Both the position numbers and the translations under genes were made by a program. The notes under the pieces were generated by a model, which worked only from the letters and a program-made list of their open reading frames with translations, was not told the origin of the DNA and did not search any database. Positions 1-64,000 of a stretch of 64,000 nt of DNA are shown piece by piece. Within the stretch, counting starts at the first letter, position 1, and every line of letters starts with the position of its first letter. This stretch comes from a virus: IMG/VR virus record IMGVR_UViG_3300046740_000431, positions 1-64,000 of that record, one strand, 5' to 3'.

Positions 1-236
1 CGATCGGTGTTGGATCCGCGAGCTCGATCGATCTCGATGCAGCGCCTGTGGATGCTGAGGGCGATCCTCGGCAGCCACTCCTCGCCGGCGAGCACGAGCG
101 GCACCACGCGGTGCGTAGAGAGACGCAGCGAACGGGCGGCACGGTCGATTGCTGCAGTGTCCGACCAGCCGATGAGACGAGCGATGTAGTCGCGCATGCA
201 TCGTTTCTGGCCACGGTTCCATGCTTCGGCGAGCAT
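1..236 (-). CDS. Partial ORF (runs off the left edge) resembling a degenerate sigma54 enhancer-binding-protein AAA+ N-terminus
   Basis: Manual translation MLAEAWNRGQKRCMRDYIARLIGWSDTAAIDRAARSLRLSTHRVVPLVLAGEEWLPRIALSIHRR. It follows the bEBP pattern LIG...P(V)L..GE....IA..IH, but Walker A GKE is missing. Not in the ORF track. Confidence 0.4.
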   Translation of the reverse strand, partial: MLAEAWNRGQKRCMRDYIARLIGWSDTAAIDRAARSLRLSTHRVVPLVLAGEEWLPRIALSIHRRCIEIDRARGSNTD

Positions 237-303
237 CGCTCACCAGACGCTCACCAGTGCGCCGTAGGCACCGAGCGCCCAGCTGACGCGCGCCCAAGCA
301 CGG

Positions 304-1026
304 TCAGCGCTTCGCCATCGTCCGACCGATCTCCGCGGCAACCTCGCGCGTCACCATCCCAAGGATCTCGTCCTGCGCCGTCGGTGCCGTCAGGATCTTG
401 CGGCCGATCAGCCCGCGCCTCGCGATGGCCCGGGCGATCGGGAAGTACAGCCGGGCCGCCTGCTCGTCGATGGTGTAGGACTTCCGCACGCCGCGCTGGC
501 GCTTCTGGGGCGGCTTGGGCTTCGGCGGACGTCTCGGTCCGAGCATCGGGTCTTTGCGCGCGAACCTGGCGATGTCGGCAGCCAGGCGCTTCTCATCGGC
601 CTTGGCCCGCTCCTGCTCGGCGCTTCCGCGCGGTCCCGACGATCGCTTCCCGCCTCCACCGCGCTTCGGCTTTGGCTTCACCAAGATCCGCCGTTTGATC
701 CAGGCGATCAGCTCGGCCTTTGGCGGGAACTTACCCGGCCGCCTGCCGCCATCGACGATCGGCGCGTATGGAGCGTCGTTGTCGAGTGCCACGCCGTCCG
801 GTAGCGGGATGACGCGCCAGCGGCGCGCGAAATTGCCGGTGTTGACGGCGCCGCCGGTCCCCACACCGGACGGGTTGGCCGGCGGAGCCTCGCGCGTGCG
901 CTGAACCAGGTAGCCCACCGCGCGCGCGGCCCCGGCGCGCATCCCACGGAGGATCGTCGGCTTGAGCTGGTCGGCGAGCCGGGCGTGGTACGCGGCGAAC
1001 TGCTTGGAATTGAGGACGAGTGGCAT
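304..1026 (-). CDS. HK97 gp10-like neck/tail-completion protein with a basic low-complexity insert
   Basis: VNTGNF..W, NDAPYAPIVDGGRRPG, PP..L..W and IARAIARRG motifs; lies after the head-completion genes. Confidence 0.7.
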   Translation of the reverse strand: MPLVLNSKQFAAYHARLADQLKPTILRGMRAGAARAVGYLVQRTREAPPANPSGVGTGGAVNTGNFARRWRVIPLPDGVALDNDAPYAPIVDGGRRPGKFPPKAELIAWIKRRILVKPKPKRGGGGKRSSGPRGSAEQERAKADEKRLAADIARFARKDPMLGPRRPPKPKPPQKRQRGVRKSYTIDEQAARLYFPIARAIARRGLIGRKILTAPTAQDEILGMVTREVAAEIGRTMAKR

Positions 1027-1093
1027 GGTTGCGACCCGGCGCCGATCTCCTTCCGCCGATCGGTAGCACGTCGGGTGGCAGGCGCGGCACTCG

Positions 1094-1630
1094 TCAGCGC
1101 AGCACGCCGCCCCGGTCGCGGTCCCACGGTGCCCTGGTCAGCATGATCGACCACATCGCCCGGGTGGTGTCCGCGAACGGCTTCGACGACGCGACGAAGC
1201 GGGCCCGGCTGGTCACCCTCCCTGCGGTGTCCAGCTGGCGGATCTCGAAGAACACCGTCTCCGCCGGCGACACCGGATCCCCGTTGGGCCCGCGGCCGAG
1301 CAGCACGTCCTCGCTGTACGAGAGCGAGACCTCGCTCAGGAGGATCGACCCGCTCTCGCGCAGCTGGTCGGCCTCCAGCACCTCGCTCAGCCCCGTGAGG
1401 TCCCCGACCTTCGGCGTGGGCAGGAGCGGCCACTCCCCGACGATCTCCGACGGCCCGTCGCCTCGAGCTCGCATGCCGGCGTAGCGCACCCTGACCACCG
1501 TCACGGTGTACGGACGCAGCCCGGCCCGGCTGTAGAGGTCGCGGGCGCGGTCCCAGATGCGAGACAGCCGAGCCCCGGCGGCGCCGGCGGCGCACGGCGA
1601 CGTGAACAGGAGGTCGTTTCGGCAGCCCAT
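1094..1630 (-). CDS. Putative head-closure (stopper) protein
   Basis: Beta-rich 178 aa between the adaptor-like and gp10-like genes; synteny only. Confidence 0.45.
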   Translation of the reverse strand: MGCRNDLLFTSPCAAGAAGARLSRIWDRARDLYSRAGLRPYTVTVVRVRYAGMRARGDGPSEIVGEWPLLPTPKVGDLTGLSEVLEADQLRESGSILLSEVSLSYSEDVLLGRGPNGDPVSPAETVFFEIRQLDTAGRVTSRARFVASSKPFADTTRAMWSIMLTRAPWDRDRGGVLR

Positions 1631-1671
1631 GCCGGGGATGATCTGCGGTGCCGCGCGGCAGCGCTACCCGA

Positions 1672-2091
1672 CTACCGGCGGACGGAGATGATTCCGGCGC
1701 GAGATCCCGCCAGCCCACCCTGCGAGAGCACCTTGAACCGCTCCGAGAACGGGTAGGGGGTGATCCCGAGGACGTCGGACAACCGGCACGCCCAGCGCAC
1801 GTATTCGCGCTCCACGTCCGTCGGTTGCTCGAGGTTCGGCTCGAGAGCGTCGACCCGCTTGGCGAACAGCTCCTTGCTGGCCTGGAACAGCGTGCACTCG
1901 AGATCGTCGAGGTGATCGAGGAGCTGCCGAACGCGCTCCTCGGCGCCGGGCTGCACGCGGCGCACCGCCGACTCGAACATGAACTGGACCTGTGTCGCCG
2001 CCGGGATAGCGAACGCGAACGAGCTCGCGATCACCACGTCCATGTAGCCGAGGTGGTAGCGAGCCCGCCCGATGTCCTGGTCCGACAGCAC
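1672..2091 (-). CDS. Putative head-tail adaptor protein
   Basis: Helical 139 aa starting MLSDQDIGRARYHLGY; downstream of the capsid gene. Confidence 0.55.
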   Translation of the reverse strand: MLSDQDIGRARYHLGYMDVVIASSFAFAIPAATQVQFMFESAVRRVQPGAEERVRQLLDHLDDLECTLFQASKELFAKRVDALEPNLEQPTDVEREYVRWACRLSDVLGITPYPFSERFKVLSQGGLAGSRAGIISVRR

Positions 2092-2092
2092 G

Positions 2093-2653
2093 TCAGTCCT
2101 CCGGCTCCGGTTCCTCGATGGGAACGAGCTTGACGCCCTGGTCGACGATCGACTGCAGGATGCGCTCCCCGTAGTTGCGAAGCTGGACGATCTTCCCGTT
2201 GGCCAGCGTCGACATCTGGCCGTTGCCGACGGAAACCGTGCGCGGCCTGTCGCCGGGGCAGACGACGCGCCAGGTGTTGGTCGGCGACGGCTTGAGCCCG
2301 CGGATCTTGGCGGCCTTCGGCAGCGGCTGGGGGACTGGGGTCACGACATCGGCGAGCTTCGGCGCGCCGGCGCCGGACAGCTTGATCCGCGCGTGCTCGA
2401 CCACGAACCGGAGATCGTCCTCGCCGAGAAGCGAGGCGATGCGGATGTCGAGCCGCGCGGCCTCGCCGGACAAGCGATCCCGGTCGTACCTGGCATACGG
2501 CGACGCCGGAGACACCGCCTTGCCGACCACGGCGCGCGCCTCCATGACCATCCGGTCGGCCAGCTCGCGCGCGCTGTTGCTGGCGATGCTCTCGCCCTTG
2601 TCGTCGAGCTTCTGCTGCTCGAGCTCGTCGAGCCTGATCTTGGCCATGGGCAA
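2093..2653 (-). CDS. Hypothetical virion-module protein
   Basis: Tiles between capsid and adaptor; coding-like composition. Confidence 0.6.
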   Translation of the reverse strand: MPMAKIRLDELEQQKLDDKGESIASNSARELADRMVMEARAVVGKAVSPASPYARYDRDRLSGEAARLDIRIASLLGEDDLRFVVEHARIKLSGAGAPKLADVVTPVPQPLPKAAKIRGLKPSPTNTWRVVCPGDRPRTVSVGNGQMSTLANGKIVQLRNYGERILQSIVDQGVKLVPIEEPEPED

Positions 2654-2693
2654 GCATCACGGCGTGATGCCCAGGCTGCAAGGTCTCCAGACG

Positions 2694-2733
2694 CAGCGAC
2701 GCCCGGTAGCTTGCCGGCCACCGGGCGTCGCTG
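2694..2733 (-). terminator. 14-bp GC-rich hairpin after the capsid gene (terminator or mRNA stabiliser)
   Basis: CAGCGACGCCCGGT / ACCGGGCGTCGCTG, 20 nt after the MCP stop; no clear U tract. Confidence 0.55.
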
Positions 2734-2753
2734 TCACCGCGCAGGGATGCTGG

Positions 2754-4181
2754 TCACTCGCTGTGGATGATCTCGCACACCCGCTTGAACGCCGCCGCAT
2801 CGCCGGTCGCCCCGTCGGTGCGGACCACGAAGTCCCCCATGAAGCTCCAGGTGTTCGCGACGTTCTGCTGCAGGCGGTCGATCGGCGCGCGCTGGATGAC
2901 GCGGATCCGGTCGACGTCGATCTGGACGCCGTTGTTGACGATCGTGGCGCCCTTGGAGACGCGCCCGGTGATGCCGGCCTCGGTCTCGAGGGCGCTCTGG
3001 TCGGCGAAGTACTCCTTCAGGGCCTCGCCGCCGATCGCGATGGCGCGGTGGACGCGCGCGCCGGTGGACGCGTTGCCGTTCGAGAACAGCTCGCCGGCCA
3101 GCGGGTCCAACGCGGTGAACGTCGCAGACGTCCCGCCCTCGACGTTCTCGGGGACCGGGTTCTCGTTGTTCCGGTAGAACGTGCAGCCGAGCAGCCTGTT
3201 GATCACGAAGTCGCCGTAGCTGATCGCCTCGCTCGGACCGACGCCAGCGGTACCGCGCGTGAGCTGCTGGACCTCGGAGTCGGCGAACAGCTGCGTCTCG
3301 CCGATCGGGTCGAGGTGGAAGTGGTAGGTGCCGTCCGAGCAGTTCGGCACGTTGCTGACGCGCAGGCGAGCGATGGCCGAGCGGATGTCGGCCAGGTGGA
3401 GGATGTCGGTGCCCGGGGTGAGCGCGTCGGTCGCATTGCCGCCGCCGACGATCACGCGGAACGAGCGCGTCGACGCGAACACCGGGTCGCGGTCGGCGAC
3501 GGTGATCGCCGTGTCGATCGTGATGGTGCCGGGTCCGATCTCGTCGCCGGGGACGGCCGGGGTGAACCCGGTGACGTTCACGACGATCGCGCCGCCGACC
3601 GTGCGGACGACGGTGATCGGCAGCGGGTTGTTCGCGGTCACCAGGTCGTAGCGGACCTGCGAGCCGAGGGTCAGATCGGGACGACGAACGCGCGTGAGCC
3701 CGTTGAGGCGCTTCACGGCGAGCGAGGTCACGGTGGTCTGCGCGCCGTCGGCGACCGTCCACCCGGACTCGGCGGCGTTGAACAGCTTGTACCGGTTGAT
3801 CCGGTTCAGCGTCTGGCCGGCGTTGAGGCCGAGCTGCTTCATGTCCTCGGTCAGCTTGTTGACCGCCGCCACGAACGCCGTCGGCAGGTTCGTGTCGATC
3901 GTGTCGGTCCACTGCTGCATCGTCGCGGACCACTGCTCGAGCTTGTAGTCGCTCGGCTGCGGGTCCTGCCCGGGGACGATCGGGATCAGCTTGGGCTTGA
4001 TCAAGCCCTTGCCGGTGAACGTCTTGTTGTCGCCGACGTTGGCGGCCCACTGCTCGGGCATCGACTCCGCCCGGAACAGGTTCTCGGGGTAGAGACCATC
4101 CGAGAAGAAGCGGTCCAGGGCGTTCTCCTGGACCAGGGATCGGTACTGCGAGCTCTGGAGAATGACTGAATAGTCGGCCAT
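2754..4181 (-). CDS. Major capsid protein (HK97 fold)
   Basis: 475 aa after a scaffold-like gene; strong SD AAGGAG; DIRSAIARLR..NVP..SDGTYHFHLDP and C-terminal DRLQQ...TWSF features. Confidence 0.8.
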   Translation of the reverse strand: MADYSVILQSSQYRSLVQENALDRFFSDGLYPENLFRAESMPEQWAANVGDNKTFTGKGLIKPKLIPIVPGQDPQPSDYKLEQWSATMQQWTDTIDTNLPTAFVAAVNKLTEDMKQLGLNAGQTLNRINRYKLFNAAESGWTVADGAQTTVTSLAVKRLNGLTRVRRPDLTLGSQVRYDLVTANNPLPITVVRTVGGAIVVNVTGFTPAVPGDEIGPGTITIDTAITVADRDPVFASTRSFRVIVGGGNATDALTPGTDILHLADIRSAIARLRVSNVPNCSDGTYHFHLDPIGETQLFADSEVQQLTRGTAGVGPSEAISYGDFVINRLLGCTFYRNNENPVPENVEGGTSATFTALDPLAGELFSNGNASTGARVHRAIAIGGEALKEYFADQSALETEAGITGRVSKGATIVNNGVQIDVDRIRVIQRAPIDRLQQNVANTWSFMGDFVVRTDGATGDAAAFKRVCEIIHSE

Positions 4182-4183
4182 GG

Positions 4184-4232
4184 GTGCGCTCCTTGCTTGA
4201 CGACGTTAGGAGCGCACGGATCCAGCGCGCAA
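4184..4232 (-). promoter_or_regulatory. Hairpin sequestering the capsid SD, overlapping a putative internal promoter
   Basis: Perfect 10-bp stem GTGCGCTCCT/AGGAGCGCAC (4184-4193 and 4208-4217) containing AGGAG; TTGCGC-N18-TAACGT overlaps the stem and loop. Confidence 0.6.
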
Positions 4233-4256
4233 GGGCGCGAGAAGTCGCGACCGCCG

Positions 4257-5231
4257 TCAGCGGCGCATGGGCTTGGCGCCCGAGTAGTTGATCCCGCGGG
4301 CCCTCATCTGCTCCTCGAAGTCGCGCGGCGATGCGGCGCGAGCGTCGAAGGCCCCGGCACCGCCGGCCGCCGCGGCCACCTGCGGCGTGGTGGGCTGCGC
4401 CGGTGCGGGGGCGGCCCCGGGGCCGCCGACGGCGCCGGTGTTCGCTGGCACCGGCTGCGTGCCGAAGATGTACGGCCTGGTCGCGCGCTGCTCCTCGGCC
4501 CACGCCTGGACGCTGAACGACGCGAGCTTCTTCTGCCCCTCGGGCGACGTGTCCGCCGACAGCTGCTTCAGGTGGTTGGAGAGCGAGAACCACGCGAAGT
4601 CGAGATCCTTCACGCCGAGCTGAGACAGGTCGACCCGGATGTTCATCTCTTCGCGGGTCGCCGCCAGCTGCTGCTCGAGCTGCGCGGCGCGCGCGGCCTC
4701 GGTGGTGTGCTGCTGCTGCAAGGCGTTGTAGCGCTGGTTCTGCTTCTGCTGATCCGCCTGCATCCGGCGGCGGATGTGGTCGGGGATCGCGCGCTGGTTC
4801 GCGAGCTCCTGCTCGGTCGGCGCCGCCGGCTTGGCCGGGGCCGGTGGCTGCGGCGGAGTGACGGGCGCCTGGAAGGCGGGCGGCGCCACGACCGGCGCTG
4901 CGATCGGAGCCGGAGCTGCCGCGGGGGCGGCGGTCTGTGGCGCTGGGGTGACTACTGGATCGCTCATTTCGTTGATCTCCTGAGGTGGCGCTGGTTGGTC
5001 GATCGCTCGCCCGATCTCCTCGAGCGCCTCGATCATGGGTACGACGCCGGAGAATCCGAGCCGCACGGCGCGTTCCGCGAGTTCCTGCTCTAGCCTCGCC
5101 CGCTCAGCGTTCTTGATCTGCCGGAAGACGTCGCGGGGGACGGCGACGTCGCCGTCGATCATGCGGAGCCCGAGAGAAACCTCGTCGGGCGCGAGCGAGA
5201 ACTCATCGGGTGGCGCTGGTTCTTGCTCCAC
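4257..5231 (-). CDS. Capsid scaffolding protein (possible internal start at 4967)
   Basis: Pro/Ala linker, Gln-rich coiled coil and C-terminal PYIF motif, directly upstream of MCP; CAGGAG before ATG 4967. Confidence 0.65.
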   Translation of the reverse strand: MEQEPAPPDEFSLAPDEVSLGLRMIDGDVAVPRDVFRQIKNAERARLEQELAERAVRLGFSGVVPMIEALEEIGRAIDQPAPPQEINEMSDPVVTPAPQTAAPAAAPAPIAAPVVAPPAFQAPVTPPQPPAPAKPAAPTEQELANQRAIPDHIRRRMQADQQKQNQRYNALQQQHTTEAARAAQLEQQLAATREEMNIRVDLSQLGVKDLDFAWFSLSNHLKQLSADTSPEGQKKLASFSVQAWAEEQRATRPYIFGTQPVPANTGAVGGPGAAPAPAQPTTPQVAAAAGGAGAFDARAASPRDFEEQMRARGINYSGAKPMRR

Positions 5232-5272
5232 CCGGGCGATGCTCCGCCAGATCTTTTACGGGCACCAGGTCG

Positions 5273-6595
5273 CTAATCGGCAGCGGCTCGGCGAGCTCGC
5301 GGAGATCTTCCGGTGATCTTCGAGATCGCCTTGAGGTTGCTGGAGGTCTCGGCCAGGCCGTCGCGCAGCGTCGACAGAACCTCGTCATGGTCGATCGGGT
5401 TCATCCGATCGCGCCGATCGTGCTCGCTCCCAAGCAGCGAACGCGATGCTTCCACCGCGGCGTCGTGCTCTGCTCGCGCCGAGCGGTCCGAGATCTCGTC
5501 GTCCTCGCCGCGCTCATGGTGGGCGAAGGCCTTGTCGTTGACCAAGCCACCGTCGTCAGGGTCGATGCGCTCGATCTCGCGAACCGCCGCCTCGTGGGCC
5601 TTGCCGAATGCCTTGACCTCGCCACCCACCGACCGGATCGCAGCGGTCTGCGAGGCGTGAAGATCCTCGAGCGCGTCGTGCGCGATCTCGGCCTGGCGCT
5701 TGAACGCCTCGTGGTGTGCATCGACGTCGGCGCGGAACTTCTCGTAGTCGGCGATGTGCTCAGCGTGCTCGCCTTCGCTGTCCTCGGGATCTCGCTCCGG
5801 TCTCTCGTGGTACGAGAATTCGTGCTCGCCCGAGATCTCCGGGATCTTGTGCTCCGGCGGTTCGTGTTCGGCGCGAGGCGGCCGGTCAGCGTGCGGCGTC
5901 CTCATCTCGTGGGCGACGCCGGCCACGGCGTCTGCCGCAGCGTGGCCGGCGTCGATCCCGCTCAGATGATCGACGGCGCCCTGGTGGTCATCGACGCCAG
6001 CGCCGGCCAGCACGTCGTGCATCGCGGAGAGCTTGGCGAGCTCGTCGGACGCCTTCCGCGCGCTCGAGTCGAGCGCCTCGTGCACGCCGTCCAGCTTGGT
6101 GGCTGACCGCTCGGCGGCCTCGTGGAACGCCTTGAGCTTGACGTCGGGCGGCGCGGTGATGTGGCCAGCGGCGAGCGCGCGCTGCTCGTTGGCGATCTCG
6201 TCTCGGACGGTCGCCTCGGCGTGTTTCGCGGCGTGGCCGGCGGCCTCGTCGATCAGGGGCTGCACCTTGGCGTGAGTCTCCGCCGGGATGCGCTGGCCAC
6301 CTGGCCGCTCTTGGCCTCGAGCTCGCCACTGCTGATCCATGCCGTGCTCGAAGGCGTTCACGCCGTGGTCGGCGAGCACCTTCGACTTTGCCTGCAGGGC
6401 GGCGTACTCACGGGCCTCGGAGATCCTGCGCTCGTGGTGTTCGTCGAGCGTCGGTGGCTTGACCTCGGGCGCCCTGGGCTTGACGAGCTTGCCCTCCTTC
6501 GCCTTGGAAAGGATGGCCGCCGCCCGCCCGCCGCCCGCTCCGAACTTGCCGTCGGCCGCGCGCGGGTGAGCGATCTCGTCGAAGTCCCCGCCCAT
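5273..6595 (-). CDS. His/Glu/Ala-rich helical protein with N-terminal DFDExxHPRAADGKFG tag; probable internal virion protein
   Basis: First ~22 aa nearly identical to those of the ART at 8015-9157; inside the head operon. Confidence 0.7.
   Translation of the reverse strand: MGGDFDEIAHPRAADGKFGAGGGRAAAILSKAKEGKLVKPRAPEVKPPTLDEHHERRISEAREYAALQAKSKVLADHGVNAFEHGMDQQWRARGQERPGGQRIPAETHAKVQPLIDEAAGHAAKHAEATVRDEIANEQRALAAGHITAPPDVKLKAFHEAAERSATKLDGVHEALDSSARKASDELAKLSAMHDVLAGAGVDDHQGAVDHLSGIDAGHAAADAVAGVAHEMRTPHADRPPRAEHEPPEHKIPEISGEHEFSYHERPERDPEDSEGEHAEHIADYEKFRADVDAHHEAFKRQAEIAHDALEDLHASQTAAIRSVGGEVKAFGKAHEAAVREIERIDPDDGGLVNDKAFAHHERGEDDEISDRSARAEHDAAVEASRSLLGSEHDRRDRMNPIDHDEVLSTLRDGLAETSSNLKAISKITGRSPRARRAAAD
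6540..6568. repeat. 29-bp exact repeat encoding HPRAADGKFG (second copy 9102-9130)
   Basis: CCGAACTTGCCGTCGGCCGCGCGCGGGTG at both loci. Confidence 0.9.
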
Positions 6596-6601
6596 CTCTG
6601 G

Positions 6602-7075
6602 TCAGGCGGGGTAGTTCGCGGCCATCTGCGCCGCCGACAGGGTCAGCGGGTAGTACTCGATCACGAACGCGGTCACCGTCGTGGGGAAGGTGATCGTCTT
6701 GCCGTCGTCGGAGATCAACGCGATCCCGACCACCGTGCTCGCGGTCGGCGACGTCGCGGTCGCCCCGGAGTCCCCGGTGATGTACGTGCCGACGCTGTTG
6801 GCCGTGCCGCTGGCCGTGCAGCGCAGCGTGCGCACGATCTCCGCGGGCAGCCGGTTCGGGTTGGCCGCCCCGGCGGTCTCGCCGGTGCCGTCGATCAGCG
6901 TGAGATCGAAGCTCGCGGCGGCGGTGAGCCCCGTGAAGGTCCGCTTGAGGACGGTGTTCGCGGTCCCGAGCTTGAGCAGCCGCAACACGTCGGCCAGATC
7001 GTTCGGGTTGGCCTCGTCGAGGGCGGCCTTCAGGGTGCGCGGGGTGGTGGACGTGGTGCCGAATGCTGCGGTCAT
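6602..7075 (-). CDS. Putative capsid decoration/structural protein
   Basis: Thr/Ala/Gly-rich beta protein in the head operon. Confidence 0.5.
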   Translation of the reverse strand: MTAAFGTTSTTPRTLKAALDEANPNDLADVLRLLKLGTANTVLKRTFTGLTAAASFDLTLIDGTGETAGAANPNRLPAEIVRTLRCTASGTANSVGTYITGDSGATATSPTASTVVGIALISDDGKTITFPTTVTAFVIEYYPLTLSAAQMAANYPA

Positions 7076-7077
7076 GG

Positions 7078-7431
7078 TCAGACTCCTTGGCCAAGGATCA
7101 GGCTCACCGTCGTGGCCTGGCCAGCCACGCGGACGAGGGAGATCGCCGTGATCGGGACCGCCCTGGAAACAACGATGATGGTCTCGCCGTGATGGTCCGA
7201 CGGGGATCCGGCGCCGTAGGTCAACGTCACCGCTACCGATGCGCTGGACTCGAGGAACAGCGCCGTGACACCGGCCAGGCCGTCGAGCTGCACAGAGACT
7301 GGCGAGTCGGTCGACAGCACTACAACACGACGCTCGGGCGCCGGCGAGCAGGCGATCCGCTCGTCGAACGTCCGCGCGATCGTCCCGTCGGGGAGATCGA
7401 CCACGGACCCGGAGATCGCCAGCGCCCCCAT
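7078..7431 (-). CDS. Small beta-rich structural protein (hypothetical)
   Basis: Operon tiling with 2-3 nt gaps. Confidence 0.55.
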   Translation of the reverse strand: MGALAISGSVVDLPDGTIARTFDERIACSPAPERRVVVLSTDSPVSVQLDGLAGVTALFLESSASVAVTLTYGAGSPSDHHGETIIVVSRAVPITAISLVRVAGQATTVSLILGQGV

Positions 7432-7434
7432 GGG

Positions 7435-7809
7435 TCAGGCCGGCGGCATGTCGCCGCTGTCGCCGGGCTCGTTCGCCTCGTCACCGGCGCCGCCGCCGAG
7501 CAGGCTCTCGGTCTGCTCCATGAGCGCCTCGGCCTTGGTCAGCATGTCGGCCGTCTGCGCGATAGCCTTCTCGGCCTTGGGGTCGAGGTCGTCCTCCATC
7601 TCGGCGCGGGACTGAAGATCGGTGGCCATCTGGACGGCGGCCTTGAGCGTCTCGTGGAGCTCGAGGAACGCGGTGTGGATGTCCGGCTCGGTCTCGTCAC
7701 CGGGCGCCCCGCCATCCGGCGTGCCTCCGGGCGGAGCTGCCGGCGAAGGGCCAGCCGGGTTGCTGGCGCCGTTGAGAGACGCGAGGAGGGCGGGGTTCAC
7801 GCCTGGCAT
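7435..7809 (-). CDS. Acidic helical hypothetical protein
   Basis: ATG 7809 preceded by CACCAT-N6 (leaderless-type). Confidence 0.55.
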   Translation of the reverse strand: MPGVNPALLASLNGASNPAGPSPAAPPGGTPDGGAPGDETEPDIHTAFLELHETLKAAVQMATDLQSRAEMEDDLDPKAEKAIAQTADMLTKAEALMEQTESLLGGGAGDEANEPGDSGDMPPA

Positions 7810-7859
7810 GCAGGCATGGTGACGGCGTGTGTCGGCGACCGCAAGGGTCGCCATTCCGG

Positions 7860-8018
7860 TCACCGCCGCGGCGGCGGTGGTGATTCCTGCTTGGCCGGCT
7901 TCGGCGGGTCTCCTGGCTTTGGGTCGCCACCGCTCGTGCTCGGCGCGGCGGCAGGCTTGCCCGAGATCAGAATGTCACCGGAACCCCACGCGAAGCGGTC
8001 GTCGTCGTTGTTGGTCAT
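7860..8018 (-). CDS. 52-aa ORF translationally coupled to the ART gene; candidate immunity or partner protein
   Basis: ATGA overlap with the ART stop; MTNNDDDRFAWGSGDILISGKPAAAPSTSGGDPKPGDPPKPAKQESPPPPRR; below the ORF-track cutoff. Confidence 0.6.
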   Translation of the reverse strand: MTNNDDDRFAWGSGDILISGKPAAAPSTSGGDPKPGDPPKPAKQESPPPPRR

Positions 8019-9157
8019 GCGCCCTGTCCAACCACTGTAACGTGAAACACAACATGCGGCACGGTTTCTCCGTAGCCGTTCTTCCTCGTGGTGTCCTCTC
8101 GCTTGTCAACGCGGAACTGCGTTCCTCTGGCAAGCAGCATCTCGCGCTCCGCCCCGTTGCTCAGCGGCGCGAGCTTGGTCCCCGCAGGGGACGTGACCAC
8201 GAACATGTAGTCCCTTCCGAGAACCTTGGACGGTTCCGTTGCCGTCGAGACGTACGCCTTGTCGGTGAACGTCTGGCCGGCCTGGAGCTTCTCCAGTTCC
8301 GGGTGCTTCTGCGACCCACGGTACGTCGTCACCGGGGCGTCGATCACCGACTTGTCGATTGCTCGATCGAGATGGGCGATAGACCGATCGATGTGGCCCT
8401 GGGCGATCTGATCCCCGTGGTGCATCGGCAACTTCTCGTCGCTCGCCCCAGCGGACTTGATCCGGTCTTCCGTGACCGACCCAGATCGGAGATCCCCGTT
8501 GATCTGCCTGTAGGCAGGGCTGATGTAGAGGTCCACCGCGCTCCGCTCGGTGGGTGTCATTTTGGCGTGCAGTTCACTCGCGGCCTTGTCGTGTTCCTCG
8601 CCGGACACCGTGCGAGCCTTCGCAGCGCCGGACTCAGCCTGTGCTGGCTTCGCCGCCGCGGGCGCCTGCGTCGCCGGGGAAGCCTTGGGGGCCTGGACGG
8701 CTGGCTTCTGGGCCGGCGTCGGCTTGGCGTCGGGCTTCTGGGCCGGACTGGACGGCGCATGCTTGGCGACGATCGCAGCCGCTCGCTCCTTGGCCTTGGA
8801 CACGATATCCTTGGCATTCGCCTTCGCGGCGGACCTGGCCGCCGAGACCTTGGCCTTGGCCTCCCTGGTCGGCGCCTTGCCGCGCGGCTGCATCGCCTTG
8901 GCCTTCTCGACCATGGCCTTCGCGCGAAGCTTGGCCTTCGCGACCACAGCTTGGGCCTTGGCCCTGGCGGCCTTCCTGCGTTCTCCGACCTTGGCCTTCG
9001 CGGCCGCCGCCTTAGATCGCGCGGTCGGCTTTGCCTTCTGGTCCTTTGCCTTCTGGTCCTGGCTCGGCGAGGCCTTCTGCTTGCCACCGCCCGAACCCTG
9101 GCCGAACTTGCCGTCGGCCGCGCGCGGGTGGGAACTTTCGTCGAAATCACCAGCCAT
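8015..9157 (-). CDS. R-S-E class (VIP2/C3/Alt-like) ADP-ribosyltransferase with HPR tag and Lys/Ala-rich linker
   Basis: Y...Y..IN..LR helix, TTYRG, FTDKAYVSTA and AEREMLLARGTQFRV (ExE). Confidence 0.88.
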   Translation of the reverse strand: MAGDFDESSHPRAADGKFGQGSGGGKQKASPSQDQKAKDQKAKPTARSKAAAAKAKVGERRKAARAKAQAVVAKAKLRAKAMVEKAKAMQPRGKAPTREAKAKVSAARSAAKANAKDIVSKAKERAAAIVAKHAPSSPAQKPDAKPTPAQKPAVQAPKASPATQAPAAAKPAQAESGAAKARTVSGEEHDKAASELHAKMTPTERSAVDLYISPAYRQINGDLRSGSVTEDRIKSAGASDEKLPMHHGDQIAQGHIDRSIAHLDRAIDKSVIDAPVTTYRGSQKHPELEKLQAGQTFTDKAYVSTATEPSKVLGRDYMFVVTSPAGTKLAPLSNGAEREMLLARGTQFRVDKREDTTRKNGYGETVPHVVFHVTVVGQGA

Positions 9158-9192
9158 CGCTGGCGACTATAGGCGGCATGTACGCAAACGCG

Positions 9193-10170
9193 TCAGGTGG
9201 TACGCGAGCGCACCCAGCGATCGTTCGTCCGCTCGACGTGAGCGGCCGTGACCGGGACGCGGCGTCCCTCCCATCTCCACCCAGGGATCCCCCAGCTCGC
9301 GCGCCACGGCACGAGAACCGCGCGATCGTTCGGCCGGTTCGGCGGGGACGCCCACTGCCTTCCTACCAGCGAGTCGCCGACGTCTTCGCCGTCCCGGCTG
9401 GTCGGCGGCTGCGTGAACATCCCGCCCGGCGGCGCCACCTGCCCATGCATCGCCTCGGAGTCGACGCCGACGCGGTCGTCCAGCGGGACGCCTTCGTCGG
9501 TCACATGCTCGGTCCACCTGGTCCACAGGTCGCCATCGAGCTCCTCGGCCTGCTGGTCGGCGGCCTCGCGAGCGCTGGCGCTGGCGGCGAACGACATCTC
9601 CGTGCGGACGATCCGCTCGGCGCCGTGCCACTCAAGGGCGCCGGCCTTGGCCACCCGGTCGATCGCCTGGCCCTGGCTCTCGCCGAGCGCCAGCGACTGG
9701 CCGAGCTCGCTCTCCATGCGCCGGACCACGCGCACCCCGTAGCGAGCCATCGTGGTCTCGTGCACCCGCATCACGCTCTCGACCTTGCCGGCCACCATGC
9801 CGCGGAGCCGGGCGCTCTGCAGGAGCGGGATCGGCCTGATGGCGCCGGTGAAGTGGCGGTCGAGGACGGCGGCGTCCTGCAGGAGCGTCCGCGCCGCGTG
9901 CAGTCCCACAACGTCGGCGCCGGTCTGCACGGACCCGGCGACATCACGCGCGAGCCGGGCGATCCCCATCCTCACCTGAGCCACCGCTCCCATCAGCCGC
10001 TGTGCGTCGAAGGTGCCCGAGGTGGCAGCGCCGAGCTTCCGCTCGAGGTCCCTGAGCATCTCCTCGTAGAGCCGGCGGACCGGGGCCACGCCTGCGATCT
10101 TGACCAGCTTCGCGAGCTGCTGCTGCTGGTCCACGATCACGGCGCGGTACGACGCTGGCATCGGCGGCAC
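9193..10170 (-). CDS. MuF / SPP1 gp7-like minor head protein lacking the usual Cys/His ligands
   Basis: AERIVRTEM, W...DDRV...AMHGQV and PPNRPNDRAVLVPW in place of PP.HPNCRC. Confidence 0.8.
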   Translation of the reverse strand: MPPMPASYRAVIVDQQQQLAKLVKIAGVAPVRRLYEEMLRDLERKLGAATSGTFDAQRLMGAVAQVRMGIARLARDVAGSVQTGADVVGLHAARTLLQDAAVLDRHFTGAIRPIPLLQSARLRGMVAGKVESVMRVHETTMARYGVRVVRRMESELGQSLALGESQGQAIDRVAKAGALEWHGAERIVRTEMSFAASASAREAADQQAEELDGDLWTRWTEHVTDEGVPLDDRVGVDSEAMHGQVAPPGGMFTQPPTSRDGEDVGDSLVGRQWASPPNRPNDRAVLVPWRASWGIPGWRWEGRRVPVTAAHVERTNDRWVRSRTT

Positions 10171-10179
10171 TTCGCCAGC

Positions 10180-10569
10180 CTACGGCACTGCCGCGACGAC
10201 GCCAACGATCGGGCTGTCGGCCCCCGGCCCCCGATCGATCTCCACGCACGCCCAGCTCGGCGCCTTCCTCGCGACCGCGCGTTCGAGGGCAGGCGCGCAC
10301 GAGCGACACGCGACCTTCGTGGCCCAGCGGACCGCCCAGCCCCTGGGCCCGCGGATCGGAGACACTCGGCCCATGCCGATCTCGAACATCACCGCCTCCC
10401 TGCTCTCCGTGGTCATGTCGGAGAGCAGGAGGAACACGTTGACCTTGAGGGCCGGCGGGGCGCCGCAGAACCCGCACTTCTCGCCGTACCAGGCGAGCTC
10501 GGCGTGGACCTGCTCCGCGGTCTCGCGGCCGTCGAAGTTGCGACGCCTGTGGATGACTTCACCAGCCAT
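10180..10569 (-). CDS. Zinc-finger protein
   Basis: CGFC...CRSC. Confidence 0.6.
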   Translation of the reverse strand: MAGEVIHRRRNFDGRETAEQVHAELAWYGEKCGFCGAPPALKVNVFLLLSDMTTESREAVMFEIGMGRVSPIRGPRGWAVRWATKVACRSCAPALERAVARKAPSWACVEIDRGPGADSPIVGVVAAVP

Positions 10570-10608
10570 AGCCGCAAAGTCTGGGTGCCGCGCGGCGGCG
10601 GCGCCAGG

Positions 10609-11148
10609 TCACGCCTCGTCGTACTCGACGTGGATGCCGTCGTCCTCGACCGCGTCGCGCGCCGCGTCTGCCACGGTCTCGTAGTTGCCCTCGTACCGCC
10701 CGCCGACGAGATCGGCAACATGGTGTAGTCGACCGAGCTTGAGGTGGCCCGGCGCCTCGATCTCGAGGCTGCCCTCGTAGGACCCGACTACGAGGTCGAC
10801 GACGGCGTCGGCTGCTGCGACATCCAGGATCACTGGTGACTCGCAGATCTTGACCTCGAAAGACGACTGGAGGCCGGGTGCCTCGGTCGGCACCGACGTG
10901 GGCTCGATCAAGACGCCGATCACAGGCTCGAAGATCTCCGCTGGGAGTTCGCGATCCACTACGCCTTCCTGCCCGGTCCCGTCGACCAGGACTGGAGCGG
11001 TCGGGATCTCGCCAGGCTTCGCCTCCGCCGCGAGCGCTCGCTCGGTGAGCTGCGACAGCGAGATCCCCCTGATCTTGGCGAGTTCTGATGCGCGCGCGAA
11101 CGCTGCGGAGCTGAGGGATACGCTTCTGCGTGTCTGCTTCTTTGCCAT
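10609..11148 (-). CDS. Ribbon-helix-helix DNA-binding protein with acidic tail
   Basis: RRSVSLSSAAFARASELAKIRGISLSQLTERAL. Confidence 0.65.
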   Translation of the reverse strand: MAKKQTRRSVSLSSAAFARASELAKIRGISLSQLTERALAAEAKPGEIPTAPVLVDGTGQEGVVDRELPAEIFEPVIGVLIEPTSVPTEAPGLQSSFEVKICESPVILDVAAADAVVDLVVGSYEGSLEIEAPGHLKLGRLHHVADLVGGRYEGNYETVADAARDAVEDDGIHVEYDEA

Positions 11149-11186
11149 TATTTCTTATCCAGCCTCGTTGTTGGTTCCGAACGCCA

Positions 11187-11468
11187 TCACCCACCAGACG
11201 CGATCAGGAGCTGCTCGAGCGCCCGCTCGGCGGAGATCCCCTGTTCGTCGCTCATCGCCCGCAGCCGGTCCGCCGCCGGACCGAGAATCACCAGCGGGGA
11301 TCCTGCGACGTTCTCGACCCTCGTGGCGGCGAGGGCGTGGACGAGCACCCACGAGCTGGTGTCTGCCTTCGCCGTCTTCGCCGCCGCGGTCACGAGATCC
11401 TTCTGGGCAGCCGAGCACACCACGGTGATCCTGGTGCGCTTGGCCGGGTCGCGGCGGGCGGCTGTCAC
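11187..11468 (-). CDS. RHH / DUF1778-like small regulator
   Basis: KRTRITVVCSAAQKDLVTAAAK...SSWVLVHAL; GTGA overlap with the upstream gene. Confidence 0.55.
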   Translation of the reverse strand: MTAARRDPAKRTRITVVCSAAQKDLVTAAAKTAKADTSSWVLVHALAATRVENVAGSPLVILGPAADRLRAMSDEQGISAERALEQLLIASGG

Positions 11469-11836
11469 GCGTTGGCCGCCCGGTAGCTGTGCTGGGCCTG
11501 GGTGCGCGGCTGGCTGACCCACCGGCCGGCGAGATCCCGGCGCTCCGGCCCGCCGTCCACGATCAGGTCGTAGACCGCCTTGGCGATCTCGGCGGGCGGC
11601 GGGTCGCCGATCCAGCGAAGGCTCACCACGTGAGCTCCCCACCTGGGCTCGCCGTAACCGCACCCGGTGGCGACCTTCAGGATCGCGGCGCCGCGGACTC
11701 CGGCTCCGAGCGGTCCGCTGTGGTCATCCCACGTCGCGACGACCATGCCGATCCACGACCTCATCGGGTCGAGAGGAGACGACGGGTCGGGCTCAGCCCG
11801 ATCGATCGATCCCGTGATGCGAAGTGATGTACTCAT
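11465..11836 (-). CDS. Hypothetical protein
   Basis: TTGACC-N17-CATAAC promoter-like sequence just upstream. Confidence 0.5.
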   Translation of the reverse strand: MSTSLRITGSIDRAEPDPSSPLDPMRSWIGMVVATWDDHSGPLGAGVRGAAILKVATGCGYGEPRWGAHVVSLRWIGDPPPAEIAKAVYDLIVDGGPERRDLAGRWVSQPRTQAQHSYRAANA

Positions 11837-12004
11837 GGTGTGCACGGTTATGTGCGCCAGCGCGTGCGCGGTCAAGCGGTTTCGCGTCCACCAGGCTCGA
11901 GGCCAAGGTCCGGTTTGACGTTGGCCACGTCGCACTCAGCGGTGCCGCGCTGCGCACCGCACGCCGCCCTGACCTCGAGCCCGGTAGACGCGAACGCTGG
12001 ACTC

Positions 12005-14328
12005 CTACTCTCGAGAGAGCAGCCGGTCGATGGCGTCGCACACGGGCTCCCACGTCGTCCCGGCCACCGCCCCTCCCACGCGCTCGGCGAGCACGGCACG
12101 GTGGGCCGCGAAGATCGCGCGATCCGCCTGGTCCACCGCGGCGCGCGCCGACAGCGCTATGACGGCCCTGGCAAACCGGCCCGTCGTGTCGGCCCGCAGC
12201 GGAGGAGAGTCGCCGCCTGCCACGTGAGCCTTGGCCAGGTCGATCACCGCGGCGAGATCGTCGAGCTCGGCCGTCGAGGTTGCGGGCGGCGCGACGAACT
12301 TCCTCAGGCCGTCGAACCCGCGCGGCGTGATCCGCAGTGACTTGCCAGGATCACCGGCCGACTGGCCGACCCATTCCGCGCATCCTCGCGCGACCAGATC
12401 GTGGAAGTCCGGCTTGCAGAACGGGTTTTTGCTCATGCTGGAGATCGGCTCGTTGCCGGCGGAGATGTCGGCCGCGGCGACCGCACCGATCATGGCGGGC
12501 ACGACGTCCTGCCACACATCGCCGTTGGCCTGACAAACGCGCACGATCAGCGCGGCGGCGACCTCGGCTTCGGTCCTGCCCATCGTCCCGACGAGCGGGG
12601 GGAACGAGGCGCACATGTTCACGTCGGAAGGTTTGAATCCTGGTTCGGTCACGGTACCTCCACAGTTCTGGCTTGCTCCATCATGTCTGCGATCTTGTTG
12701 AGTTCTTCGTTTGAGACCTTGCCGGACATGATGACCTCCGACATGGCCCGCGCGATCCCGGCGTAGCGCCGGATGGTGACGCACAGCGCGAGCGTCACCG
12801 GCGGGGTCACTGCGCCGCCGGACAGCTCGCACGCGGCGAGAACATCCATGAGATCTCTCCTCATCGTCTCCCCCGTGGCTTCGCGCGCTGGGTCAGGTAG
12901 TGGGTGGTCGCCTGGCGGATCTGCTCGGCGGCGCGGGCGGTGGCATCCCGGATCCACCCTGCCGTGAACGCTTCAACGAAGAAGTCGATCGCCTCCTCGC
13001 TGTGACCAATCATTGCCGCAGCGTGCTCGCCGGCCTTCTGCCTGGCATCCTTGTCCGCCCCGGCGAGCTCGTCGGCGATGGCCAGGAACGCCCGCGCGGC
13101 CGCGTCGCGCTCGCGGTTCTTCACGCGGACCTCGATGGCCCGCGCTGCTCGCCGATCTCGAAGCCGACGATCGTCGACCAGTGCCTGTCGGTGACCGCGT
13201 CGTCGAAGTCGTCGACCGCCTCGGGAACCGCGCGCGTCTCGCGCTCCCAGGCGACGATCCACGAGATCGCGGCGGATCTGCCGGCGGCGAAGGCGGCGAC
13301 ATCGCCGGTGTGGTCGAGCGCGCCGGCCATCCCGAGCCCGCGCTCGAGGTAGCTCGCTGCGACGTTCGCTTGCTCGAGGCAGGCGAGGATCTGGCTCGGC
13401 GTACCGAAGGGGCCAGCTGGCATATGGGTGGATTGGTTCATGGTCTTGTCTCGTCCACGACCGCGTCGTCGCGATCGTGTGGCAGGTGCCCATCCTCGCG
13501 GAACCATGATGCCCCGCTGTGACTGTACCTATGTGCGTAGAACCAGGCTCGCTGGGCATCTGTGGCCCGGCCGCCGAGCTTCACGACCCAGCCGTACCGG
13601 TACGGAGCGTGCGGAGGGTTTCCGCTCATCTTGACGTGACGGAACAGCGAAGGATCCACGGGCGTCCGCGCCACGGCTACCTCCCTACCTTCGCTCGATC
13701 GCACGCGGCCACCGCGGCCCGCTGCGCCTCCGGCGTGAGCGCCGTCCACGACATCCCGATCGCCTCGATCGCCGCGCGCGCGACCCGAGCCTCGAACTCG
13801 CTCGGGGCCAGCGGCTCACCGCCGGGTCCGCACGCCTTGCAGTCGAGCTTGACGCCGTCGCGGTCGATCGTGCAGCGGCCGATGCACGCGTGGCCCGGAT
13901 CGCCCGCATTGGCATGCGCGCAGTGGGCGCGGCGCAATGCCTCCGCGAACGGCGCGGCAGGTAGACCGATCGGGCTACCCACGGCTGGCCACCGTTGCGC
14001 TGGCGTTGATGGCGGCGGCGATGCGAGCTCTGGCCTCGGGTGCCGGGTCTCCGCTCAGCGCAGCGTCACACGCCAGCGCGAGCGTGATGTCGACGATCTG
14101 GAGCGAACCTGGCAGGCGAGCGATGTTGTCGCGGGCGTACGTGATCTGCTCGTGGGTCAGCTCGTTGGTCAGGTTCTCGTCGGTGACATCGCTGTCGGGG
14201 CACCCGGCCTTGTGGTAGCCGACCCCGCCGCATTCGCACGGGGTCAGGCTGACGCCGCACGTCGAGCAGCACCCGGTGCCGTCGTCGGTGCAGATCGCCC
14301 CGGCAGCGGATGCGTGGTCGGTGGTCAC
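12005..14328 (-). other. Operon of ~7 small coupled hypothetical genes (12005-12652, 12649-12864, 12861-13124, 13121-13441, 13438-~13675, 13677-13982, 13975-14328)
   Basis: Successive ATGA/GTGA stop-start overlaps; several Cys-rich. Confidence 0.65.
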
Positions 14329-14813
14329 GCTGCCGCCTTGACGGCTTGCGCTGCTGCCGTGGCGTCGATCTGCGCGATGGCGATCCGCTCGGCCGCCCAG
14401 CGCGTCCCGATGGCCGTGTTGTTGTGGAGGCTGAACCCGGGGCCGCGCATCGTCCAGCGCTCGCCACTGCGGTCCGCGCTGAAGCCGCCCGGGATCTCGA
14501 CCCAGAAGCCGTCCAGCGCAGCGGCGTTCAGGATCTCCTGCACCTGGGCGGCAACCGGAGCGACGACCGAGTCGACGTAGTTCACGTCGATGAAGGTGTT
14601 CCCGCCCAGGAGGATCTCCCCGGTCGCCTGGCAGCGGTCGATGTTCTCGAAGCTGGCCGCGATGGCCTTGACCGCGGCGATCGACACCGCGGCGTCGCGG
14701 ATGGTCACGCGGAGCGTGTTGTTGTCGAGTCGCACGGTGACGCGGCGCGCGCTGTAGCCCGACGCCTTGATGGCCGCGCGGAGGGTGTCTGCCTTGTTCA
14801 TCGTGTTTGCCAT
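14325..14813 (-). CDS. Conserved-looking phage early hypothetical protein
   Basis: LRVTIRD..V....VKAIA..FENIDRC..TGEILLGGNTF; first gene behind repeat promoter A. Confidence 0.7.
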   Translation of the reverse strand: MANTMNKADTLRAAIKASGYSARRVTVRLDNNTLRVTIRDAAVSIAAVKAIAASFENIDRCQATGEILLGGNTFIDVNYVDSVVAPVAAQVQEILNAAALDGFWVEIPGGFSADRSGERWTMRGPGFSLHNNTAIGTRWAAERIAIAQIDATAAAQAVKAAA

Positions 14814-14878
14814 GTCCTGAATATACGTCCCTTGACCGTGAAATATCAGGTACTGGTGGGGTACGGGTGGGGTAGCGG
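14814..14878 (-). promoter_or_regulatory. Repeat promoter A (3 x 11-bp TACCCC units, -10 TATATT, leaderless)
   Basis: CCGCTACCCCA CCCGTACCCCA CCAGTACCTGA-N20-TATATT-CAGGAC-ATG. Confidence 0.75.
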
Positions 14879-14910
14879 CTGGTTTCGCTTAGTTGCGATG
14901 GCGGACCTCG

Positions 14911-16224
14911 TCACTCGAGCGACGGACACGCACCTGTGTCGTCGTGGTCCACCAGCGGTCGCTCGCAGCGCTGGCACAGCCGCATCGCCCGCAGCGTGTT
15001 CCGCAGCGTGTTCTCGGATGGCGTGTGCGCGCCCATAATGGCGCGGCACTCCCCGGACAGCCGCTTCGCCGTCGCAACAAGCTCAGGCGTGGACATCGCT
15101 TCGAGGTGCATCCGCACGTTGCGCTGGTGCTCGCCTTCGTCGCTCGTCCGGTACACGGCGAGATCCGTCGGAGGACAGGCGCGCGGATTGGCGGCAAACG
15201 CCTGATGCGCGTGCTCGGCCTCTGGCCGATGACATCTGGTGCAGATTCCGCCAGCGCCTGCGGTGTAGACGCTGGTCACTTTCCTCCTCCGCATCGCCCG
15301 GCGAGGCAGTCGGCGGCGAACCCGAGCCGCGTGCACGAGGCACATGCGTACCCACGGAGACCGAGGCCGTCGGAGATAGCAGGTGCGGTGACGAGCGGGA
15401 ACGAATTTGCGCAGATCTCCTCGACGCACGTCGCCCTCGAGAAGTCGCACCTCGCGTGCCCGTGCTCGCCGAGCGCGCGGTGACACCGGCCGACCGTCAC
15501 GGTTGCCGCGTTGAGCAGGTCGCTCCCCGCCGGCGCCGATCGCGCGGTGGCGGACGCGGCATCCCGCAGCTCGCGGATCTGCTCGTCCGTCACGGTAGCC
15601 GCCAGCGCCATGCGCGCGCAGAAGGTCTCGGCGAGCGTCGCCCTGGCCGACCAGACCTCGTCCTCGGTCCACGCCCGGTGGTCGGGCGGCAGCGTCTCGC
15701 CGAGCGCGATGCACATGTCCCTGGCGGTGGCCATGCCGCGCGAGCCGGCGCGGACCCACGCGTCGATCATCTCCTTGTTCACGTCGGCGGCGGTGATCAT
15801 TGCGGGATCCTCTCTACGGCGCGGTACAGGTTACCGAGCTTGGCACCGAGCACCTCGGCCGCGCGGCGCGCCTCGAGCGCCGCCTGGGCGACGTCGTGGC
15901 CCGTTCCGACGATCGCGGTGATCTCGTTGGTCGCCGTGGTTAGCTTGGCCACGGCGTCCTCGACGAGCGCCTTGGCGAGGGTGGCGCCGGCCAGTTTCTG
16001 CGCGGGCGTGGTCACGCCGACGCCTCGGGCTTGGGCTGCCTGGGCGTGATGCAGAGCGCCTTGGTGATGGCGTCGAGCTGGTGGCAGACGCGGACGATCT
16101 TCTCGTGGTGGAGGTCGAGCGCCTCGGGCGCGACGAACGCGGACTCCTCGCAGAGCGAGACGATCTTGGCGGCGGAGGTGCGGGCGGTTGCCCAATCGAT
16201 CTGGCTGGAGTTCTCGAGCTTCAT
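14911..16224 (-). other. Four coupled hypothetical genes (14911-15279, 15276-15800, 15797-16015, 16012-16224)
   Basis: Stop-start overlaps; two are Cys-rich. Confidence 0.6.
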
Positions 16225-16260
16225 GGTGATCCCTTTGGTGGATGGTCGTGCTGGATCGCT

Positions 16261-16336
16261 TGGCACCCCGGGCAGGATTTGAACCTGCGTCCCTCCGCTT
16301 AGAAGTCGGCCGCTCTGTCCGCTGAGCTACCGGGGT
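16261..16336 (-). tRNA. tRNA-Arg(UCU) with a mismatched anticodon stem
   Basis: ACCCCGG TA GCTC AGCGGACA GAGC G GCCGA CTTCTAA GCGGA GGGAC GCAGG TTCAAAT CCTGC CCGGGGT G CCA; A20 and G73 are Arg determinants. Confidence 0.85.
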
Positions 16337-16424
16337 AGGTGAGGCCGCCAGCCTCTGATCAATGAGCCACGACAGGCCGTCGCAGGGTCTCCCTGCGCTC
16401 TCCTCTCGGCTGGCGACCTCGAGC

Positions 16425-17117
16425 TTACGGCGTCCAGTCGGCCGGCGTCTTGACGCGCGGGCCTGGAAGATCGGCGGAGTCGTCGCGGCCGAGCACCATC
16501 GATCCGATCCTGCGCTCCGTCGACGTCTCGCCGGAGGCGACAGGATCGCTGGGGGTGAGCGCGCGGATCTCGGCGCGCGCCGCGTTGCGCTCGCGTAGCG
16601 CCTCCATCAGCTCCGCGCGGATCGGCGCGACGACGGTGCGGTACATCGCCGACATCAGCGAGGTCGCCGGGGCCAGCCCGGTCGCCCCGATCACCCGGCC
16701 GGCGGCGTCCCTGACCTGACCGACCGGCACGAGGAGATCCTCGATGCCGCGGCCGGCGGCGAGCGCGCCGATCACGGTGACGATCGAGACGATCGAGAAG
16801 CTGCTGACCCCGAACATCTGATCGGCGGGCGACAAAGGCGGCAGACCCTCGACGCCGACGTAGGCGATCTCGTCGATGATCCCGAGGCGCGAGAACGTCA
16901 GGGAGTTCTCGTACTGGCCCTGGCCGTCGCTGCGGGTCATGGCCATGTCGCCGCCGTCGGGCCCCTCGGTGGCCCGCGGCAGCGCCTCGGTGGCGCACGC
17001 CGGGTAGGTGACCACGTACGGCTCGCGGTCGGCAGGCGCGCCGGTGTCGCTCGGTCGCGTGCGGTGGATGGTGACGGGATGCGGGGTGAGGTTCGTGATC
17101 GTAATGGTCAAGGTCAT
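16425..17117 (-). CDS. NLTPH-motif (YddF-like) phage protein
   Basis: NLTPHPVTI...GLP...IVS...DLLVP..VRDAAGRVIG. Confidence 0.6.
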   Translation of the reverse strand: MTLTITITNLTPHPVTIHRTRPSDTGAPADREPYVVTYPACATEALPRATEGPDGGDMAMTRSDGQGQYENSLTFSRLGIIDEIAYVGVEGLPPLSPADQMFGVSSFSIVSIVTVIGALAAGRGIEDLLVPVGQVRDAAGRVIGATGLAPATSLMSAMYRTVVAPIRAELMEALRERNAARAEIRALTPSDPVASGETSTERRIGSMVLGRDDSADLPGPRVKTPADWTP

Positions 17118-17185
17118 GTCCTGTCAGGTGATGGCGTGGTGCCGCTGGTCTACAGCGGCTCAAAGGGGCCGGCCTCGGGCCGGTG

Positions 17186-17455
17186 CTACAGGTCTTCGTG
17201 GATCGCGTCCATCTCCCGGTCGGCGTTCGCGAACGTCGCGTGGCGGGTCGCGCTGGCCTGGCCGTCGATCGACGTGACGCAGTAGAACGCGCCTGTCGCC
17301 TCGACGATGGCGCCGCGGTCCGTCATGCGGCGCCCGCCGTGCCAGTGCCACGCGTCCTCGGCGTCGAGCAGATCGACCAGCGGCTGGGCCACCGAGTCGT
17401 CGTCTCCGAGCTGGTCGAGCACGGCGTCGACCTTGCCGCGGAGCTCGGCGTTCAC
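17186..17455 (-). CDS. Hypothetical protein
   Basis: GTGA overlap with the upstream gene. Confidence 0.55.
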   Translation of the reverse strand: MNAELRGKVDAVLDQLGDDDSVAQPLVDLLDAEDAWHWHGGRRMTDRGAIVEATGAFYCVTSIDGQASATRHATFANADREMDAIHEDL

Positions 17456-17919
17456 GGCATGCCCGCGAGCGCGAGGATCTCGAGGCCGACCACGAGCAGC
17501 GCGTTGGCGGGCAGGTACATGGCCAGGGTGTCATCGGCCCAGGCATCGATCGAGTCCCCGGCCGGCTCGAGGCCGTCGACGCCGGCTGCGGTGTTGCGCG
17601 GCTTCGCGCTCCAGCACGTGGGACCGGCGTAGCCCGGCATCTCGACGCGCGCGCTGACGGTGATCGCGCCGTCCTCGTACTCGGTCGAGATCTCGCCGAT
17701 CAGCACGGGGATCTCGCTGATCGAGTAGGTCGTGCTGGGGTCCAGCTGGTACTCGGCGATCGACTCGTCCAGATCCTCGAGAGCCGCATCGGCGGCGTCC
17801 CGGGCGGTGTAGGTCACACCGTACGTCTCGCCGAGTACCTCGGCCTGGCTGCAGTCGATGGTCTGGCCGTCGCGCGTGGCGGACGCCCTGATTCGGTAGA
17901 GCGTGATCGTCGTGGTCAT
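17452..17919 (-). CDS. Acidic hypothetical protein
   Basis: First gene behind the leftward sigma54-like promoter. Confidence 0.65.
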   Translation of the reverse strand: MTTTITLYRIRASATRDGQTIDCSQAEVLGETYGVTYTARDAADAALEDLDESIAEYQLDPSTTYSISEIPVLIGEISTEYEDGAITVSARVEMPGYAGPTCWSAKPRNTAAGVDGLEPAGDSIDAWADDTLAMYLPANALLVVGLEILALAGMP

Positions 17920-17932
17920 GCCTCGACTCTAC

Positions 17933-17948
17933 TGCTCGAGTCGTGCCA
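17933..17948 (-). promoter_or_regulatory. Sigma54-type -24/-12 promoter (leftward)
   Basis: TGGCACG-ACTC-GAGCA; 29 nt from motif start to ATG 17919. Confidence 0.65.
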
Positions 17949-18194
17949 GTCCAGCCGATCTCTCAACTCCTCGATCTTCATCGGTGCAGATCGCTGACTC
18001 CATCAGATTTCTGAGTCGGCGTTCCTCTGCGATGACCGGGATCCAACCTATCAGCTCGCCAGATCTTCCTGTCAGCACGGCTACTTGGGTATGACCATCA
18101 GGAATCCATGTCGGTCTCGCGGAAGTTCACGAATTTCTGAGGATGATCTGCGCGTGGATCAATAGTGATCAGCAGGTTACGGCGTCGGGGTCCG

Positions 18195-18210
18195 TGGCAC
18201 GTCACGTGTA
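18195..18210 (+). promoter_or_regulatory. Sigma54-type promoter (rightward, -12 variant GT)
   Basis: TGGCACG-TCAC-GTGTA; 29 nt to ATG 18224. Confidence 0.55.
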
Positions 18211-18223
18211 TCAGAAGAATACC

Positions 18224-19464
18224 ATGGACACGACAAACCAGACCGCAGCCCAGCGAGCCGACCGCGACCACGCCGCAATCCAGGCGCTCGGCATCGTCAC
18301 CAAGGACGACACCGGCAACACCGCCACGTTCTACGCCCACGGCACCACGCTAAACGCGGCCGGGGTGGCGAGCGCCGCGCGAGCCGGCGCGACTTCCTCG
18401 AGCTGCCGACCATCGAGGATGGGATGGACCAGCTGATCGCCACGGTGCAGCGCGAGAACCGCGCCGACCACTGGGCGGATCTCGGGGGATGCAGCGTCGA
18501 CTTCCTCGGCCGCGTGGCGCCCGAGCGCGACCTCGACAGCAACGCCGAGATCCCGCGGCTCGTCCCGTCGGTCACCGGGTGGCAGCGGCTGGCGAGCTTC
18601 GCGCCGGAGCGCATCCCGACGCCGCTCCGCACTAACATCAACGCCTGGGCCGCGGCGCGGCGCGGCGACAGGGTGCGACTCCGCACCCGGGACTCCGAGG
18701 GGCACGACGAGCGCGAGCTCTACGCGGTGGTCTCGCCGGGCTACGTCCCCTACGACCTCGACACGATCGCAGCGGATGTGGCCGATCATCTACCGAGCGA
18801 CGCCAGGGTCGATGTGCGCTACGACCGGCAACGCGCGCGCATCGACGCGGTGCTCCACAACCCGCACCACTTCCCGGGCAACACCGGCGCGGCGAGCGTC
18901 GGCGAGGCGCACAGGCTGGCCCTGCGCATCACGACCGCGGACGACGGCACGGGCGGCTTCGCGCTGACCTGGATGGCCCAGCGGATCCGCTGCGTCAACC
19001 TGACCCTGCTCCGCGGCGCGAACTGCGTGTTCCGCGCTCGCCACACCCAGGCCGACCTCGCCACGGTGATCCGCGAGGCACTCGCCGCTCGGGGCCAGAT
19101 CGCCGAGGGGTTCGCCGAGACCTGGCGCAAGGCGTGGACCAGCTACTACCTCGACACCTCGGCCAAGGGGTCCGGGATCGATGGCCTCGAGGCGCTCCGC
19201 CGCATGGTGTTCCACGGGCTCGTGAAGATCCCCGGGCTCCGCCGGCCGGACGTCTGGGCGGCGGTCAAGTCGGCGTGGGACACCGAGCCGGGCGACAGCG
19301 TCGCTCACGTCCACAACGCGATCACCCTGGCGGCGCACACCGCGCCGACCGCCCGCAGCTGGGCCGACGACGAGACCGAGGAGATGGCATCATCGCAGCT
19401 CTACCAGCGGGTGCACGTGCTGGCCGGAATCCCCGACGGTGACCGGGCCGAGCTCGGCTGGTAG
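18224..19464 (+). pseudogene. DUF932-like protein split by a 1-nt frameshift near 18375
   Basis: Upstream frame MDTTNQ..GVASA joins frame RRDFLELPTIEDGMDQ; YAVVSPGY, TTADDGTG and RIRCVN motifs. Confidence 0.6.
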
Positions 19465-19700
19465 CCAGGCGAAACGCGCGCCGCGAGCGCCGTCCGGCGG
19501 ACCTTCTCTACCGCCGCTGAGGAGCCAGAGATGAAGAACGTCAAGCGCTTGAAGCTCGTGTCGCAGGTCATTCGGTCGCTGTCGTCGGTCGCGCTCGCGG
19601 CGGCCCACGGCGGCGTCGCCCAGTCGGGAAGCCAGGTTGGAGGCAGCGCTACGTGCCCGCCGCCAAAGAACGGCGAAGGAGGCGGCTGCGTCACGGGGTA

Positions 19701-19769
19701 GCTACCCGCTACCCCGTCGCTACCCCATCGCTACCCGACATTCTCCGGTGACGTGTGTATATTCAGGTC
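19701..19769 (+). promoter_or_regulatory. Repeat promoter B
   Basis: CCGCTACCCCG TCGCTACCCCA TCGCTACCCGA-N19-TATATT-CAGGTC-ATG. Confidence 0.75.
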
Positions 19770-21185
19770 ATGGAAACGAACAAGGCGACCGAGACCACAG
19801 GGACCCCAGAGATGTCCGTCGAGCCGATCGTGGTTCGTGACCCGCTGACCGGATCCAGGACGCCGATGTTCGTGTGCCATGGCCCGGACGGGCACGAGTG
19901 GCTGCTCAAGCGCCTGTCCGCGGAAGCCGCGATGGCCGACGGGGTCGCGTACTTCATGGCCACGCGTACCATCGATGCGAGCGGGCGATGGGTGCTGTAG
20001 TGAACCAGACGCACGCCCCGTTCCTCGTCGGCGGAAGCTGGACGTGGCTCACGTGGTCGCACGATCTCGACCTCCACGCTGCCATCGTCGCCAAGGCCGC
20101 CGAGCTCGGCGCCGCGTCGTGGGATGCGAGCCAGGCGTCCCACATGGTCCGCGGCTCGGTGGTGTTCGGTCACCCAACGGTGTTCTCGTGATCGCCATCG
20201 AGCCCAAGGGCGGCAACCTGGACGTGCTGACCGCCGAGACGCGCCGCATGGCGCTCCTGGAGTCCTGCGTCGGGTACGTCACCCAGGTCTGGATCTGGCG
20301 CGGCGGCGAGGCCGTGGTCCTCAACGCCTACCCGCGGGCCATGTACGGCCAGGGCGAGTGGGCGGTGATCATCAGGCGCGGCCTGAAGCGCGGCGCGCCA
20401 CAGCGGCTCAACGTCGAGTCCGTCGGCGCCGCGCTGACCGCGCTCGGGGTCCGGTGGCGGATCCGGTCGTGCCGGCGATCCCCGGCCAAGCGGACCCAGT
20501 CGAAGCGGTCTCGGTACCACCGTGTACTACTGAGCGCCGCGCACCGGCGCGGCAACACGTGGCGGACCATGAGAGCGAGGATCTCGTGATCTCAACCATG
20601 ACCTGCTCGTGCGGCGAACGCGATCCACACATCATCGCTCGGCGCATGACCGCTGACGACGTAGCCGTCGAGATCTGGCACGACGGCGCGGTGACCGGCC
20701 GCGCTGGTCTGGCGCTGCCCGGCGTTCCGATCGCGCGCCCGCGCTCCAGTGTCAGCTGGGATCGCGCGCGGCACGCGGCGTCGCTGTTCGGCGGAGAAGT
20801 TGAACTGTATGACGTCGCGGAGCTTCCGCGGCTGTACGCGTGCGCCCGTCGCGTGGCCGCTCGCGGCGGGTTGCCTGGCGATCTCCGAGCTGCCTTTGCT
20901 GCGGCCGAAGCGCCATCGCTCCACCTCGTCTGGGATGTCTACGCGGCCGATCGTGATGGCACGCCGACTGTACGCGTTGCGAGGCTCGACCGCATCCGGT
21001 GGCCGGGGCTCGCCGTGTGGCACGAGAGCGGCCGATACGAGCTGCTCGCCATTCGGCGCGGCGCAGCGCTTGGCGCTCGATCCCGTGAGGCGCTAGAGAC
21101 CACTGGGTTCTCGTTCGCCTCGCGGGCAGCCCTGCACCTGCACCTGTTCTCGATCGCGATCCCCCAGCACGCGAGGACATCGTGA
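19770..21185 (+). other. Four coupled hypothetical genes (19770-20000, 20000-20191, 20188-20589, 20586-21185)
   Basis: Stop-start overlaps following promoter B. Confidence 0.6.
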
Positions 21186-22060
21186 GCGCAACCGAACGCG
21201 AGACCACCGCTCTTGCCGTGTCGGCCGACCGGAGCATCGCCGCGCCGATCGATCCAGACTCCCCGGAGTTCCGCCGGACCGCGACGCACATGGCGCGCGA
21301 GTTCTCCGAGGCTACGTCGGAGATCGCGCGCCTCGTCGGCGAGCTTCGGATCCAGACCGAGCGGCTCGACGCCGCGTTCCGCAAGGACAGCTACAGCCGG
21401 TTCGGCCTGGATCTGTACTACAGCGGGCACCGCTACAACGCCGATGCCGAGGGCGCCACCGAGATCGTCAAGCAGATGGAGCGGCGCGCCTGGCACATCC
21501 TCGTCGACGAGCTCGGCGTCAAGAACGTGATGTCGATCGCCAAGCGTAAGGCGTTCGACGCTCAGCTCGAGAGCGGCGATCTGCCGCCCGTGTGCGAGGC
21601 GACGATCGTCGCCATCCTGCTCGGGTTCACCGAGCAGGCGAAGGACTTCGCGACCGAGGCGGCGCGCGAGGTCTTCGATCTGTTGAGGCCGAGGCGCGGC
21701 GACTACGCGACCAACAACGTCTTCCGGGTCGGCCGTCGGGTGATCTTGACGAACCGCGTGGAGCGGAAGTACGGCATCGGATCTGGCTGGCGAATCGCCC
21801 ACCACTACGAGCAGGAGATGACGGCGCTCGACGGCGTCTTTCACCTGCTCGATGGCAGGGGCGTGATGCGCGCCAACAAGGGGCCGCTGGTCGCCGCGGT
21901 CGATGCGGCCGACGCATCGGGCAAAGGCGAGACCACGTACTTCAGGTTCCGGTGCTTCAAGAACCGGAACCTGCACATCGAGTTCCTCCGTCCAGACCTC
22001 GTGAAGCAGCTCAACGGCCTGGCTGTCGGCGAGTACGTGCTCGGCGAGGACGTGGAGTAG
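21182..22060 (+). CDS. DUF4942-like protein (stand-alone)
   Basis: AW..L..E.GV...MS, VFDLLRP, Y.TN..F.VG.RVIL and YFRFRCFKNRNLHIEF.RPDLV..LN motifs. Confidence 0.75.
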   Translation: MSATERETTALAVSADRSIAAPIDPDSPEFRRTATHMAREFSEATSEIARLVGELRIQTERLDAAFRKDSYSRFGLDLYYSGHRYNADAEGATEIVKQMERRAWHILVDELGVKNVMSIAKRKAFDAQLESGDLPPVCEATIVAILLGFTEQAKDFATEAAREVFDLLRPRRGDYATNNVFRVGRRVILTNRVERKYGIGSGWRIAHHYEQEMTALDGVFHLLDGRGVMRANKGPLVAAVDAADASGKGETTYFRFRCFKNRNLHIEFLRPDLVKQLNGLAVGEYVLGEDVE

Positions 22061-22080
22061 CCGATGATCGGTCGCGCCTC

Positions 22081-22797
22081 GTGATCGCCTACGCTTCGCG
22101 CACCGGCACGCGCTCGACCCTGGCCGCGCTGCGCGAGGCCGGGTGGCGCCTGCTGGTGTCCGCGGCCGGCGAGCTGCGTACCGAGGGCTTCCAGTACGCG
22201 CTCGATAACGGCGCATGGAGCGCCTACCAGCGCGGCGCCCGGTTCGATGAATCTGCATTTCTGCTTGCGCTCAACAAGCTCGGACGGGATGCGGACTTCG
22301 TGGTTCTCCCCGACATCGTCTCGGGCGGTGAGCAGTCCCTGGATCTCACATTCCGCTGGATTCAGCGTGTGTACCGAGCGACCGAGCGCGTGCTGATCTC
22401 CGTCCAGGACGGCCACGAGCCGTGGCAGATCGACGAGCTCCTGGGGCCCCGCGTCGGGGTGTTCGTGGGCGGCTCTACGGGATGGAAGCTGGCTACCACG
22501 CCGCGTTGGGCTGCGGTCGCACGTGCCAAGTCATCTTGGTGCCATGTGGGGAGGGTGAACACGAAGCGGCGTATCGCGCTGTGCGGAGCAGCCGGTGCGC
22601 TCTCGTTCGATGGTACCTCGGTGGTGCAGTACCCATCCACCATCGATCGATTGGACCGGGCGACCCGTCGGGCGACGCTACAAGGTGGTCTGGCGTTCGA
22701 CGACGGGCTCGTCCCGGACGATCAGCACCCATGCTGCGTAGAGTCACCGGCCCAGCTCGCGAGGTATCGCGAGTACATGGCATCTCGCAAATCTTGA
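22081..22797 (+). CDS. dpdA: DpdA-like TGT-fold transglycosylase (7-deazaguanine DNA insertion)
   Basis: ALDNGAW, VLPDIV.G, VQDG, VGGSTGWK, HVGRVN and SFDGTS motifs; adjacent to queD. Confidence 0.7.
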   Translation: MIAYASRTGTRSTLAALREAGWRLLVSAAGELRTEGFQYALDNGAWSAYQRGARFDESAFLLALNKLGRDADFVVLPDIVSGGEQSLDLTFRWIQRVYRATERVLISVQDGHEPWQIDELLGPRVGVFVGGSTGWKLATTPRWAAVARAKSSWCHVGRVNTKRRIALCGAAGALSFDGTSVVQYPSTIDRLDRATRRATLQGGLAFDDGLVPDDQHPCCVESPAQLARYREYMASRKS

Positions 22798-22827
22798 CTA
22801 CGCGCCTACAACACCAGGAGACCATTC

Positions 22828-23268
22828 ATGATCACGATCGCGAAGCGCTTCACGTTCGATTCATCACACCAGCTGCACGGGCTCCCAGAGGGCCACAAGT
22901 GCGCCAGGATGCACGGGCACACCTACGAGGTCGAGCTGCAGCTCCACGGCCGACCGGATGACCGAGGCTTCATCGTCGACTACCAGGAGATCGCCGACGC
23001 CTGGGCTCCTCTCCACGAGGCGATCGACCACCGCTGCCTGAACGAGGTCCCCGGGCTCAGCAACCCAACCACGGAAGTTCTGGTGATCTGGATCTTCGAT
23101 CGCCTTCGCGGCGGCCCCATCGGCGACTACCTGTCCAAGGTCCGCGTGTCGGAATCGAGCACGACGTGGGCGGAGCTCGACGTCAGGTCTTACATCGGCG
23201 GCCGGCGGAGCCCGGGGATCCGCCGACTCATGGGCGATCGGCCTCTCGTCGGTGACGATCACCCGTGA
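22828..23268 (+). CDS. queD: 6-carboxy-5,6,7,8-tetrahydropterin synthase
   Basis: FDSSHQL, HKCARMHGHTY, DH..LNE, NPTTE and V.ES motifs. Confidence 0.92.
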   Translation: MITIAKRFTFDSSHQLHGLPEGHKCARMHGHTYEVELQLHGRPDDRGFIVDYQEIADAWAPLHEAIDHRCLNEVPGLSNPTTEVLVIWIFDRLRGGPIGDYLSKVRVSESSTTWAELDVRSYIGGRRSPGIRRLMGDRPLVGDDHP

Positions 23269-23750
23269 CCTCGGATGCCGACCAGCGGCGCATCGAGAGC
23301 TACGCGCACCGTCGCAGGATCGCGGACGACGGCCTCGCCGAGCTCGCCAAGGCGGTCGAGGCGTGCGGACCTGGCGCGACCAACTACGGCGTCTGGGTGA
23401 TCGCCGACAAGCTCGGCCTGCTGCCCGATCGGCGCGTCTTCTGCTGCCGGCGTCCGACGCACGCCGGGTGGCTTCCGTCGCACGAGACCGCCGGCGGGAC
23501 GGACGAGCGTATCGACGACCCGGCGCGATCGTTCGTGGTCAAGGGCGAGACGTCCCGACCGTTCCGGTTCACGGTCGGCTTCCAGGCGCTTGTCGAGTAC
23601 CGGCCCCACACGCCGGAGCAGATGAGACGCGCTGCTGACGCCCGGGACGCGAAGCGCGCCGCGGCTGAAGCGGCGAAGCTTGCCGAGGACCAGGCCGAGG
23701 AGGCCCGCAGGCAGGCAGCTGCCGCTATGCAGCTCAAGCTCGACCTGTGA
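23265..23750 (+). CDS. Hypothetical protein
   Basis: GTGA overlap with queD. Confidence 0.6.
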   Translation: MTSDADQRRIESYAHRRRIADDGLAELAKAVEACGPGATNYGVWVIADKLGLLPDRRVFCCRRPTHAGWLPSHETAGGTDERIDDPARSFVVKGETSRPFRFTVGFQALVEYRPHTPEQMRRAADARDAKRAAAEAAKLAEDQAEEARRQAAAAMQLKLDL

Positions 23751-23760
23751 TCTCCGTCGG

Positions 23761-23824
23761 TCGCTACCCCACCGCTACCCCAGGCGTACCCCACGAATTC
23801 ACCGGGACGTCGTACAAAGAGGGC
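23761..23824 (+). promoter_or_regulatory. Repeat promoter C
   Basis: TCGCTACCCCA CCGCTACCCCA GGCGTACCCCA-N19-TACAAA-GAGGGC-ATG. Confidence 0.75.
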
Positions 23825-24295
23825 ATGGAGAACACGACCTACCGCGTCTGGGCGCTCTGGCAGGACCGCTCGGAGCAGCTGATCGACCTGTCCGCGAAGC
23901 ACTCGCACGAAGCGGTCGAGGCGGCCGTTCGTATGGGCCTCGTGTCTGGATGCGGCGCTCGCCGCGGCTACATCGGGCTCCACGCGGTCGAGCTTCGCCC
24001 TGTGCCGGGGACTCTGACGCCTCGCGCCATCGCGGTCCTGGCCGCGCTTGAGCAGGCTCCGCGGCTTGCGCTCACCTGGGCTACGCTGGCCAGCAAGGTG
24101 GGCGCACCGGGACTCACCGAGCTGCTCTACGAGCTCGTCAGGATGCGGCTGGTGGCGAGCGACGGCAGCAACCGGTACCGCCTGGTGGTCGCGCTCGCGC
24201 AGCGCCCGCGGTCGTCATGGCTGGCCGATGCCGTGGTCGGCGAGGATCCGATGCCGACGGACGGCCCCGCGCGGTTCCGGCTGGTCTCGCCGTGA
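23825..24295 (+). CDS. Hypothetical protein with a possible winged-HTH
   Basis: LTPRAIAVLAALE...LTW..LASKVG...LYELVRMRLVASDGSNRYRL. Confidence 0.5.
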   Translation: MENTTYRVWALWQDRSEQLIDLSAKHSHEAVEAAVRMGLVSGCGARRGYIGLHAVELRPVPGTLTPRAIAVLAALEQAPRLALTWATLASKVGAPGLTELLYELVRMRLVASDGSNRYRLVVALAQRPRSSWLADAVVGEDPMPTDGPARFRLVSP

Positions 24296-25429
24296 TCACG
24301 GAGTCGACCGCGCTCGCCGCGATGATGCTCGTGGCCAGGTACGGGGAGCCGATCGAAGGAGGGATCCTCGGACAGACGCTGGTCTCTGCCCTGTGGGGGC
24401 CAGCCGCAGGGCGGGACGCGGCGCGGCGTCGGGCGGGCCGGCTGATCGACATCGCCGCGAGCCGAACCGCAACGAAGACCCGGGCCATCTGGGTTGACCT
24501 CGCATGGGAGATCTCATGAGCTGCACGTGCCCCCGCTACACCTACCCTCGTTCGTTCTCCGAGCTCTGCCCGTGGTGCCAGGACACCAACAGGGCCCACA
24601 AGCGAATCGCTGCAGGCATGGCAGCTCTCGCGTCCGACTCCAGGCCTCGAGCTGGGTGGGACGCGAGCGTCCTGGCCGCGGTGTCCGCGGCGCCGCCACC
24701 GCGGCGCTGGCTCGTCCCGGTCGCGTTGCTGTGCCTCGCCGCCATCGTCCTGGTCGGCGCCAAGGTGTTCCACCTGGGCCGCCGGGTCGCTCCGGTCAGC
24801 ATCAAGCTCCATGTCGACCAGCCGGCTGGTGATCGGTGAGCGCTCTCGACGACCTGGTCAACATGGCGGCGATCTCGGTCAGGACGGCGCCCGGGGGCGT
24901 CGCCAAGCTCGAGGCGGCCGCCCTTCGCTACGCCGCCGACCGAGTCCGCGCCACCGGCGAGCTGCTCACCACCGAGCTCGGGCCGAAGAGGATGGCGGAA
25001 TTCCTCGAAGACCTGGTTGCCGAGCCGACGCGCCAGATCGATCGCCTCGCTGCGGGCCCCAACCCGCGTTCTCGCGTCCCGGTCCCAAAGCGCGGCGAGC
25101 GCTGCCCGCGCTGCCACAGCGGAGCGCAGGACCGCGCCTGCCTGCTCTGCCGGCCCGACCTCGTGCCCGCCTCCTCGGTGGCGTCGTGTCCTTGTTGCCA
25201 TCGCCCGGTCGACGCGTGCTGCGTCTCGATCTTCGGCGGCGAGCTTTCAGGCGGCTACGACCACCTCGCGCGCCGGCATGCCGCGGCGCGCATCCTGGCC
25301 AAGTACGACGCCGAGGCGACCGGCGCCGGCTACCTACGCACCAACCTAGGCGGTGGCGTCGACTACATCCCGGCCGAGCAGATCACCGTACTCCATTGCG
25401 ACCGCCACCGCGATCACGGAGACGCGTGA
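24292..25429 (+). other. Three coupled hypothetical genes (24292-24519, 24516-24839 with a TM helix, 24836-25429 Cys-rich)
   Basis: Stop-start overlaps. Confidence 0.55.
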
Positions 25430-25979
25430 TGTCGAGCCAGGGCCGCAAGCTCACTGACGAGCAGGTGATCCGAAAGCGGAAGGCGAGGGACAATATGCTT
25501 GCTCGCGTATCCAAGCTGGGTGACACGAGCTGGCCAGAGGCTGGATACGTCATCGACAGCAACGAGACAGACGATCACCCAACCCACGACAACGCCTACT
25601 GTTACGAGCACGCCAAGGCGGTCGCCGTCACCGAGACGGCCAGGACCGGGGCAGAGATGGTCATCTGTAACGTCTCCGGGTCGGAGACCGACAACGAGGA
25701 GTGGTGCGCGTTCGATGCATCAACACAGGAAGCCCGACGGACTACTGGATCGACAGCGCGCTCGGGTTGACCGAAGAGGATCCGTACGCCGTGACGGTGA
25801 CCCCATACGAGCTGGCGAGATCGGCCGCCAACATGACAGTCGAAGACAAGCGCTGGGTAGTTTGGATGCGCCAGGCCAATCGGCTGATCATTGAAGCTCG
25901 CAAACTGCGAAGACGAAGAAAGCGTAAGGCGAGACAGAGCAAGCGACGCGGGTCCGACCGAGTCCGCGCCATCGGCTAA
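25429..25979 (+). pseudogene. Hypothetical gene with a probable frameshift or deletion near 25715
   Basis: Coding-like frame MSSQGRK..EEWCAFD switches to frame NTGSPTDYWIDSALG. Confidence 0.4.
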
Positions 25980-26177
25980 CTGATCGCGAAGATCACCGTG
26001 CTGTCTGGTCCGCCACGACCCTGACGCGCATCTTGGCCAGCCGACCGGCGCACCGGATCAGCCAGATCGCGATGCGCCGCCGCCATCGACTTGGTGGCAA
26101 CGGCTCCTCGATCTCCACCTCGAGCGTCATCCGCGGCCCGGCCGCCGGCAGCCGGATCACGCCAACAACGCGCTCGG

Positions 26178-27887
26178 TCACGCGCCACCTGGCCCAGCGG
26201 CATGGCCGGCGACGTCCGGTGACGGATGCGCTTCTGGTTGGACGTGCGGTGGCGCGCCGCCAGCCGCCGGGTCCGGTGACCGGCCACTCGCGCCCGCGGC
26301 CTGGAACTCGCCCATCATCGCCCCGTCGGACGCTCCGGTCTCGGCGTTGAGGCGCGCGAGCGCGGCCGCGGGGTCGTCGATCCCGAAGTACGGCGCCAGG
26401 TACTGCATTGCGCTGTCGCGGTCGATCGATTGCGCGGTGCGCGCGGCCGACACCGCGGTCGCCGCGGCGCTCGCGTCACTGGCCCCGCGCTGCACCCATT
26501 CCGGCCACGACAACTCGATCTCGTCGTCGTCGAGATCGGAGAGCCCGCGTGGGAGCTCGGGGAGCCGCGGCATCACGCGCGGCATCACGCGCAGCCCAGT
26601 CGTGGGGTCGAATCGCGGCGACGCGTCGGCGCCGGCGCGCATGCGGATCACGGCCCGAATCATCTTGCCGAGGAGCGGCTTGATGCCGTGCTCCCCGTAC
26701 TGCTCGCGGAAGAGGTCGCCGCGCTCGTGCATCGGCGAGTACCTGCGCTCGATCTCGGTGGCCGTCATCGACCCGGACGCCTCGAAGTCGAGGATGCAGC
26801 GGACGACCTCGAGAAAGTGCGCGCGGTGCTCCTTCGCGACGCTCATGGCCGATGCGATGCCGGCGCCGGTCATCTCGACGTACTGGGCGCTCGCCCCCTT
26901 CTCGAGCTTGAACGCGTTGCGCGAGCCCTTCCTGATCTGCTCGACCTTGAGCTCGTCGCTGCCGATCGCGAGCGTCGGGTCGCAGTTCTCGACCGCCCCC
27001 TGGTCGGCCTGGCTGATCAGCCTGTCGATCGCCTCCTGGGTCTCGAACTCGCCCTGGCAGTCCGGCTCGCCGTCCATCTCGTCGGTCTGCGTGTTTCGGA
27101 TCCAGACCGCCGGGCACTCGCCGAACCCGTGCTCGGATTCGGTCTGGACCTCCCACGCCGGCTCCTCTCCGTTGCCGACGGGTACCGGCTTGTAGACGAC
27201 GTCCGTCCGCTCGTCGATGCAGCGGCGGTACCACATGTTCACGGTGACGAGCGTCCCGTCCGGCTTTCTCGCCTCGACGGGGAACATGTAGCGGATCTCG
27301 AGCGCCGAGATCTCTCCGGTCGACATGTCCAGGAAGGTCGGCGTGCACCACCTGGCGTCGTGGACGTCGACGATCGGCTTCCCGTTGCGGAACCGGAACG
27401 ACATCCCAACGGAGCCCTGGCCGCCGCCGAAGGAGCGGGCGTAGGCGAAGCGGATCCACAGCCGGGCGCTCTTGATCAGCGATTCGATCCAGCTCTGCAC
27501 GGCGGGGTCACCGGCGATACTGACCTTCGGGTGCATCTTCGCGGAGAACAGGAGGCCGGTGAACCGGTCCACCACCGCGCGCGTCAGGTGGTACGGCGCC
27601 GTCGGGCGTCGCATGTTGAGCGGCAGCTCGTCGTACTGGCCGCTCGCGTCGGTCCACCCGGGCGGCAGGACCGTGTTTCGCGAGACCGTGTCGCGCTCGA
27701 GGTCGGTTAGGCACTTCCTGCCGTCCCAGCCGATCGTCCTGCCCTCGTACTGCGTGGCCGAGTAGAAGCCCCAGTATCGGTTCAGCTCGAGCTGGCGCGC
27801 CGTGAGCCCGAGCCGGCGGATCCGGGTCATCAGGCGATCCTGCTCGTGGACGCCTGAGGTGAATGCCTGCAGCGGGCTGTAGACCAC
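26178..27887 (-). CDS. Portal protein (SPP1 gp6-like)
   Basis: VDRFTGLLF, EHGFGECPAVWIRN, AIDRLISQ and IELSWP motifs; 569 aa downstream of TerL. Confidence 0.85.
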   Translation of the reverse strand: MVYSPLQAFTSGVHEQDRLMTRIRRLGLTARQLELNRYWGFYSATQYEGRTIGWDGRKCLTDLERDTVSRNTVLPPGWTDASGQYDELPLNMRRPTAPYHLTRAVVDRFTGLLFSAKMHPKVSIAGDPAVQSWIESLIKSARLWIRFAYARSFGGGQGSVGMSFRFRNGKPIVDVHDARWCTPTFLDMSTGEISALEIRYMFPVEARKPDGTLVTVNMWYRRCIDERTDVVYKPVPVGNGEEPAWEVQTESEHGFGECPAVWIRNTQTDEMDGEPDCQGEFETQEAIDRLISQADQGAVENCDPTLAIGSDELKVEQIRKGSRNAFKLEKGASAQYVEMTGAGIASAMSVAKEHRAHFLEVVRCILDFEASGSMTATEIERRYSPMHERGDLFREQYGEHGIKPLLGKMIRAVIRMRAGADASPRFDPTTGLRVMPRVMPRLPELPRGLSDLDDDEIELSWPEWVQRGASDASAAATAVSAARTAQSIDRDSAMQYLAPYFGIDDPAAALARLNAETGASDGAMMGEFQAAGASGRSPDPAAGGAPPHVQPEAHPSPDVAGHAAGPGGA

Positions 27888-27929
27888 GCGTCATCGTCGA
27901 CGGGCGAGCACGTCAACGCAACGCCGTGG

Positions 27930-28125
27930 CCACCGGCGCCAGCGGCCGGGAAGGCCCCCTCTTACCGCCCTCGCACGCTGCAGCGGCTCGGGTTGACGGT
28001 CTCTACGGGCCTCGTTCGCTCACGGTTTACAGCCGGCTTGCGCGCGATGCCGAGGGGCGTAGACGTTGGCCTTGCGGCCCAAGAGATGACCAGCCGGGGT
28101 TTCCCCGTTGGTTCCCCGGCTGGTT
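27930..28125 (-). ncRNA. Candidate structured non-coding RNA downstream of tRNA-fMet
   Basis: 11-bp hairpin ACCAGCCGGGG/CCCCGGCTGGT, GGCC-GCAA-GGCC, nested TCTACG/CGTAGA, CCTCG/CGAGG and TCGC/GCGA helices, CGG-CTGTAAA-CCG loop; no credible ORF. Confidence 0.5.
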
Positions 28126-28131
28126 CTGTCG

Positions 28132-28205
<74 letters not shown>

Positions 28206-28373
28206 GGTGACGTTGTAGCCGTGGGGAGGCGAGATGTCCAGCTCGAGGCCAGGCAGGACGCGGGTCGTAGGCGCTCACGCGACACCAAGCGTCCAGCCGC
28301 CGCCGGTCCGCTACGTCGGTGATGTCGCGGTGAGCCGACGATCCGCCCGCTGGATCAAGATCCAGAACGGGGG

Positions 28374-28706
28374 ATGCGAAACCACGAAGCCCCGGCACGC
28401 GGGCCGCACATCGGACCGATCGCCGACTCACTGCTGCTTCCGCCCTACAAGCCCCAGTCGGATCAACCTCGGTTCCCGTGCACGGCCAGGGTCGTGGTTG
28501 CGCGGACGATCCCTGATGAGCACGGCGACCCGATCACCTACCGCGTGCGCACCACCGGCGAGGACTGGTGGTTGAGCGCGACGCTGCGCGGGTTCCGCGC
28601 GAGCGCCATGTTGCACACGGTGAGCGAGCGCCGCGCCACGATCTGGATGCTGGCGATCAAGAACGGCATGATCGGGATCGGCGATGCCGGTCAGTGGCCG
28701 GCTTGA
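28374..28706 (+). CDS. Hypothetical protein on the opposite strand within the packaging module
   Basis: Non-repetitive globular-looking 110 aa. Confidence 0.45.
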   Translation: MRNHEAPARGPHIGPIADSLLLPPYKPQSDQPRFPCTARVVVARTIPDEHGDPITYRVRTTGEDWWLSATLRGFRASAMLHTVSERRATIWMLAIKNGMIGIGDAGQWPA

Positions 28707-28921
28707 CGGCGACGTCGGCGGTCAGGCTCTGACGAAGTCGCCGCTTCGATATTCGCCGTGATCGAAGCCCTCGTGCCGCACCCCACCGTGCGAGACCAGC
28801 CCGTCGTCCTGGTAGCACCGACATCCGCCCTTCTCGACCTCGTCGCACCGGCAGCCCGGCCAGCGCGGAACCTGCGGAGCGCGCGGCGTCAGGTCGAGCT
28901 GGCCTTCGCGGACCCGGCCGC

Positions 28922-30433
28922 TCACGTTCGCCGCCGTCTCGAGGTGACGCCAGCCGGGGCCGCCGCCATGCGCGCGCCCTCGCGAGCGATCCACGTGGCC
29001 ATGAGCCGATCCCCTGTGTGGCTCTTGGGGTCGTAGCGGAGCATCTCGTCGAGCAGCTTGCGGACCTCGGCGTTCATCGACGCCTGGAGCATCTGCGGCC
29101 CGAGGCGGGCGGCGCCGCGGTTAGGGATGATCCACTTCCCGGCGGAGAACTCGATCGCGAGCGACTCGATCCCGTAGCTCGGATCGTACTTGTTCTTCCC
29201 CGTGTAGAACGCCTTGACCGGGACCGCGGTCTGGTCGTTGACGAACTGCTTGAGCATCCGCTGCTGGCCGTTGCTCTCGACGACCACGAGGGAGTTGTAG
29301 CGCTGGTTCACGTCCTTGATGCGCGAGACGATCTCGGGGCCTCCCCAGCGCCCGGCCTCGATGTTGAGCAGCTGGCGCGCCTGGTCCTTCTCGCGCACCG
29401 CGATCGTCACCAGGGCCGTCTCGTCGCCCGTCGTCGCCTTGGTCACCGCCAGGTCGACGCCGGTCACCGTGCGGTATCCCGCGGGGACCACGACCAGCGA
29501 ATAGGCGAGCTCGATGCCGTCCCCGTTGAGGAGCGCCGCGCGCAGGTAGTCGAGCTTGAAGCGCCGGTCCGCGTCGGCGACCGGGTCGCAGAACAGCGAG
29601 CGCCGGGACTCGATGGGGCCGCGGTCCTCGATCGCCTTCTCGATGCGCTCGAGCGGCCACACCGACGGCCAGCTGGAGACCCCGTCCTGCAGCACGGGGT
29701 ACTTGCGGGCGAAGGTGTTCGCCTCCGCCGCGTAGCGGTGCATGGCGTCGTCGGGGTGCCAGGCGTTGCCGATGAACCAGAGCCTGCCGTGTGCCGTGCG
29801 CCGCCCCTCGATCGTGCTCTTGAGCCAGCCGTAGTACTTCTCGCGCAGGTGGTCGCTGTGCGTGTTCACCGCGTCGAGGTAGTCGTCGATGATGATCAGG
29901 TCGTAGCGGCCGCCGAGCACGGATCCGCCGAACCCGGCCGCCTGGACCGTCGGATCCTTCGAGCGCGTGGCGCGCCGGACGATGAAGGCGTCCGCCTGCC
30001 ACATCCCGGTGGTGTCGCTCTTGTCGGGCACGACGCCCGGGAAAACCATCCGGTACTCGATGGAGTTCTCGATGTAGTTCTTGATCGACTTGACGATCTT
30101 CTTCGGCCCGCCGGCGGCGCTCGCCAGGATCAGGATGCGGATGTTCGGGTTCCGGCCGATCTCCCAGAGCGTCCGGCCGACCGAGATCCCCGAGGTCTTC
30201 CCGGCCTCGGTGTGGGTCCAGATGACCACGCGCGGGTGCTTGTCGAGGACGTCGTGCCAGTCCTCGTGCATCGGCGCGAGCTCGATGGGTAGGTTGGTCT
30301 CCTCGTCGCGGAGCACGAATTGGCAGAACACCACCGGGTCCGTGCGCGAGACCTCGGCGAGCTTGGCGAGCGCCGGCCCCAGCGTCTGCGCGGCCGCGAT
30401 GGCCTTCGCGTGCGGCCGGGTGTCAGTTCGCAT
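28922..30433 (-). CDS. terL: Terminase large subunit
   Basis: Walker A-like HTEAGKT, GGRYDLIIIDD (Walker B), IGNAWHPDD, RNase H-like TGVDLA...GDETA, VESNG and GDRLMA. Confidence 0.93.
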   Translation of the reverse strand: MRTDTRPHAKAIAAAQTLGPALAKLAEVSRTDPVVFCQFVLRDEETNLPIELAPMHEDWHDVLDKHPRVVIWTHTEAGKTSGISVGRTLWEIGRNPNIRILILASAAGGPKKIVKSIKNYIENSIEYRMVFPGVVPDKSDTTGMWQADAFIVRRATRSKDPTVQAAGFGGSVLGGRYDLIIIDDYLDAVNTHSDHLREKYYGWLKSTIEGRRTAHGRLWFIGNAWHPDDAMHRYAAEANTFARKYPVLQDGVSSWPSVWPLERIEKAIEDRGPIESRRSLFCDPVADADRRFKLDYLRAALLNGDGIELAYSLVVVPAGYRTVTGVDLAVTKATTGDETALVTIAVREKDQARQLLNIEAGRWGGPEIVSRIKDVNQRYNSLVVVESNGQQRMLKQFVNDQTAVPVKAFYTGKNKYDPSYGIESLAIEFSAGKWIIPNRGAARLGPQMLQASMNAEVRKLLDEMLRYDPKSHTGDRLMATWIAREGARMAAAPAGVTSRRRRT

Positions 30434-31091
30434 CGCCGGCCGGGGTCGGCGGGATCTCGTCGTGGCCCTGGTCGTCGTCGACCTCGACGGCGCTCGCGTC
30501 TACCACTGGCGGCGGGACCGGCGAACTCGCGAGCGACTTCCTCCGCTGGGCCAGCTCGATGGTCGCCTGGGCGTGGGCGACGATGCGCGCGGCTTCCTCG
30601 GCCGATGCCGGCTCGATTCCGGTGGGGAGGAGGAGCGATCCGTCGTAGGCGTAGGCGCCGTCGATCCTGGCGATCTTGTCGGCCGCTGCCACCGCCGCGG
30701 TGATCAGCTGCGCCGCCTTGCTCTTGTTGGTGTCGTCCATCGCCAGCTTGGCCGCACGCTGGAACATCATGGTCAGCATCGCGCGGGTGCGCGCCTGCTT
30801 CCGGTTCTTGGGCGCCGCGACCTCACCGTCGAGCGTCTCGAGCGCCCCGTTGAGGGCGGTCCTGGCCGCGGTGCGGCCGCATGCCCAGGTCTTCGGCTTA
30901 CCGTCCGGGTTGGTGCCGGTGTGCTCCAGCCAGGTGATCACCTGGTCCGGGGAGTAGCCGAGGCCGAGCATCTCGCGAGCTCCGGCGAGGGCTAGCGCCT
31001 TCTGGGTGGCCTTCGGGACCGGGGCGGCGGGCGCCGGCAGCGCTGGGTCCGGCGGCCCGCTGGGCGTCTCGTCATCGGCCACATCTGGCAC
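30423..31091 (-). CDS. Probable terminase small subunit
   Basis: Helical, N-terminal HTH-like; overlaps the TerL start. Confidence 0.55.
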   Translation of the reverse strand: MPDVADDETPSGPPDPALPAPAAPVPKATQKALALAGAREMLGLGYSPDQVITWLEHTGTNPDGKPKTWACGRTAARTALNGALETLDGEVAAPKNRKQARTRAMLTMMFQRAAKLAMDDTNKSKAAQLITAAVAAADKIARIDGAYAYDGSLLLPTGIEPASAEEAARIVAHAQATIELAQRRKSLASSPVPPPVVDASAVEVDDDQGHDEIPPTPAGDAN

Positions 31092-31121
31092 GATATCACG
31101 GGCCGCGTCGGATAACGGAGG

Positions 31122-31490
31122 TCAGTACGGGATGGCCACCGCCATCGCCTGGACGACAGCCAGGAAGATGTCGTCCTTCGCTCGCTGCTCGGGTGGGAGC
31201 TGCGCATACGGGACGATACACGGGTGCTCCTTGGTGTCGGCGTTCTTGACCGGACCGTGCTTCCATCCGTCGGCTTGCTTGTTCCTGACCCATGACTCGT
31301 GCAGCTGCTCGGGCGTGTCGCCGACGAGCACGCGGGCCACGCCGTCGAGCGCGCTCGTGCGCTGCCACGCGGGCGCTTCGTCCCACCCGACCTGCGAGGT
31401 GTCGCCCATGGCGATGCAGTAGGCGCGATTGGCCTCGTGCGCGGCGCGCGCGCACGCGGTGAGGCGATGATCGATCTGTGTGTTCTCCAT
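31122..31490 (-). CDS. RyR-repeat domain protein
   Basis: TPEQLHESW...KQADGWKHGPVKNADTKEHPCIVPYAQLPPEQRAKD. Confidence 0.85.
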   Translation of the reverse strand: MENTQIDHRLTACARAAHEANRAYCIAMGDTSQVGWDEAPAWQRTSALDGVARVLVGDTPEQLHESWVRNKQADGWKHGPVKNADTKEHPCIVPYAQLPPEQRAKDDIFLAVVQAMAVAIPY

Positions 31491-31525
31491 CGACGGCACG
31501 CTATCACGGGCGTGCCCGGTAAAGG

Positions 31526-31918
31526 TCACACCAGATCGTCGGAGACCAGCTGGTCGGCGCTGCGCCAACCCTGCCCGCGCGCGCCGCCAGCCAGCACCCA
31601 TGCCACAACCGGCACCGCGTCGATCGCCACCTTACCGTAGGGCGGCGCGCCGTCGTCGAACACGTACAGCTCGACAGGCGGGACGCCGAGCGCCCGGGCA
31701 TCGGCGATCCCGAAGTAGCGGAACGCGCCGCGATCGGCGATCTCGGCGAGCTCGCGCTCGACCGCTCTCGTGCACGTCGCCATCAGGTCGGCGGTGAGAT
31801 CTCGACCGGCGTACGGTGTCATCGCGTGGACCGCGCAGAACCTGACCAGCTGGTCGAGCGGTCCGCGCGCCAGATCCCGGCGGCCACGCGCCAGCTTGCG
31901 CCTGATCGTCGAGATCAC
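31526..31918 (-). CDS. Hypothetical protein
   Basis: GTGA overlap with the SLOG gene. Confidence 0.5.
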   Translation of the reverse strand: MISTIRRKLARGRRDLARGPLDQLVRFCAVHAMTPYAGRDLTADLMATCTRAVERELAEIADRGAFRYFGIADARALGVPPVELYVFDDGAPPYGKVAIDAVPVVAWVLAGGARGQGWRSADQLVSDDLV

Positions 31919-32322
31919 TTCGGCCGCTTCCCCGGCCGCCACGGGAACACCTCGACCGGCTTGTGGCGGGCCACCATGCGGATGCACATGTCCGCGGTCC
32001 CGCTCGAGCGAGCGTCCCAGAACAGCAGCGCCGCGTCTCCGATCTCGGCCATCTGCCGGTTGCGCATCTTGGGGGCCAGCCACTTGCTGTGCTGGGAGAT
32101 CATCCGGGGCGTGATCGGGCAGGGGATCACCACTTTGCCGCGGGCCTCCGCCCAGGCCTTGCCGCAGAGGTCGGCGCCGCGAGCCAGCCCGCAGACCACG
32201 TGGGTCCACTCGCCGGGGACCCAGAGCAGACCAGTCGGATCGAGCTTGGAGATCGTCTCGTCGATCTCCTCGATCGACGGGTAGACGGTCTGGCTTCCGG
32301 CGATGATGACCGAGCGTATCAC
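31915..32322 (-). CDS. SLOG-family (YspA/DUF2493-like) nucleotide-binding protein
   Basis: VIIAGS, VVCGLARGAD..G..WA, P.MRNRQMA and LLFWD..SSGT..M. Confidence 0.85.
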   Translation of the reverse strand: MIRSVIIAGSQTVYPSIEEIDETISKLDPTGLLWVPGEWTHVVCGLARGADLCGKAWAEARGKVVIPCPITPRMISQHSKWLAPKMRNRQMAEIGDAALLFWDARSSGTADMCIRMVARHKPVEVFPWRPGKRPK

Positions 32323-34199
32323 TTTGGTAGCCTATCAAGCCTGTTGATTGCCTGGGACCGCGTTATCCAGGCATCACCGGTCCACACGCGACATCGGCAC
32401 CCGCCCGGATCTGCAGCTCGTCCGCTGCTGTGTGGACACGTCGCACTGTCGGCGAACAGGATCGAGTCCCACGGGGCGAACACGCTGCCACGCATCCTGA
32501 ACACTGGCTCCCATCCCTCGCCGGACACGTCCCTGTCCCAAAGCACGGCTGCAAGAGGAAATTTGTCGCCGACCTCGCTGATAGTCATGCCGCTCTGGTT
32601 CACGCCGACTTGCTCTTGGCACCCTCGAGCGAGCGCCGGTGGAACTCCTCAGCGGTGTAGCGGCGCCATGCCGGCTTGGAGATACGACATGGCATCGTAG
32701 CTGGCCCTCGGCCGATGCGGTGGACGCCGTCAGCGACGAATGCAACTCCTGCCTCGCAGAGGCCGCAGCGAACGGATTCCTCGTACAACCACACCTCGGC
32801 GATGAACCCGACGTCGAGGATCATCCCTGAGCACGACGGGCACGACGGTGGCCCGCCTGGCATCACGAGGCCGTCAGTGCCGATCTTGACGTGCACTAGG
32901 CCGCAGCTGCCGGGAAGCGGCGGACCACCGTAGGCCGGCGGCGTGAGCATCGCCTCGTGGATCGCGCGGACCTCGGCGTGCTGGCAGATCGAGCCGCACC
33001 GCTTGCGGCAGTCATCGGTCCCGGTGCAACGGAAGTCTCCGGGCGGGCCGTTGTACCCACCACCCTTGCACGTCGCGAAGCGCTCGAGCGTGAACACCGA
33101 GGCGCCGCGGTTGCTCTTGATGCAGCCACCTGACCTCTGCCTGCCCTGGCGGGCTTCCTCCTCGGCGCGCGAGATCGAGTCACTTGGCGGTCTCGGTGAT
33201 TTGTCGTTCATGGCCCGCCAATCTACAGCGAGCCGCGGAGATCAGCGAGCGAGATCCTCGACCTCGATCACGATGGCGTCGAGGTCGTCGTCGATCACCT
33301 CGATCACTCGACCGCCCGGATCGTGATCGTCGCCCACGTCCTCGATCTTGCCGAGCTCGGCGACCAGGAACCTGGCGAGCGCGTCGACGTCACCGTCGCT
33401 CACCCCGCGGGGACCGCGGCGCACGATCTCGCTGGCGATCCAGCGTGCCTCGGCGCGTCCGGGTGTCGGCCTGATGCTGTAGGGCTTTGTCACGGGCTCG
33501 GGGAGCACGACCGTGTGCGACTCGGTCTCGAACTCACCTGACACCACCGACAGCCGGCGGTTGTAGGATCTGGTCTCGATGTCCGGGACCGCCGGCGGCG
33601 GGTCGTCCGGGGTCCTCACCGCAGACCGATGGAGTAGATCCCGGCCAGCGCACAGGCGTCGCGGTCCGGCTCGAACGGACGCCACTGGCCGGGCGGCTGC
33701 TTGTCGGCCTGGTCGGCGCTACGCCAGAACACCTCGAGCTCCGTCTCGGCCCGCTCCGCCCTCGAGATCGCCGCGTCCCGCTCGGCGATCAGCGTGGCGA
33801 TCGGCGAGGACGGGAAGCTCTCGATCGCGGACGCCCCGGTGCTGATCCCGCCAAGCGTGATGTCGTCGGTCGTCACTGGATCCCGCCCGCCTCGCGCACC
33901 ATGCGATCGAACTCGTCCTCGTGCTTGGCACAGAAGACCGGCTCCTCGTGACCGGCCTTGGCCAGCTCGGCCTCGCACCCCGGCTCCCTGCACAAACCGA
34001 GGTCGGCGCGGGCGACGTGGAGCTTGCCGTCGATCGCCCGCTGACACACCCCGGCCGGGTCGAGCAGGATGGCGGCATCGCCGATCAGGTCGGCCTCGGC
34101 GGCGACCAGCGAGTCTGGAGCGTCGCTGTCGAGCAGCTGCTGCAGGCGCGCCACCCGCGTGACGATCAGACCCCTCGCGTGAGCTTCGATCTTCCCCAT
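32319..34199 (-). other. Five small hypothetical genes (32319-32603, 32600-33211 Cys-rich, 33242-33619, 33616-33876, 33873-34199)
   Basis: Stop-start overlaps; leaderless-type -10 boxes before 33211 and 34199. Confidence 0.55.
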
Positions 34200-34286
34200 G
34201 CCAAAGACCGTACACACGAGAATCCCCTAAGTCAACCACCAGGTATCAGCTTGACCATTGGTGCACGCGGACACACCATCCTTGGC
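34200..34286. promoter_or_regulatory. Back-to-back sigma70 promoters, both leaderless
   Basis: Minus TTGACT-N17-TACGGT-N7-ATG; plus TTGACC-N17-CACCAT-N7-ATG. Confidence 0.7.
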
Positions 34287-34426
34287 ATGGCCCAACCATG
34301 TTGCCGATGCCGGGAATCACCCGCCCTGGCCAACTCTTCGATGTGCCGCTCCTGTTGGCAGGGTTGGTGGTGCGCGGTCGCCGACCTGTCGCGTCTCAGG
34401 ATCTCCGAGCGGAGGTCGGCCGAGTC

Positions 34427-34849
34427 GTGAGGGTAGCCGCGCTGGTCGTCGCGCTCGCTGGATGCTCCGGCACGTGGGGATCTGCCAGGCATGGCACAAC
34501 GGCGGCGATGATCGCGAGCTCGGCGGCGGTCGCCTGCGACGTCGGCGGGACGATCTGGATGAGCCACAGCGGCAGGTACGACCGGATGAGCGACAGGGGC
34601 TACCAGCTCGCGGAGATGAACCCGCTCCTCGGCCACGAGCCGAGCCCGGCGACGCTCGTCGGGGCTGCCGTCGCGGTGATCGGCCTCAACTACGCCGTGC
34701 TAGAGTCGCCGCTACCAGCCTGGGTCAAGTCCGGCTGGTTCGGCGTGCTGGGCGCGGCAGAGGCGTACACCCTGGCTGGTAACGCTCGGTGGACCGGAGC
34801 CTGCGGGGTGGCCTGGACGCACGATGCCGGGATCTTTCCTGCCAGGTGA
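34427..34849 (+). CDS. Putative membrane lipoprotein (E-x-N-P motif)
   Basis: Lipobox LAGC after MRVAALVVA; hydrophobic helices; AEMNPLLG; coupled to a 47-aa Cys-rich ORF 34287-34430. Confidence 0.6.
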   Translation: MRVAALVVALAGCSGTWGSARHGTTAAMIASSAAVACDVGGTIWMSHSGRYDRMSDRGYQLAEMNPLLGHEPSPATLVGAAVAVIGLNYAVLESPLPAWVKSGWFGVLGAAEAYTLAGNARWTGACGVAWTHDAGIFPAR

Positions 34850-35140
34850 CAGGGCGTCCGGCAGCGGGATCCCGGCGATCTGCAGGTGATCCCCGGGCGA
34901 GAAGTCGTACCGCAGCGGCCTGCCGATCTTGAGCTGCGTGGTGCCGGCGCCGAACTCCGTCTCCCATGCGCGGGCCAACCCACGGGCTACGGTCCACGAA
35001 TCCACTGGGCCGATCGCGTACGCCCGCGGATCACGCACACGGGCGTCTACGACTCTGACGAGCAGGTACCACTGCTCACCGTGACGGAGCTTGGCTCCTC
35101 GTCGTCTGGCGTTTCTGCCCTGCCTTGATTCAGCGGTCAC
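34712..35140 (-). CDS. Hypothetical protein paralogous to the insert in the sigma4 protein
   Basis: WYLLVR...AYAIGPVDSWTVARGLARAWE. Confidence 0.6.
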   Translation of the reverse strand: MTAESRQGRNARRRGAKLRHGEQWYLLVRVVDARVRDPRAYAIGPVDSWTVARGLARAWETEFGAGTTQLKIGRPLRYDFSPGDHLQIAGIPLPDALSPGRKDPGIVRPGHPAGSGPPSVTSQGVRLCRAQHAEPAGLDPGW

Positions 35141-35159
35141 GCGTGCATATTACGCCAGA

Positions 35160-35480
35160 TCACGGCGGCAGGATGCGGAGGGTCTCTGGCACGCGGAACG
35201 TCTGGGGCCGTCCGTCGGGCGACAGCCCGTGGAACAGCACCTCGTAGTCGCCGGGGATGTCGGTCTCGCCCGGCGACCAGTCGTGCCGGAGCTCGCCGAC
35301 GCTCGACCCGACGGCCGACCCGGTGAGGATGACCGGCCCCAGGAGCTGGAACGTCAGCGTCCACCCGGTGAAGTCGAACCGGCCATCGATCCCGGTGACA
35401 TCGGCGAAGTACGCCGGCAGCAAGTCGCCCTGGGTGATCTCGATCGGGGCGCTCGAGCTGGAGCAGGAGAAGCAGGTCAC
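35160..35480 (-). CDS. BppU N-terminal-like baseplate/fibre adaptor domain
   Basis: ITQGD.LP, DFTGWTLTFQL, GELRHDW..GETD.PGDY and DGRPQTF. Confidence 0.7.
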   Translation of the reverse strand: MTCFSCSSSSAPIEITQGDLLPAYFADVTGIDGRFDFTGWTLTFQLLGPVILTGSAVGSSVGELRHDWSPGETDIPGDYEVLFHGLSPDGRPQTFRVPETLRILPP

Positions 35481-35522
35481 GGCGCCCCTACGGTAACACG
35501 CCGGGTCGACGCGGTCGTAGGG

Positions 35523-35756
35523 TCACTCGTTGCGGGCGATCGACGCGTTCGCCTGCATGACGCAGGTCTCGAGGCTGGTGAGCGCCAGCGACTGCTCGCG
35601 CGAGACCGGAGTCTCGGACGCGATCAGGATCGCCAGCTCGCGGGCCTTGTCGCGGATCGCCTGGTAGCGGGGCAGCTGGTCGTCCTTCGGGGCGTGGTAG
35701 ACGAACGCGCTGTCGATCTGGGCGGTGACCTTGTCGGTCGGCGTGTACTTGGGCAT
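35523..35756 (-). CDS. Acb2/Tad1-family helical-hairpin sponge (candidate anti-CBASS/anti-Thoeris)
   Basis: FVYHAPKDDQLPRYQAIRDKARELA..I....P.SREQSLALTSLE..VMQANASIA. Confidence 0.75.
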   Translation of the reverse strand: MPKYTPTDKVTAQIDSAFVYHAPKDDQLPRYQAIRDKARELAILIASETPVSREQSLALTSLETCVMQANASIARNE

Positions 35757-35782
35757 GCGGCGGACGCTACACCGCCGGTCGA

Positions 35783-38542
35783 TCACCGGCCACCCAAGCG
35801 CGCCGTCACGACCGGGGAGACCCGCCTGGCGTGGACGGTCACCGGCGACGATGCGATCCCAGCTGGCTGCACGACCACGTGAGCCACGGCGTCGCCGATC
35901 GGCCGGCTCCTGCGCGGCGTGGTGTCCGGGTAGACCGGCGCCCAAGACATGTCCGGGGCCGGGGCGCTCGGGATGACGGCTTCCGGCGCGGCGGCGCCGC
36001 CCTCGCGAACGGGCGAGCGTGCACGGTCGACGCGAGCCGGGAACGCCGGCAGCCAGGACAGGTCGGGGACCGGTGCGGCCGCGATCGGCAGGAGCGGGTC
36101 GACGGCGCCGGCGATGTCGGCGCGGCGCGCGGGCCGGCGGGCACCGGCATCTGGCAGCCATGCGCTCACCGGCGGAGGAGGGACGAGCACCGGATCGGCC
36201 AGGCCGACCACTGCCGCTGGATGCCGACGAGTCCGCGCCGTCCGCGTGTCGGTCGGCAACCAGTCGATCGGCGTGGACGGCTGCACGGGCGGCGCGGTCT
36301 CGCCACCGGCCGGACCTCGAGCAGCTCGAGGTGCCCTGTCTGGGTGGTGCGCGGCCCACGTCAGCGGCCCAGCGTTGGTGTCGCTCGGCGGCGCGGTCTC
36401 GCCGTCGGTTCGTGCCCGGCGCGGCCGCGGGGCAGGCTGGTAGACCGGGGCCCAGCTGAGCGGCGTCACGACCGGCGCGGCAACGACGATCGGCTCGACG
36501 GCTCCACCCTCGATCCGCGGGCGCGCGCGGCGCGTCGTCTCGGGTGCCGGGATCAGCCAGTCGAACGGCTGCAGGTCCGCCGAGACGGCCTGGAACGCGA
36601 GGAGCGCCATCTGGCCGCCCTCGTTGAGCCCGCCCTGGGCGCGGAAGCTGTACGTCCCCTTGAGGTCGACGAGCCGCGTGGCGATCTCGACCTGGATGTA
36701 GCCATTCGGGTTGACGTCACCCTCGGCGCACGCCCGGTGGATCTTGGCGAACCCGTCGAGGAACGTGAAGACGTGGTCCTGGTTGACGTCGCCGTTTCCG
36801 AAGATGATGGCGACGAGCAGCGCCTTGGCCGTGGTCGTGACGGTCCCGCTCGTGATGGTGGCCGCGGCACCGTTGGCGCGCTCGACGATGCTCGAGGCCT
36901 GCAGGATGGGGGCGTCGAAGATCTCGAGCCCTGCGATGACGACCTCGTCCTCGTTACCACCGACGTTCCCGATCGACGCCGACCACGTGTGCGCCGTCCC
37001 GCCGGCGGCGGAGATCTTCACGGCGACGCTTGCCGAAGACCCGGCGAACGCGTCGTAGGGCCGCGGGGTCCCAGGGATGTACGTGTAGACGTTCCCGCGC
37101 GCGTCGGTCGCCTGGTTCGGCGACGAGGCCTGGTCGCCTCGAGCGAAGGCGGCGACGAGCGTCGAGTAGAGCGGCGCGGTGTCAGTCGTCCGCAGGAGCG
37201 TGTGCGTCCCGGTGCCTGCGCTCGTGATGTCCACGACCGTGCCGGCCTTCGCGAGCGCAGGGGACAGCGCCAGCTTGAGGGTCGTGCCGGTCGGTGCCGC
37301 GACGAAGTACGGCGTGACGCCGTCGGTGTTGCCCGGGAACGTTCCGGTGGTCGCGATCAGGAACGGGCCGGCGCACAGCACCATGCCGTGCGCCGCGGTG
37401 GTCAGCGTGTCGGTCGACGCGTCGGCGGTGAACGTGAGGTCCGTGCCAAACGTGGTGAGCGAACCGCCGGTAAACGCGAGCCCGCTCAGGATGTTCTGGC
37501 GCACGGCGGCGCCACCGGTGGTCAGCCTGGCACCGCCGCCGAACGGAGGAGCGAAGCTGCTCTCGAAGAACGCTCGGCGAGCTCGTGGCGAGCGATCGGC
37601 GAACGTCGGCAGCCAGCCGATGCCCGGCGTGGGAGCCGCCGGCAGCGTGGCCTCGGGCGCGACGTGGCCGCCTACCAGGACCGCCGCTCGAGCTCGTGGC
37701 GCGCGGTCCGCGAAGCTCGGCGCCCAGCTGAGCAGGGGCTCGGTGGGGTTCTGGATCGTCGCCTCGGGACCGGCCATCCCTCCGACGATCGCGGCCGCGC
37801 GCGGGCGGGGTGCGCGATCGGGGAAGGTCGGCGACCACGAGAGCGGCGGCGCGCCGGCGTTGACGTCCGGCGCTTCCGGCTCTACGACGTCCCCGGTGCG
37901 CGCGGGCGCCGCGCGGCGAGCTTGGCGGTCCGGCATGGACGGCAACCACGAGCAGTCGGGGAGCGCGGGGCCAGGCGCAGGCGTCGTCACCGGAGCGGCG
38001 AGCACCGACAGCATCAACGCGGCCGCGGTCACCCGCTGGCGCCCCGGCTCGCCGAACCACGGCATCCACGGGACCTCCGGTGCCGTGTCGTCGATGCTCG
38101 AGATCGTGCCGTCGAACGTGAACTGGTTGGCGGTGAACTGCCCGGACTCGAGCGTCTGGGTCGGGTCGACGTAGGGTCCAGCCGTGGTGAACGCGAACGT
38201 CCCGTTCCCGGTGGTCGCGCCGGAGATCGTCACCGAGCGCGACGCCGGCCTGGCATCGATGATCACGGTGATCGCCTGCCCGGCCGACCACGTCATCGGC
38301 TGCGAGAACACGAGCACGTCGCCCGGCGTCGTGTAGAGCTCGAGGCTGGCGTCGTCGAGCCAGATCCCGCCGTTCGGCTGGGCGAACAGGCTGTGGAAGT
38401 TGCCGCCGGTGAACGCCGTCGACGCCAGCGTGGGCGTGAACGTGAAGCGCCAGATCCCCGTGTTGATGGCGAGCGCCGTCGAGGCGAAGGTGTTCGCCGC
38501 GAACGTCTGCGGCGTCGCCGTCACCCTGAGCAGCGTGGTCAT
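35783..38542 (-). CDS. 919-aa putative fibre/adhesion protein with ~12 Trp-Pro-Arg repeats
   Basis: Thr/Gly-rich beta domains interleaved with repeats such as PLSWxPxFPDRAPRxR; next to the BppU-like gene. Confidence 0.65.
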   Translation of the reverse strand: MTTLLRVTATPQTFAANTFASTALAINTGIWRFTFTPTLASTAFTGGNFHSLFAQPNGGIWLDDASLELYTTPGDVLVFSQPMTWSAGQAITVIIDARPASRSVTISGATTGNGTFAFTTAGPYVDPTQTLESGQFTANQFTFDGTISSIDDTAPEVPWMPWFGEPGRQRVTAAALMLSVLAAPVTTPAPGPALPDCSWLPSMPDRQARRAAPARTGDVVEPEAPDVNAGAPPLSWSPTFPDRAPRPRAAAIVGGMAGPEATIQNPTEPLLSWAPSFADRAPRARAAVLVGGHVAPEATLPAAPTPGIGWLPTFADRSPRARRAFFESSFAPPFGGGARLTTGGAAVRQNILSGLAFTGGSLTTFGTDLTFTADASTDTLTTAAHGMVLCAGPFLIATTGTFPGNTDGVTPYFVAAPTGTTLKLALSPALAKAGTVVDITSAGTGTHTLLRTTDTAPLYSTLVAAFARGDQASSPNQATDARGNVYTYIPGTPRPYDAFAGSSASVAVKISAAGGTAHTWSASIGNVGGNEDEVVIAGLEIFDAPILQASSIVERANGAAATITSGTVTTTAKALLVAIIFGNGDVNQDHVFTFLDGFAKIHRACAEGDVNPNGYIQVEIATRLVDLKGTYSFRAQGGLNEGGQMALLAFQAVSADLQPFDWLIPAPETTRRARPRIEGGAVEPIVVAAPVVTPLSWAPVYQPAPRPRRARTDGETAPPSDTNAGPLTWAAHHPDRAPRAARGPAGGETAPPVQPSTPIDWLPTDTRTARTRRHPAAVVGLADPVLVPPPPVSAWLPDAGARRPARRADIAGAVDPLLPIAAAPVPDLSWLPAFPARVDRARSPVREGGAAAPEAVIPSAPAPDMSWAPVYPDTTPRRSRPIGDAVAHVVVQPAGIASSPVTVHARRVSPVVTARLGGR

Positions 38543-38545
38543 CCG

Positions 38546-38815
38546 CTACCCGCTACCGAGGTACTCGACGCCTCGGAGGAACACGCGGCGGCCCTCCATG
38601 CGCTCGAGCTTGGCCTCGAACGGGGTGCACGGCTTGTCCGCGCACGGCCCGCAGGTGTGCTTGAAGCACAACCGGCAGAACCCGCCCACGTCGGCCGCGG
38701 CGGCGCCCGGCGCGATGATCACGACGTGCTGGCAGTGGCAGCACGTGATCGTGCTCCGCTCCACGGTCGGCGCGTCCGGGTCCGTGATGATCAGCGTGCC
38801 GAACTCGCGCGCCAC
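38546..38815 (-). CDS. Small multi-Cys zinc-binding protein
   Basis: CCHC...CRLC...CGPC...C. Confidence 0.65.
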   Translation of the reverse strand: MAREFGTLIITDPDAPTVERSTITCCHCQHVVIIAPGAAAADVGGFCRLCFKHTCGPCADKPCTPFEAKLERMEGRRVFLRGVEYLGSG

Positions 38816-38819
38816 CGGC

Positions 38820-39272
38820 CTACAGCTCCTCGATGTAGAGCGTCCCCGTGCACGCGACCGTCGCCGCGGTCGGCGTTCGGAGCGCGATCCCGTTGTTGGC
38901 GGTCGCCGGGACGACGATCTCGCCGTCCGGCGCCGGCACCCAGCGGAACGAGGCGCGCTGGTTCAGGCCGAGCGACCAGAGGATCGCGTTGGCGGTCAGC
39001 GTCGGATCCACGGTGTGGGCCTGCGCGGCGTCGAACAGCGCGACGGCGTTGGCCGTGTCGAGCGGCTGCGGCGTCACGGTGGTGCCGGTGCCGACGGTGG
39101 TGCAGCGCTGGATCTGCCACAGGAACCCGTTGTCCGCGGGGGTGGCCTCGCCGGCCGACACGATCATGTCGTAGAGCCTGAGCCGGCGCGGCGTGGTCGC
39201 GTCGGCGGTGACATTGCCCACGCTGAGGGTGGCGGATGCGGTGCGGGTCAGAGCGACGGAGTAGCGGCCCAT
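38820..39272 (-). CDS. Beta-rich putative structural protein
   Basis: Thr/Ala-rich 150 aa; SD AAAGGA. Confidence 0.6.
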   Translation of the reverse strand: MGRYSVALTRTASATLSVGNVTADATTPRRLRLYDMIVSAGEATPADNGFLWQIQRCTTVGTGTTVTPQPLDTANAVALFDAAQAHTVDPTLTANAILWSLGLNQRASFRWVPAPDGEIVVPATANNGIALRTPTAATVACTGTLYIEEL

Positions 39273-40150
39273 GATCGTGTCCTTTGTCGTGGGGCCGGGG
39301 CCCCGGTGTAGGACAGCGATGATGGGACCGCGCTGGCGGGCGCGCTACCCCGGTCCGGTGGCCAGCGCCTTCTCGACCTCGTCGCCGAGACCATCGCGCC
39401 AGGCTCGGTACCACTGCGGATTCCTGCCCTGGGCATCGGGTCGCCAGCCGAGCTCGCGGCAATACGCGGTCGCGAGCTTGCCGATCCCGTGGCGAGCGAT
39501 GAGATCTCTGACGTCTGGCTTCACGCTGGAACTTTCGAGCACGGACCTACGTGACCGCTCATCCTGCGACAGACAAAGAACTGCTCGTCTTCAGTCACGG
39601 TCGTGGTCCCGCAGATCGACGGGTACCCGATGCCGAGGTCAACCGAGATCTGGTGGTTCTGCCACCGCGGCCACGTTGACCGCTCGAGATCCCTGGCAGC
39701 CATAGCCTCCGACCGGCGCGCCGCGACAGCAGATCTCGCCTGCGCTGGCGTCGGCCGCCGCGGTGCCCGGCGCAGCTTGCGGCTCGCGTTGCTCACGGCT
39801 GCTCCATTGGCCTGCTGTGGATCTCCTTGTTGCTGCGGTCGATCTCCTCCTTCATCTTGCCGATGAACACCCGCCTCTGATCGGCGTTCTCGGGGATGTG
39901 GTCGAGCGCCGCGCGGCCCAGCGCGGAGACCCGCATCTCGGCCAGCACGCGGCGCGTGAGCCAAGTAACGCGGAGCGTCTGCCAAATGGCGAGTGCGCCG
40001 GTGAACAGGGTGCAAACGATGCTGACCAGCGTCATGACGTCCTGTGGTCCTCTCCGTAGTCGTTGGGCTGCTGGCTGGGAGATCCCGGCCAGGCGTTGAG
40101 GTTCGCGTAGGCGACCAGGAACACCCAGGCGCCGGCCACGAGACACCAGG

Positions 40151-42190
40151 TCAAGCTGCCCTCGCGTACTCGATCGTGCGGATCGCAGCCATGCCGACGG
40201 CGCGCGCGAGCTGCGGAGGCACGCTGTTTCCGACGCATTTGATCTGCGCGGTTTTGGTGAGCGGCTTCCCGCGGAACAGCAGCTCGATCTTGTAGCTCGG
40301 CGGGAAGCCCTGGCAGAGGAACAACTCGCGCGCCGTGAGCATGCGGAACCCGATGTCGACGAGGACCCACTGCACGCCGTCAATCTCGAGGACGATCGGC
40401 GCGTCGTAGCCCAGGAACCTGGCCACGCGCATCGCCCGCTCGCTGACCTCGAGCTCCATGGTGAGCGTGACCAGCGCGAAGCGATCCCGGGTGTCGATGG
40501 TCGACAGCGGCTTGGCGAGCGACTCCGGCCCGCTCTCGCCGTTGTAGCGGATCAGGTACGCGGCGGTCATCGCGTGATGCGTGCCGGACGCCGAGATCGT
40601 GTCCAGCGGCTCCTCGACGGCGTGGCTCGACGCGGCCACGTGCGCGTCGCTCGTCCCGCGCAGCTTTAGCAGGTTGAGCATGGCCACCGAGTGGTGGTCG
40701 CGCTGGGTGATCGTGCCGATCGGCGCGTTCATTCGCTGGCCGCCAGCGAAGCCGCCCTCGCGCTCGCCGTAGTTCTTGACCAGCACGGGCATCGCCAGTC
40801 CGTGCTTCTGGGTGCCGACGATAGTCCCGATCGGCTTCTGGGCGTCGTAGACGCGGGGCTCCTGCGCCTTCGTGGTCTCGGTGGCTCCTCGCTCGCCGTT
40901 CGAGCGATGGACGAGGTACGGGGTCGCCACCGCCAGGCGCCTTGAGGTGTCGATCGTCGAGAGCGGTTCGTCTGGCCGCTGACCGCGCGCCTCGCCGTCG
41001 CGCTGGCCGTTGTACCGGACGACCACGGGCGCTGCCACGGCGTGCTCGCCGCGCTTCGACGTCATGATCGTGGTGAGCGGCACGTCGGCGTTTTGCGCGT
41101 CGTTGCCGCCGCCGCCGTACGTCTTCGCCTTGAGCACGAGCGGCGACACGACGCCGTGGCCGTCGCGGTTGCCGCAGATCGTCCGCATCGGCTCGTCCAC
41201 GCTCGAGACGCGAACGTCCGTCCCGCCCTTGTCGCCGTAGGACGTCGGCACAATGAACGGGCGACCGGCACCGAACACGAAGCGCTCGATCCCGGCCCGG
41301 ATCCGCGCGAGCGTCTTCTCGGCGAGCGCCTTTGCCCGCTCGAAGATCGAGGGGCACTCGATCGACCAGTCGATGCACTCGGCCGCGGTTCGCCACGGCT
41401 TCGCCCGGTTCGGGCCGTGCGTGGGCTCTGGCCACACGGCCGGGTTGTCGCTGGCGATCAGCACGAACCGCTTCCGGCTCGTCGGCGCGCCGTAGTCGCT
41501 CGCCTTCAGGACGCGGTACGAGACGTGCCGGTAGTACTTCCCGAGCCTCGAGATGAACGCGTTGAACAGCGACCCGATGCGCGCCTTGATCGGCCGCATG
41601 AAGTTGCAGTTCTTGAGGCACTTCGGGCGCCGCTTCCCGCTCTTGGTATCCGTCCCCCGCCGCGCGGCGAGCTCGTCGCTGCACCCGTTCGAGTGGCAGC
41701 GGTGGAGCGGACCCCACTTCATGAACGGCTCGACGTTCTCGAGCGACATCACGCGCGGCCTGACCGCCGACGCTGCCCACGAGACCGCGATCCAGGCGAG
41801 CCCGCGCACCTTGGTCGCTTCCTTGTCGAGCGGCCCGCCCTTGGCCTGCGAGAAGAAGATGCACGTAGGCGAGAAGTGCGCGTAGGCGATCCGCTTCCCG
41901 CCGCTCGCCGCGACCGGGTCGACCTTCACGATGTCCTCGCAGAACACCCGGCACCTGGGGTTGTTCTCCTCGTACATGGCCAGCGCGGCCGCCCAGTGGT
42001 TCACCGCGATCGTCGGTGCCCGGCGCTCGATGCCGAGTTCCTCGTACGCCCACCTCATGCCCAGGCTCGCGCCTCCACCGCCGGCGAAGTTGTCGGCGTC
42101 TGGCTCGTCGGGATCTACCCAGACGCGGAGCGGCGGAGCGCTGGCCGGCTCACCGTCGCAGAACAGCTGCAGCTGAGGTCTCACCTTCAC
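40151..42190 (-). CDS. C5-cytosine DNA methyltransferase with a long repeat-containing variable region
   Basis: FAGGGG, SPTC (catalytic Cys), LENV, YGAPTSRKR, RMLTAREL..CQGFP and GNSVPP. Confidence 0.92.
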   Translation of the reverse strand: MKVRPQLQLFCDGEPASAPPLRVWVDPDEPDADNFAGGGGASLGMRWAYEELGIERRAPTIAVNHWAAALAMYEENNPRCRVFCEDIVKVDPVAASGGKRIAYAHFSPTCIFFSQAKGGPLDKEATKVRGLAWIAVSWAASAVRPRVMSLENVEPFMKWGPLHRCHSNGCSDELAARRGTDTKSGKRRPKCLKNCNFMRPIKARIGSLFNAFISRLGKYYRHVSYRVLKASDYGAPTSRKRFVLIASDNPAVWPEPTHGPNRAKPWRTAAECIDWSIECPSIFERAKALAEKTLARIRAGIERFVFGAGRPFIVPTSYGDKGGTDVRVSSVDEPMRTICGNRDGHGVVSPLVLKAKTYGGGGNDAQNADVPLTTIMTSKRGEHAVAAPVVVRYNGQRDGEARGQRPDEPLSTIDTSRRLAVATPYLVHRSNGERGATETTKAQEPRVYDAQKPIGTIVGTQKHGLAMPVLVKNYGEREGGFAGGQRMNAPIGTITQRDHHSVAMLNLLKLRGTSDAHVAASSHAVEEPLDTISASGTHHAMTAAYLIRYNGESGPESLAKPLSTIDTRDRFALVTLTMELEVSERAMRVARFLGYDAPIVLEIDGVQWVLVDIGFRMLTARELFLCQGFPPSYKIELLFRGKPLTKTAQIKCVGNSVPPQLARAVGMAAIRTIEYARAA

Positions 42191-43525
42191 GGGGTCTCCA
42201 GCGTAGCCCTGGCCGCGACGTATCGACCGTCGGCGGCCAGCTCGTCGGCCTCGAAGTTGGACACCAAGATCTCGACGAGATCCCGGGTTGCGGTCTCGAG
42301 CTCCCGGATCCGCTCGAGCAGCTCGCAGATCTCGCCCTCGCGCAGCAGGAGCTCATCGCAGACCACGCGCGTGCTCTCGTCACCGGCGCCACGGCCGCGG
42401 AGATCCGCCACCGCAGCTGAGACCATGCCGGCCCTGGAGCGCAGCGCCTCGTACGTGAGCGACGAGATCCCGTCACCTGCACGGGGGATCATACCGTATG
42501 TAGATCCCTCCGGTTGGATCCCCTCTCCTTGGCAGGCAAGGCAGGCGCCGGTCCCGCGGCAGGTCCGGCACATCGCCGCGAGCCAGAGGCAGTCGGGCAG
42601 GTGGTCCACCGCGTAGGCAGCCGTACCCTGCGTGACGGGAACCCCGGCGCAGCGGCACAGCTCCGACGGGTGCTCGCCGCCGGAGACCTTCGGCCAGACG
42701 AACGGCTTGGGCTCTGGCGCGAGCAGCATCCTCCACGCGCGGCGCTGCTGGCGTAGGAACGTCGCGATCCGCCTCATCCTCCGACCTCGACCGCCGACGA
42801 CGACTGCTCTGCACTGCGGGGTGCAGGATCGGCGTTGGTCACCGGGATCTCGATGGGCAGAACCTCCTCCCTCCGTCGACGACGACCGATCGGTCCCGTC
42901 TGGAACCCAACCAGGATGCTGTGCTGTTCTCGCACCCAAGAAACGCTGAGATCCTGGATTGTGCCAGAAAGTACTAGGTCCCCAATCCGCTGGAGTACGT
43001 TGGCGACTGCCCTCCTGCGCTGCACCTCCGGCTCGGCGAACGACACCGCGCCGTGCTTGAGTGCGCGGCGGATCTCGCGGAGCGACCGGTCGGCGACCAC
43101 ATCGGCGTCGAGGTCGTGCTCGGCAACGCTCTGCTGGCGGAGCACGCGCTTGGCGGCGTCGTGCCAGGCCAGGTCGTCCATGGTGATGCCGACGGCGTGT
43201 TGGCCGGCGAGGTTGGTGATCCTGACCTCCTCGATCGGGATCTCGAGGGTGATCAGGATGTCCTGGTCGTTGATGACGTGGGAGGTCTTCACGTGATCTC
43301 CGGCGTCTGGTGGAGCGCCCTGGTCGCAGCGAGCTCGGCGTCGATTGCGTCGGACTCGGCCCGCGAGGCGCGGTCGTGTTCGAGCTTAGCGGCCTCGAGC
43401 CGGCGATCGGCGTCGTGTCGCGCGGAGCCGGCCTCGTAGCGGGCGCGGACCGCAGCCTCGAACGCCTTGAGCGTACCCACCGTGACGGTGACGGTGCGAT
43501 GGTCGTCTGCGTTGAACTTCTTCAC
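42187..43525 (-). other. Three coupled hypothetical genes (42187-42777, 42774-43292, 43289-43525)
   Basis: Stop-start overlaps. Confidence 0.55.
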
Positions 43526-43971
43526 GAGGGGATCGGCTCCCCGAGCCCGAAGCTCGACAGGATGCGGGCGAAGGCCTCTTCGTCCGTGGAGTACTCGGCG
43601 CCCAGCGCGCAGAACACGCTCTGCCTGGTGTCCCCGCTGAACACCAGCTGGCGGGCCCCACCGTAGGCGAAGCCGATCTCCGCCCAGGCGCCGCGGGTGG
43701 CGAGGTCGGGGTAGGCCTTGGGCGGGACCAGGAACCACACGGTCAGCGCGGTCGCCGCCTCGGAAAGGCACTCGAGCGCGACGCGGCGGCGCTGCACTGG
43801 CGGCCAGCTGTCGGGGTTCGCCGCGCCGGCCTGCTCGATGCTGTCGATCCACGATGCCATGGCGTCAACGCCGGCCTGGCGGAGCCGGTCACGCCAGCGC
43901 TTGGCCCGCTCGATCTCCGCCGACGACGCGGCGACGTACACCTTCGGTCCTGAAACTTTCTCTCGTGCCAT
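43522..43971 (-). CDS. Nucleoside 2-deoxyribosyltransferase-like protein
   Basis: KVYVAA, SWID and TRGAWAEIGFAYG (catalytic Glu motif). Confidence 0.75.
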   Translation of the reverse strand: MAREKVSGPKVYVAASSAEIERAKRWRDRLRQAGVDAMASWIDSIEQAGAANPDSWPPVQRRRVALECLSEAATALTVWFLVPPKAYPDLATRGAWAEIGFAYGGARQLVFSGDTRQSVFCALGAEYSTDEEAFARILSSFGLGEPIPS

Positions 43972-44045
43972 CTGGTCCTCCGCTCGGCCATGCGAGCTGC
44001 GAAAACCACGGTTGCATATCCGGGTGTGGCACGTCAATCACCGGG

Positions 44046-44798
44046 TCAGTGCTGTGGGTAGGTTACGCAGTGCACGCGGCCGTCCCAGCATGCCCGGCAC
44101 TCGCCGCACTTGTTGTCCCTGGTCTCCACGGCGCGGCACTCGATGGACCCACGACCCTCGACCACGCGCACGCCGCTCGAGCTGTACGGGACGCTGGAGA
44201 CCGCGCTGACGGGGATCCCGGCGAGCTCGGCGGGCAGCACGGGCTCCGAGTCGATCATGTGCGCGGAGAGCCGCACCGTGAGGTTGCCCGGGATCTCGCG
44301 ACCGGCCAGGTACTCCCTGACCACCTCGTACTCCCTGGTGGGCAGCCAGTGCCTGACGCCCGGCGTTCTTCGGCAGACCTCGACGATGTTCTCGAGGTGC
44401 CAGAGGCCCTGTAGATCCCCGCTGTCATGCCACCGGAACCAGTCGTGCGGCGGCCTGCAGGCGCTCGAGATCAGCTTGACCATCGCCTCGACCCAGAGCG
44501 GGTGGTGGATGCCGTTCCACCTGCGCCGGTGGCCCTCGAGCAGCGGGCGCCAGGTCCGGTACCAGTCGGTCATGGCGTAGCAGCCGGAGCACACCGAGCC
44601 AGGGACGCCGCGGAGCTTGCCGCCGGTCTGGCAGCGCTGGGCCGAGATCCCGTAGCTGTAGCCCGGCATCTTCGACGGGTGTCCGAGCGATCCAGCGATG
44701 GCCGTGGCCACCTTCCTGGTCATCGGCCCGCTGTAGTCGTGGGGGATCGCCGTCGCCTCCGTGAACTCGCGGACGACGGGCAGCGAGCCGCGGCGCAC
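44046..44798 (-). CDS. Gp88-like protein (probable Fe-S / radical-SAM-like)
   Basis: SKMPG.SYG, C.TG...VCSGCYA, FRWHDSGDL, HWLPTRE, NLTVRLS and CGECRACW. Confidence 0.8.
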   Translation of the reverse strand: MRRGSLPVVREFTEATAIPHDYSGPMTRKVATAIAGSLGHPSKMPGYSYGISAQRCQTGGKLRGVPGSVCSGCYAMTDWYRTWRPLLEGHRRRWNGIHHPLWVEAMVKLISSACRPPHDWFRWHDSGDLQGLWHLENIVEVCRRTPGVRHWLPTREYEVVREYLAGREIPGNLTVRLSAHMIDSEPVLPAELAGIPVSAVSSVPYSSSGVRVVEGRGSIECRAVETRDNKCGECRACWDGRVHCVTYPQH

Positions 44799-45756
44799 CT
44801 ACCCTCCGCCGGAATCGCCGAGGTCGACGTAGCCGATGGACCGGAGCTCGCGCCTGGCCTGCTGCCGGTTGACCCGTCGGAACCTGCGGGTCATCGCGCG
44901 CGCCGCCGACTCTCCGCGGTGCCACGGCCGCCAGTGGTCCGCGGCGTGGGTGTGTCCGTTGATGATCCCCGGGTCGTCGCCGAATACGGCGCCCGGGATC
45001 TCAACCCACCTGAACCACAGAGAGTCGGAGCCGTCCATCCTGACGATGCCGTCGAGGCGCGGCGTCACGGCGTCGATCCTATCGATGTTGGTCATCGGGT
45101 GTGGTCCGCCGGGTAGATGCGGTTGACGCGCTTCCCGCCGGCGGCTTCGTGGACGCTGGCGTCGAGCTCGTGGTCGAGCAGCCGACCGACCGAGTACTCC
45201 GCCGACTTGCTCTGCGATGCGTGCTCCTGGCACTGCTCGACCATGACCCACCCATCGAGCTCGGGATCGTACGCCTCCGAGCAGCCGCAGCCGCGGACGA
45301 CAGCGCTCACGGGCGGGCCGCCAGGAACTCAGCCACGGCCGCGTTGGCGCCGCTGATGACCGCCTCCGCGGACTCGGCCATGCCGTGCTGCTCCACCACC
45401 GCGGCGAGAGCCTGGCGGCTCCACCCGACGATCACGCCGTAGAGCCAGGAGTCCGTGGGGTTCTTGGACCAGTCGCGCTGGTCGGTCGACATCGCGGTGA
45501 TCAGCGAGGCGATGGCGATGTGGAGAACTGGGAGAGATCCCCTGATGTCGTCCTGTGCGTCAGCCCGCTGCCGGTCGTACTCCGGCATCTGAGCCTTGGC
45601 TTGCTCGTCATGTGCGGAGCGAAGCTCGAGAAGCTCAGAGACGGCATTCTGGAGATCTGCTCGCATCTTCCTGACGCGATCGAGAAGATCTCCAGGACCA
45701 CCGTGTTCGTCGACTCCCAGGGCACTCGCCAGAGCTTCGGTTGCTGAGCTTTCCAT
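44799..45756 (-). other. Three coupled hypothetical genes (44799-45095, 45092-45310, 45307-45756)
   Basis: Overlaps; SD GGAGGG directly after the tRNA-like element. Confidence 0.55.
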
Positions 45757-45766
45757 GTTCCCTCCG

Positions 45767-45860
45767 TGCACCAGGCGGGGCTCGAACCCGCGACCTTCGC
45801 AGCCGGACCGGAGGTATGACGCTCCGACCGCGGACGCTCTACCGTCTGAGCTACCGGTGC
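45767..45860 (-). tRNA. tRNA-like RNA with normal acceptor, D and T arms and a 38-nt anticodon arm
   Basis: GCACCGG TA GCTC AGACGGTA GAGC G [TCCGCGGTCGGAGCGTCATACCTCCGGTCCGGCTGCGA] AGGTC GCGGG TTCGAGC CCCGC CTGGTGC A. Confidence 0.8.
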
Positions 45861-45945
45861 ATACGACGCAGGAGAATTCCTGCGCCGGGCGCCCGCGGCC
45901 GCCACGCCGAGTCGCGCCAGGGGTGGCGCGGCGGGAACATCGAGA

Positions 45946-46059
45946 TCACCGGACCGCCAAGCTCCACAGCACGACTGCCAGTGGCATCACGAGCAACCAC
46001 AACAGGAGGAGGATACCTGCGCTTCCGCAGGCGTCAGGCTTGTTTCGTCCGATCGGCAT
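45946..46059 (-). CDS. 37-aa single-TM peptide
   Basis: MPIGRNKPDACGSAGILLLLWLLVMPLAVVLWSLAVR behind TTGACA-N18-CATTAT-N6-ATG. Confidence 0.5.
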   Translation of the reverse strand: MPIGRNKPDACGSAGILLLLWLLVMPLAVVLWSLAVR

Positions 46060-46091
46060 CAGGCGATAATGCGGGCGTAGAGCGTGAAATG

Positions 46092-46364
46092 TCAAGCATC
46101 GCCTAACGCCTCGGCCAGCCGCTCGCGCTCGAAATTCGGCCTCGCTTCTCGGTCAACCTGGCGGATCCCGGCGAGCAGGTTGTAGCTGGGACGGGTCTTC
46201 GCCTCCCCGGTGCTGGCGTCCATCATGGTCACCGCGACCACGCGGAGACGAGATCTCATGTCGCGAGCTGCCGAGATCGCCTCATCGACCAGGAGGTCGA
46301 CGGACTGGTATCGCTGGCCGGTGTCGAGCACCACCTCGACGATGAACGGGCCGCAGGACTTCAC
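46092..46364 (-). CDS. Hypothetical protein
   Basis: CATAGT-N7-GTG. Confidence 0.5.
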   Translation of the reverse strand: MKSCGPFIVEVVLDTGQRYQSVDLLVDEAISAARDMRSRLRVVAVTMMDASTGEAKTRPSYNLLAGIRQVDREARPNFERERLAEALGDA

Positions 46365-46397
46365 CAGATCGACTATGCGGCGCCCGCCCGCAAACGG

Positions 46398-47582
46398 TCA
46401 AGCCAGGAGCTGCTCGACCTGGGCGCCCGACAGCGTGGCGTTGCTGACCAGCGTGAGCACCGGGGACCCCGCATCGGTAACGGTTTCGAGCATCACCCAC
46501 CACCCGGCTGGCACGAATCCGCCGATCGCGTTGCCGTTCCCGGTCTTGTTGGCGATGGCGACGCCGAGCCCGAGGTTGTACTCGACCTCGCAGCAGCTCG
46601 GCTGAACCGTCGTAGATCCCGCGGTCGGTCCCATGCGGAACTGCACGCGACCCTTGTGGTTGCCGGCCAATGACGCCGTCACGGATGCCGACGCGCGGTA
46701 GGAGACGATCGACGGGGCTGTCGGCGATACCTGGAAAGCGGTGTTGAGCACGCGCGCGGCGACTCCGCCGGTGATCCCGGGGAGCTGGGCAGTGACGGAG
46801 CCGAACCCGGCGCCAGCTGGTCCAGTTGCGCCGGTAGCCCCGGTGTTGCCCTGTGGTCCGGTTGCCCCGGTGGCCCCCTGCGCTCCGGTCATCCCCTGAG
46901 TGCCGGTGGCACCCTGCGGACCAGTCGCACCCTGTGGGCCAGTCGATCCGGCTGGGCCAGTCAACCCCTGCGGACCTTGGGCTCCGGTCGCGCCGGCAGT
47001 TCCAGTGAGGCCCTGCGGGCCTTGCACGCCGGTGGAACCTGGAATCCCTGCTGCCCCGGTCAACCCCGTCGCGCCGGTGTCGCCCTTCGCGCCAGCCGGT
47101 CCTGCGGTGCCCTGGATCCCCTGCATCCCGGTCTGCCCCGTTGCCCCGGTCGCGCCCTGGGCGCCGGCCGGGCCGGTGGCGCCGGCTGGTCCCTGCGGCC
47201 CGGTCGCTCCGGCGTCACCCTTCGGGCCCTGCGGGCCGACGGCACCGACAGCTCCGGCCGGGCCGGTGGTGCCGGCTGCACCCTGGGATCCGGTGGCGCC
47301 CTGCGGACCGGTGGCGCCGACCTGGCCAGGAGATCCCGTTGCTCCGGTTGGCCCCTGAGGTCCAGCCGCTCCCTGGGCTCCTGTCGGTCCAGCTGGTCCG
47401 GCTGGCCCCTCGATGGTCATCCACGCGGTGTCGCTGTTGTCGGCGGTCTTTACTTCGAGGTGCGGGACGTTCGACCCGTCCACCCAGACGCACAGCCTAC
47501 CGGTTGGGCCCGTGAACCCGTTGCCGGGCTGCTGGGGGTTGTTGGGGGTGATCCAGATCGTTGGCATCGGGACGTCGGACAT
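46398..47582 (-). CDS. Collagen-like fibre protein (67 uninterrupted Gly-X-Y triplets, C-terminal beta domain)
   Basis: Counted from GPAGPAGPT to GPAGAG. Confidence 0.9.
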
Positions 47583-47628
47583 CGTGCGGTGATACGCCAC
47601 GGACCGACACCACACCACGTCTAAGTTG

Positions 47629-47952
47629 CTACGGCTCCCACGTCGCGCCAGGCACGACGTCGAAGGCCTTGGCGTAGGCCTTGCCGTCGCTCGGCGTCGC
47701 GCCGGCGCCAGCCGAGATCGCAGCGGCGCGCTGAGCGGCCGACAGGGCGATGTACGTGACGGTGGATCCGGTCGACGGGGTCCTGACGTCCGCGATCTGC
47801 GCGCCGATGGTCGCGAGGTTCGCCGTCAGGAAGTCCTGCAGAGCAGGAAGCGACGTGTCGCTCACCATGTGACACCAGTCGTCACCGACGACGCCTGGAG
47901 GGTGGAAGTCGGTCGCGGAATGCGTGGATACGGGGCCGATGTAGATGGTCAC
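47629..47952 (-). CDS. DUF4031-like small protein
   Basis: [18 protein letters not shown] and [10 protein letters not shown]. Confidence 0.5.
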
Positions 47953-48740
47953 ACCGGGATCGGTATCACGTTGCCGGCGTCGTCGACCTGAAACCCGTCC
48001 GCGATCTCTGCCGTGGCCCTCGCAACGATGACGGCGCGCGCGAGAGCTGCTTCCTGGTCGTGCCGCTCGAGCTCGCCGAGCAGGTCTACGAGCTTCATGA
48101 TCTTCTCGAGGGTAGCCCTCTGCCTCCGCGGAGTCGCCGCGCAGGCGGCGAACAGGCGCAGGATCTCTTGGTTGATCCCGAGGACAGCCTGCTCGACTTC
48201 GTCAACCCGTGAACTCGCCTGCGCCTGTGCACGCTCGGCCTGGCACTTCATGCAACCGGGGTCGCAGTCTCCGCGCTGGCCCGTCCCACCTGGCCCGTGC
48301 TTCATGCGTAGATCTCGGCCGGTTTCGCCAGGGAAGAAACCGGCCGCGCGCAGCTTGTTCAACTTCTCGAACATCCTTGGCGGCTCCGTGCTCCGCTCGA
48401 TCTCCTCTCGGACGATCTGTCGGATGTTGACCGCCGACTCGACGCCTTGTGCTCGAAGATCTCGCAGTTCGCGAAGCGCGGCCGCCGTCATCCACCCTGC
48501 ATCTCCGGTCGCGTAGTGCTTCAGCATCTTGTCGATGGCGGAGTCGGACAGCTTGGCCGGCTTCTGCGCCAGCTCGTCAAGCCTCCGCTTCGCCCTGGCC
48601 GCGAGATCTCCAACTGCCGCAAGGCAACTCAGGCAGTCCACCAGGTCAACGCACGTGGTTGCGTTCTCCGTTGGCGACCCGCTCCCGCAGTAGCGCTCGA
48701 GTCCGCCGAACCCGTCTCCGAGTAGATGTGTAGTTGCCAT
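47949..48740 (-). CDS. Hypothetical Cys-containing protein
   Basis: SD AAGGA before ATG 48740. Confidence 0.55.
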   Translation of the reverse strand: MATTHLLGDGFGGLERYCGSGSPTENATTCVDLVDCLSCLAAVGDLAARAKRRLDELAQKPAKLSDSAIDKMLKHYATGDAGWMTAAALRELRDLRAQGVESAVNIRQIVREEIERSTEPPRMFEKLNKLRAAGFFPGETGRDLRMKHGPGGTGQRGDCDPGCMKCQAERAQAQASSRVDEVEQAVLGINQEILRLFAACAATPRRQRATLEKIMKLVDLLGELERHDQEAALARAVIVARATAEIADGFQVDDAGNVIPIPV

Positions 48741-48760
48741 TGTCTTCCTTGTTGTTGATG

Positions 48761-49192
48761 TCATGCGCTTTTTCGGTGCGTGTCGTGGCATCCAGAACAG
48801 CGGCATCCGTGGGTAGCCGCTCCGTGCGCCGCGCCGTTGATGCAGAGCTTGAGCAGGCGCAGCTTGTCTCGCCGGTGCTGCGCGAGCAGCCGCTGGGTCT
48901 GGTCTGACTTGTACCGGCGTGCCATCGGGCTCGATGCGTCCTCGATCGCGGTCGACCCGGACTGGCCCACCGCCCACGGCGTAGGGCTGCCCTCTCGCCT
49001 GACCAGGTACCCGGCCTTCGCCATCCTGCCGAGCTGGCCGTTCATCCACCTGACCAGCGCGTCGGGTTGCAGCCTCGACCTTGGCATCACCGCGGCAACG
49101 ATCTGATCGGCGGTAGAGATCCCGGCCAGGCTCACCGCCCTCAGGATCGCGGTCCACGTGGTCCCGATCCGGGCAGATCTCCGTTGCCTCAT
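48761..49192 (-). CDS. Winged-HTH plus C-terminal Zn-finger protein
   Basis: LGRMAKAGYLVRRE...W; C..G..H...CRCSGC; TTGACA promoter upstream. Confidence 0.55.
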   Translation of the reverse strand: MRQRRSARIGTTWTAILRAVSLAGISTADQIVAAVMPRSRLQPDALVRWMNGQLGRMAKAGYLVRREGSPTPWAVGQSGSTAIEDASSPMARRYKSDQTQRLLAQHRRDKLRLLKLCINGAAHGAATHGCRCSGCHDTHRKSA

Positions 49193-49200
49193 GGGTCCTT

Positions 49201-49815
49201 TTATCGTCGCTTACCCGTGAATGTCAACGAACGTCCGGCCGGCTGTGGATAAGGCACCAGGAACGGAGCTCGCCAGATCGCGGCCGCCGATGAGATCCCG
49301 GACTCGATGGCCTGCGGCACGATGGCGACCGGGACGCCGGCAGCCAGCGCAGCGGCAACGTCAGGGCGTCCTGTGAGAAGCGGATCGGTCATCGCGACCA
49401 CTGCGTCGGCGCGCTGCGCCAGCGCAGCGGCGGCCTCGGCCTTCATATGGTGGGGCTCGGTCCTGACGAGGTACGGGGACACAGCGAAGATCCCCATGGT
49501 CTCGAGCCAGGATGCGTGCTGGCAACCCTGCGCCGCCCAGTCCCCTGGCCACGCCAGGTAGACCACCAGCGGGATTCCGAGCGCCGCCAGCGCGGCCGGC
49601 GCGATCCTCACCTGGCGAGGCGCCATGGCGCTCGCGCGGGCGCCGGATAGCATGTGCCCGTCGGCCGTCGCCCGGCGGACCATCTGCACGGTGGCGGCCG
49701 GGCTCCTGCCCGTGGCCTTGGCGATCTCGACCGCCACCGGAGGCCGGTGGAGCTCTATGGCGAGGCGCTGGACCTGGCGAAGCCACGAAGCTCGGCGCGC
49801 CGGGATCAGCTTCAC
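49201..49815 (-). CDS. LexA-like wHTH fused to an NDT/DUF4406-like Rossmannoid domain
   Basis: HRPPVAVEIAKATGRS; VVYLAWP...AVSP...AQRADAVV...A.AAGVPV. Confidence 0.5.
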   Translation of the reverse strand: MKLIPARRASWLRQVQRLAIELHRPPVAVEIAKATGRSPAATVQMVRRATADGHMLSGARASAMAPRQVRIAPAALAALGIPLVVYLAWPGDWAAQGCQHASWLETMGIFAVSPYLVRTEPHHMKAEAAAALAQRADAVVAMTDPLLTGRPDVAAALAAGVPVAIVPQAIESGISSAAAIWRAPFLVPYPQPAGRSLTFTGKRR

Positions 49816-51551
49816 GCCGGCCTCGCCTTCCTGCGCAGCACGTCCTCGGCGAGCCGCCTGATGTGGTCGTCGGCTGCGCCTTTGAACTCCGGCATGCCGG
49901 ACGCGTCGGGGTTCAGGAGGTAGTGCGACTGGGCCTCCTTGATGCCGAGCACGTCGGAGATCACCGGGTCGCTGCCCTCGTCGGCGAGCGGGACGTAGAT
50001 CGTCACCGGCTGGGTCTGCCCATCGCGGTGCAGGCGGCCGATGTCCTGGTGGATCACCTGCGGTGACCAGTCGAGCTCTCCGATGACGCCAGTCCTGCAC
50101 ACGGACTGGAGGCCATCGAGCCCGGCGCCGGCGCGCAGCGAGATGATCAAGACCTGGGCATCACCCTCGACGAACCGCTTCCTGGCCGCGTCCTTCTGGC
50201 CTTCGCTCTGCTTCCCGGTGTAGAGCGCGTACCGGATCGGCGTCGTGTGGCGCTCGAACGAGTCGGCCCACAAGCTGTAGACCTCGTGGTGCCAGCCGAA
50301 CAACACGACCTTGTCGCCGCCGTCGACCAGCATGCGGACCAGGTCAGCCACCGCGCCGGCCTTTGCGATCCCGGTGGCCTGTCGGAGCCTCCAGTCGAGC
50401 TCTCCGGCGCTCTGCATCCGTTCGGTCGGTGACCCGATCCTGTCGAGCACCCGGCGCGCGAGCTCGGCGACGTCGGCGGACGCCTTGTTGATCGCGTCCG
50501 GGTCGCACTCGACGGCGTGCCTCACCACCGTGAGCTCCGGGATCTCGCGGCCGACGTCCTTCCGGGTGCGCCGGATCATCAATCCGCTCTCGCGCAGGTA
50601 GCTGCCGAGCGCCGCGGGGTCCTGGACCGACGCCTTGCCGTCCTGCCCCGGCGGGCCTCCGCACCACTCGTCGTAGAACTCCTTGTGCGTGCCGAGCTGC
50701 CCAGGCGCGATCACCTCCATCACGTTGAAGATCTCGTTGCCGTAGTTGTAGACCGGCGTCGCCGTGAGCCCGATCCGCAGGTCGGCGGCCTGCGCGAGCG
50801 CCACGCCGGCCGCGTACTTCTTCGTCCCCGCGTGCCTGAATTCCTGCGCCTCGTCCATGATCACCGTGCGGGCCACGCCGGCCAGCGACTCCACCCAGCC
50901 GTGGAGCTTGTGGTAGTTGATCAAGAGCACATCGGGCACGCTCTTGCTCCTGACCATCGAGCGGCGCTTGGTGACCGGGTCCCGCTCCATGCGGATGTCC
51001 GTGAACGGGTACGGCTGGGCCTTGCGGATCCGATGGACGCGCAGCTTCGGCGCGAAGCGCGCGAGCTCGCGCTCCCACTGCCTGGTGAGGTGGGTCATCG
51101 TGATCACAACGGCGGGCAGGGTTCCGGGCGCCGTGAGCGCGCAGATCGCGGTGACCGTCTTGCCGGTCCCGAGGTCGTCGGCGATGAGCAGGTTACCGGT
51201 GCGCAGCGCGAGGTCGGCGCCGAGCCGCTGGTACTCGCGGGCCGGCAGCGCGAGCTCGAACGCGCGCGGCACGTAGTCGGCCATGTCGATCGCCTCGATG
51301 GCCGCGAGCTTCGCTTCCTGCTCGCCGATCAGCGACCGGAACTTCGCCTCGGACTTGGCGTCGACCTCGAGCGGGTGCCTCTCGCGGAACCAGTCGAGGT
51401 CGTAGGCGTGCTCCGGGGTCGCGGAGAGCTTGAACACCCCGGCCCGGTACCGCTGCGCGCCGCCGAACAGCCTCCGCAGCCGGATGCTCACGTGTGCCGG
51501 CGCGGTGATGATGAGCTGGTCGTCTTCGATTCGGATTGCGCCTGGGGTCAC
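49812..51551 (-). CDS. SNF2-family helicase/ATPase
   Basis: ADDLGTGKT, DEAQ, LTATP, IRRT, AGAGLDGLQ and WSP....QDIGRLHRDGQ. Confidence 0.92.
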   Translation of the reverse strand: MTPGAIRIEDDQLIITAPAHVSIRLRRLFGGAQRYRAGVFKLSATPEHAYDLDWFRERHPLEVDAKSEAKFRSLIGEQEAKLAAIEAIDMADYVPRAFELALPAREYQRLGADLALRTGNLLIADDLGTGKTVTAICALTAPGTLPAVVITMTHLTRQWERELARFAPKLRVHRIRKAQPYPFTDIRMERDPVTKRRSMVRSKSVPDVLLINYHKLHGWVESLAGVARTVIMDEAQEFRHAGTKKYAAGVALAQAADLRIGLTATPVYNYGNEIFNVMEVIAPGQLGTHKEFYDEWCGGPPGQDGKASVQDPAALGSYLRESGLMIRRTRKDVGREIPELTVVRHAVECDPDAINKASADVAELARRVLDRIGSPTERMQSAGELDWRLRQATGIAKAGAVADLVRMLVDGGDKVVLFGWHHEVYSLWADSFERHTTPIRYALYTGKQSEGQKDAARKRFVEGDAQVLIISLRAGAGLDGLQSVCRTGVIGELDWSPQVIHQDIGRLHRDGQTQPVTIYVPLADEGSDPVISDVLGIKEAQSHYLLNPDASGMPEFKGAADDHIRRLAEDVLRRKARPA

Positions 51552-52348
51552 GCGGTCCTCCAGAACTTCGGGTACGGCAACGCGGCCGCGGTCAACACCT
51601 CGCGCCGGCGGCGCCGATCGAGGCTCCAGAGGTATCGGTGATTGCCGTGGTGCCGCAGCGGCCGGGTCAGGAGCGGGCGCCATCGCCGCAGCCACGCCGC
51701 TGCGTCCTCATCGGGCCCGAGCCGGTCCGCGCCCCAGCGCTCGAGCGCGGCCGCCGCGTAGCGCCACCCGACATCGCGGCACGTCAGCTTGCTCATCGCG
51801 CGCCTGCTCAGCACGGTGCCGTCGGGGAGCAGCCGCAGCGTCGACGGGTTGGTGCGGCCGACGTACCGGCCGTTGGTGGCGCAGTAGATCGTGCCGAGGT
51901 GGCCCGGGAACACCATCGCGCCAGCCGCGCTGGTCCGCGCGACCGGATCGGCGCAGCTCGCGACCGCGGTCACCCGGCCGCGCAGCGCGGAGAAGCACCG
52001 CGCGAGGAACCAGCTCTCGCCGTTGCCCGGCACGCTGTCGACGAGCACGAAGCGCCCGAGGTCGACCGCCTCGCGCGGATCGAGCGTGGGCCACACCGCT
52101 CGGTGCGCCGCGCCGGACGCGCCGACCGAGAACACCGCCACGCCAGCGAGCTCGCCGCGCTGGTACAGCCCGAACCGGAACCGCGCCGCGCACCATGTTC
52201 CGCTGTAGTGGTGGTGTTCGACGAACGCCCGCGGCCGCGCGTCGTCGGCGAACTCGACGACGTCGTACGCGGACGGCCGGATCAGCTCGCCGCTGGGCCG
52301 CCGGGACTCGCGGCGCTCGGTCCAGCGCTGGACGAAGTCGGTGATCAC
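51548..52348 (-). CDS. Mom-family GNAT adenine-modification protein
   Basis: RAFVEHHHYSG, LGRFVL...PGNGESWFL, SCADP and GHLGTIYCATN..Y.G. Confidence 0.82.
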   Translation of the reverse strand: MITDFVQRWTERRESRRPSGELIRPSAYDVVEFADDARPRAFVEHHHYSGTWCAARFRFGLYQRGELAGVAVFSVGASGAAHRAVWPTLDPREAVDLGRFVLVDSVPGNGESWFLARCFSALRGRVTAVASCADPVARTSAAGAMVFPGHLGTIYCATNGRYVGRTNPSTLRLLPDGTVLSRRAMSKLTCRDVGWRYAAAALERWGADRLGPDEDAAAWLRRWRPLLTRPLRHHGNHRYLWSLDRRRRREVLTAAALPYPKFWRTA

Positions 52349-52385
52349 CGGACGCCCATGGCTGCACCGAGACCGTCGAGACTGC

Positions 52386-52829
52386 TCACGACGTCCTCAG
52401 CGCGATCACGCGGAACGGCTTTCCACCGATGGTTGAGTCGCGCTGGTTGCCAAGCGGGCCGGTGAGCTTGCGGGTCAGCTGCGCCGACGTCGTCACGACG
52501 ATCACGGCGTCGACGTCCTGCATCGTCGCGTAGCGCTGGACCTGGCGCTCGACCGCCGCGGCTGATCCGCCGAGCTTGAGCTCCAGCACGACGTTGATCC
52601 GGCGCGCGACGTCTGGGGCCACGCGGACGTGGACAAGGATGTCGAACCGCCCGCCGTGGATCGCGACCTCGCGCTCGAAGCTGACCCCGCGGTCGGCCAG
52701 CGTTCCCTGGATCCGCTCGGTGAGCGCGATCGACACCTGATCCTGCAGCTCCGCCTCGTCGCGAACCCGGAACACGTACCCGGCCAGCGCGTCGAAGACG
52801 AGCCTAATCGCTTCCTCGGTGGTGATCAT
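52386..52829 (-). CDS. PD-(D/E)XK nuclease
   Basis: E.ELQ, FEREV, GRFDILV, LELK and QVQRY. Confidence 0.75.
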   Translation of the reverse strand: MITTEEAIRLVFDALAGYVFRVRDEAELQDQVSIALTERIQGTLADRGVSFEREVAIHGGRFDILVHVRVAPDVARRINVVLELKLGGSAAAVERQVQRYATMQDVDAVIVVTTSAQLTRKLTGPLGNQRDSTIGGKPFRVIALRTS

Positions 52830-53085
52830 CCGAAATCCTCGACGTACTCGATGATGACCCTGAAGTTCAAACAGCCGGTGGGGCGGAATGTTTTGATGGC
52901 GTACGCGATGAACTTCTCGCGCTGCTCGGACGACTCGCGCCTCAGACGACGAACGACATCATCCTCGCTGGCACAGGCACCGAGACGCCGCATTCTACCG
53001 GCGAAGAACTCGTCGATTTTAGACACCGCTCTCGCCAGATCAGCGTCGATCTGACACCCGATGCACGATCCGCACTTTTTGATCA

Positions 53086-53655
53086 TCATGGTGACCTCAC
53101 AGGGATCCATCCGCGCCGACCGCCGATCGACACCACCGCACCCTTGGTCTCCAGCCGGCGGAGAATGTCGGCCACCGTGACAGCCGGGATCCCGAGCCCG
53201 TCGGTCAGCTCGCGGTGCAGCGGCGGCATGCCGTAGAGCTCCACGTACCGGTACAGCCACGCGAAGACACGCCACTCGTTGGGCGCCAGGTAGATCGGAT
53301 CCGGCGTCTCCGCGATCGGCGCCGGTGTCGCTGCGGGCGCCGAGATCGACCGCACCGGGAACTCGTCGGAGAACTCACCGGCGAGCGCGCGCTGGGCCAG
53401 GCTCTCGATGTCCCAGCTGACCGAAGCGTGTCCGGGAACCCGGCGCAGCGCGTCCACCAGGTCGAGCTTCGGCCGCGGAGAGCCGGCCCGGATGTCGTGG
53501 TAGTCGCCGCAGAGCACGGAGAGGGCGATCCTTGCCATCGCCAGGCGGGTCGGCTTCGCTGCGTCGCCTGCTGAGCTGGAGCGCTCGACCAGGGCGCTGA
53601 CCTCGGCGTAGAGCCGGGCGGTCGCGGACCCGAGCTTCGCTTCCACCGCGGGCAT
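53086..53655 (-). CDS. Protein with a C-terminal LexA-type DNA-binding wHTH
   Basis: EWRVFAWL..Y...YGMPP..REL...LGI...TV..IL.RLE.KG. Confidence 0.7.
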   Translation of the reverse strand: MPAVEAKLGSATARLYAEVSALVERSSSAGDAAKPTRLAMARIALSVLCGDYHDIRAGSPRPKLDLVDALRRVPGHASVSWDIESLAQRALAGEFSDEFPVRSISAPAATPAPIAETPDPIYLAPNEWRVFAWLYRYVELYGMPPLHRELTDGLGIPAVTVADILRRLETKGAVVSIGGRRGWIPVRSP

Positions 53656-53902
53656 CTAGTTGGCGCCCTTGGCGACCGTAATCGATCCGTCCGGTCCGCG
53701 ACGAAGACCGCCAGCCTTGAGATAGGCGTCCATCTGCTTCCCGGGCATGTCAACGAACATGATCCGGTGGCCGTCCTCGAAGATCACGCCTTCGATGAGC
53801 TTCGAGCCGTCCGGCCGGTCCATCACGACCCACCCCCAGTCGTCGCGCGCGCATGAGTACCCTCGGGTCATCCAGTCATTTAGCGGGCACGGACCGCAAA
53901 AG

Positions 53903-54664
53903 TCAACGCGTACCGGTCGACCCGAGCCCGCCGGCGCCGCGCTCGGTCGGCGTCAGGTCCGCGACGTCGACTACCTCGAGCTCGGGCAGCGCGATGCGCT
54001 GAAACACCATCTGGGCGACCCGATCGCCGATGGACACGTGGATCGCGTGCCCGCCGACGTTGGCCGCGATCACCCAGCACTCCCCGCGGTAGTCGCTGTC
54101 GATCGTGGCAAGATGCACCCACAAGCCACGCGTGGCCAGGCCTGACCGCGGGCGGATGTGCGCTTCCATCCCGAGCGGGATCTCCAGGTGCAGCCCGGTC
54201 CTGATCTTCACGATCTGGCCTACCGCGACGAGGCATCCCTCGATGGCTCGCACGTCGTACCCGGACGCCCCCGAGCTCGCGCGCTTCGGCATGACGGCGC
54301 CGTCCGCGAGCGAGATCCGAATGCTGTCCGCGGTCGGCGGCGCCTGGCGCTGGTAGCGCTTGATGCGCTCGGAGAGCTGCCCGGCGAGCTCGTCGGCGAT
54401 GGCCAGGTGGTCGGCGCCGACCGAGTCGACCTCGAAGCGAGCGCCGATCGTCGGGCACGCCCACAGCGGGCGATCGACCATCGCCGCGCTCGCGAAGACC
54501 ACGACGTGCGTGGGCCCGGCGGTCTGCAGCGGCAACGCCGACAGGTTCCCGGCGTACCAGCCGTCCGGGATGTTGCCGTTGACGCCGGCCACGATGTGCG
54601 GCCCGCACGAGCCGTTGATCTCGGCGACCAGCTTGCTTACGGGGTCTCGGCGGTCCGTGCTCAT
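53903..54664 (-). CDS. dut: Trimeric dUTPase with a ~110-aa N-terminal extension
   Basis: Motifs I-V: SGYDV, RPRSGLA, TIDSDYRGE, GDRVAQ and RGAGGLGSTG. Confidence 0.92.
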   Translation of the reverse strand: MSTDRRDPVSKLVAEINGSCGPHIVAGVNGNIPDGWYAGNLSALPLQTAGPTHVVVFASAAMVDRPLWACPTIGARFEVDSVGADHLAIADELAGQLSERIKRYQRQAPPTADSIRISLADGAVMPKRASSGASGYDVRAIEGCLVAVGQIVKIRTGLHLEIPLGMEAHIRPRSGLATRGLWVHLATIDSDYRGECWVIAANVGGHAIHVSIGDRVAQMVFQRIALPELEVVDVADLTPTERGAGGLGSTGTR

Positions 54665-55740
54665 CTCATCCTCCTTGCTTGTTCGTCCGCGTTCGGCAGC
54701 GCCAGGTATTGGAATCCGCCGATGTAGTGAGCGTCCCAGGCATCGCGCTGGCACCACACCGGCGACCTCGGCCTGCCTGACCATGTCCGCGGCCGCTGCG
54801 AAGCGTGCGCCTTGGCCGCCGGAGATCTTGCAGCTGGGCGCGTCCTGACGGCGGCCCGTACCCGAACGCCTTCGACCACGATCTGGACGCTGGTCCCGTC
54901 GGGCATGAACATGATCACGCGCCTCATCGCTGGCACCACACGCTGTGCGCGGAGACGTGCGGCGTCGCTCCACCGGTACAGTAGATGCGTCCGACCAGCA
55001 CGCGCTCGTCGAACGGCGTGGTGTCCGGGTGGCCGTGCGTCCCATCCGCCTCCGGGCTACCGCCCGGCGCCGGGCGCATCGCGAACTCGCCGGCCGGGCG
55101 GACCTCGCCGGCTCCGACGCCGTCCATGTACCAGCCGGGCGCCGTGTGCCACGCCACCGGGCGCGCAGCCAAGCACCACAGCTGCAGCGCGATGCTCGCG
55201 ATCAGGCAGGCGACCTCGGTCAGCACGCCTTCCCCCACCGCGACCTCGTCGAGCACACGGCGCACGACGTCCAGCCGATCGCGTGCCTGCAGACCCAGTC
55301 CTCGCCGGGGAAGAGATCGCGCCACGCCTTCCACACCGGAGACGCCGTCATGTCGAAGGCCAGCGCGGCGGCGTCGAGGCTGCAACGCACCAGCTTGGCG
55401 TACCGGGCGGCGCAGCGCGACTTCGTGGTGATGTGCCAGCCGAGCTCGCGGAATTCTCGACGGTTGAGCACCAGCGTCCCGTGCCCGGACCGCGCCGATC
55501 GCCCGCCGTCTCGTCTTTCTCGCGCCGCCGGTGAGCTGCTCGCGCCGCGCCGGATGACCAAGCGCCAGGTCGCCGACCTCGTGCACCGGGTTCGCCACGG
55601 CGCGACGTTGCCGGCTCCCAGGTCAGCGCCTTGTGCGGTCGCTCCTTGCCGGACGTGTCCGCCCCCTACTGAAGCTTGCGCGTGGGGCCTGGTTTGTCTT
55701 CTACCTGGCTCCCCGCCGTCTCGAAACTTGATTGCGGCCG

Positions 55741-56130
55741 TCACGCCTCGCCTCGGATCTCTCGGAGCTTGACCTCGAGCTTGGCGCGATGCTCGTAAGC
55801 TTCGGCGATCCGCTCCTCGATGGTCGCTCGAGCGGTCTCCAGCCGGACGATGTCAGCGCTGATTGCGTCGCGCGCCTCACGAACCGCCGCCGCCTCGGAG
55901 ATGTTCTCCTCTGACCTGCCCGGCGCCGGCCGCGCCATCGAGACCGCATCGGTGATCCGCGGCACGAGCGAGCTGGACTTCGCCTTGGTCAGGACGTGGC
56001 CGACGGCGGCGTGCGAGGTCCCGGCCGCTCGCGCGACGTCGGCGATCGAGAGGCCGGCGTCCTTCATCCTCGCGATGACGCTCGAGCGCCACTCCTCGGT
56101 GACCGGGTGATCGGAGATCGCGTGGATCAC
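55741..56130 (-). CDS. XRE/Cro-type HTH protein
   Basis: RMKDAGLSIADVARAAGTSHAAVGHVL. Confidence 0.75.
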   Translation of the reverse strand: MIHAISDHPVTEEWRSSVIARMKDAGLSIADVARAAGTSHAAVGHVLTKAKSSSLVPRITDAVSMARPAPGRSEENISEAAAVREARDAISADIVRLETARATIEERIAEAYEHRAKLEVKLREIRGEA

Positions 56131-56666
56131 GTTGACCTCGCCGTGAACGTGTACGCGTGGACCATCGGGTTGTTCTCGACCTGGTCAGGCCATCGGTGAA
56201 TCGTGTCCCACGCGGCAAGGTAGGACGCCTGCGGGTCCTCGTGGGAGACGCCCGCGAGGTGAGCGCAGCGGAAGATCTCGGCGCCGTCGAGCTGGCCGTC
56301 GATGACCTCGATGCCCTCAGCCCACGCGTCGGACGCGGTGATCTCGCGGAGCCGCTGGGTGCGGACCTCGGCGATCGTGATGTGGTACCGCGCCGCCCAC
56401 CCCGGCATGAACAGCGGGATACGCCACTTCCGCTGCGTCGGATCGGCCGTCCCGTCGTCCTGGTCCTGTCGGTAGAGCACGGCGCCGCGCTCCTCTTGGT
56501 ACAGGTACTCGTTGCCGCCGACGTAGTCCCACGCCTCCTTCGCGTAAAGCGTCTCGCCTACCTTGTAGCGCGGAGACGCGCCGTTCTTGGCCACTCGCCT
56601 GGTCTGCGTCTTCACCCGGCGCTTGAGCCCGAGGATCGACTCGGCCGTGAAGATGATGCCCTTCAC
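56127..56666 (-). CDS. ASCH/PUA-like protein
   Basis: KTQTRR, W.IPLFMP.WAAR and QRL.EIT..DA.AEG. Confidence 0.75.
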   Translation of the reverse strand: MKGIIFTAESILGLKRRVKTQTRRVAKNGASPRYKVGETLYAKEAWDYVGGNEYLYQEERGAVLYRQDQDDGTADPTQRKWRIPLFMPGWAARYHITIAEVRTQRLREITASDAWAEGIEVIDGQLDGAEIFRCAHLAGVSHEDPQASYLAAWDTIHRWPDQVENNPMVHAYTFTARST

Positions 56667-56949
56667 GGCAACCCCATGGCGTCGGCGATCAGGTTGCCGA
56701 GGAGAGCACGGCTGTAGCGATCAGCGATCGTCGTGACCGCCGGCCGCGTAGAGCACCCGGCGCATGTCTCAGGCGCGGCGCAGACGGCGGTTGCCTGCGC
56801 GCCGGTGGTCGCGGCGACGTGGCGGACGATCTCGTCCACGAACAGCTGGCGCTTGAGCTTCCTCCGCGGTCTCGAGATCGCGCGCTTCTCGCGCTGCTCG
56901 CGGAGCGCGATGGCCCGAGCGGCGGTCTCCTTGCTGGTGGACCGGCGCA

Positions 56950-57462
56950 TCAGATCCGCACCTGCGCGGCGACAGCGAGCTCGACATCAGGCGGCAACGT
57001 CCAGAAGCCGAGCGCGCCGCGGCACGGCACCGGCTTGGCCAGCGCGCGGACGTCGCGCAGTACGTAGCCGACTGGGCCGAAGAACCACCGGCGCTGCTCG
57101 CCGAGGTGGCGATCGATCTCGTTTGCGAGCAGACCGGTCGAGTCGAACACGATGCTGTCGATCGTGGCGACCGCGATCACCGCGCTGGTGATGCGGGACA
57201 GCCGGTACCACCGTTGCCACTCGGTCTGCTCTGGATCTCCCCATCCATGAAACATCCGGTTCGCCTCGGTGGGGCCATCGGAGACGCCGACGATCTCCTT
57301 GATGCGATCGTAGACCGACTCGTCGATCTCGCGGCTCGCGTGGATCGCGAACGGCTTCCCGAAGTCGACCGCATTGATCATTTTACGCGGGCGGTTCTCG
57401 ACCAGCTTCACCGAAGAGGCCACCAAGCCGGCCCATGGTTGCGTTAGCGTCAGCGCCCTCAT
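56950..57462 (-). CDS. ASCH-domain protein (with a recoded 5' end)
   Basis: MRALTLTQPWA...K.VENR, AIHAS and PVPCRGALGFW. Confidence 0.88.
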   Translation of the reverse strand: MRALTLTQPWAGLVASSVKLVENRPRKMINAVDFGKPFAIHASREIDESVYDRIKEIVGVSDGPTEANRMFHGWGDPEQTEWQRWYRLSRITSAVIAVATIDSIVFDSTGLLANEIDRHLGEQRRWFFGPVGYVLRDVRALAKPVPCRGALGFWTLPPDVELAVAAQVRI

Positions 57463-58124
57463 CGCGAGCTCTCCTGAAGATATTTGATTGCCGAGCGCAA
57501 GTGTACGACGTCGTCTCGGAATACTCCGATTCCGGTGTTGCACCGGTAGCATAGGAGACCGCGAACGATGCCGGTGACGTGATCGTGATCCACGTGAAAC
57601 CGACGCGGTGACTCGGTGGATAGGAGTCGGCAGATCGCGCACCGACCTCCCTGATTGACGAGCATCTCGTCGTATCGCTCGATGGTGAGTCCGAATTTCT
57701 TACGAAGGTGATGTCCCCAGCGCTGTCGATCCCACTCCTTGGGGTGCTGGGCAGCCCACGCCTTCGACTTCGCGGTCACGCACCTCTTGCAGATGTTTCC
57801 AGCTTCCTTGCCAGCGCTCATTTCGCCAGGAAGCTTGACATCGCAGCACACGCGGCATGTCGTGCGTGCCGCTTCGCGTAGAGGATTCAGGTGATCCGAC
57901 CGGTAAGCGACGCGCGCGGCTCGCTTGGTATCCGCCGGCTCACTTCGCACCCATCCACAGGAACAAGCTACACGCAGACCGCCTGGTGGCGCACGGCGTG
58001 AAACAGTGAACTCACCGATCGACGTGTACGACATCGCGTGACCAGCTAGCACGACCGGACCAAGCGGCTTGATGCCGCTTGCCACGATCCCGGCCCACGG
58101 CTGGGTCAGCGTGAGCGCGCGCAT
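57459..58124 (-). mobile_element. Endonuclease VII-family homing endonuclease fused to the original ASCH start
   Basis: LRKKFGLT..Y..ML..Q..RCAIC, HVDHDH.TG.VRGLLC..CN.GIG.F.DD; visibly lower GC than the flanks. Confidence 0.85.
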
Positions 58125-58531
58125 CACGCAGCCTCTGGAAGTCGGTAGGTCCCAGGGGCGCCGGGCTCCATCAGGCGAGCCAGGCTACGGAGCGCGCATA
58201 CCGTGGTGTGCGGCCTGAGCTGCGCCGTGTAGTCGTGCAGCCAGATCGCGCCGTTCACGAGCATGACGCGGCAGAACAGGCAGAAGACGTCGACGCGTTC
58301 CGGGGTCCCGACGATCCGTGCGGTGTCCGGGTTTCCGTCGTAGAACAGCCACGCCGAAGATGCCGGGCAGCCGCGGTGCTTGAACCTGTAGTCCTGCAGC
58401 GCGAGCGCAACCAAATCCATGATCTCGGCGTCGCGCGGGTTGGCGCGCCCGCTGGATACCAGGTCGAGCGCGGTGATCGCGTGCGGTCGAGCGCGCTCGA
58501 TCGCACCCTGCCTTGTTCGCGCGCCCTTCAC
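58124..58531 (-). CDS. Cys-rich hypothetical protein
   Basis: Overlaps with both neighbours. Confidence 0.5.
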   Translation of the reverse strand: MKGARTRQGAIERARPHAITALDLVSSGRANPRDAEIMDLVALALQDYRFKHRGCPASSAWLFYDGNPDTARIVGTPERVDVFCLFCRVMLVNGAIWLHDYTAQLRPHTTVCALRSLARLMEPGAPGTYRLPEAA

Positions 58532-59595
58532 GCTTCCACCTCTGGGAACTCGAGGTGCTGGACGCCGTCGAGGTACGGCATCTCCACGACGCCGCCAGGC
58601 TTCCTCTTGGACCCGCTGCCGACCAGCACCGTGCATAGACCACCGCTGTCGTCTGACCGCGATCCCTCTTCGGTCATCTGCTTCAGGAAGAACGCGGTGC
58701 CCGTATGCTTACACTGGTTTCGTAGCCACCTGACCCACAGCGAATCGAGCGGCCTCGCCGCTGCGCCGCTCTCGCACCCGACAATGACCCAGCCGATCCC
58801 GTCAGGGTGTAGCCAGTGCCCGTAGGAGCGTTCGGCATCGCACTCGACGCACCACGGCGTCGCGCCATCGTCGGCAACGCACCATTCGGCTGGTCCGTGG
58901 TTCCGGTCGTCGCAGCGCGGCAGGTCGAGATCGACCTCGCCGAGCAGCGGCTCACAGCTCAGGAACCGAACTGCGGCCGGCGTCGCGAGAAGGTCTGGGA
59001 TGCGCTCCTCGGCGGCGTCCTGGTTCTCAACCGAGACGCCGAGCCATACGTTAGGCAGCGGCCACCCGTTGTCGAGGCCACGACTTGGGATTGAGTCCAC
59101 GACACCGTCGAGTGCATATAGTGCGGCGTTCTCGATTAGCTCTCTCGGTGGCAAAGCCGGCCTCGCAAGCAGAGCGCGCCCGGTCGGGTTCGCCCACGCG
59201 AACCACTCGCGCATCCGCTTCGGGCGCTTCGTGAGCACCTGGAAGGTGTGCTGCGGACAGGCCGCCATGACCCCGAATACGGCGGCGATCTGCTCGTTCG
59301 TGAACGCGTCGAAGAACAGGTCGCTCATCGAGTCGACGAAGATTTTGCGCGGTGCCCGCCATCGCAGCGGCATAGCTAGCGCGTCGGTGTCAAACAGCCC
59401 CTCTCCGGTCCAACACGGGTCGCCGCCTGGCCCGAGCTTCACTAGGCTGTCGTACTTCGTGGGTTTGCCCTTGGCCATGCGCACGATCCGAGCGGCCTGG
59501 TGCTTCGCGTAGCAGTTGCGACACCCAGGCGAGACCTGCGCGCACCCCTTCGTAGGGTTCCACGTCTCGCCGGTCCAGGAGATCTTCGTCGGCAT
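58528..59595 (-). CDS. DUF5131 / Gp37-Gp68 radical-SAM-like protein
   Basis: TWNPTKGCAQVSPGCRNCYA, SMSDLF, LTKRP, NVWLGVSVENQ, FLSCEPLL and FFLKQ. Confidence 0.9.
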   Translation of the reverse strand: MPTKISWTGETWNPTKGCAQVSPGCRNCYAKHQAARIVRMAKGKPTKYDSLVKLGPGGDPCWTGEGLFDTDALAMPLRWRAPRKIFVDSMSDLFFDAFTNEQIAAVFGVMAACPQHTFQVLTKRPKRMREWFAWANPTGRALLARPALPPRELIENAALYALDGVVDSIPSRGLDNGWPLPNVWLGVSVENQDAAEERIPDLLATPAAVRFLSCEPLLGEVDLDLPRCDDRNHGPAEWCVADDGATPWCVECDAERSYGHWLHPDGIGWVIVGCESGAAARPLDSLWVRWLRNQCKHTGTAFFLKQMTEEGSRSDDSGGLCTVLVGSGSKRKPGGVVEMPYLDGVQHLEFPEVEA

Positions 59596-59926
59596 CAGTC
59601 CTGCTCCCTGACTACCTGCCTGCAGCAGTCGCACCTTTGCTCAACTCCGATGGTAGCTACCGTTCTTTCGTCGAAAAGAACCACCAACCGAACCGACCGG
59701 ATCCAGAGATCCGGATCGGGATCCGGCGGCGAGAACTCGACGATCACGCGCCTGGGGTCGTCCCAGAACTCGGTGTCACCGATCGTCACGAGCGACTTCG
59801 GATCTTGGCGGTATCGATCACTCGCGATCGACATGGCGACGTCGAGCGACGGGATTCCGCGCATGGTCGCGCTGTATCCGTCGTGCAAGTAGAAGGTCTG
59901 GAACCTGATCATCAGTCCTGCTCCCT
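59593..59926 (-). repeat. 17-bp direct repeats flanking a 105-aa hypothetical gene (59595-59912)
   Basis: AGGGAGCAGGACTGATG at 59593-59609 and 59910-59926; both genes end REQD. Confidence 0.75.
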
Positions 59927-60907
59927 CAGGTCTCGGATCGACAGTCCGTAACCGGCCAGTCCCTCGTTGAACTTCCGCATCGCCATCGACTCGACCTGCC
60001 GAACTCGCTCGCGCGAGACGAACATCTTCTGGGCGATCTCCTCGAGCAACGCCTCGTGATCGTTCGCGGCGCGAGCCCCGTCGAGACGCGCGATCTCGTC
60101 GATCAGGCACGACGGCACGGCCTTCTCGGGGTCGTCTGTCGGCGAGTCGAACCACCGCTCGATGGCGTCCTCTGCCTCGTCGAGGAACTTGGTATCGAGG
60201 GCGCCCTCCTTACGCGGCCCAGCCAGCTCGAGGGTGTCTGGGATCTTGCGATAGACCTGAGTGTACGTGCTCGGCACCGGGCGAGCTGACGCCACGATCG
60301 CGGCCGCGCGCTCGCGGGCACCCGCGAGCATCTTGTCGACGCGCGTCTTGACGGCGGCGCACCGCGTCGCGTGGCGTTCGGTTGCTTCCGGCGTGGCGGC
60401 GCCTCGCTTGGGCGCCTGCTTCGCGAGGGCGGCCCGGATCTCCGATGCTCTCCTCTGGGAGGCGGCCACCACGGACGCGGCGCTGGCCTTCGCCCTGGCT
60501 ACACGCCGCTCGGCCGCCCGCTCGGCCCTGGCGCGAGCTGCCGGTGACCGCTCGTCCATGTCCCGCTCCCACGCCGTGGCGATCTCGCGAGCTCGCTCCG
60601 CGCTCCCCAGCGGGCCGAGCGCGTAGATCAGCTGGCGGCCGTCACCTCCGCGCGCCGGCGGCAGCCGGACCTCGACGTACCACACCGCCGTGTGATCGAA
60701 CTCGTGCTTATCGGCGACGGTGCGCTCGGCCCCGGCGTAGCGCTTCGATGGCGCGTTGATCACCACCGAGCCGTCGTCGAGCACGTCGAGCAGGAGGTTG
60801 AACCGACACGACATCCACGGGCACGGGCGCGGCCCGGTGCGGCAGTCGCCCACGGTCTCCGGTCGCTTCAGATCGATCACGGGAAGATGCACGGCGTTCC
60901 TCACCAT
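59912..60907 (-). CDS. Cys-motif plus sigma70 region-4 HTH regulator with a large insert
   Basis: DC..GPRPCPW.SCRFNL; LEEIAQKMFVSRERVRQVE. Confidence 0.78.
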   Translation of the reverse strand: MVRNAVHLPVIDLKRPETVGDCRTGPRPCPWMSCRFNLLLDVLDDGSVVINAPSKRYAGAERTVADKHEFDHTAVWYVEVRLPPARGGDGRQLIYALGPLGSAERAREIATAWERDMDERSPAARARAERAAERRVARAKASAASVVAASQRRASEIRAALAKQAPKRGAATPEATERHATRCAAVKTRVDKMLAGARERAAAIVASARPVPSTYTQVYRKIPDTLELAGPRKEGALDTKFLDEAEDAIERWFDSPTDDPEKAVPSCLIDEIARLDGARAANDHEALLEEIAQKMFVSRERVRQVESMAMRKFNEGLAGYGLSIRDLREQD

Positions 60908-60909
60908 GG

Positions 60910-61536
60910 CTACAGCAGCGCCTCCTGCGCGGACGGCCTGGGCGGAGACCAGACCCCGAGGCCGAGCATCGTCTCGAGCACCCACGCCTCGTGGGCGTGG
61001 ACCTGGCGGGCGTGGATGACCACCCCAGTCCACCCCTTCTGGGCAGCGTAGACCTTCGAGATCTTGGTGACCGTGAACTGAGAATCGTCCTCTGCGAGCG
61101 CTCCGGTGAGCCCGTCCGCGACGGCGCGGGCGATCTTGTCGTCGTCCGGCTTCACCGTGGGGAACAGCATCCGCTTGCCGTCGGCGGACAGATCGCCGCC
61201 AGTGGTCCAGTGTCCGCCCGGCCTCGCCAGCACGAACACCATCGCGAGCGATACGGCGCCAGGACGAGCGACCAGTCGCTGCGCGGCGGCGTTACGCGCG
61301 CTGATCGACCTGACGCGGATCAGCGCCTGCCACGCCTCGAGCTCCTTGCCGCCCTGGTCGGTCACGGAGACCCCGACGATGGTTCCGCCGAAGCACGAGC
61401 GTCCGCGGCACGACTTCCCTGGCTTGCAGTCGCTGCACTTGCCGCGTGCGATCGGAAACCCGGACATGTTGCCCTTGGCGACCGGGGTGCCCTCGACCAC
61501 GAACCGGACGTCGAGCATGGACGGAGGCGTCGTCAC
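60910..61536 (-). CDS. rusA: RusA-family Holliday junction resolvase
   Basis: FVVEGTPVAKG and KPDDDKIARAVADGLTG...DDSQ. Confidence 0.85.
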   Translation of the reverse strand: MTTPPSMLDVRFVVEGTPVAKGNMSGFPIARGKCSDCKPGKSCRGRSCFGGTIVGVSVTDQGGKELEAWQALIRVRSISARNAAAQRLVARPGAVSLAMVFVLARPGGHWTTGGDLSADGKRMLFPTVKPDDDKIARAVADGLTGALAEDDSQFTVTKISKVYAAQKGWTGVVIHARQVHAHEAWVLETMLGLGVWSPPRPSAQEALL

Positions 61537-61865
61537 GAGACGGCAACGCCTCCATCGTCATCGTCATTCGTAGTCGATGATTCGGACGCCGCCGCGCTCT
61601 TGTCGCGCTCGACGCAGACGGTCGGCTTGTCCTTGATGCGGGCCTGGCGCGGCTTCCCGTCGGAGTCCACGTACTTGTGAACGGTCAGGCCGACCGACTG
61701 CATCGCGGTCAGGAGGGCGGTCTGAGCGTTTCGCTTCCGCTCGTTGAGCGTGGCGATCTCTCCGGTGATCGCCCGCAGATCCTCGGCTGGTTCCTCGATA
61801 TCCGGCCGCTCTACGCGGCTCATCCCCGGCGCCGGCAGATCCTCTTGCTTCTTCGGTCTTCCCAT
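61533..61865 (-). CDS. Hypothetical protein
   Basis: SD AGGAG; operon tiling. Confidence 0.6.
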   Translation of the reverse strand: MGRPKKQEDLPAPGMSRVERPDIEEPAEDLRAITGEIATLNERKRNAQTALLTAMQSVGLTVHKYVDSDGKPRQARIKDKPTVCVERDKSAAASESSTTNDDDDGGVAVS

Positions 61866-61874
61866 GTCGATCTC

Positions 61875-62525
61875 CTACTTCGGTGGCAGCTGATTTCCGA
61901 CGGCATCCCACCCAGGGCGACGTCGACGAGCGAACAGCTCGAGGTTTGGACCGTCCATGCCGACGAGCGGGTGGACGATCTTCGAGAAGAACTCCGGCGG
62001 CTTCGCGCTATGGACGTAGTCGCCGGCCTTGATGCGCCGAACGCGGCCGCGCGAATCGGTGGCTGGGTTGCCTTCTTCGTCGAGAAGGACGCGGCCGATC
62101 TCCAGATCTCCGACCTGGTACGTCGGGACGGCAGCCGGGAACGTGGACCTGACGGCGTTGCTCTGGATCAGGTCAGACGCTGAGCCGCGCACGCAGATCA
62201 ACGCCGTCTCGTGGGAGCCTCGAACGGTTCTACCCATCCCGAACCACGGCAGCCCGTTCTTGGTGATCTTGTTCCAGACCACCTCTGAGAGGTCCCGGAA
62301 CCCCCATGCCCTGGCGACGTCGAGCGCGTCGCGCTGCATCGAGGAGAGTCGCCACAGGAACAGGATCGCCGTGCTGGCGACCTGGACTTCGAGCGTCGAG
62401 AGGTACGCCTCGATCGCCGTGGTCGTCATCACCGGGTACTGGTGAGCCGCTCCGCGCGTGTCGCCGGGCAACTTGTCCTTCGGGGCCCATGGAGGGTCGG
62501 CGACGATGACGCGATACGGCTTCAT
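61875..62525 (-). CDS. MT-A70 family N6-adenine methyltransferase
   Basis: IVADPPW, LFLW, AWGF, FGMG..VR..HE, HSAKP and LELFAR..RPGW..GNQ. Confidence 0.9.
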   Translation of the reverse strand: MKPYRVIVADPPWAPKDKLPGDTRGAAHQYPVMTTTAIEAYLSTLEVQVASTAILFLWRLSSMQRDALDVARAWGFRDLSEVVWNKITKNGLPWFGMGRTVRGSHETALICVRGSASDLIQSNAVRSTFPAAVPTYQVGDLEIGRVLLDEEGNPATDSRGRVRRIKAGDYVHSAKPPEFFSKIVHPLVGMDGPNLELFARRRRPGWDAVGNQLPPK

Positions 62526-63490
62526 GTAGTCCTCGTGAACAGGTCTCGCTGACCTTCTACTGGCAGGCAGTGAGGCGAGAACCAGATCCGCTCTTTGGCC
62601 GACGACCAGGATGCGCTGTTACCCTTCCAGGCAACGCAGGTCCACGTGGCCGGCATATGCGGTCCGTGCTCGGTGTCCCAGCCGCAGAGCGCGATCCGCA
62701 GAGCGGGGTTGTCGCCGTTCTCGAGCGCCCACGTTCTCGCCGCTGCGGAAAGATCTGGATCGTCCTCGCGGTAGAGACGCTTTTCGCGCTCGTCGTGGGC
62801 GTACGGTGAATCAAGCAGCACGCCGCACGGGGTCATCCCGTGTGCGGTGTCGATGCCAAGCGTCGACCGGCCGAGCACGCGCATCCAGTCGCCGCAGCAG
62901 ATCCTGACGCCTCGCAGGCGATCGGATAGTGCTCCGAACAGGTCAGCAAGCGGCGGCGCGCCGGTTCGGTGCACGCCCTTGCCGCGATGGGTGAGCGGCT
63001 TTTTGCGGCTCGGTGCGTGGATGCCGTGGCCCGGCGTGCCGACCTTCGGAAGGCAGCGGTGCAGCGCAAGTCGTTCGTCGGCAGAGCACCACCCGTTGCC
63101 GATCCACGTGCAGATGCCCCAGACCCACCAGCCGGCGATCTTCGAGTCGGAGTACTCGGGGTCGGCGATGAGCTTGTCGAGCAGGGACGGTACCTGCGCA
63201 ACGAGCCACAGGTGCCGCGCGTGAAGATCTGCCTCATTGACCGGCCAGTCAGCCCAGTTCGCTACTTCATCAGGCGTCGCGCGCGTCGCGCGCCAGAAGT
63301 TCGCGATCAGGCCGTCCTTGTCGTTGGCGGTCTCGACCTTGCCGGGTCCGCCGGGCCGCGCGAGCAACGTGGCGAGGCTGCCGGCGAACGGCTCAACGTA
63401 GTTCGGCACGTCGCCGAACGCTCGCCAGATCAGCGATGCAGCGCGGCTCTTGCCACCGAACCACGGGAAAGGCGCGCGCAAGTCGCTCAC
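62522..63490 (-). CDS. Dam-like (D12 class) DNA adenine methyltransferase
   Basis: FPWFGGKS, YVEPFAGS and ND...IANFW; catalytic motif is DSPY rather than DPPY. Confidence 0.85.
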   Translation of the reverse strand: MSDLRAPFPWFGGKSRAASLIWRAFGDVPNYVEPFAGSLATLLARPGGPGKVETANDKDGLIANFWRATRATPDEVANWADWPVNEADLHARHLWLVAQVPSLLDKLIADPEYSDSKIAGWWVWGICTWIGNGWCSADERLALHRCLPKVGTPGHGIHAPSRKKPLTHRGKGVHRTGAPPLADLFGALSDRLRGVRICCGDWMRVLGRSTLGIDTAHGMTPCGVLLDSPYAHDEREKRLYREDDPDLSAAARTWALENGDNPALRIALCGWDTEHGPHMPATWTCVAWKGNSASWSSAKERIWFSPHCLPVEGQRDLFTRTT

Positions 63491-64000
63491 CTGACGTGCC
63501 AGTCCCCTGCGTCGTCGAATCGGCGCGCGAAGTCGTCACCCATCGACTGCTGACCTCGCGGCCCCGCCGAGCGCAGGTTGAGCGCCGCTGCGTACTCGAG
63601 CTCGGTGTCGTACAAGGCGTGCGATTTTACGTCCCAGAACATCCTAATGTCAATTTGTCCCTCTCCGTTGTTGTTCTTCAACACCAGCACGTGGAGATCG
63701 CTCTGGCTGTTCACGAGCCGGCCGGTCGCGTCTTTCTTGAGCGGCTCGTACATCCACGGCCGGTGGAGCGCCACGATCAGCTTGCCGGCCATGTCGGCAG
63801 CTCCGGTGTCGCGGATGTCCGAGATCCGCGGCCGCTTGTCGTCGCGCCTCTCCACCTCGCGGTTCAGCTGCGCGAAGATCGCCACGGCGATCTGTTCCTC
63901 TTGGGCGAAGTCGCTGAGCACGGCGCAGACGTGGGAGAGCCCCTCGTCTCGGCTCCTCGCGTGCGCGGGCTGCGGGAACTTCTGCAGGTAGTCGACGATC
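63487..64000 (-). CDS. dnaB: DnaB-like replicative helicase, C-terminal part (truncated by the window)
   Basis: IVDYLQ, FAQLNREVE.R.DKRP..SDIRDTG and LKNNNG. Confidence 0.88.
   Translation of the reverse strand, partial: IVDYLQKFPQPAHARSRDEGLSHVCAVLSDFAQEEQIAVAIFAQLNREVERRDDKRPRISDIRDTGAADMAGKLIVALHRPWMYEPLKKDATGRLVNSQSDLHVLVLKNNNGEGQIDIRMFWDVKSHALYDTELEYAAALNLRSAGPRGQQSMGDDFARRFDDAGDWHVR

What the first reader, a model, noticed from the sequence alone, without database searches (positions are those of the whole stretch)
45767..45890. tRNA-like RNA with an anticodon arm extended by 21 nt
Seen: canonical acceptor, D, variable and T elements enclose a 38-nt arm (normal 17). It forms about 12 bp with bulges and an apical CGUCAUAC loop containing CAU, and a UCCGG duplication permits two pairing registers. 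A 9-bp hairpin sits just 5', and the SD of the next gene just 3'. Such an arm cannot fit normal decoding geometry, yet the elbow is intact. Inference: a synthetase/EF-Tu/nuclease decoy, an RNase P/Z processing signal for the operon, or a tRNA with a tiny non-self-splicing intron.
Basis: partly seen in the sequence, partly recalled or inferred. Interest (0 to 1): 0.75.

Follow-up and report, generated by a model that had tools for sequence, protein, structure and literature searches.

The report
Phage tRNA with overgrown anticodon arm
An uncultured high-GC phage carries a tRNA gene whose anticodon arm has grown from 17 to 38 bases; related phages have an ordinary tRNA-Val or tRNA-Arg at the same spot, so this is most likely a tRNA that can no longer read codons, not a new kind of RNA.

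Summary
Rfam calls it a tRNA at 47.5 bits. The acceptor, D and T arms are perfect. The anticodon arm is 38 nt and forms a 10-bp helix, a G.G mismatch, 2 more bp and a 9-nt loop containing CAU.

The window is part of a 92-kb IMG/VR phage record with 69% GC. The nearest relative I could find (terminase 66% identical, syntenic) has a canonical 72-nt tRNA-Val(UAC) at the orthologous locus. It shares the same roughly 100-nt two-hairpin leader and the same Shine-Dalgarno sequence right after the discriminator base. Two further metagenomic orthologues carry tRNA-Arg(UCU). Only this phage has the extra 21 nt. The extra sequence contains short local direct repeats, which fits a slippage origin.

No intron reading works, and no splicing or RNA-ligase gene was found. 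Expression could not be tested.

My best reading is a decoding-dead derivative of a conserved leader-tRNA module. At most it still serves as an RNase P/3'-end processing site ahead of the next gene. A selected tRNA mimic is not excluded.

The scan has noted conserved non-decoding phage tRNA look-alikes on other DNA. This one is a singleton among its orthologues.

The parts
45767..45860 (-). 94-nt tRNA-shaped gene (5' end at 45860, discriminator A at 45767; no CCA encoded)
   Evidence: Rfam RF00005 47.5 bits. The cloverleaf body is fully paired.
45797..45834 (-). 38-nt arm in place of the 17-nt anticodon arm: 10 bp, a G.G mismatch, 2 bp and a 9-nt loop
   Evidence: MFE -21.3 kcal/mol, z = -3.4. 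The alternative register scores -14.8. The arm has no other copy in the genome.
45811..45819 (-). Apical 9-nt loop. It holds a U-CAU-A string that looks like the remnant of the ancestral anticodon loop.
   Evidence: Comparison with the anticodon loops of the orthologues.
45818..45839 (-). Local direct repeat. A 7-nt word from the 3' half of the D arm occurs twice, 15 nt apart, and a preceding 4-nt word is also repeated. Together with the UCCGG-UCCGG tandem at 45802-45811, this suggests the enlargement arose by slippage duplications.
   Evidence: and direct reading.
45864..45887 (-). 10-bp hairpin ending 3 nt before the tRNA 5' end. It is conserved in the orthologues, with compensatory changes.
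45913..45930 (-). Upstream leader hairpin (7 bp, 4-nt loop). It is conserved in the orthologues, with a compensatory A-U to G-C change.
45861..45936 (-). Conserved non-coding leader of the module. With the tRNA, it is the only nucleotide-level island shared with the relative phage inside an 18-kb variable region.
   Evidence: blastn HSPs 45836-45936 and 45759-45795.
46066..46095 (-). Sigma-70-like promoter match (10 of 12), about 200 nt upstream of the tRNA-like gene
   Evidence: This is a consensus match only.
45307..45766 (-). Shine-Dalgarno sequence (45765-45760), ATG (45756-45754) and a 149-aa orphan ORF directly behind the tRNA-like gene
   Evidence: GC3 0.77. No family match. No homologue found apart from the ORF itself.

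Best explanation
This is a decoding-dead descendant of an ordinary phage tRNA gene.

The gene belongs to a small conserved module made of a two-hairpin leader, a tRNA and the Shine-Dalgarno sequence of the next gene. The module recombines among related uncultured high-GC phages. In the other members, its tRNA is a normal tRNA-Val(UAC) or tRNA-Arg(UCU). In this phage, local duplications enlarged the anticodon arm by 21 nt into a 12-bp hairpin. That puts the former anticodon loop (CAU) about 8 bp too far from the elbow to reach a codon.

The rest of the molecule is untouched, so the transcript should still fold into the tRNA 'upper body'. It should still be cut by RNase P at its 5' end and by the tRNA 3'-end nuclease after the discriminator base. 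That cut releases the downstream mRNA with a 5' end just before its Shine-Dalgarno sequence. This inherited processing role is the only function I consider likely to survive. No new function needs to be invoked.

Shown: tRNA ancestry, orthology, uniqueness of the enlargement, the intact body and the fold of the arm.

Inferred: loss of decoding (from geometry and from the known 5-6 bp limit on anticodon stems), transcription from the upstream promoter-like site, and RNase P/3'-end processing.
For: 1. Rfam tRNA hit at 47.5 bits, with the insertion confined to the anticodon arm.

2. The relative phage G001 (terminase 66% identical; collinear over most of its genome) has a canonical 72-nt tRNA-Val(UAC) at the matching place. 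About 100 nt of leader, the tRNA body and the Shine-Dalgarno sequence align. This island is the only nucleotide similarity in the 32-50 kb variable region.

3. A metagenome scan with a leader pattern gave two more distinct orthologues, both tRNA-Arg(UCU) with normal 17-nt arms. It also gave three contigs with the same tRNA and leader as G001. Their flanks are mosaic.

4. All 16 body pairs are standard pairs in all four sequences. This phage shows two double compensatory changes.

5. The enlarged arm contains local direct repeats and occurs nowhere else in the genome.

6. A review of non-canonical tRNAs lists anticodon stems of at most 6 bp in active tRNAs (PMC7609411).

7. This phage already carries a separate tRNA-Arg(UCU) and a tRNA-Met(CAU).

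8. There is a promoter-like site upstream, and the Shine-Dalgarno sequence starts 2 nt after the discriminator base in both this phage and G001.
Against: - The arm is not a random wreck. It is a clean 10-bp helix with two G.U pairs, which pair only on the RNA-sense strand (z = -3.4). A slippage product need not fold that well.
- The body shows no decay at all, although it differs from the orthologues at about one position in five. So either the enlargement is recent or the fold is still under selection.
- The compensatory changes cannot be dated relative to the insertion, because no closer relative was found.
- No expression, processing or read-level data could be obtained.
- In one orthologue (L127) the Shine-Dalgarno sequence is not adjacent to the tRNA, so the processing coupling is not universal in the module.
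Confidence: 0.6

Rival explanations
1. A selected, non-decoding tRNA mimic. The long arm is an adaptation: the RNA acts as a decoy or sponge for a host factor that recognises the tRNA body, such as a tRNA-targeting defence nuclease, a modification enzyme or a synthetase. This would be the same general kind as the stable tRNA-like RNAs of phages T4 and T5.
For: - The body is perfectly preserved, with two compensatory double changes.
- The arm is a well-formed helix with RNA-only G.U pairs.
- Phage T5 is annotated with a 'tRNA-like stable RNA with unknown functions'.
- A viral scan found about 30 other tRNA-shaped genes with non-standard enlarged middles, a dozen of them in high-GC contigs.
Against: - The enlargement is unique among five orthologous loci, so the long arm shows no conservation or covariation.
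- Local repeats point to a mutational origin.
- No partner gene is evident: the neighbours are orphans.
- The other long-armed viral genes are unrelated to each other in arm sequence.
Confidence: 0.17
2. A cis-acting translational switch. The inserted sequence carries a 6-nt anti-Shine-Dalgarno string exactly complementary to the Shine-Dalgarno region just 3' of the tRNA-like gene, plus an internal copy of that Shine-Dalgarno string. Alternative pairing (arm register A, arm register B, or arm with the real Shine-Dalgarno sequence) would then tune translation of the 149-aa ORF.
For: - Direct reading shows the complementary strings.
- Two registers exist.
- In the favoured fold, four of the six anti-Shine-Dalgarno bases lie in the apical loop.
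- My rough estimate of the chance of such a 6-mer within 21 inserted bases at this composition is about 1-4%. The estimate is post hoc.
Against: - In a folded L-shape the tip of the arm is the point farthest from the 3' end, so pairing with an adjacent Shine-Dalgarno sequence would require unfolding the tRNA body.
- Register A is favoured by 6.5 kcal/mol.
- The MFE of the larger region pairs the Shine-Dalgarno/start region with the leader, not with the arm.
- The match was noticed after the fact.
Confidence: 0.07
3. A functional tRNA interrupted by a very small intron that is removed after transcription.
For: - With introns allowed, ARAGORN can force a model: tRNA-Gly(acc) with a 13-nt intron.
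- Small tRNA introns do exist in viral contigs. 51 of 81 distinct enlarged tRNA genes in my scan have an insert right after a standard 5-bp stem and anticodon-loop start, as a canonical-position intron would. Several of these contigs are labelled as giant-virus bins.
Against: - The forced model puts the intron at 31/32, has a mismatched stem and leaves an odd variable region.
- No deletion of 20-21 nt gives a 5-bp stem with a 7-nt loop (inspection).
- There is no bulge-helix-bulge motif.
- 21 nt is far too short for a group I intron.
- No tRNA splicing endonuclease, RtcB or RNA ligase was found in the record, and bacteria have no such pathway (established knowledge).
Confidence: 0.03
4. An assembly or sequencing artefact: the 21 extra bases do not exist in the phage population.
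For: The record is a metagenome assembly, and the insert contains short repeats.
Against: - The repeats are only 5-7 nt, far below assembler k-mer sizes.
- The insert forms a coherent helix.
- Read-level checks were not possible.
Confidence: 0.04

Closest known systems
Canonical phage-encoded elongator tRNAs, specifically the orthologous tRNA-Val(UAC) of IMGVR_UViG_3300005365_000022 and the tRNA-Arg(UCU) genes of contigs Ga0268265_10085438 and JAAEAP010258193.1
   Same: Same locus module: a two-hairpin leader followed directly by the tRNA. Same acceptor, D and T arms, about 80% identical, with every pair kept. Same discriminator base in most. Same Shine-Dalgarno sequence right behind the gene in G001 and L125.
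   Different: The orthologues have a 17-nt anticodon arm and a readable anticodon. Here the arm is 38 nt.
tRNA pseudogenes and non-canonical tRNA gene calls in prokaryotic genomes (see PMC9897764 on separating canonical tRNA genes from tRNA gene fragments; title and abstract seen only)
   Same: A tRNA-derived sequence that tRNA finders still report but that cannot work as a canonical tRNA.
   Different: This is not a fragment. It is full length, with every helix of the body intact and a stable new helix where the anticodon arm was.
Stable tRNA-like RNAs of phages: T5 RNA1, annotated 'tRNA-like stable RNA with unknown functions' in NC_005859, and T4 species 1 and 2 RNAs (own knowledge)
   Same: Phage-encoded, tRNA-shaped, presumably non-decoding, and sitting among tRNA or early genes.
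   Different: Those RNAs were shown experimentally to be stable. This one has no expression data and is not conserved even among its own orthologues.
tRNA-like processing signals in longer transcripts (mitochondrial tRNA punctuation; the MALAT1 mascRNA element; bacterial tRNA-mRNA co-transcripts). Own knowledge.
   Same: A tRNA fold placed so that RNase P and 3'-end cleavage would define the ends of a neighbouring RNA. Only the acceptor/T half is needed for recognition.
   Different: No cleavage data exist here. In the relatives the same position is filled by a working tRNA, so the processing role is a by-product of the module and not a dedicated device.
Active tRNAs with lengthened anticodon stems (tRNA-Pyl, tRNA-Sec, mt-tRNA-Ser(UCN); review PMC7609411)
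   Same: The anticodon stem is longer than 5 bp.
   Different: Those stems have 6 bp. This one has 12 bp plus a mismatch, which is outside any known decoding geometry.

Membership tests
tRNA (Rfam RF00005) | Score at or above the curated gathering score | tested here: met
   47.5 bits against 29.
tRNA (Rfam RF00005) | 7-bp acceptor stem, D arm with G18 G19, T arm with canonical T loop, U8/A14/A21, and a possible 15-48 pair | tested here: met
   Direct reading. All 16 body pairs are standard.
tRNA (functional, decoding) | 5-bp (at most 6-bp) anticodon stem with a 7-nt loop, U33, and the anticodon at a fixed distance from the elbow | tested here: not met
   The arm is 38 nt with 12 bp and a 9-nt loop. 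The known maximum is 6 bp (PMC7609411).
tRNA (functional, decoding) | Aminoacylation and use in translation | not testable with these tools
   Needs a charging assay.
tRNA with a bulge-helix-bulge (archaeal/eukaryal type) intron | Removing the insert restores a canonical anticodon arm, and a bulge-helix-bulge motif lies at the exon-intron junctions | tested here: not met
   ARAGORN with introns gives only a mismatched model with the intron at 31/32. No 20-21-nt deletion restores a 5-bp stem.
tRNA with a bulge-helix-bulge (archaeal/eukaryal type) intron | A splicing endonuclease and ligase are available | tested here: not met
   PF01974, PF01139 and PF09414 are absent from the 92 kb held. The record is only about 69% complete, and the host is unknown.
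tRNA with a group I intron | Self-splicing intron of a few hundred nt with a catalytic core | tested here: not met
   The insert is 21 nt, and no Rfam intron hit appears in 45650-46150.
tmRNA tRNA-like domain | tRNA-Ala-like acceptor with G3.U70, no D stem, a tag reading frame | tested here: not met
   ARAGORN found no tmRNA. The D stem is canonical, and pair 3:70 is A-U.
Phage tRNA-like stable RNAs (T5 RNA1, T4 species 1 and 2) | A stable, abundant RNA species in infected cells | not testable with these tools
Phage tRNA-like stable RNAs (T5 RNA1, T4 species 1 and 2) | The non-canonical shape is conserved among related phages | tested here: not met
   All orthologues found have a normal arm. 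No copy of the apical hairpin or of this phage's own T-arm/acceptor 3' sequence turned up in viral contigs.

The most novel reading that the evidence does not exclude
The long arm is a selected feature. The phage converted a redundant tRNA gene into a non-decoding tRNA mimic. Its intact upper body still engages host tRNA-binding factors (for example a tRNA-directed defence nuclease, or processing and modification enzymes), while the 12-bp arm keeps it off the ribosome. That would be a snapshot of how phage tRNA-like stable RNAs are born from ordinary tRNAs.
Probability: 0.15. Interest if true: 0.7.

Novelty: new variant of a known kind. Interest (0 to 1): 0.3.

Why it matters
As it stands, this is mainly a clean, datable example of a phage tRNA losing its decoding arm while keeping its body.

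The by-products interest me more than the flagged RNA itself. One is a small leader-plus-tRNA module that moves between mosaic phage genomes. The other is that the module's tRNA has switched anticodon, from Val-UAC to Arg-UCU, and the D-loop base at position 20 changed with it.

If the long arm proved to be selected, it would give an entry point to the old question of what phage tRNA-like stable RNAs do and how they arise. I found no evidence for that here.

Tried and rejected
- Exact 16-nt apical-hairpin search in viral contigs gave two chance hits in coding DNA, not tRNAs.
- Neighbour-protein searches for syntenic relatives led nowhere. The 149-aa and 402-aa proteins have no relatives in viral contigs. 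The GP88-like protein has relatives, but they are not syntenic and have no tRNA nearby. The 5.8-billion-protein search returned only the query's own cluster.
- The GenBank phage collection holds no DNA match to the module. The best terminase match is below 25% identity, to Streptomyces phages, so there is no cultured relative and the host is unknown.
- The genome-contig scan with the leader pattern gave one chance hit in coding DNA. Of the eight metagenome hits, two (L123, L126) are not orthologues.
- A second leader pattern and a pattern built from this phage's own T-arm plus acceptor 3' strand found nothing new in viral contigs.
- Integration-site (attP) remnant: rejected. The tRNA is complete, and no tyrosine or serine recombinase was found in the record.
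- Class II tRNA with a long variable arm: rejected. The first 17 nt after the D arm give only 3 bp and no U33.
- Y-RNA (YrlA) type: rejected. The ends are at the acceptor stem, not on the anticodon side.
- Repeated or mobile palindromic element: rejected. The arm has no second copy in this phage or in G001.
- ARAGORN's fourth call, a 94-nt 'tRNA-Gly' at 25300-25393, gets no Rfam support and looks like a false positive.

Full report
WHAT IS THERE

The window is the first 64 kb of a 92-kb IMG/VR virus record (linear, CheckV estimate about 69% complete, 69% GC). The flagged RNA is on the minus strand, with its 5' end at 45860 and its discriminator base at 45767.

- Rfam's tRNA model scores it 47.5 bits against a gathering score of 29. 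It places 34 nt where the model expects 13.
- Read directly, the body is textbook: a 7-bp acceptor stem (one G.U), a 4-bp D stem with an 8-nt loop holding G18 G19, a 5-nt variable region, a 5-bp T stem with a canonical T loop, discriminator A, and no encoded CCA.
- Between the D and T arms lies a 38-nt arm (45834-45797).
- ARAGORN's names for the gene are forced fits with mismatched stems. It calls tRNA-Pro(cgg), or tRNA-Gly(acc) with a 13-nt intron at 31/32 when introns are allowed.

THE ARM

Alone, the arm folds at -21.3 kcal/mol (z = -3.4; 1 of 200 shuffles as good). The fold is 10 contiguous pairs (two of them G.U), a G.G mismatch, two more pairs and a 9-nt loop.

It is possible but costs 6.5 kcal/mol more. 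In the full RNA the register-A pairs have probabilities of 0.94-1.0, apart from the outermost pair at 0.77.

The loop region still contains a U-CAU-A string in the usual anticodon-loop context. I read this as the remnant of the ancestral anticodon loop.

The arm has no second copy in this genome or in its relative, so it is not a repeated element. It does contain local direct repeats:
- A 7-nt word from the 3' half of the D arm recurs 15 nt downstream, preceded both times by the same 4-nt word.
- The UCCGG word is tandemly doubled.

My rough estimate is that the first repeat alone is only weakly significant (p about 0.1-0.3). Together the repeats fit an origin by replication slippage. I could not reconstruct a simple series of duplications that leads from a 17-nt arm to this one.

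SURROUNDINGS

The genes on both sides run on the minus strand.
- Upstream are a 90-aa orphan, a collagen-repeat protein, further orphans and a SNF2-type helicase.
- Downstream are a 149-aa orphan, small orphans, a GP88-family protein and a C-5 DNA methylase.
- This is an early/DNA-metabolism region, not a tRNA cluster. The phage's other two tRNAs, Arg-UCU at 16264-16336 and Met-CAU at 28132-28205, lie elsewhere.
- A sigma-70-like promoter match lies at 46095-46066 on the minus strand.
- From there, a roughly 200-nt non-coding stretch runs into the tRNA-like gene. Its last 100 nt hold two hairpins, the second ending 3 nt before the tRNA 5' end.
- The Shine-Dalgarno sequence of the 149-aa ORF begins 2 nt after the discriminator base.

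RELATIVES: THE DECISIVE EVIDENCE

Neighbour proteins gave no syntenic relatives. The large terminase did. IMGVR_UViG_3300005365_000022 (G001, 88 kb) is 66% identical in terminase and collinear with this phage over most of its length. The exception is a variable block that corresponds to 32-50 kb here.

Inside that block, the only nucleotide-level similarity is 45759-45936 against G001 51566-51723. There G001 has a canonical 72-nt tRNA-Val(UAC). The alignment (A1) shows three things shared:
- both leader hairpins, with compensatory changes;
- the tRNA body;
- the Shine-Dalgarno string right behind the discriminator base.

The flanking proteins are unrelated.

A metagenome scan with a pattern from the leader gave six orthologous hits among eight:
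- three contigs carrying the G001-type gene, plus G001's own source contig;
- Ga0268265_10085438, with a 73-nt tRNA-Arg(UCU);
- JAAEAP010258193.1 (102 kb), with a 74-nt tRNA-Arg(UCU).

Their flanks are mosaic. One shares its downstream gene with G001 and an upstream gene with a different part of this phage. So leader plus tRNA behaves as a module that is kept while its surroundings are exchanged.

All these orthologues have 17-nt anticodon arms. The extra 21 nt are found only here.

THE BODY IS MAINTAINED, BUT THIS CANNOT BE DATED

On the four distinct sequences, all 64 pair cells of the acceptor, D and T stems are standard pairs. This phage differs by two double compensatory changes: 3:70 G-C to A-U, with a G.U intermediate seen in one orthologue, and one T-stem pair A-U to G-C. 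It also has one G.U.

That shows selection for the fold along the path between these genes. Without an outgroup or a closer relative, I cannot say whether any of that selection acted after the enlargement. Every helix and every tertiary-contact base is intact, although the body differs from the orthologues at about one position in five. So either the enlargement is recent or the fold is still needed.

WHAT IT CANNOT BE

- Not an intron. No 20-21-nt excision restores a 5-bp stem with a 7-nt loop, there is no bulge-helix-bulge motif, and 21 nt is far too short for a group I intron. The record has no splicing endonuclease, RtcB, RNA ligase or CCA-adding enzyme.
- Not an attP remnant. The tRNA is complete, and no recombinase was found.
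- Not tmRNA, a class II tRNA or a Y-RNA type mimic.
- Not a decoding tRNA. Active tRNAs are known with at most 6-bp anticodon stems (PMC7609411).

HOW IT MOST LIKELY WORKS

I commit to this reading: a tRNA of the module lost decoding through enlargement of its anticodon arm. This phage has its own tRNA-Arg(UCU) and tRNA-Met(CAU), so the loss may have cost little.

The transcript still contains a complete acceptor/T-arm/elbow unit. That unit is what RNase P and the tRNA 3'-end nucleases recognise (established knowledge). It should therefore still be excised, which leaves the downstream mRNA starting just before its Shine-Dalgarno sequence.

This processing role is inherited from the module and is inferred, not shown. 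In one orthologue the Shine-Dalgarno sequence is not adjacent to the tRNA. Confidence is 0.6.

RIVALS

- A selected tRNA mimic or decoy (0.17). The tidy helix and intact body speak for it. The lack of any conservation of the long arm speaks against it.
- A translational switch (0.07). The insert carries a 6-nt string exactly complementary to the adjacent Shine-Dalgarno sequence, plus an internal copy of that sequence. However, the tip of the arm is the point farthest from the 3' end in an L-shaped fold, and the match was noticed after the fact.
- An intron (0.03).
- An assembly artefact (0.04, untestable here).

COMPARISON WITH WHAT IS KNOWN

The closest thing is simply the orthologous canonical phage tRNAs. 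Next closest are tRNA pseudogenes and the stable tRNA-like RNAs of T5 and T4; T5's annotation was checked.

The scan's earlier notes list several conserved families of non-decoding phage tRNA look-alikes on other DNA. Those are unverified AI notes and served only as leads. This element differs from them in being a singleton among its orthologues.

VERDICT

The feature is most likely a degenerate tRNA. Interest is modest at 0.3.

Noticed in passing
L129:129-200 (-), L125:1305-1377 (-), L127:4142-4215 (-), compared with window 45767-45860: Anticodon switching inside one orthologous phage tRNA slot. With near-identical leader and body, the gene is tRNA-Val(UAC) in some contigs and tRNA-Arg(UCU) in others. 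The Arg versions also have an A at D-loop position 20, a known ArgRS identity element, whereas the Val version and this phage have U.
   Followed up: partly
window 45861-45936 (-) and the matching leaders in L125, L127, L128, L129: A roughly 100-nt non-coding leader with two hairpins travels with the tRNA as a module through otherwise mosaic phage genomes. The hairpins keep their pairing through compensatory changes. No Rfam family matches the leader. Its role (terminator without a U-tract, processing site or stabiliser) is unknown.
   Followed up: partly
window 16379-16398 (-) and 45867-45885 (-): Hairpins with the same stem word stand upstream of two of the phage's tRNA genes: about 45 nt before tRNA-Arg and 6 nt before the tRNA-like gene. 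A third match, at about 50795, appears to lie in coding sequence.
   Followed up: no
window 45809-45814 (-) versus 45761-45766 (-): The enlarged arm contains a 6-nt string exactly complementary to the Shine-Dalgarno region that follows the tRNA-like gene, plus an internal copy of the Shine-Dalgarno string at about 45822-45826. Separately, an 8-nt leader word at about 45932-45939 is the exact reverse complement of the end of the Shine-Dalgarno sequence, the spacer and the AUG of the next ORF; RNAfold pairs these two.
   Followed up: partly
loci L016-L110 from the viral-contig scan: A pattern for tRNA genes with this D arm and T loop but an enlarged middle found 81 distinct genes. In 51 of them the insert follows a standard 5-bp stem and anticodon-loop start, as a canonical-position intron would. 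These are mostly Lys-UUU and Ile-UAU types, several of them in contigs labelled as giant-virus bins. About 30 are otherwise non-canonical, including a dozen in high-GC phage contigs where a long hairpin replaces the anticodon arm (for example L039/L041/L085, L047/L062, L072, L074, L091, L023). Their arms are unrelated to each other.
   Followed up: partly
window 25300-25393 (-): ARAGORN calls a 94-nt tRNA-Gly(gcc) here. Rfam does not, and the stretch does not read as a tRNA. It is probably a false positive.
   Followed up: partly
window 32000-49900 versus G001 41900-58900: An 18-kb block between the terminase region and the SNF2 helicase is almost completely non-homologous between two otherwise collinear phages. 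It looks like a hypervariable accessory-gene region, mostly of orphan ORFs.
   Followed up: no

Follow-up and report, generated by a model that had tools for sequence, protein, structure and literature searches.

How can a nuclease gene be lodged within the start of a conserved phage gene and leave that gene complete? The safe routes known to us for a homing endonuclease into a coding sequence are a self-splicing intron or intein, and a split gene whose parts reassemble. The question is raised by a locus in a virus genome in which an Endonuclease VII-type nuclease gene opens with nearly the same 19 residues as the ASCH-like gene that follows it. The window analysed here is a stretch of 64,000 nucleotides (positions 1 to 64,000 of IMG/VR record IMGVR_UViG_3300046740_000431), and all coordinates refer to it. 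The initial annotation had proposed that a homing endonuclease captured the ASCH start and supplied a recoded replacement for it. This interpretation was largely supported, namely for the anatomy of the locus, the use of the start, the second copy and the lack of splicing, and found no support for a cleavage-resistant recoding.

Organization of the Locus

All genes of the locus are read on the minus strand, and the following features were distinguished:

58124-58531, minus strand: ORF of 135 amino acids upstream of the nuclease; its stop codon (TGA, 58126-58124) and the nuclease ATG share a base in the sequence TGATG
58124-57459, minus strand: Endonuclease VII ORF, 221 amino acids, ATG at 58124-58122
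58068-58124, minus strand: stub, i.e., the upstream copy of ASCH codons 1-19, with which the nuclease ORF begins (GC3 0.95, CAI 0.80); putative original start of the ASCH gene and left homology arm
58044-58067, minus strand: linker of eight codons (PLGPVVLA), from the stub to the invariant Gly-His that opens the N-terminal module of the nuclease
57462-58043, minus strand: Endonuclease VII-type nuclease body, with a GH...CxCGW module, a CxxC...CxxC zinc ribbon and the catalytic domain (residues 139-218, positions 57471-57710)
57459-57475, minus strand: junction signals, with an AGGAG ribosome-binding motif (57475-57471) located in the final codons of the nuclease and separated by 8 bases from the ASCH ATG (57462-57460)
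57406-57462, minus strand: downstream copy of ASCH codons 1-19, the current working start of the ASCH-like gene (CAI 0.43, GC3 0.79); probably a replacement end brought by the element
56950-57405, minus strand: ASCH-like codons 20-170 and stop (CAI 0.69, GC3 0.87), with all the invariant columns of alignment A1 kept; presumed body of the resident gene

The nuclease ORF starts with MRALTLTQPWAGIVASGIK and is preceded, 7 bases ahead of its ATG, by an AGAGG ribosome-binding motif (58136-58132) located within the 3' end of the 135-amino acid ORF. The ASCH-like ORF (57462-56950, 170 amino acids) starts with MRALTLTQPWAGLVASSVK, and its ATG is overlapped by the nuclease stop (TGA, 57461-57459) as ATGA. 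The public gene call of the ASCH-like gene starts at codon 13. A promoter scan was negative, and a single terminator-like site, located within the ASCH gene, did not exceed chance level. Searches of Pfam and PHROG with the 135-amino acid ORF gave no match at the thresholds used, the one weak Pfam match, to DUF6596 (E 0.022), being below the cut-off. An independent Logan contig of 7036 bases (run X1, probably from the source sample) spans positions 56000-59600 with zero differences from the record, so that the layout did not arise by a fault in assembling the latter.

The Duplicated Gene Start

According to the initial annotation, 16 of the first 19 residues of the two ORFs are identical and nine of these codons differ synonymously. 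The codon table confirmed both counts; three further codons differ non-synonymously, and 38 of the 57 bases are identical. When the ASCH-like protein was compared with all six frames of the complete record, the upstream 19 codons were recovered (E = 4.3e-5), and this value, together with the one obtained with a family HMM (E = 1.9e-9, see below), indicates that the similarity of the copies is more than chance. The duplication is confined to 57 bases and ends at codon 19. Once these bases were masked, no further DNA repeat was detected (best local score 23, versus up to 35 in 200 shuffles), and no homology between the nuclease ORF and the ASCH-like ORF was found past codon 19 at the DNA or protein level. 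We also considered the "KP...GHA" that follows the stub as a second ASCH fragment (KPFAIHAS) and rejected this candidate, the Gly-His being the opening of the nuclease module in free-standing relatives. The nuclease is inserted at the boundary between codons 19 and 20, inside the ASCH-like 5' end, close to the codon 20 that had been suggested, and the cassette measures 662 bases (58067-57406). In codons 16-18, beside this junction, the copies differ at 8 of 9 bases. At position 13, the stub has Ile and the downstream copy has kept Leu, the residue present in 33 of 34 nuclease-free alleles (Val in the remaining one); the Ile would fit a relaxed constraint on the stub.

The arrangement had been described as splicing-free, and two observations support this. 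Rfam gave no match at E <= 1 over positions 56500-58700, with no intron-like RNA or ribozyme, and Endonuclease_7 was the sole Pfam domain in the nuclease; we thus found neither the ribozyme of a group I intron nor the Hint domain of an intein around this ORF. Moreover, since the 19 codons are present in full a second time, no splicing is needed.

The Nuclease and the ASCH-Like Protein

The nuclease matches Pfam PF02945 with 86.4 bits (cut-off 23.6), over residues 139-218 and profile positions 2-81 of 82, and the PHROG endonuclease VII families with E 6.5e-33. By its sequence, it is a member of the Endonuclease VII family (PF02945, His-Me finger). Residues C162, C165, D179, H180, H182, C192, C195, and N196, which we take, by T4 endonuclease VII, to be the catalytic and zinc residues, are invariant in alignment A3 (23 members including the window protein). 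In the same alignment, G28 is invariant and H29 is present in at least 90% of the members. Free-standing relatives begin 3-12 residues ahead of this Gly-His, and here it is preceded by 19 ASCH and 8 linker codons; the stub is therefore extra to the nuclease family. Two pieces of the nuclease gene (57495-57649 and 57693-57843) were recovered with identical sequence in soil run X3, from another study.

The ASCH-like protein has 597 relatives at E <= 0.001, matches PHROG 3193 (E 5.3e-32) and aligns over the full length of its family (residues 1-170). No Pfam family, the ASCH domain (PF04266, PUA-like fold) included, matched it at E <= 10, and "ASCH-like" is therefore used here as a label and not as a statement of membership. 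When the family profile was compared with PDB sequences, the 8 best matches were all ASCH proteins (EOLA1/CXorf40, ASC-1), with weak E-values (0.022-0.24), and did not extend beyond the first 22-40 residues. In a language-model atlas, the named clusters nearest to the homologue P0002 (72% identical) were ASCH or EOLA-like (score 0.95). A tblastn search against GenBank phages retrieved a single genome, that of Rhizobium phage RR1-A (two accessions), with 28.5% identity.

Nuclease-Free Alleles and the Putative Original Start

Among viral, metagenome and genome contigs, we obtained 34 alleles of the ASCH-like gene with readable starts, and none of them has a nuclease beside it. One site of a conserved gene is thus polymorphic for the presence of a nuclease, occupied in the window and in the relatives P0123 and P0124 (see below) and empty in these 34 alleles. 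The nearest empty allele encodes a protein 72% identical to the ASCH-like protein. An empty site in a near-identical phage was not found: in three soil runs, no contig bridges the empty junction and none joins across the nuclease. In one of them (run X2), pieces identical to the ASCH side (56573-56797 and 56880-57030) were present and depth almost vanished over about 57331-58298, a gap that proves nothing about the nuclease since depth was only 2-4.

The nuclease-free alleles had been predicted to match the upstream copy at their 5' end. As far as the data allow, most of them point in this direction, 27 of the 34 being nearer in bases to the upstream copy and 6 to the downstream copy, with 1 tied. 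For the four alleles closest in codons 20-56 (0.83-0.86), the match was 0.81-0.84 with the upstream copy versus 0.63-0.77 with the downstream copy, although a better upstream match over 57 bases could reflect a GC-rich codon bias common to all alleles. The start context of the upstream copy, TGATG followed by CGC as codon 2, is also found in L134 and L125, empty alleles that belong to the four nearest by body. The nuclease is in frame from this apparent original start, in agreement with the earlier proposal that it uses the start of the ASCH gene. The ATGA-type start class of the downstream copy also exists among empty alleles (e.g., L120 and L155).

Codon Usage of the Two Copies

Codon shares among synonyms were estimated from a crude set of 81 ORFs of the 92-kb record, with reference genes pre-filtered for GC3 above 0.75. 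On this basis, the downstream copy does carry the atypical codons attributed to it (AGG 0.127, CTA 0.024, CAA 0.077, CCA 0.113, TTG 0.061, TCT 0.055), and the upstream copy, described as genome-typical, uses common codons throughout except for GCA (0.075) and GGG (0.25). The CAI of the nuclease (0.43; codons 20-221 with the linker included, GC3 0.64) equals that of the downstream copy (0.43), and the stub (0.80) and the ASCH-like body (0.69) are to be compared with a genome mean of 0.685. Over a piece of 19 codons, however, a CAI as low as that of the downstream copy does not reach significance: equal or lower values are found in 6.3% of 1178 windows of 19 codons and in 22% of 81 crude gene starts.

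The second copy does restore a complete ASCH-like gene, as had been proposed, but calling it "recoded" is an overstatement, its rare codons being in part otherwise explained. The AGG at codon 2 is imposed by the overlap of stop and start as ATGA, in which codon 2 must begin with A, and AGG or AGA occupies this position in 16 of the 34 empty alleles. CAA is found at codon 8 in 10/34 of these alleles, and CCA at codon 9 in 6/34. The downstream copy is about as distant from the upstream one (38/57) as from other alleles (mean 38.8/57). Import from a diverged allele thus explains the spelling of the downstream copy without deliberate recoding.

Relatives with the Same Junction

From 119 ASCH-like proteins we derived a family HMM, which was run over 268 related Endonuclease VII proteins. 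It matched the N-termini of P0124 (E 2.5e-10), P0121, the nuclease of the window (E 1.9e-9), P0123 (E 5.2e-8), and P0245 (E 0.009), the N-terminal stub being present in only 4 of the 268 nucleases. In P0121, P0123, and P0124, the join lies right after Lys19, and the nuclease bodies are only 45-53% identical. Stubs can be detected only when they are in frame, so that their in-frame state does not count as evidence. The other stub-bearing nucleases (P0123, P0124, P0122, and P0245) were seen as proteins only; the ASCH gene P0027 probably follows P0123 (each with one contig of 6911 bases). In P0125, a whole ASCH protein is fused behind the nuclease (HMM E 2.1e-35), with no recognisable stub.

Scans of IMG/VR with P0125, P0246, and P0124 returned only distant Endonuclease VII genes and bare ASCH starts. 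No pairing of ASCH and nuclease was found among the loci of the other scans, the scan with alignment A2 being covered by the best 80 of 599 stretches. The same layout with other target genes was observed at L094 and L100, among 80 viral Endonuclease VII loci screened for duplicated ends; this screen was crude, its output being mostly low-complexity noise from GC-rich off-frame translations, only these two loci withstood inspection, and 2/80 is a floor and not a rate.

Proposed Mechanism and Alternatives

We consider it likely, judging from the sequence features described above, that the nuclease is a free-standing homing endonuclease of the Endonuclease VII type whose gene resides inside the 5' end of the ASCH-like gene, without intron or intein, the duplication of the gene end being what would allow it to live there. 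The first 19 codons of the target would serve the nuclease as start codon, ribosome-binding context and N-terminal tag. The second, differently spelled set of codons 1-19, whose ATG is overlapped by the nuclease stop, would yield the full ASCH-like protein by coupled translation. In a mixed infection, the enzyme would cut alleles that lack the nuclease, close to the conserved sequence coding for ...VASGIK|LVENRPR..., and the break would be repaired from the occupied allele, with the stub as left homology arm and the gene body as right arm. As both arms lie within the conserved gene, flanking synteny would be irrelevant to homing. The occupied allele may be immune to the enzyme for two reasons: its site is interrupted, and immediately ahead of the junction the replacement copy departs from the upstream one at 8 of 9 bases. 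With 38/57 bases alike, the copies would also be poor partners for recombination with each other, and loss of the element by this route would be suppressed.

The roles of the copies could be reversed, the downstream 5' end being resident, the stub a relic of an earlier host gene that moved along with the nuclease, and the element having landed just upstream of the ASCH start codon. Co-conversion after homing can replace either flank, so that neither copy need be resident; the ATGA and AGG start class is common in empty alleles (AGG/AGA at codon 2 in 16/34), the CAI evidence from 19 codons is weak, and P0125 precedes a whole ASCH without recognisable stub. We nevertheless find this reversal unlikely, given that the alleles nearest by body fit the upstream copy better (0.81-0.84 versus 0.63-0.77), that the codon style of the upstream copy is that of the genome and gene body while that of the downstream copy is the style of the nuclease, and that L134 and L125, among the four alleles nearest by body, have the start context of the upstream copy.

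Still less probable, in our opinion, is a one-off local rearrangement in which unequal recombination around a neighbouring nuclease duplicated the ASCH-like 5' end, with no site-specific homing at this locus. The shortness of the repeat (57 bases) and the existence of a clade member, P0125, simply upstream of the gene would suit such an event, which is harder to reconcile with the same Lys19 junction in three nucleases 45-53% identical and with the same design around other genes in L094 and L100. In addition, the copies differ at 19/57 bases, as unrelated alleles do, a poor fit to a recent local duplication. It is very improbable that the nuclease has the shared N-terminus as a motif of its own, be it functional or convergent, or that the nuclease belongs to a splicing element (group I intron or intein). 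The N-terminal motif is indeed the most conserved part of the ASCH-like protein and the sole part that matches solved ASCH structures, but as a stub it occurs in only 4 of the 268 related nucleases and is absent from free-standing relatives; as for splicing, there was no Rfam match at E <= 1 and no Hint or intein domain, and the second copy is complete.

Returning to homing into the ASCH-like 5' end, a more far-reaching version of this reading can be put forward tentatively, with slightly less than an even chance of being correct. An Endonuclease VII homing lineage would have specialised on one codon boundary of the ASCH-like gene and turned the duplicated end into working parts. The native, consensus-like stub would be both a start and a 57-base left arm, permitting homing between phages that share nothing upstream, and the replacement end would be kept dissimilar against self-cutting, unproductive repair and loss by recombination between repeats. 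Together with L094 and L100, this would represent a general and unpublished fourth way beside introns, inteins and split genes.

Comparison with Known Systems

The element described here would need neither splicing nor reassembly: a short end of the gene would be copied, the start signals taken over by the nuclease and a substitute start given to the gene. If such elements were general in phages, they would explain many odd short N-terminal "fusions" on nuclease genes as well as late-starting gene calls such as the one at codon 13 of the ASCH-like gene, they would mark recombination boundaries in phage genomes, and they would provide natural pairs of cut and uncut targets usable for studying the specificity of Endonuclease VII-type enzymes.

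In phages, the homing endonuclease F-CphI reportedly adjoins its target gene, psbA, and cuts intron-less alleles; we know of no report of it inside an ORF with a duplicated end. F-CphI, from cyanophage S-PM2, has the Endonuclease VII catalytic motif (PMC6083498), which shows that catalytic domains of this type serve in free-standing phage homing endonucleases. Only introns, inteins and one split gene are mentioned in the available portion of another source (PMC10448857). We found no published phage endonuclease with a duplicated, differently spelled gene end in the literature covered, i.e., main texts with few subscription journals among them.

Another parallel within phages is offered by the MobA/gene 60 cassette of T4-like phages and by MobE in nrdA of phage Aeh1, which are also free-standing homing endonucleases located inside an ORF without intron or intein (bioRxiv 10.1101/2022.08.31.505936). 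As seems to be the case here, extra sequence keeps the target gene working and shields the occupied allele. With MobA and MobE, the gene is split into two proteins that reassemble by means of added C- and N-terminal tails, and T4 is protected via a 50-base bypass insert (same source). The ASCH-like gene differs in having a short end duplicated and a whole protein made from one ORF: its downstream ORF is full-length (1-170) and its upstream part amounts to only 19 codons.

A similar arrangement, in mirror image, is that of the "gene hybrids" of fungal mitochondria, in which mobile endonuclease ORFs (mORFs) are inserted in atp6 of Allomyces macrogynus and in atp6, atp9, cox2, and nad3 of Glomus sp. 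(PMC3630166). In both systems, an endonuclease ORF lies inside the end of a conserved gene, without intron or intein, a foreign gene end has been brought in (as we propose for the phage) and the native end remains alongside. In both, the copies are distant in bases and close in protein. In the fungi, the native end is nearer to the homologue of close relatives; here, the empty alleles point in this direction for the presumed native end, although codon bias may account for it. The inserted C-termini of Glomus are 64-81% identical in bases to those of its close relative G. irregulare, and the native ones 91-98%; between the two copies of Glomus atp6, the identity is 63.5% at the base level and 91% at the protein level (PMC3630166). 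The corresponding values for the two ASCH copies, between which the nuclease body is situated in the gene end, are 67% (38/57 bases) and 84% (16/19 residues). As the principle was already known from fungal mitochondria, its occurrence here is of limited surprise. The differences are that the 5' end of a gene is concerned in a bacterial phage, and the 3' end in an organelle, and that the enzyme is of the Endonuclease VII type, whereas the atp6 insertion contains a LAGLIDADG ORF. Finally, the native end stranded in this phage, if correctly identified, is no dead fragment: it gives the nuclease its start codon and its first 19 residues.

Gene order and duplicated start

The genes flanking the finding are tightly packed and lie throughout on the minus strand of a record of 92,026 bases (68.7% G+C), whose first 64 kb make up the window. 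Positions 56000-59600 were matched with zero differences by a Logan contig from run X1, probably the source sample. The genes follow each other in this order:

59634..58528, minus strand: DUF5131 gene (Pfam, 258 bits)
58531..58124, minus strand: 135-aa ORF
58124..57459, minus strand: 221-aa ORF with an Endonuclease VII domain
57462..56950, minus strand: 170-aa ASCH-like ORF, member of a large phage family
next in gene order, minus strand: two ORFs, 95 aa and 179 aa

Stop and ATG overlap between the 135-aa ORF and the nuclease (TGATG) and again between the nuclease and the ASCH-like gene (ATGA); AGAGG and AGGAG lie 7 and 8 bases before these two ATGs, respectively. The nuclease begins with MRALTLTQPWAGIVASGIK and the ASCH-like gene with MRALTLTQPWAGLVASSVK. 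As the initial annotation had claimed, the upstream copy of this start (the stub opening the nuclease) and the downstream copy (the replacement opening the ASCH-like gene) share 16 of 19 residues and 38 of 57 bases; of the codons that differ, 9 do so synonymously and 3 change the residue. The stub matched the ASCH-like protein when the record was searched in all six frames (E = 4.3e-5) and the ASCH-like family HMM (E = 1.9e-9), and the match between the two starts is not due to chance. Beyond codon 19, no DNA or protein similarity rose above shuffled controls when the first 57 bases were masked. The downstream codons AGG, CTA, CAA, CCA, TTG, and TCT, all but TTG already described as atypical, each account for 2-13% of the synonymous codons for their residue, as counted over a crude collection of 81 ORFs from the record. 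The upstream codons, described as genome-typical, are mostly common, but GCA and GGG are not. The duplicated start is thus confirmed.

The public call of the ASCH-like gene (P0001, 158 aa) begins at Leu13 (TTG) and not at the ATG overlapping the nuclease stop, so that the duplication (57406-57462, minus strand) is hidden by automatic annotation. Two genes downstream, the 179-aa ORF (56127-56666, minus strand) matched PHROG 874 (E 7e-24), and a relative of it is fused ahead of an ASCH-like domain in P0243 (412 aa), a hint that the two products may work together.

Alleles without the nuclease

With 24 aligned ASCH-like proteins as the query, we recovered loci from viral (33), metagenome (39), and genome (4) contigs. 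By tblastn, none of these 76 loci had the nuclease beside the ASCH gene, and the 19-residue stub query matched only the ASCH start itself. Bases were compared in the 34 loci with a full, readable start, excluding duplicates (L004, L126, L137, L145), partial matches, and distant members. As far as these alleles go, the result is in line with the prediction that nuclease-free 5' ends would resemble the upstream copy: 27 of the 34 empty alleles were nearer to it, 6 were nearer to the downstream copy and one was tied, the mean number of matched bases being 42.8 of 57 versus 38.8 of 57. The four alleles closest to the window in gap-free codons 20-56 (L134, L116, L120, L125; 0.83-0.86) reached 0.81-0.84 to the upstream copy versus 0.63-0.77 to the downstream copy. 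The start context, TGATG then CGC, is common to the upstream copy, L134, and L125 and supports the claim that the nuclease uses what looks like the original start. Position 13 is Leu in 33 of the 34 alleles and in the downstream copy and Ile in the upstream copy, which fits a stub that ASCH function no longer constrains.

Two metagenome loci, L144 (2432-2832) and L145 (1621-2021), match the window's ASCH-like protein at residues 1-58 and 122-168 only; the two pieces are 86 bases apart versus 63 codons in the window, so that the variable middle there is either far shorter or has been replaced. Among species-representative genomes (39-60% identity), host-suggesting genes were found only in MAGs labelled Kofleriaceae and Haliangiales (L155, L157), and one further related gene in a MAG labelled Moraxellaceae. 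This hints at a Myxococcota host, which we do not count as evidence.

Related nucleases and other target genes

HMMER, run over the full 1.84 billion representatives, recovered 117 nuclease relatives at E <= 1e-30, of which 28 were read together with 10 hits of another nuclease search; 23 were aligned. These have a short N-terminus that closes on Gly-His (Gly invariant, His nearly so), then a CxCGW module, the CxxC...CxxC ribbon, and the catalytic domain, of which the window's nuclease keeps every conserved Cys, Asp, His, and Asn. Free-standing members start 3-12 residues before Gly-His, whereas 27 residues precede it in the window's protein: 19 from the ASCH start plus a linker of 8. The stub has therefore been added to the nuclease and lies outside its fold family.

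An HMM from 119 ASCH-like proteins, run on 268 Endo VII proteins from two nuclease searches, detected ASCH pieces as follows:

P0124: N-terminus, E 2.5e-10
P0121 (window): N-terminus, E 1.9e-9
P0123: N-terminus, E 5.2e-8
P0245: N-terminus, truncated, E 0.009
P0125: whole ASCH fused behind the nuclease, E 2.1e-35
P0303: ASCH C-terminal piece at the protein's end, residues 178-209 corresponding to HMM positions 137-168, E 0.024

The ASCH residues stop at Lys19 in P0121, P0123, and P0124, whose nuclease bodies are only 45-53% identical (P0124 is without the CxCGW module); with the duplication ending at codon 19, this agrees with the proposed insertion at about codon 20. The HMM detected no stub in the closest relative, P0122 (54-58%), which begins MDALSIQQP...; by eye, its N-terminus resembles a stub that has decayed. 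P0123 and the ASCH protein P0027 are each encoded on a single Logan contig, 6911 bases long in both cases, which suggests that their genes adjoin. The C-terminus of another relative of the nuclease, P0246, ADVERAVEDQLR, resembles by eye that of many ASCH-like proteins, and P0303 and P0246 suggest that this nuclease clade is also found in the 3' end of the ASCH-like gene. The more distant relatives P0296 and P0307 have long in-frame leaders, both with TLYWWYN immediately ahead of the MKNGRALKGH that starts the nuclease proper. The start of P0296 (MKGLSLRQP...) is reminiscent of an ASCH start, and these leaders may be read-through of conserved non-coding DNA.

The same layout was found with other targets in at least 2 of the 80 viral Endo VII loci screened:

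L094 (IMGVR_UViG_3300029942_000038), 295-1000: short Endo VII gene 295-672; next gene, small-terminase-like, from 681
L100 (IMGVR_UViG_2508501126_000001), 2734-3400: Endo VII gene 2734-3249; next gene from 3246, ATGA overlap

In L094, the nuclease opens with about 21 codons (MAISGRFQTGQSGNPNGRPKK) repeating the start of the small-terminase-like gene, which holds ...GVSGNPSGRPKK and whose replacement start comes after the nuclease; by eye, 9 of 10 residues agree over SGNP.GRPKK, as do 22 of 30 bases. The layout is again one of end replacement, here with another target. The L100 nuclease begins with MPIGSHHSA and the next gene with MTIGSHHSA (16 of 27 bases the same); the latter is DNA methyltransferase-like, with DPCAP and NPPY motifs, and has an in-frame stop about 43 codons in.

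Probable origin of the replacement copy and proposed mechanism

Codon adaptation and GC3 of the segments (reference set selected by GC3 > 0.75; genome CAI mean 0.685, sd 0.086)
Upstream stub: CAI 0.80, GC3 0.95
Nuclease codons 20-221: CAI 0.43, GC3 0.64
Downstream copy: CAI 0.43, GC3 0.79
ASCH codons 20-170: CAI 0.69, GC3 0.87

The nuclease body and the replacement start fit a foreign segment, weakly so for 19 codons: among 1178 windows, 6.3% have a CAI as low as that of the downstream copy, and among the 81 crude gene starts the share is 22%. The initial annotation's term "recoded" is too strong, since AGG at codon 2 is required by the ATGA overlap with the nuclease stop and CAA and CCA also occur in empty alleles (of the 34, 10 have CAA at codon 8 and 6 have CCA at codon 9). 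The starts of empty alleles belong to one or other of these two classes, in which TGATG goes with CGC and ATGA with AGG/AGA (the latter codons in 16 of 34), and the downstream copy is equally distant from the upstream copy and from any allele. The simplest origin would be a diverged allele brought by the element. In codons 16-18, adjoining the junction, 8 of 9 bases differ between the copies, with two residue changes rare in the family; we infer that these differences would disrupt a target site spanning the insertion point.

The enzyme would cut empty alleles near conserved DNA around codon 19/20, and repair from an occupied allele would copy the nuclease body and replacement start. Because the genes upstream vary widely between alleles, the 57-base stub would be the only dependable left homology arm, which would explain why its bases are consensus-like and the replacement copy is dissimilar. 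The nuclease would use the start signals of the target gene, with coupling at ATGA providing for expression of the ASCH-like protein. Rfam gave no ribozyme family match (E <= 1) in 56500-58700 and a promoter scan found no promoter-like site, so co-transcription without splicing is likely, in agreement with the splicing-free reading; the second copy of the 19 codons completes the ASCH-like gene. The structural reading (the element inserted at codon 19/20, with the nuclease using the original start, a replacement 5' end, and no splicing) is well supported. Resistance by recoding and homing activity are putative.

Comparison with known systems

The ASCH-like protein had no Pfam match at E <= 10. 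Against PDB, the family profile matched ASCH proteins only, the matches being weak (E 0.022-0.24) and confined to the first 22-40 residues, and in the atlas the homologue P0002 adjoins ASCH and EOLA-like clusters. The label "ASCH" is plausible but not established; the main argument is independent of it.

For phage endonuclease genes inside ORFs, the arrangements described are the intron, the intein, and the split gene whose parts carry extra tails (bioRxiv 10.1101/2022.08.31.505936; PMC10448857), MobA in a topoisomerase gene and MobE in nrdA being split-gene examples (bioRxiv 10.1101/2022.08.31.505936). F-CphI is a known Endo VII-type homing enzyme (PMC6083498). We found no report of end replacement in phages in the literature searched, whose coverage was incomplete. 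In fungal mitochondria, mobile endonuclease ORFs are inserted in the 3' ends of atp6, atp9, cox2, and nad3 and bring a foreign C-terminus, the native one staying downstream; the two copies diverge at the base level yet encode almost the same protein (PMC3630166). The window's design mirrors that of these mitochondrial ORFs, whose insertions are in 3' ends.
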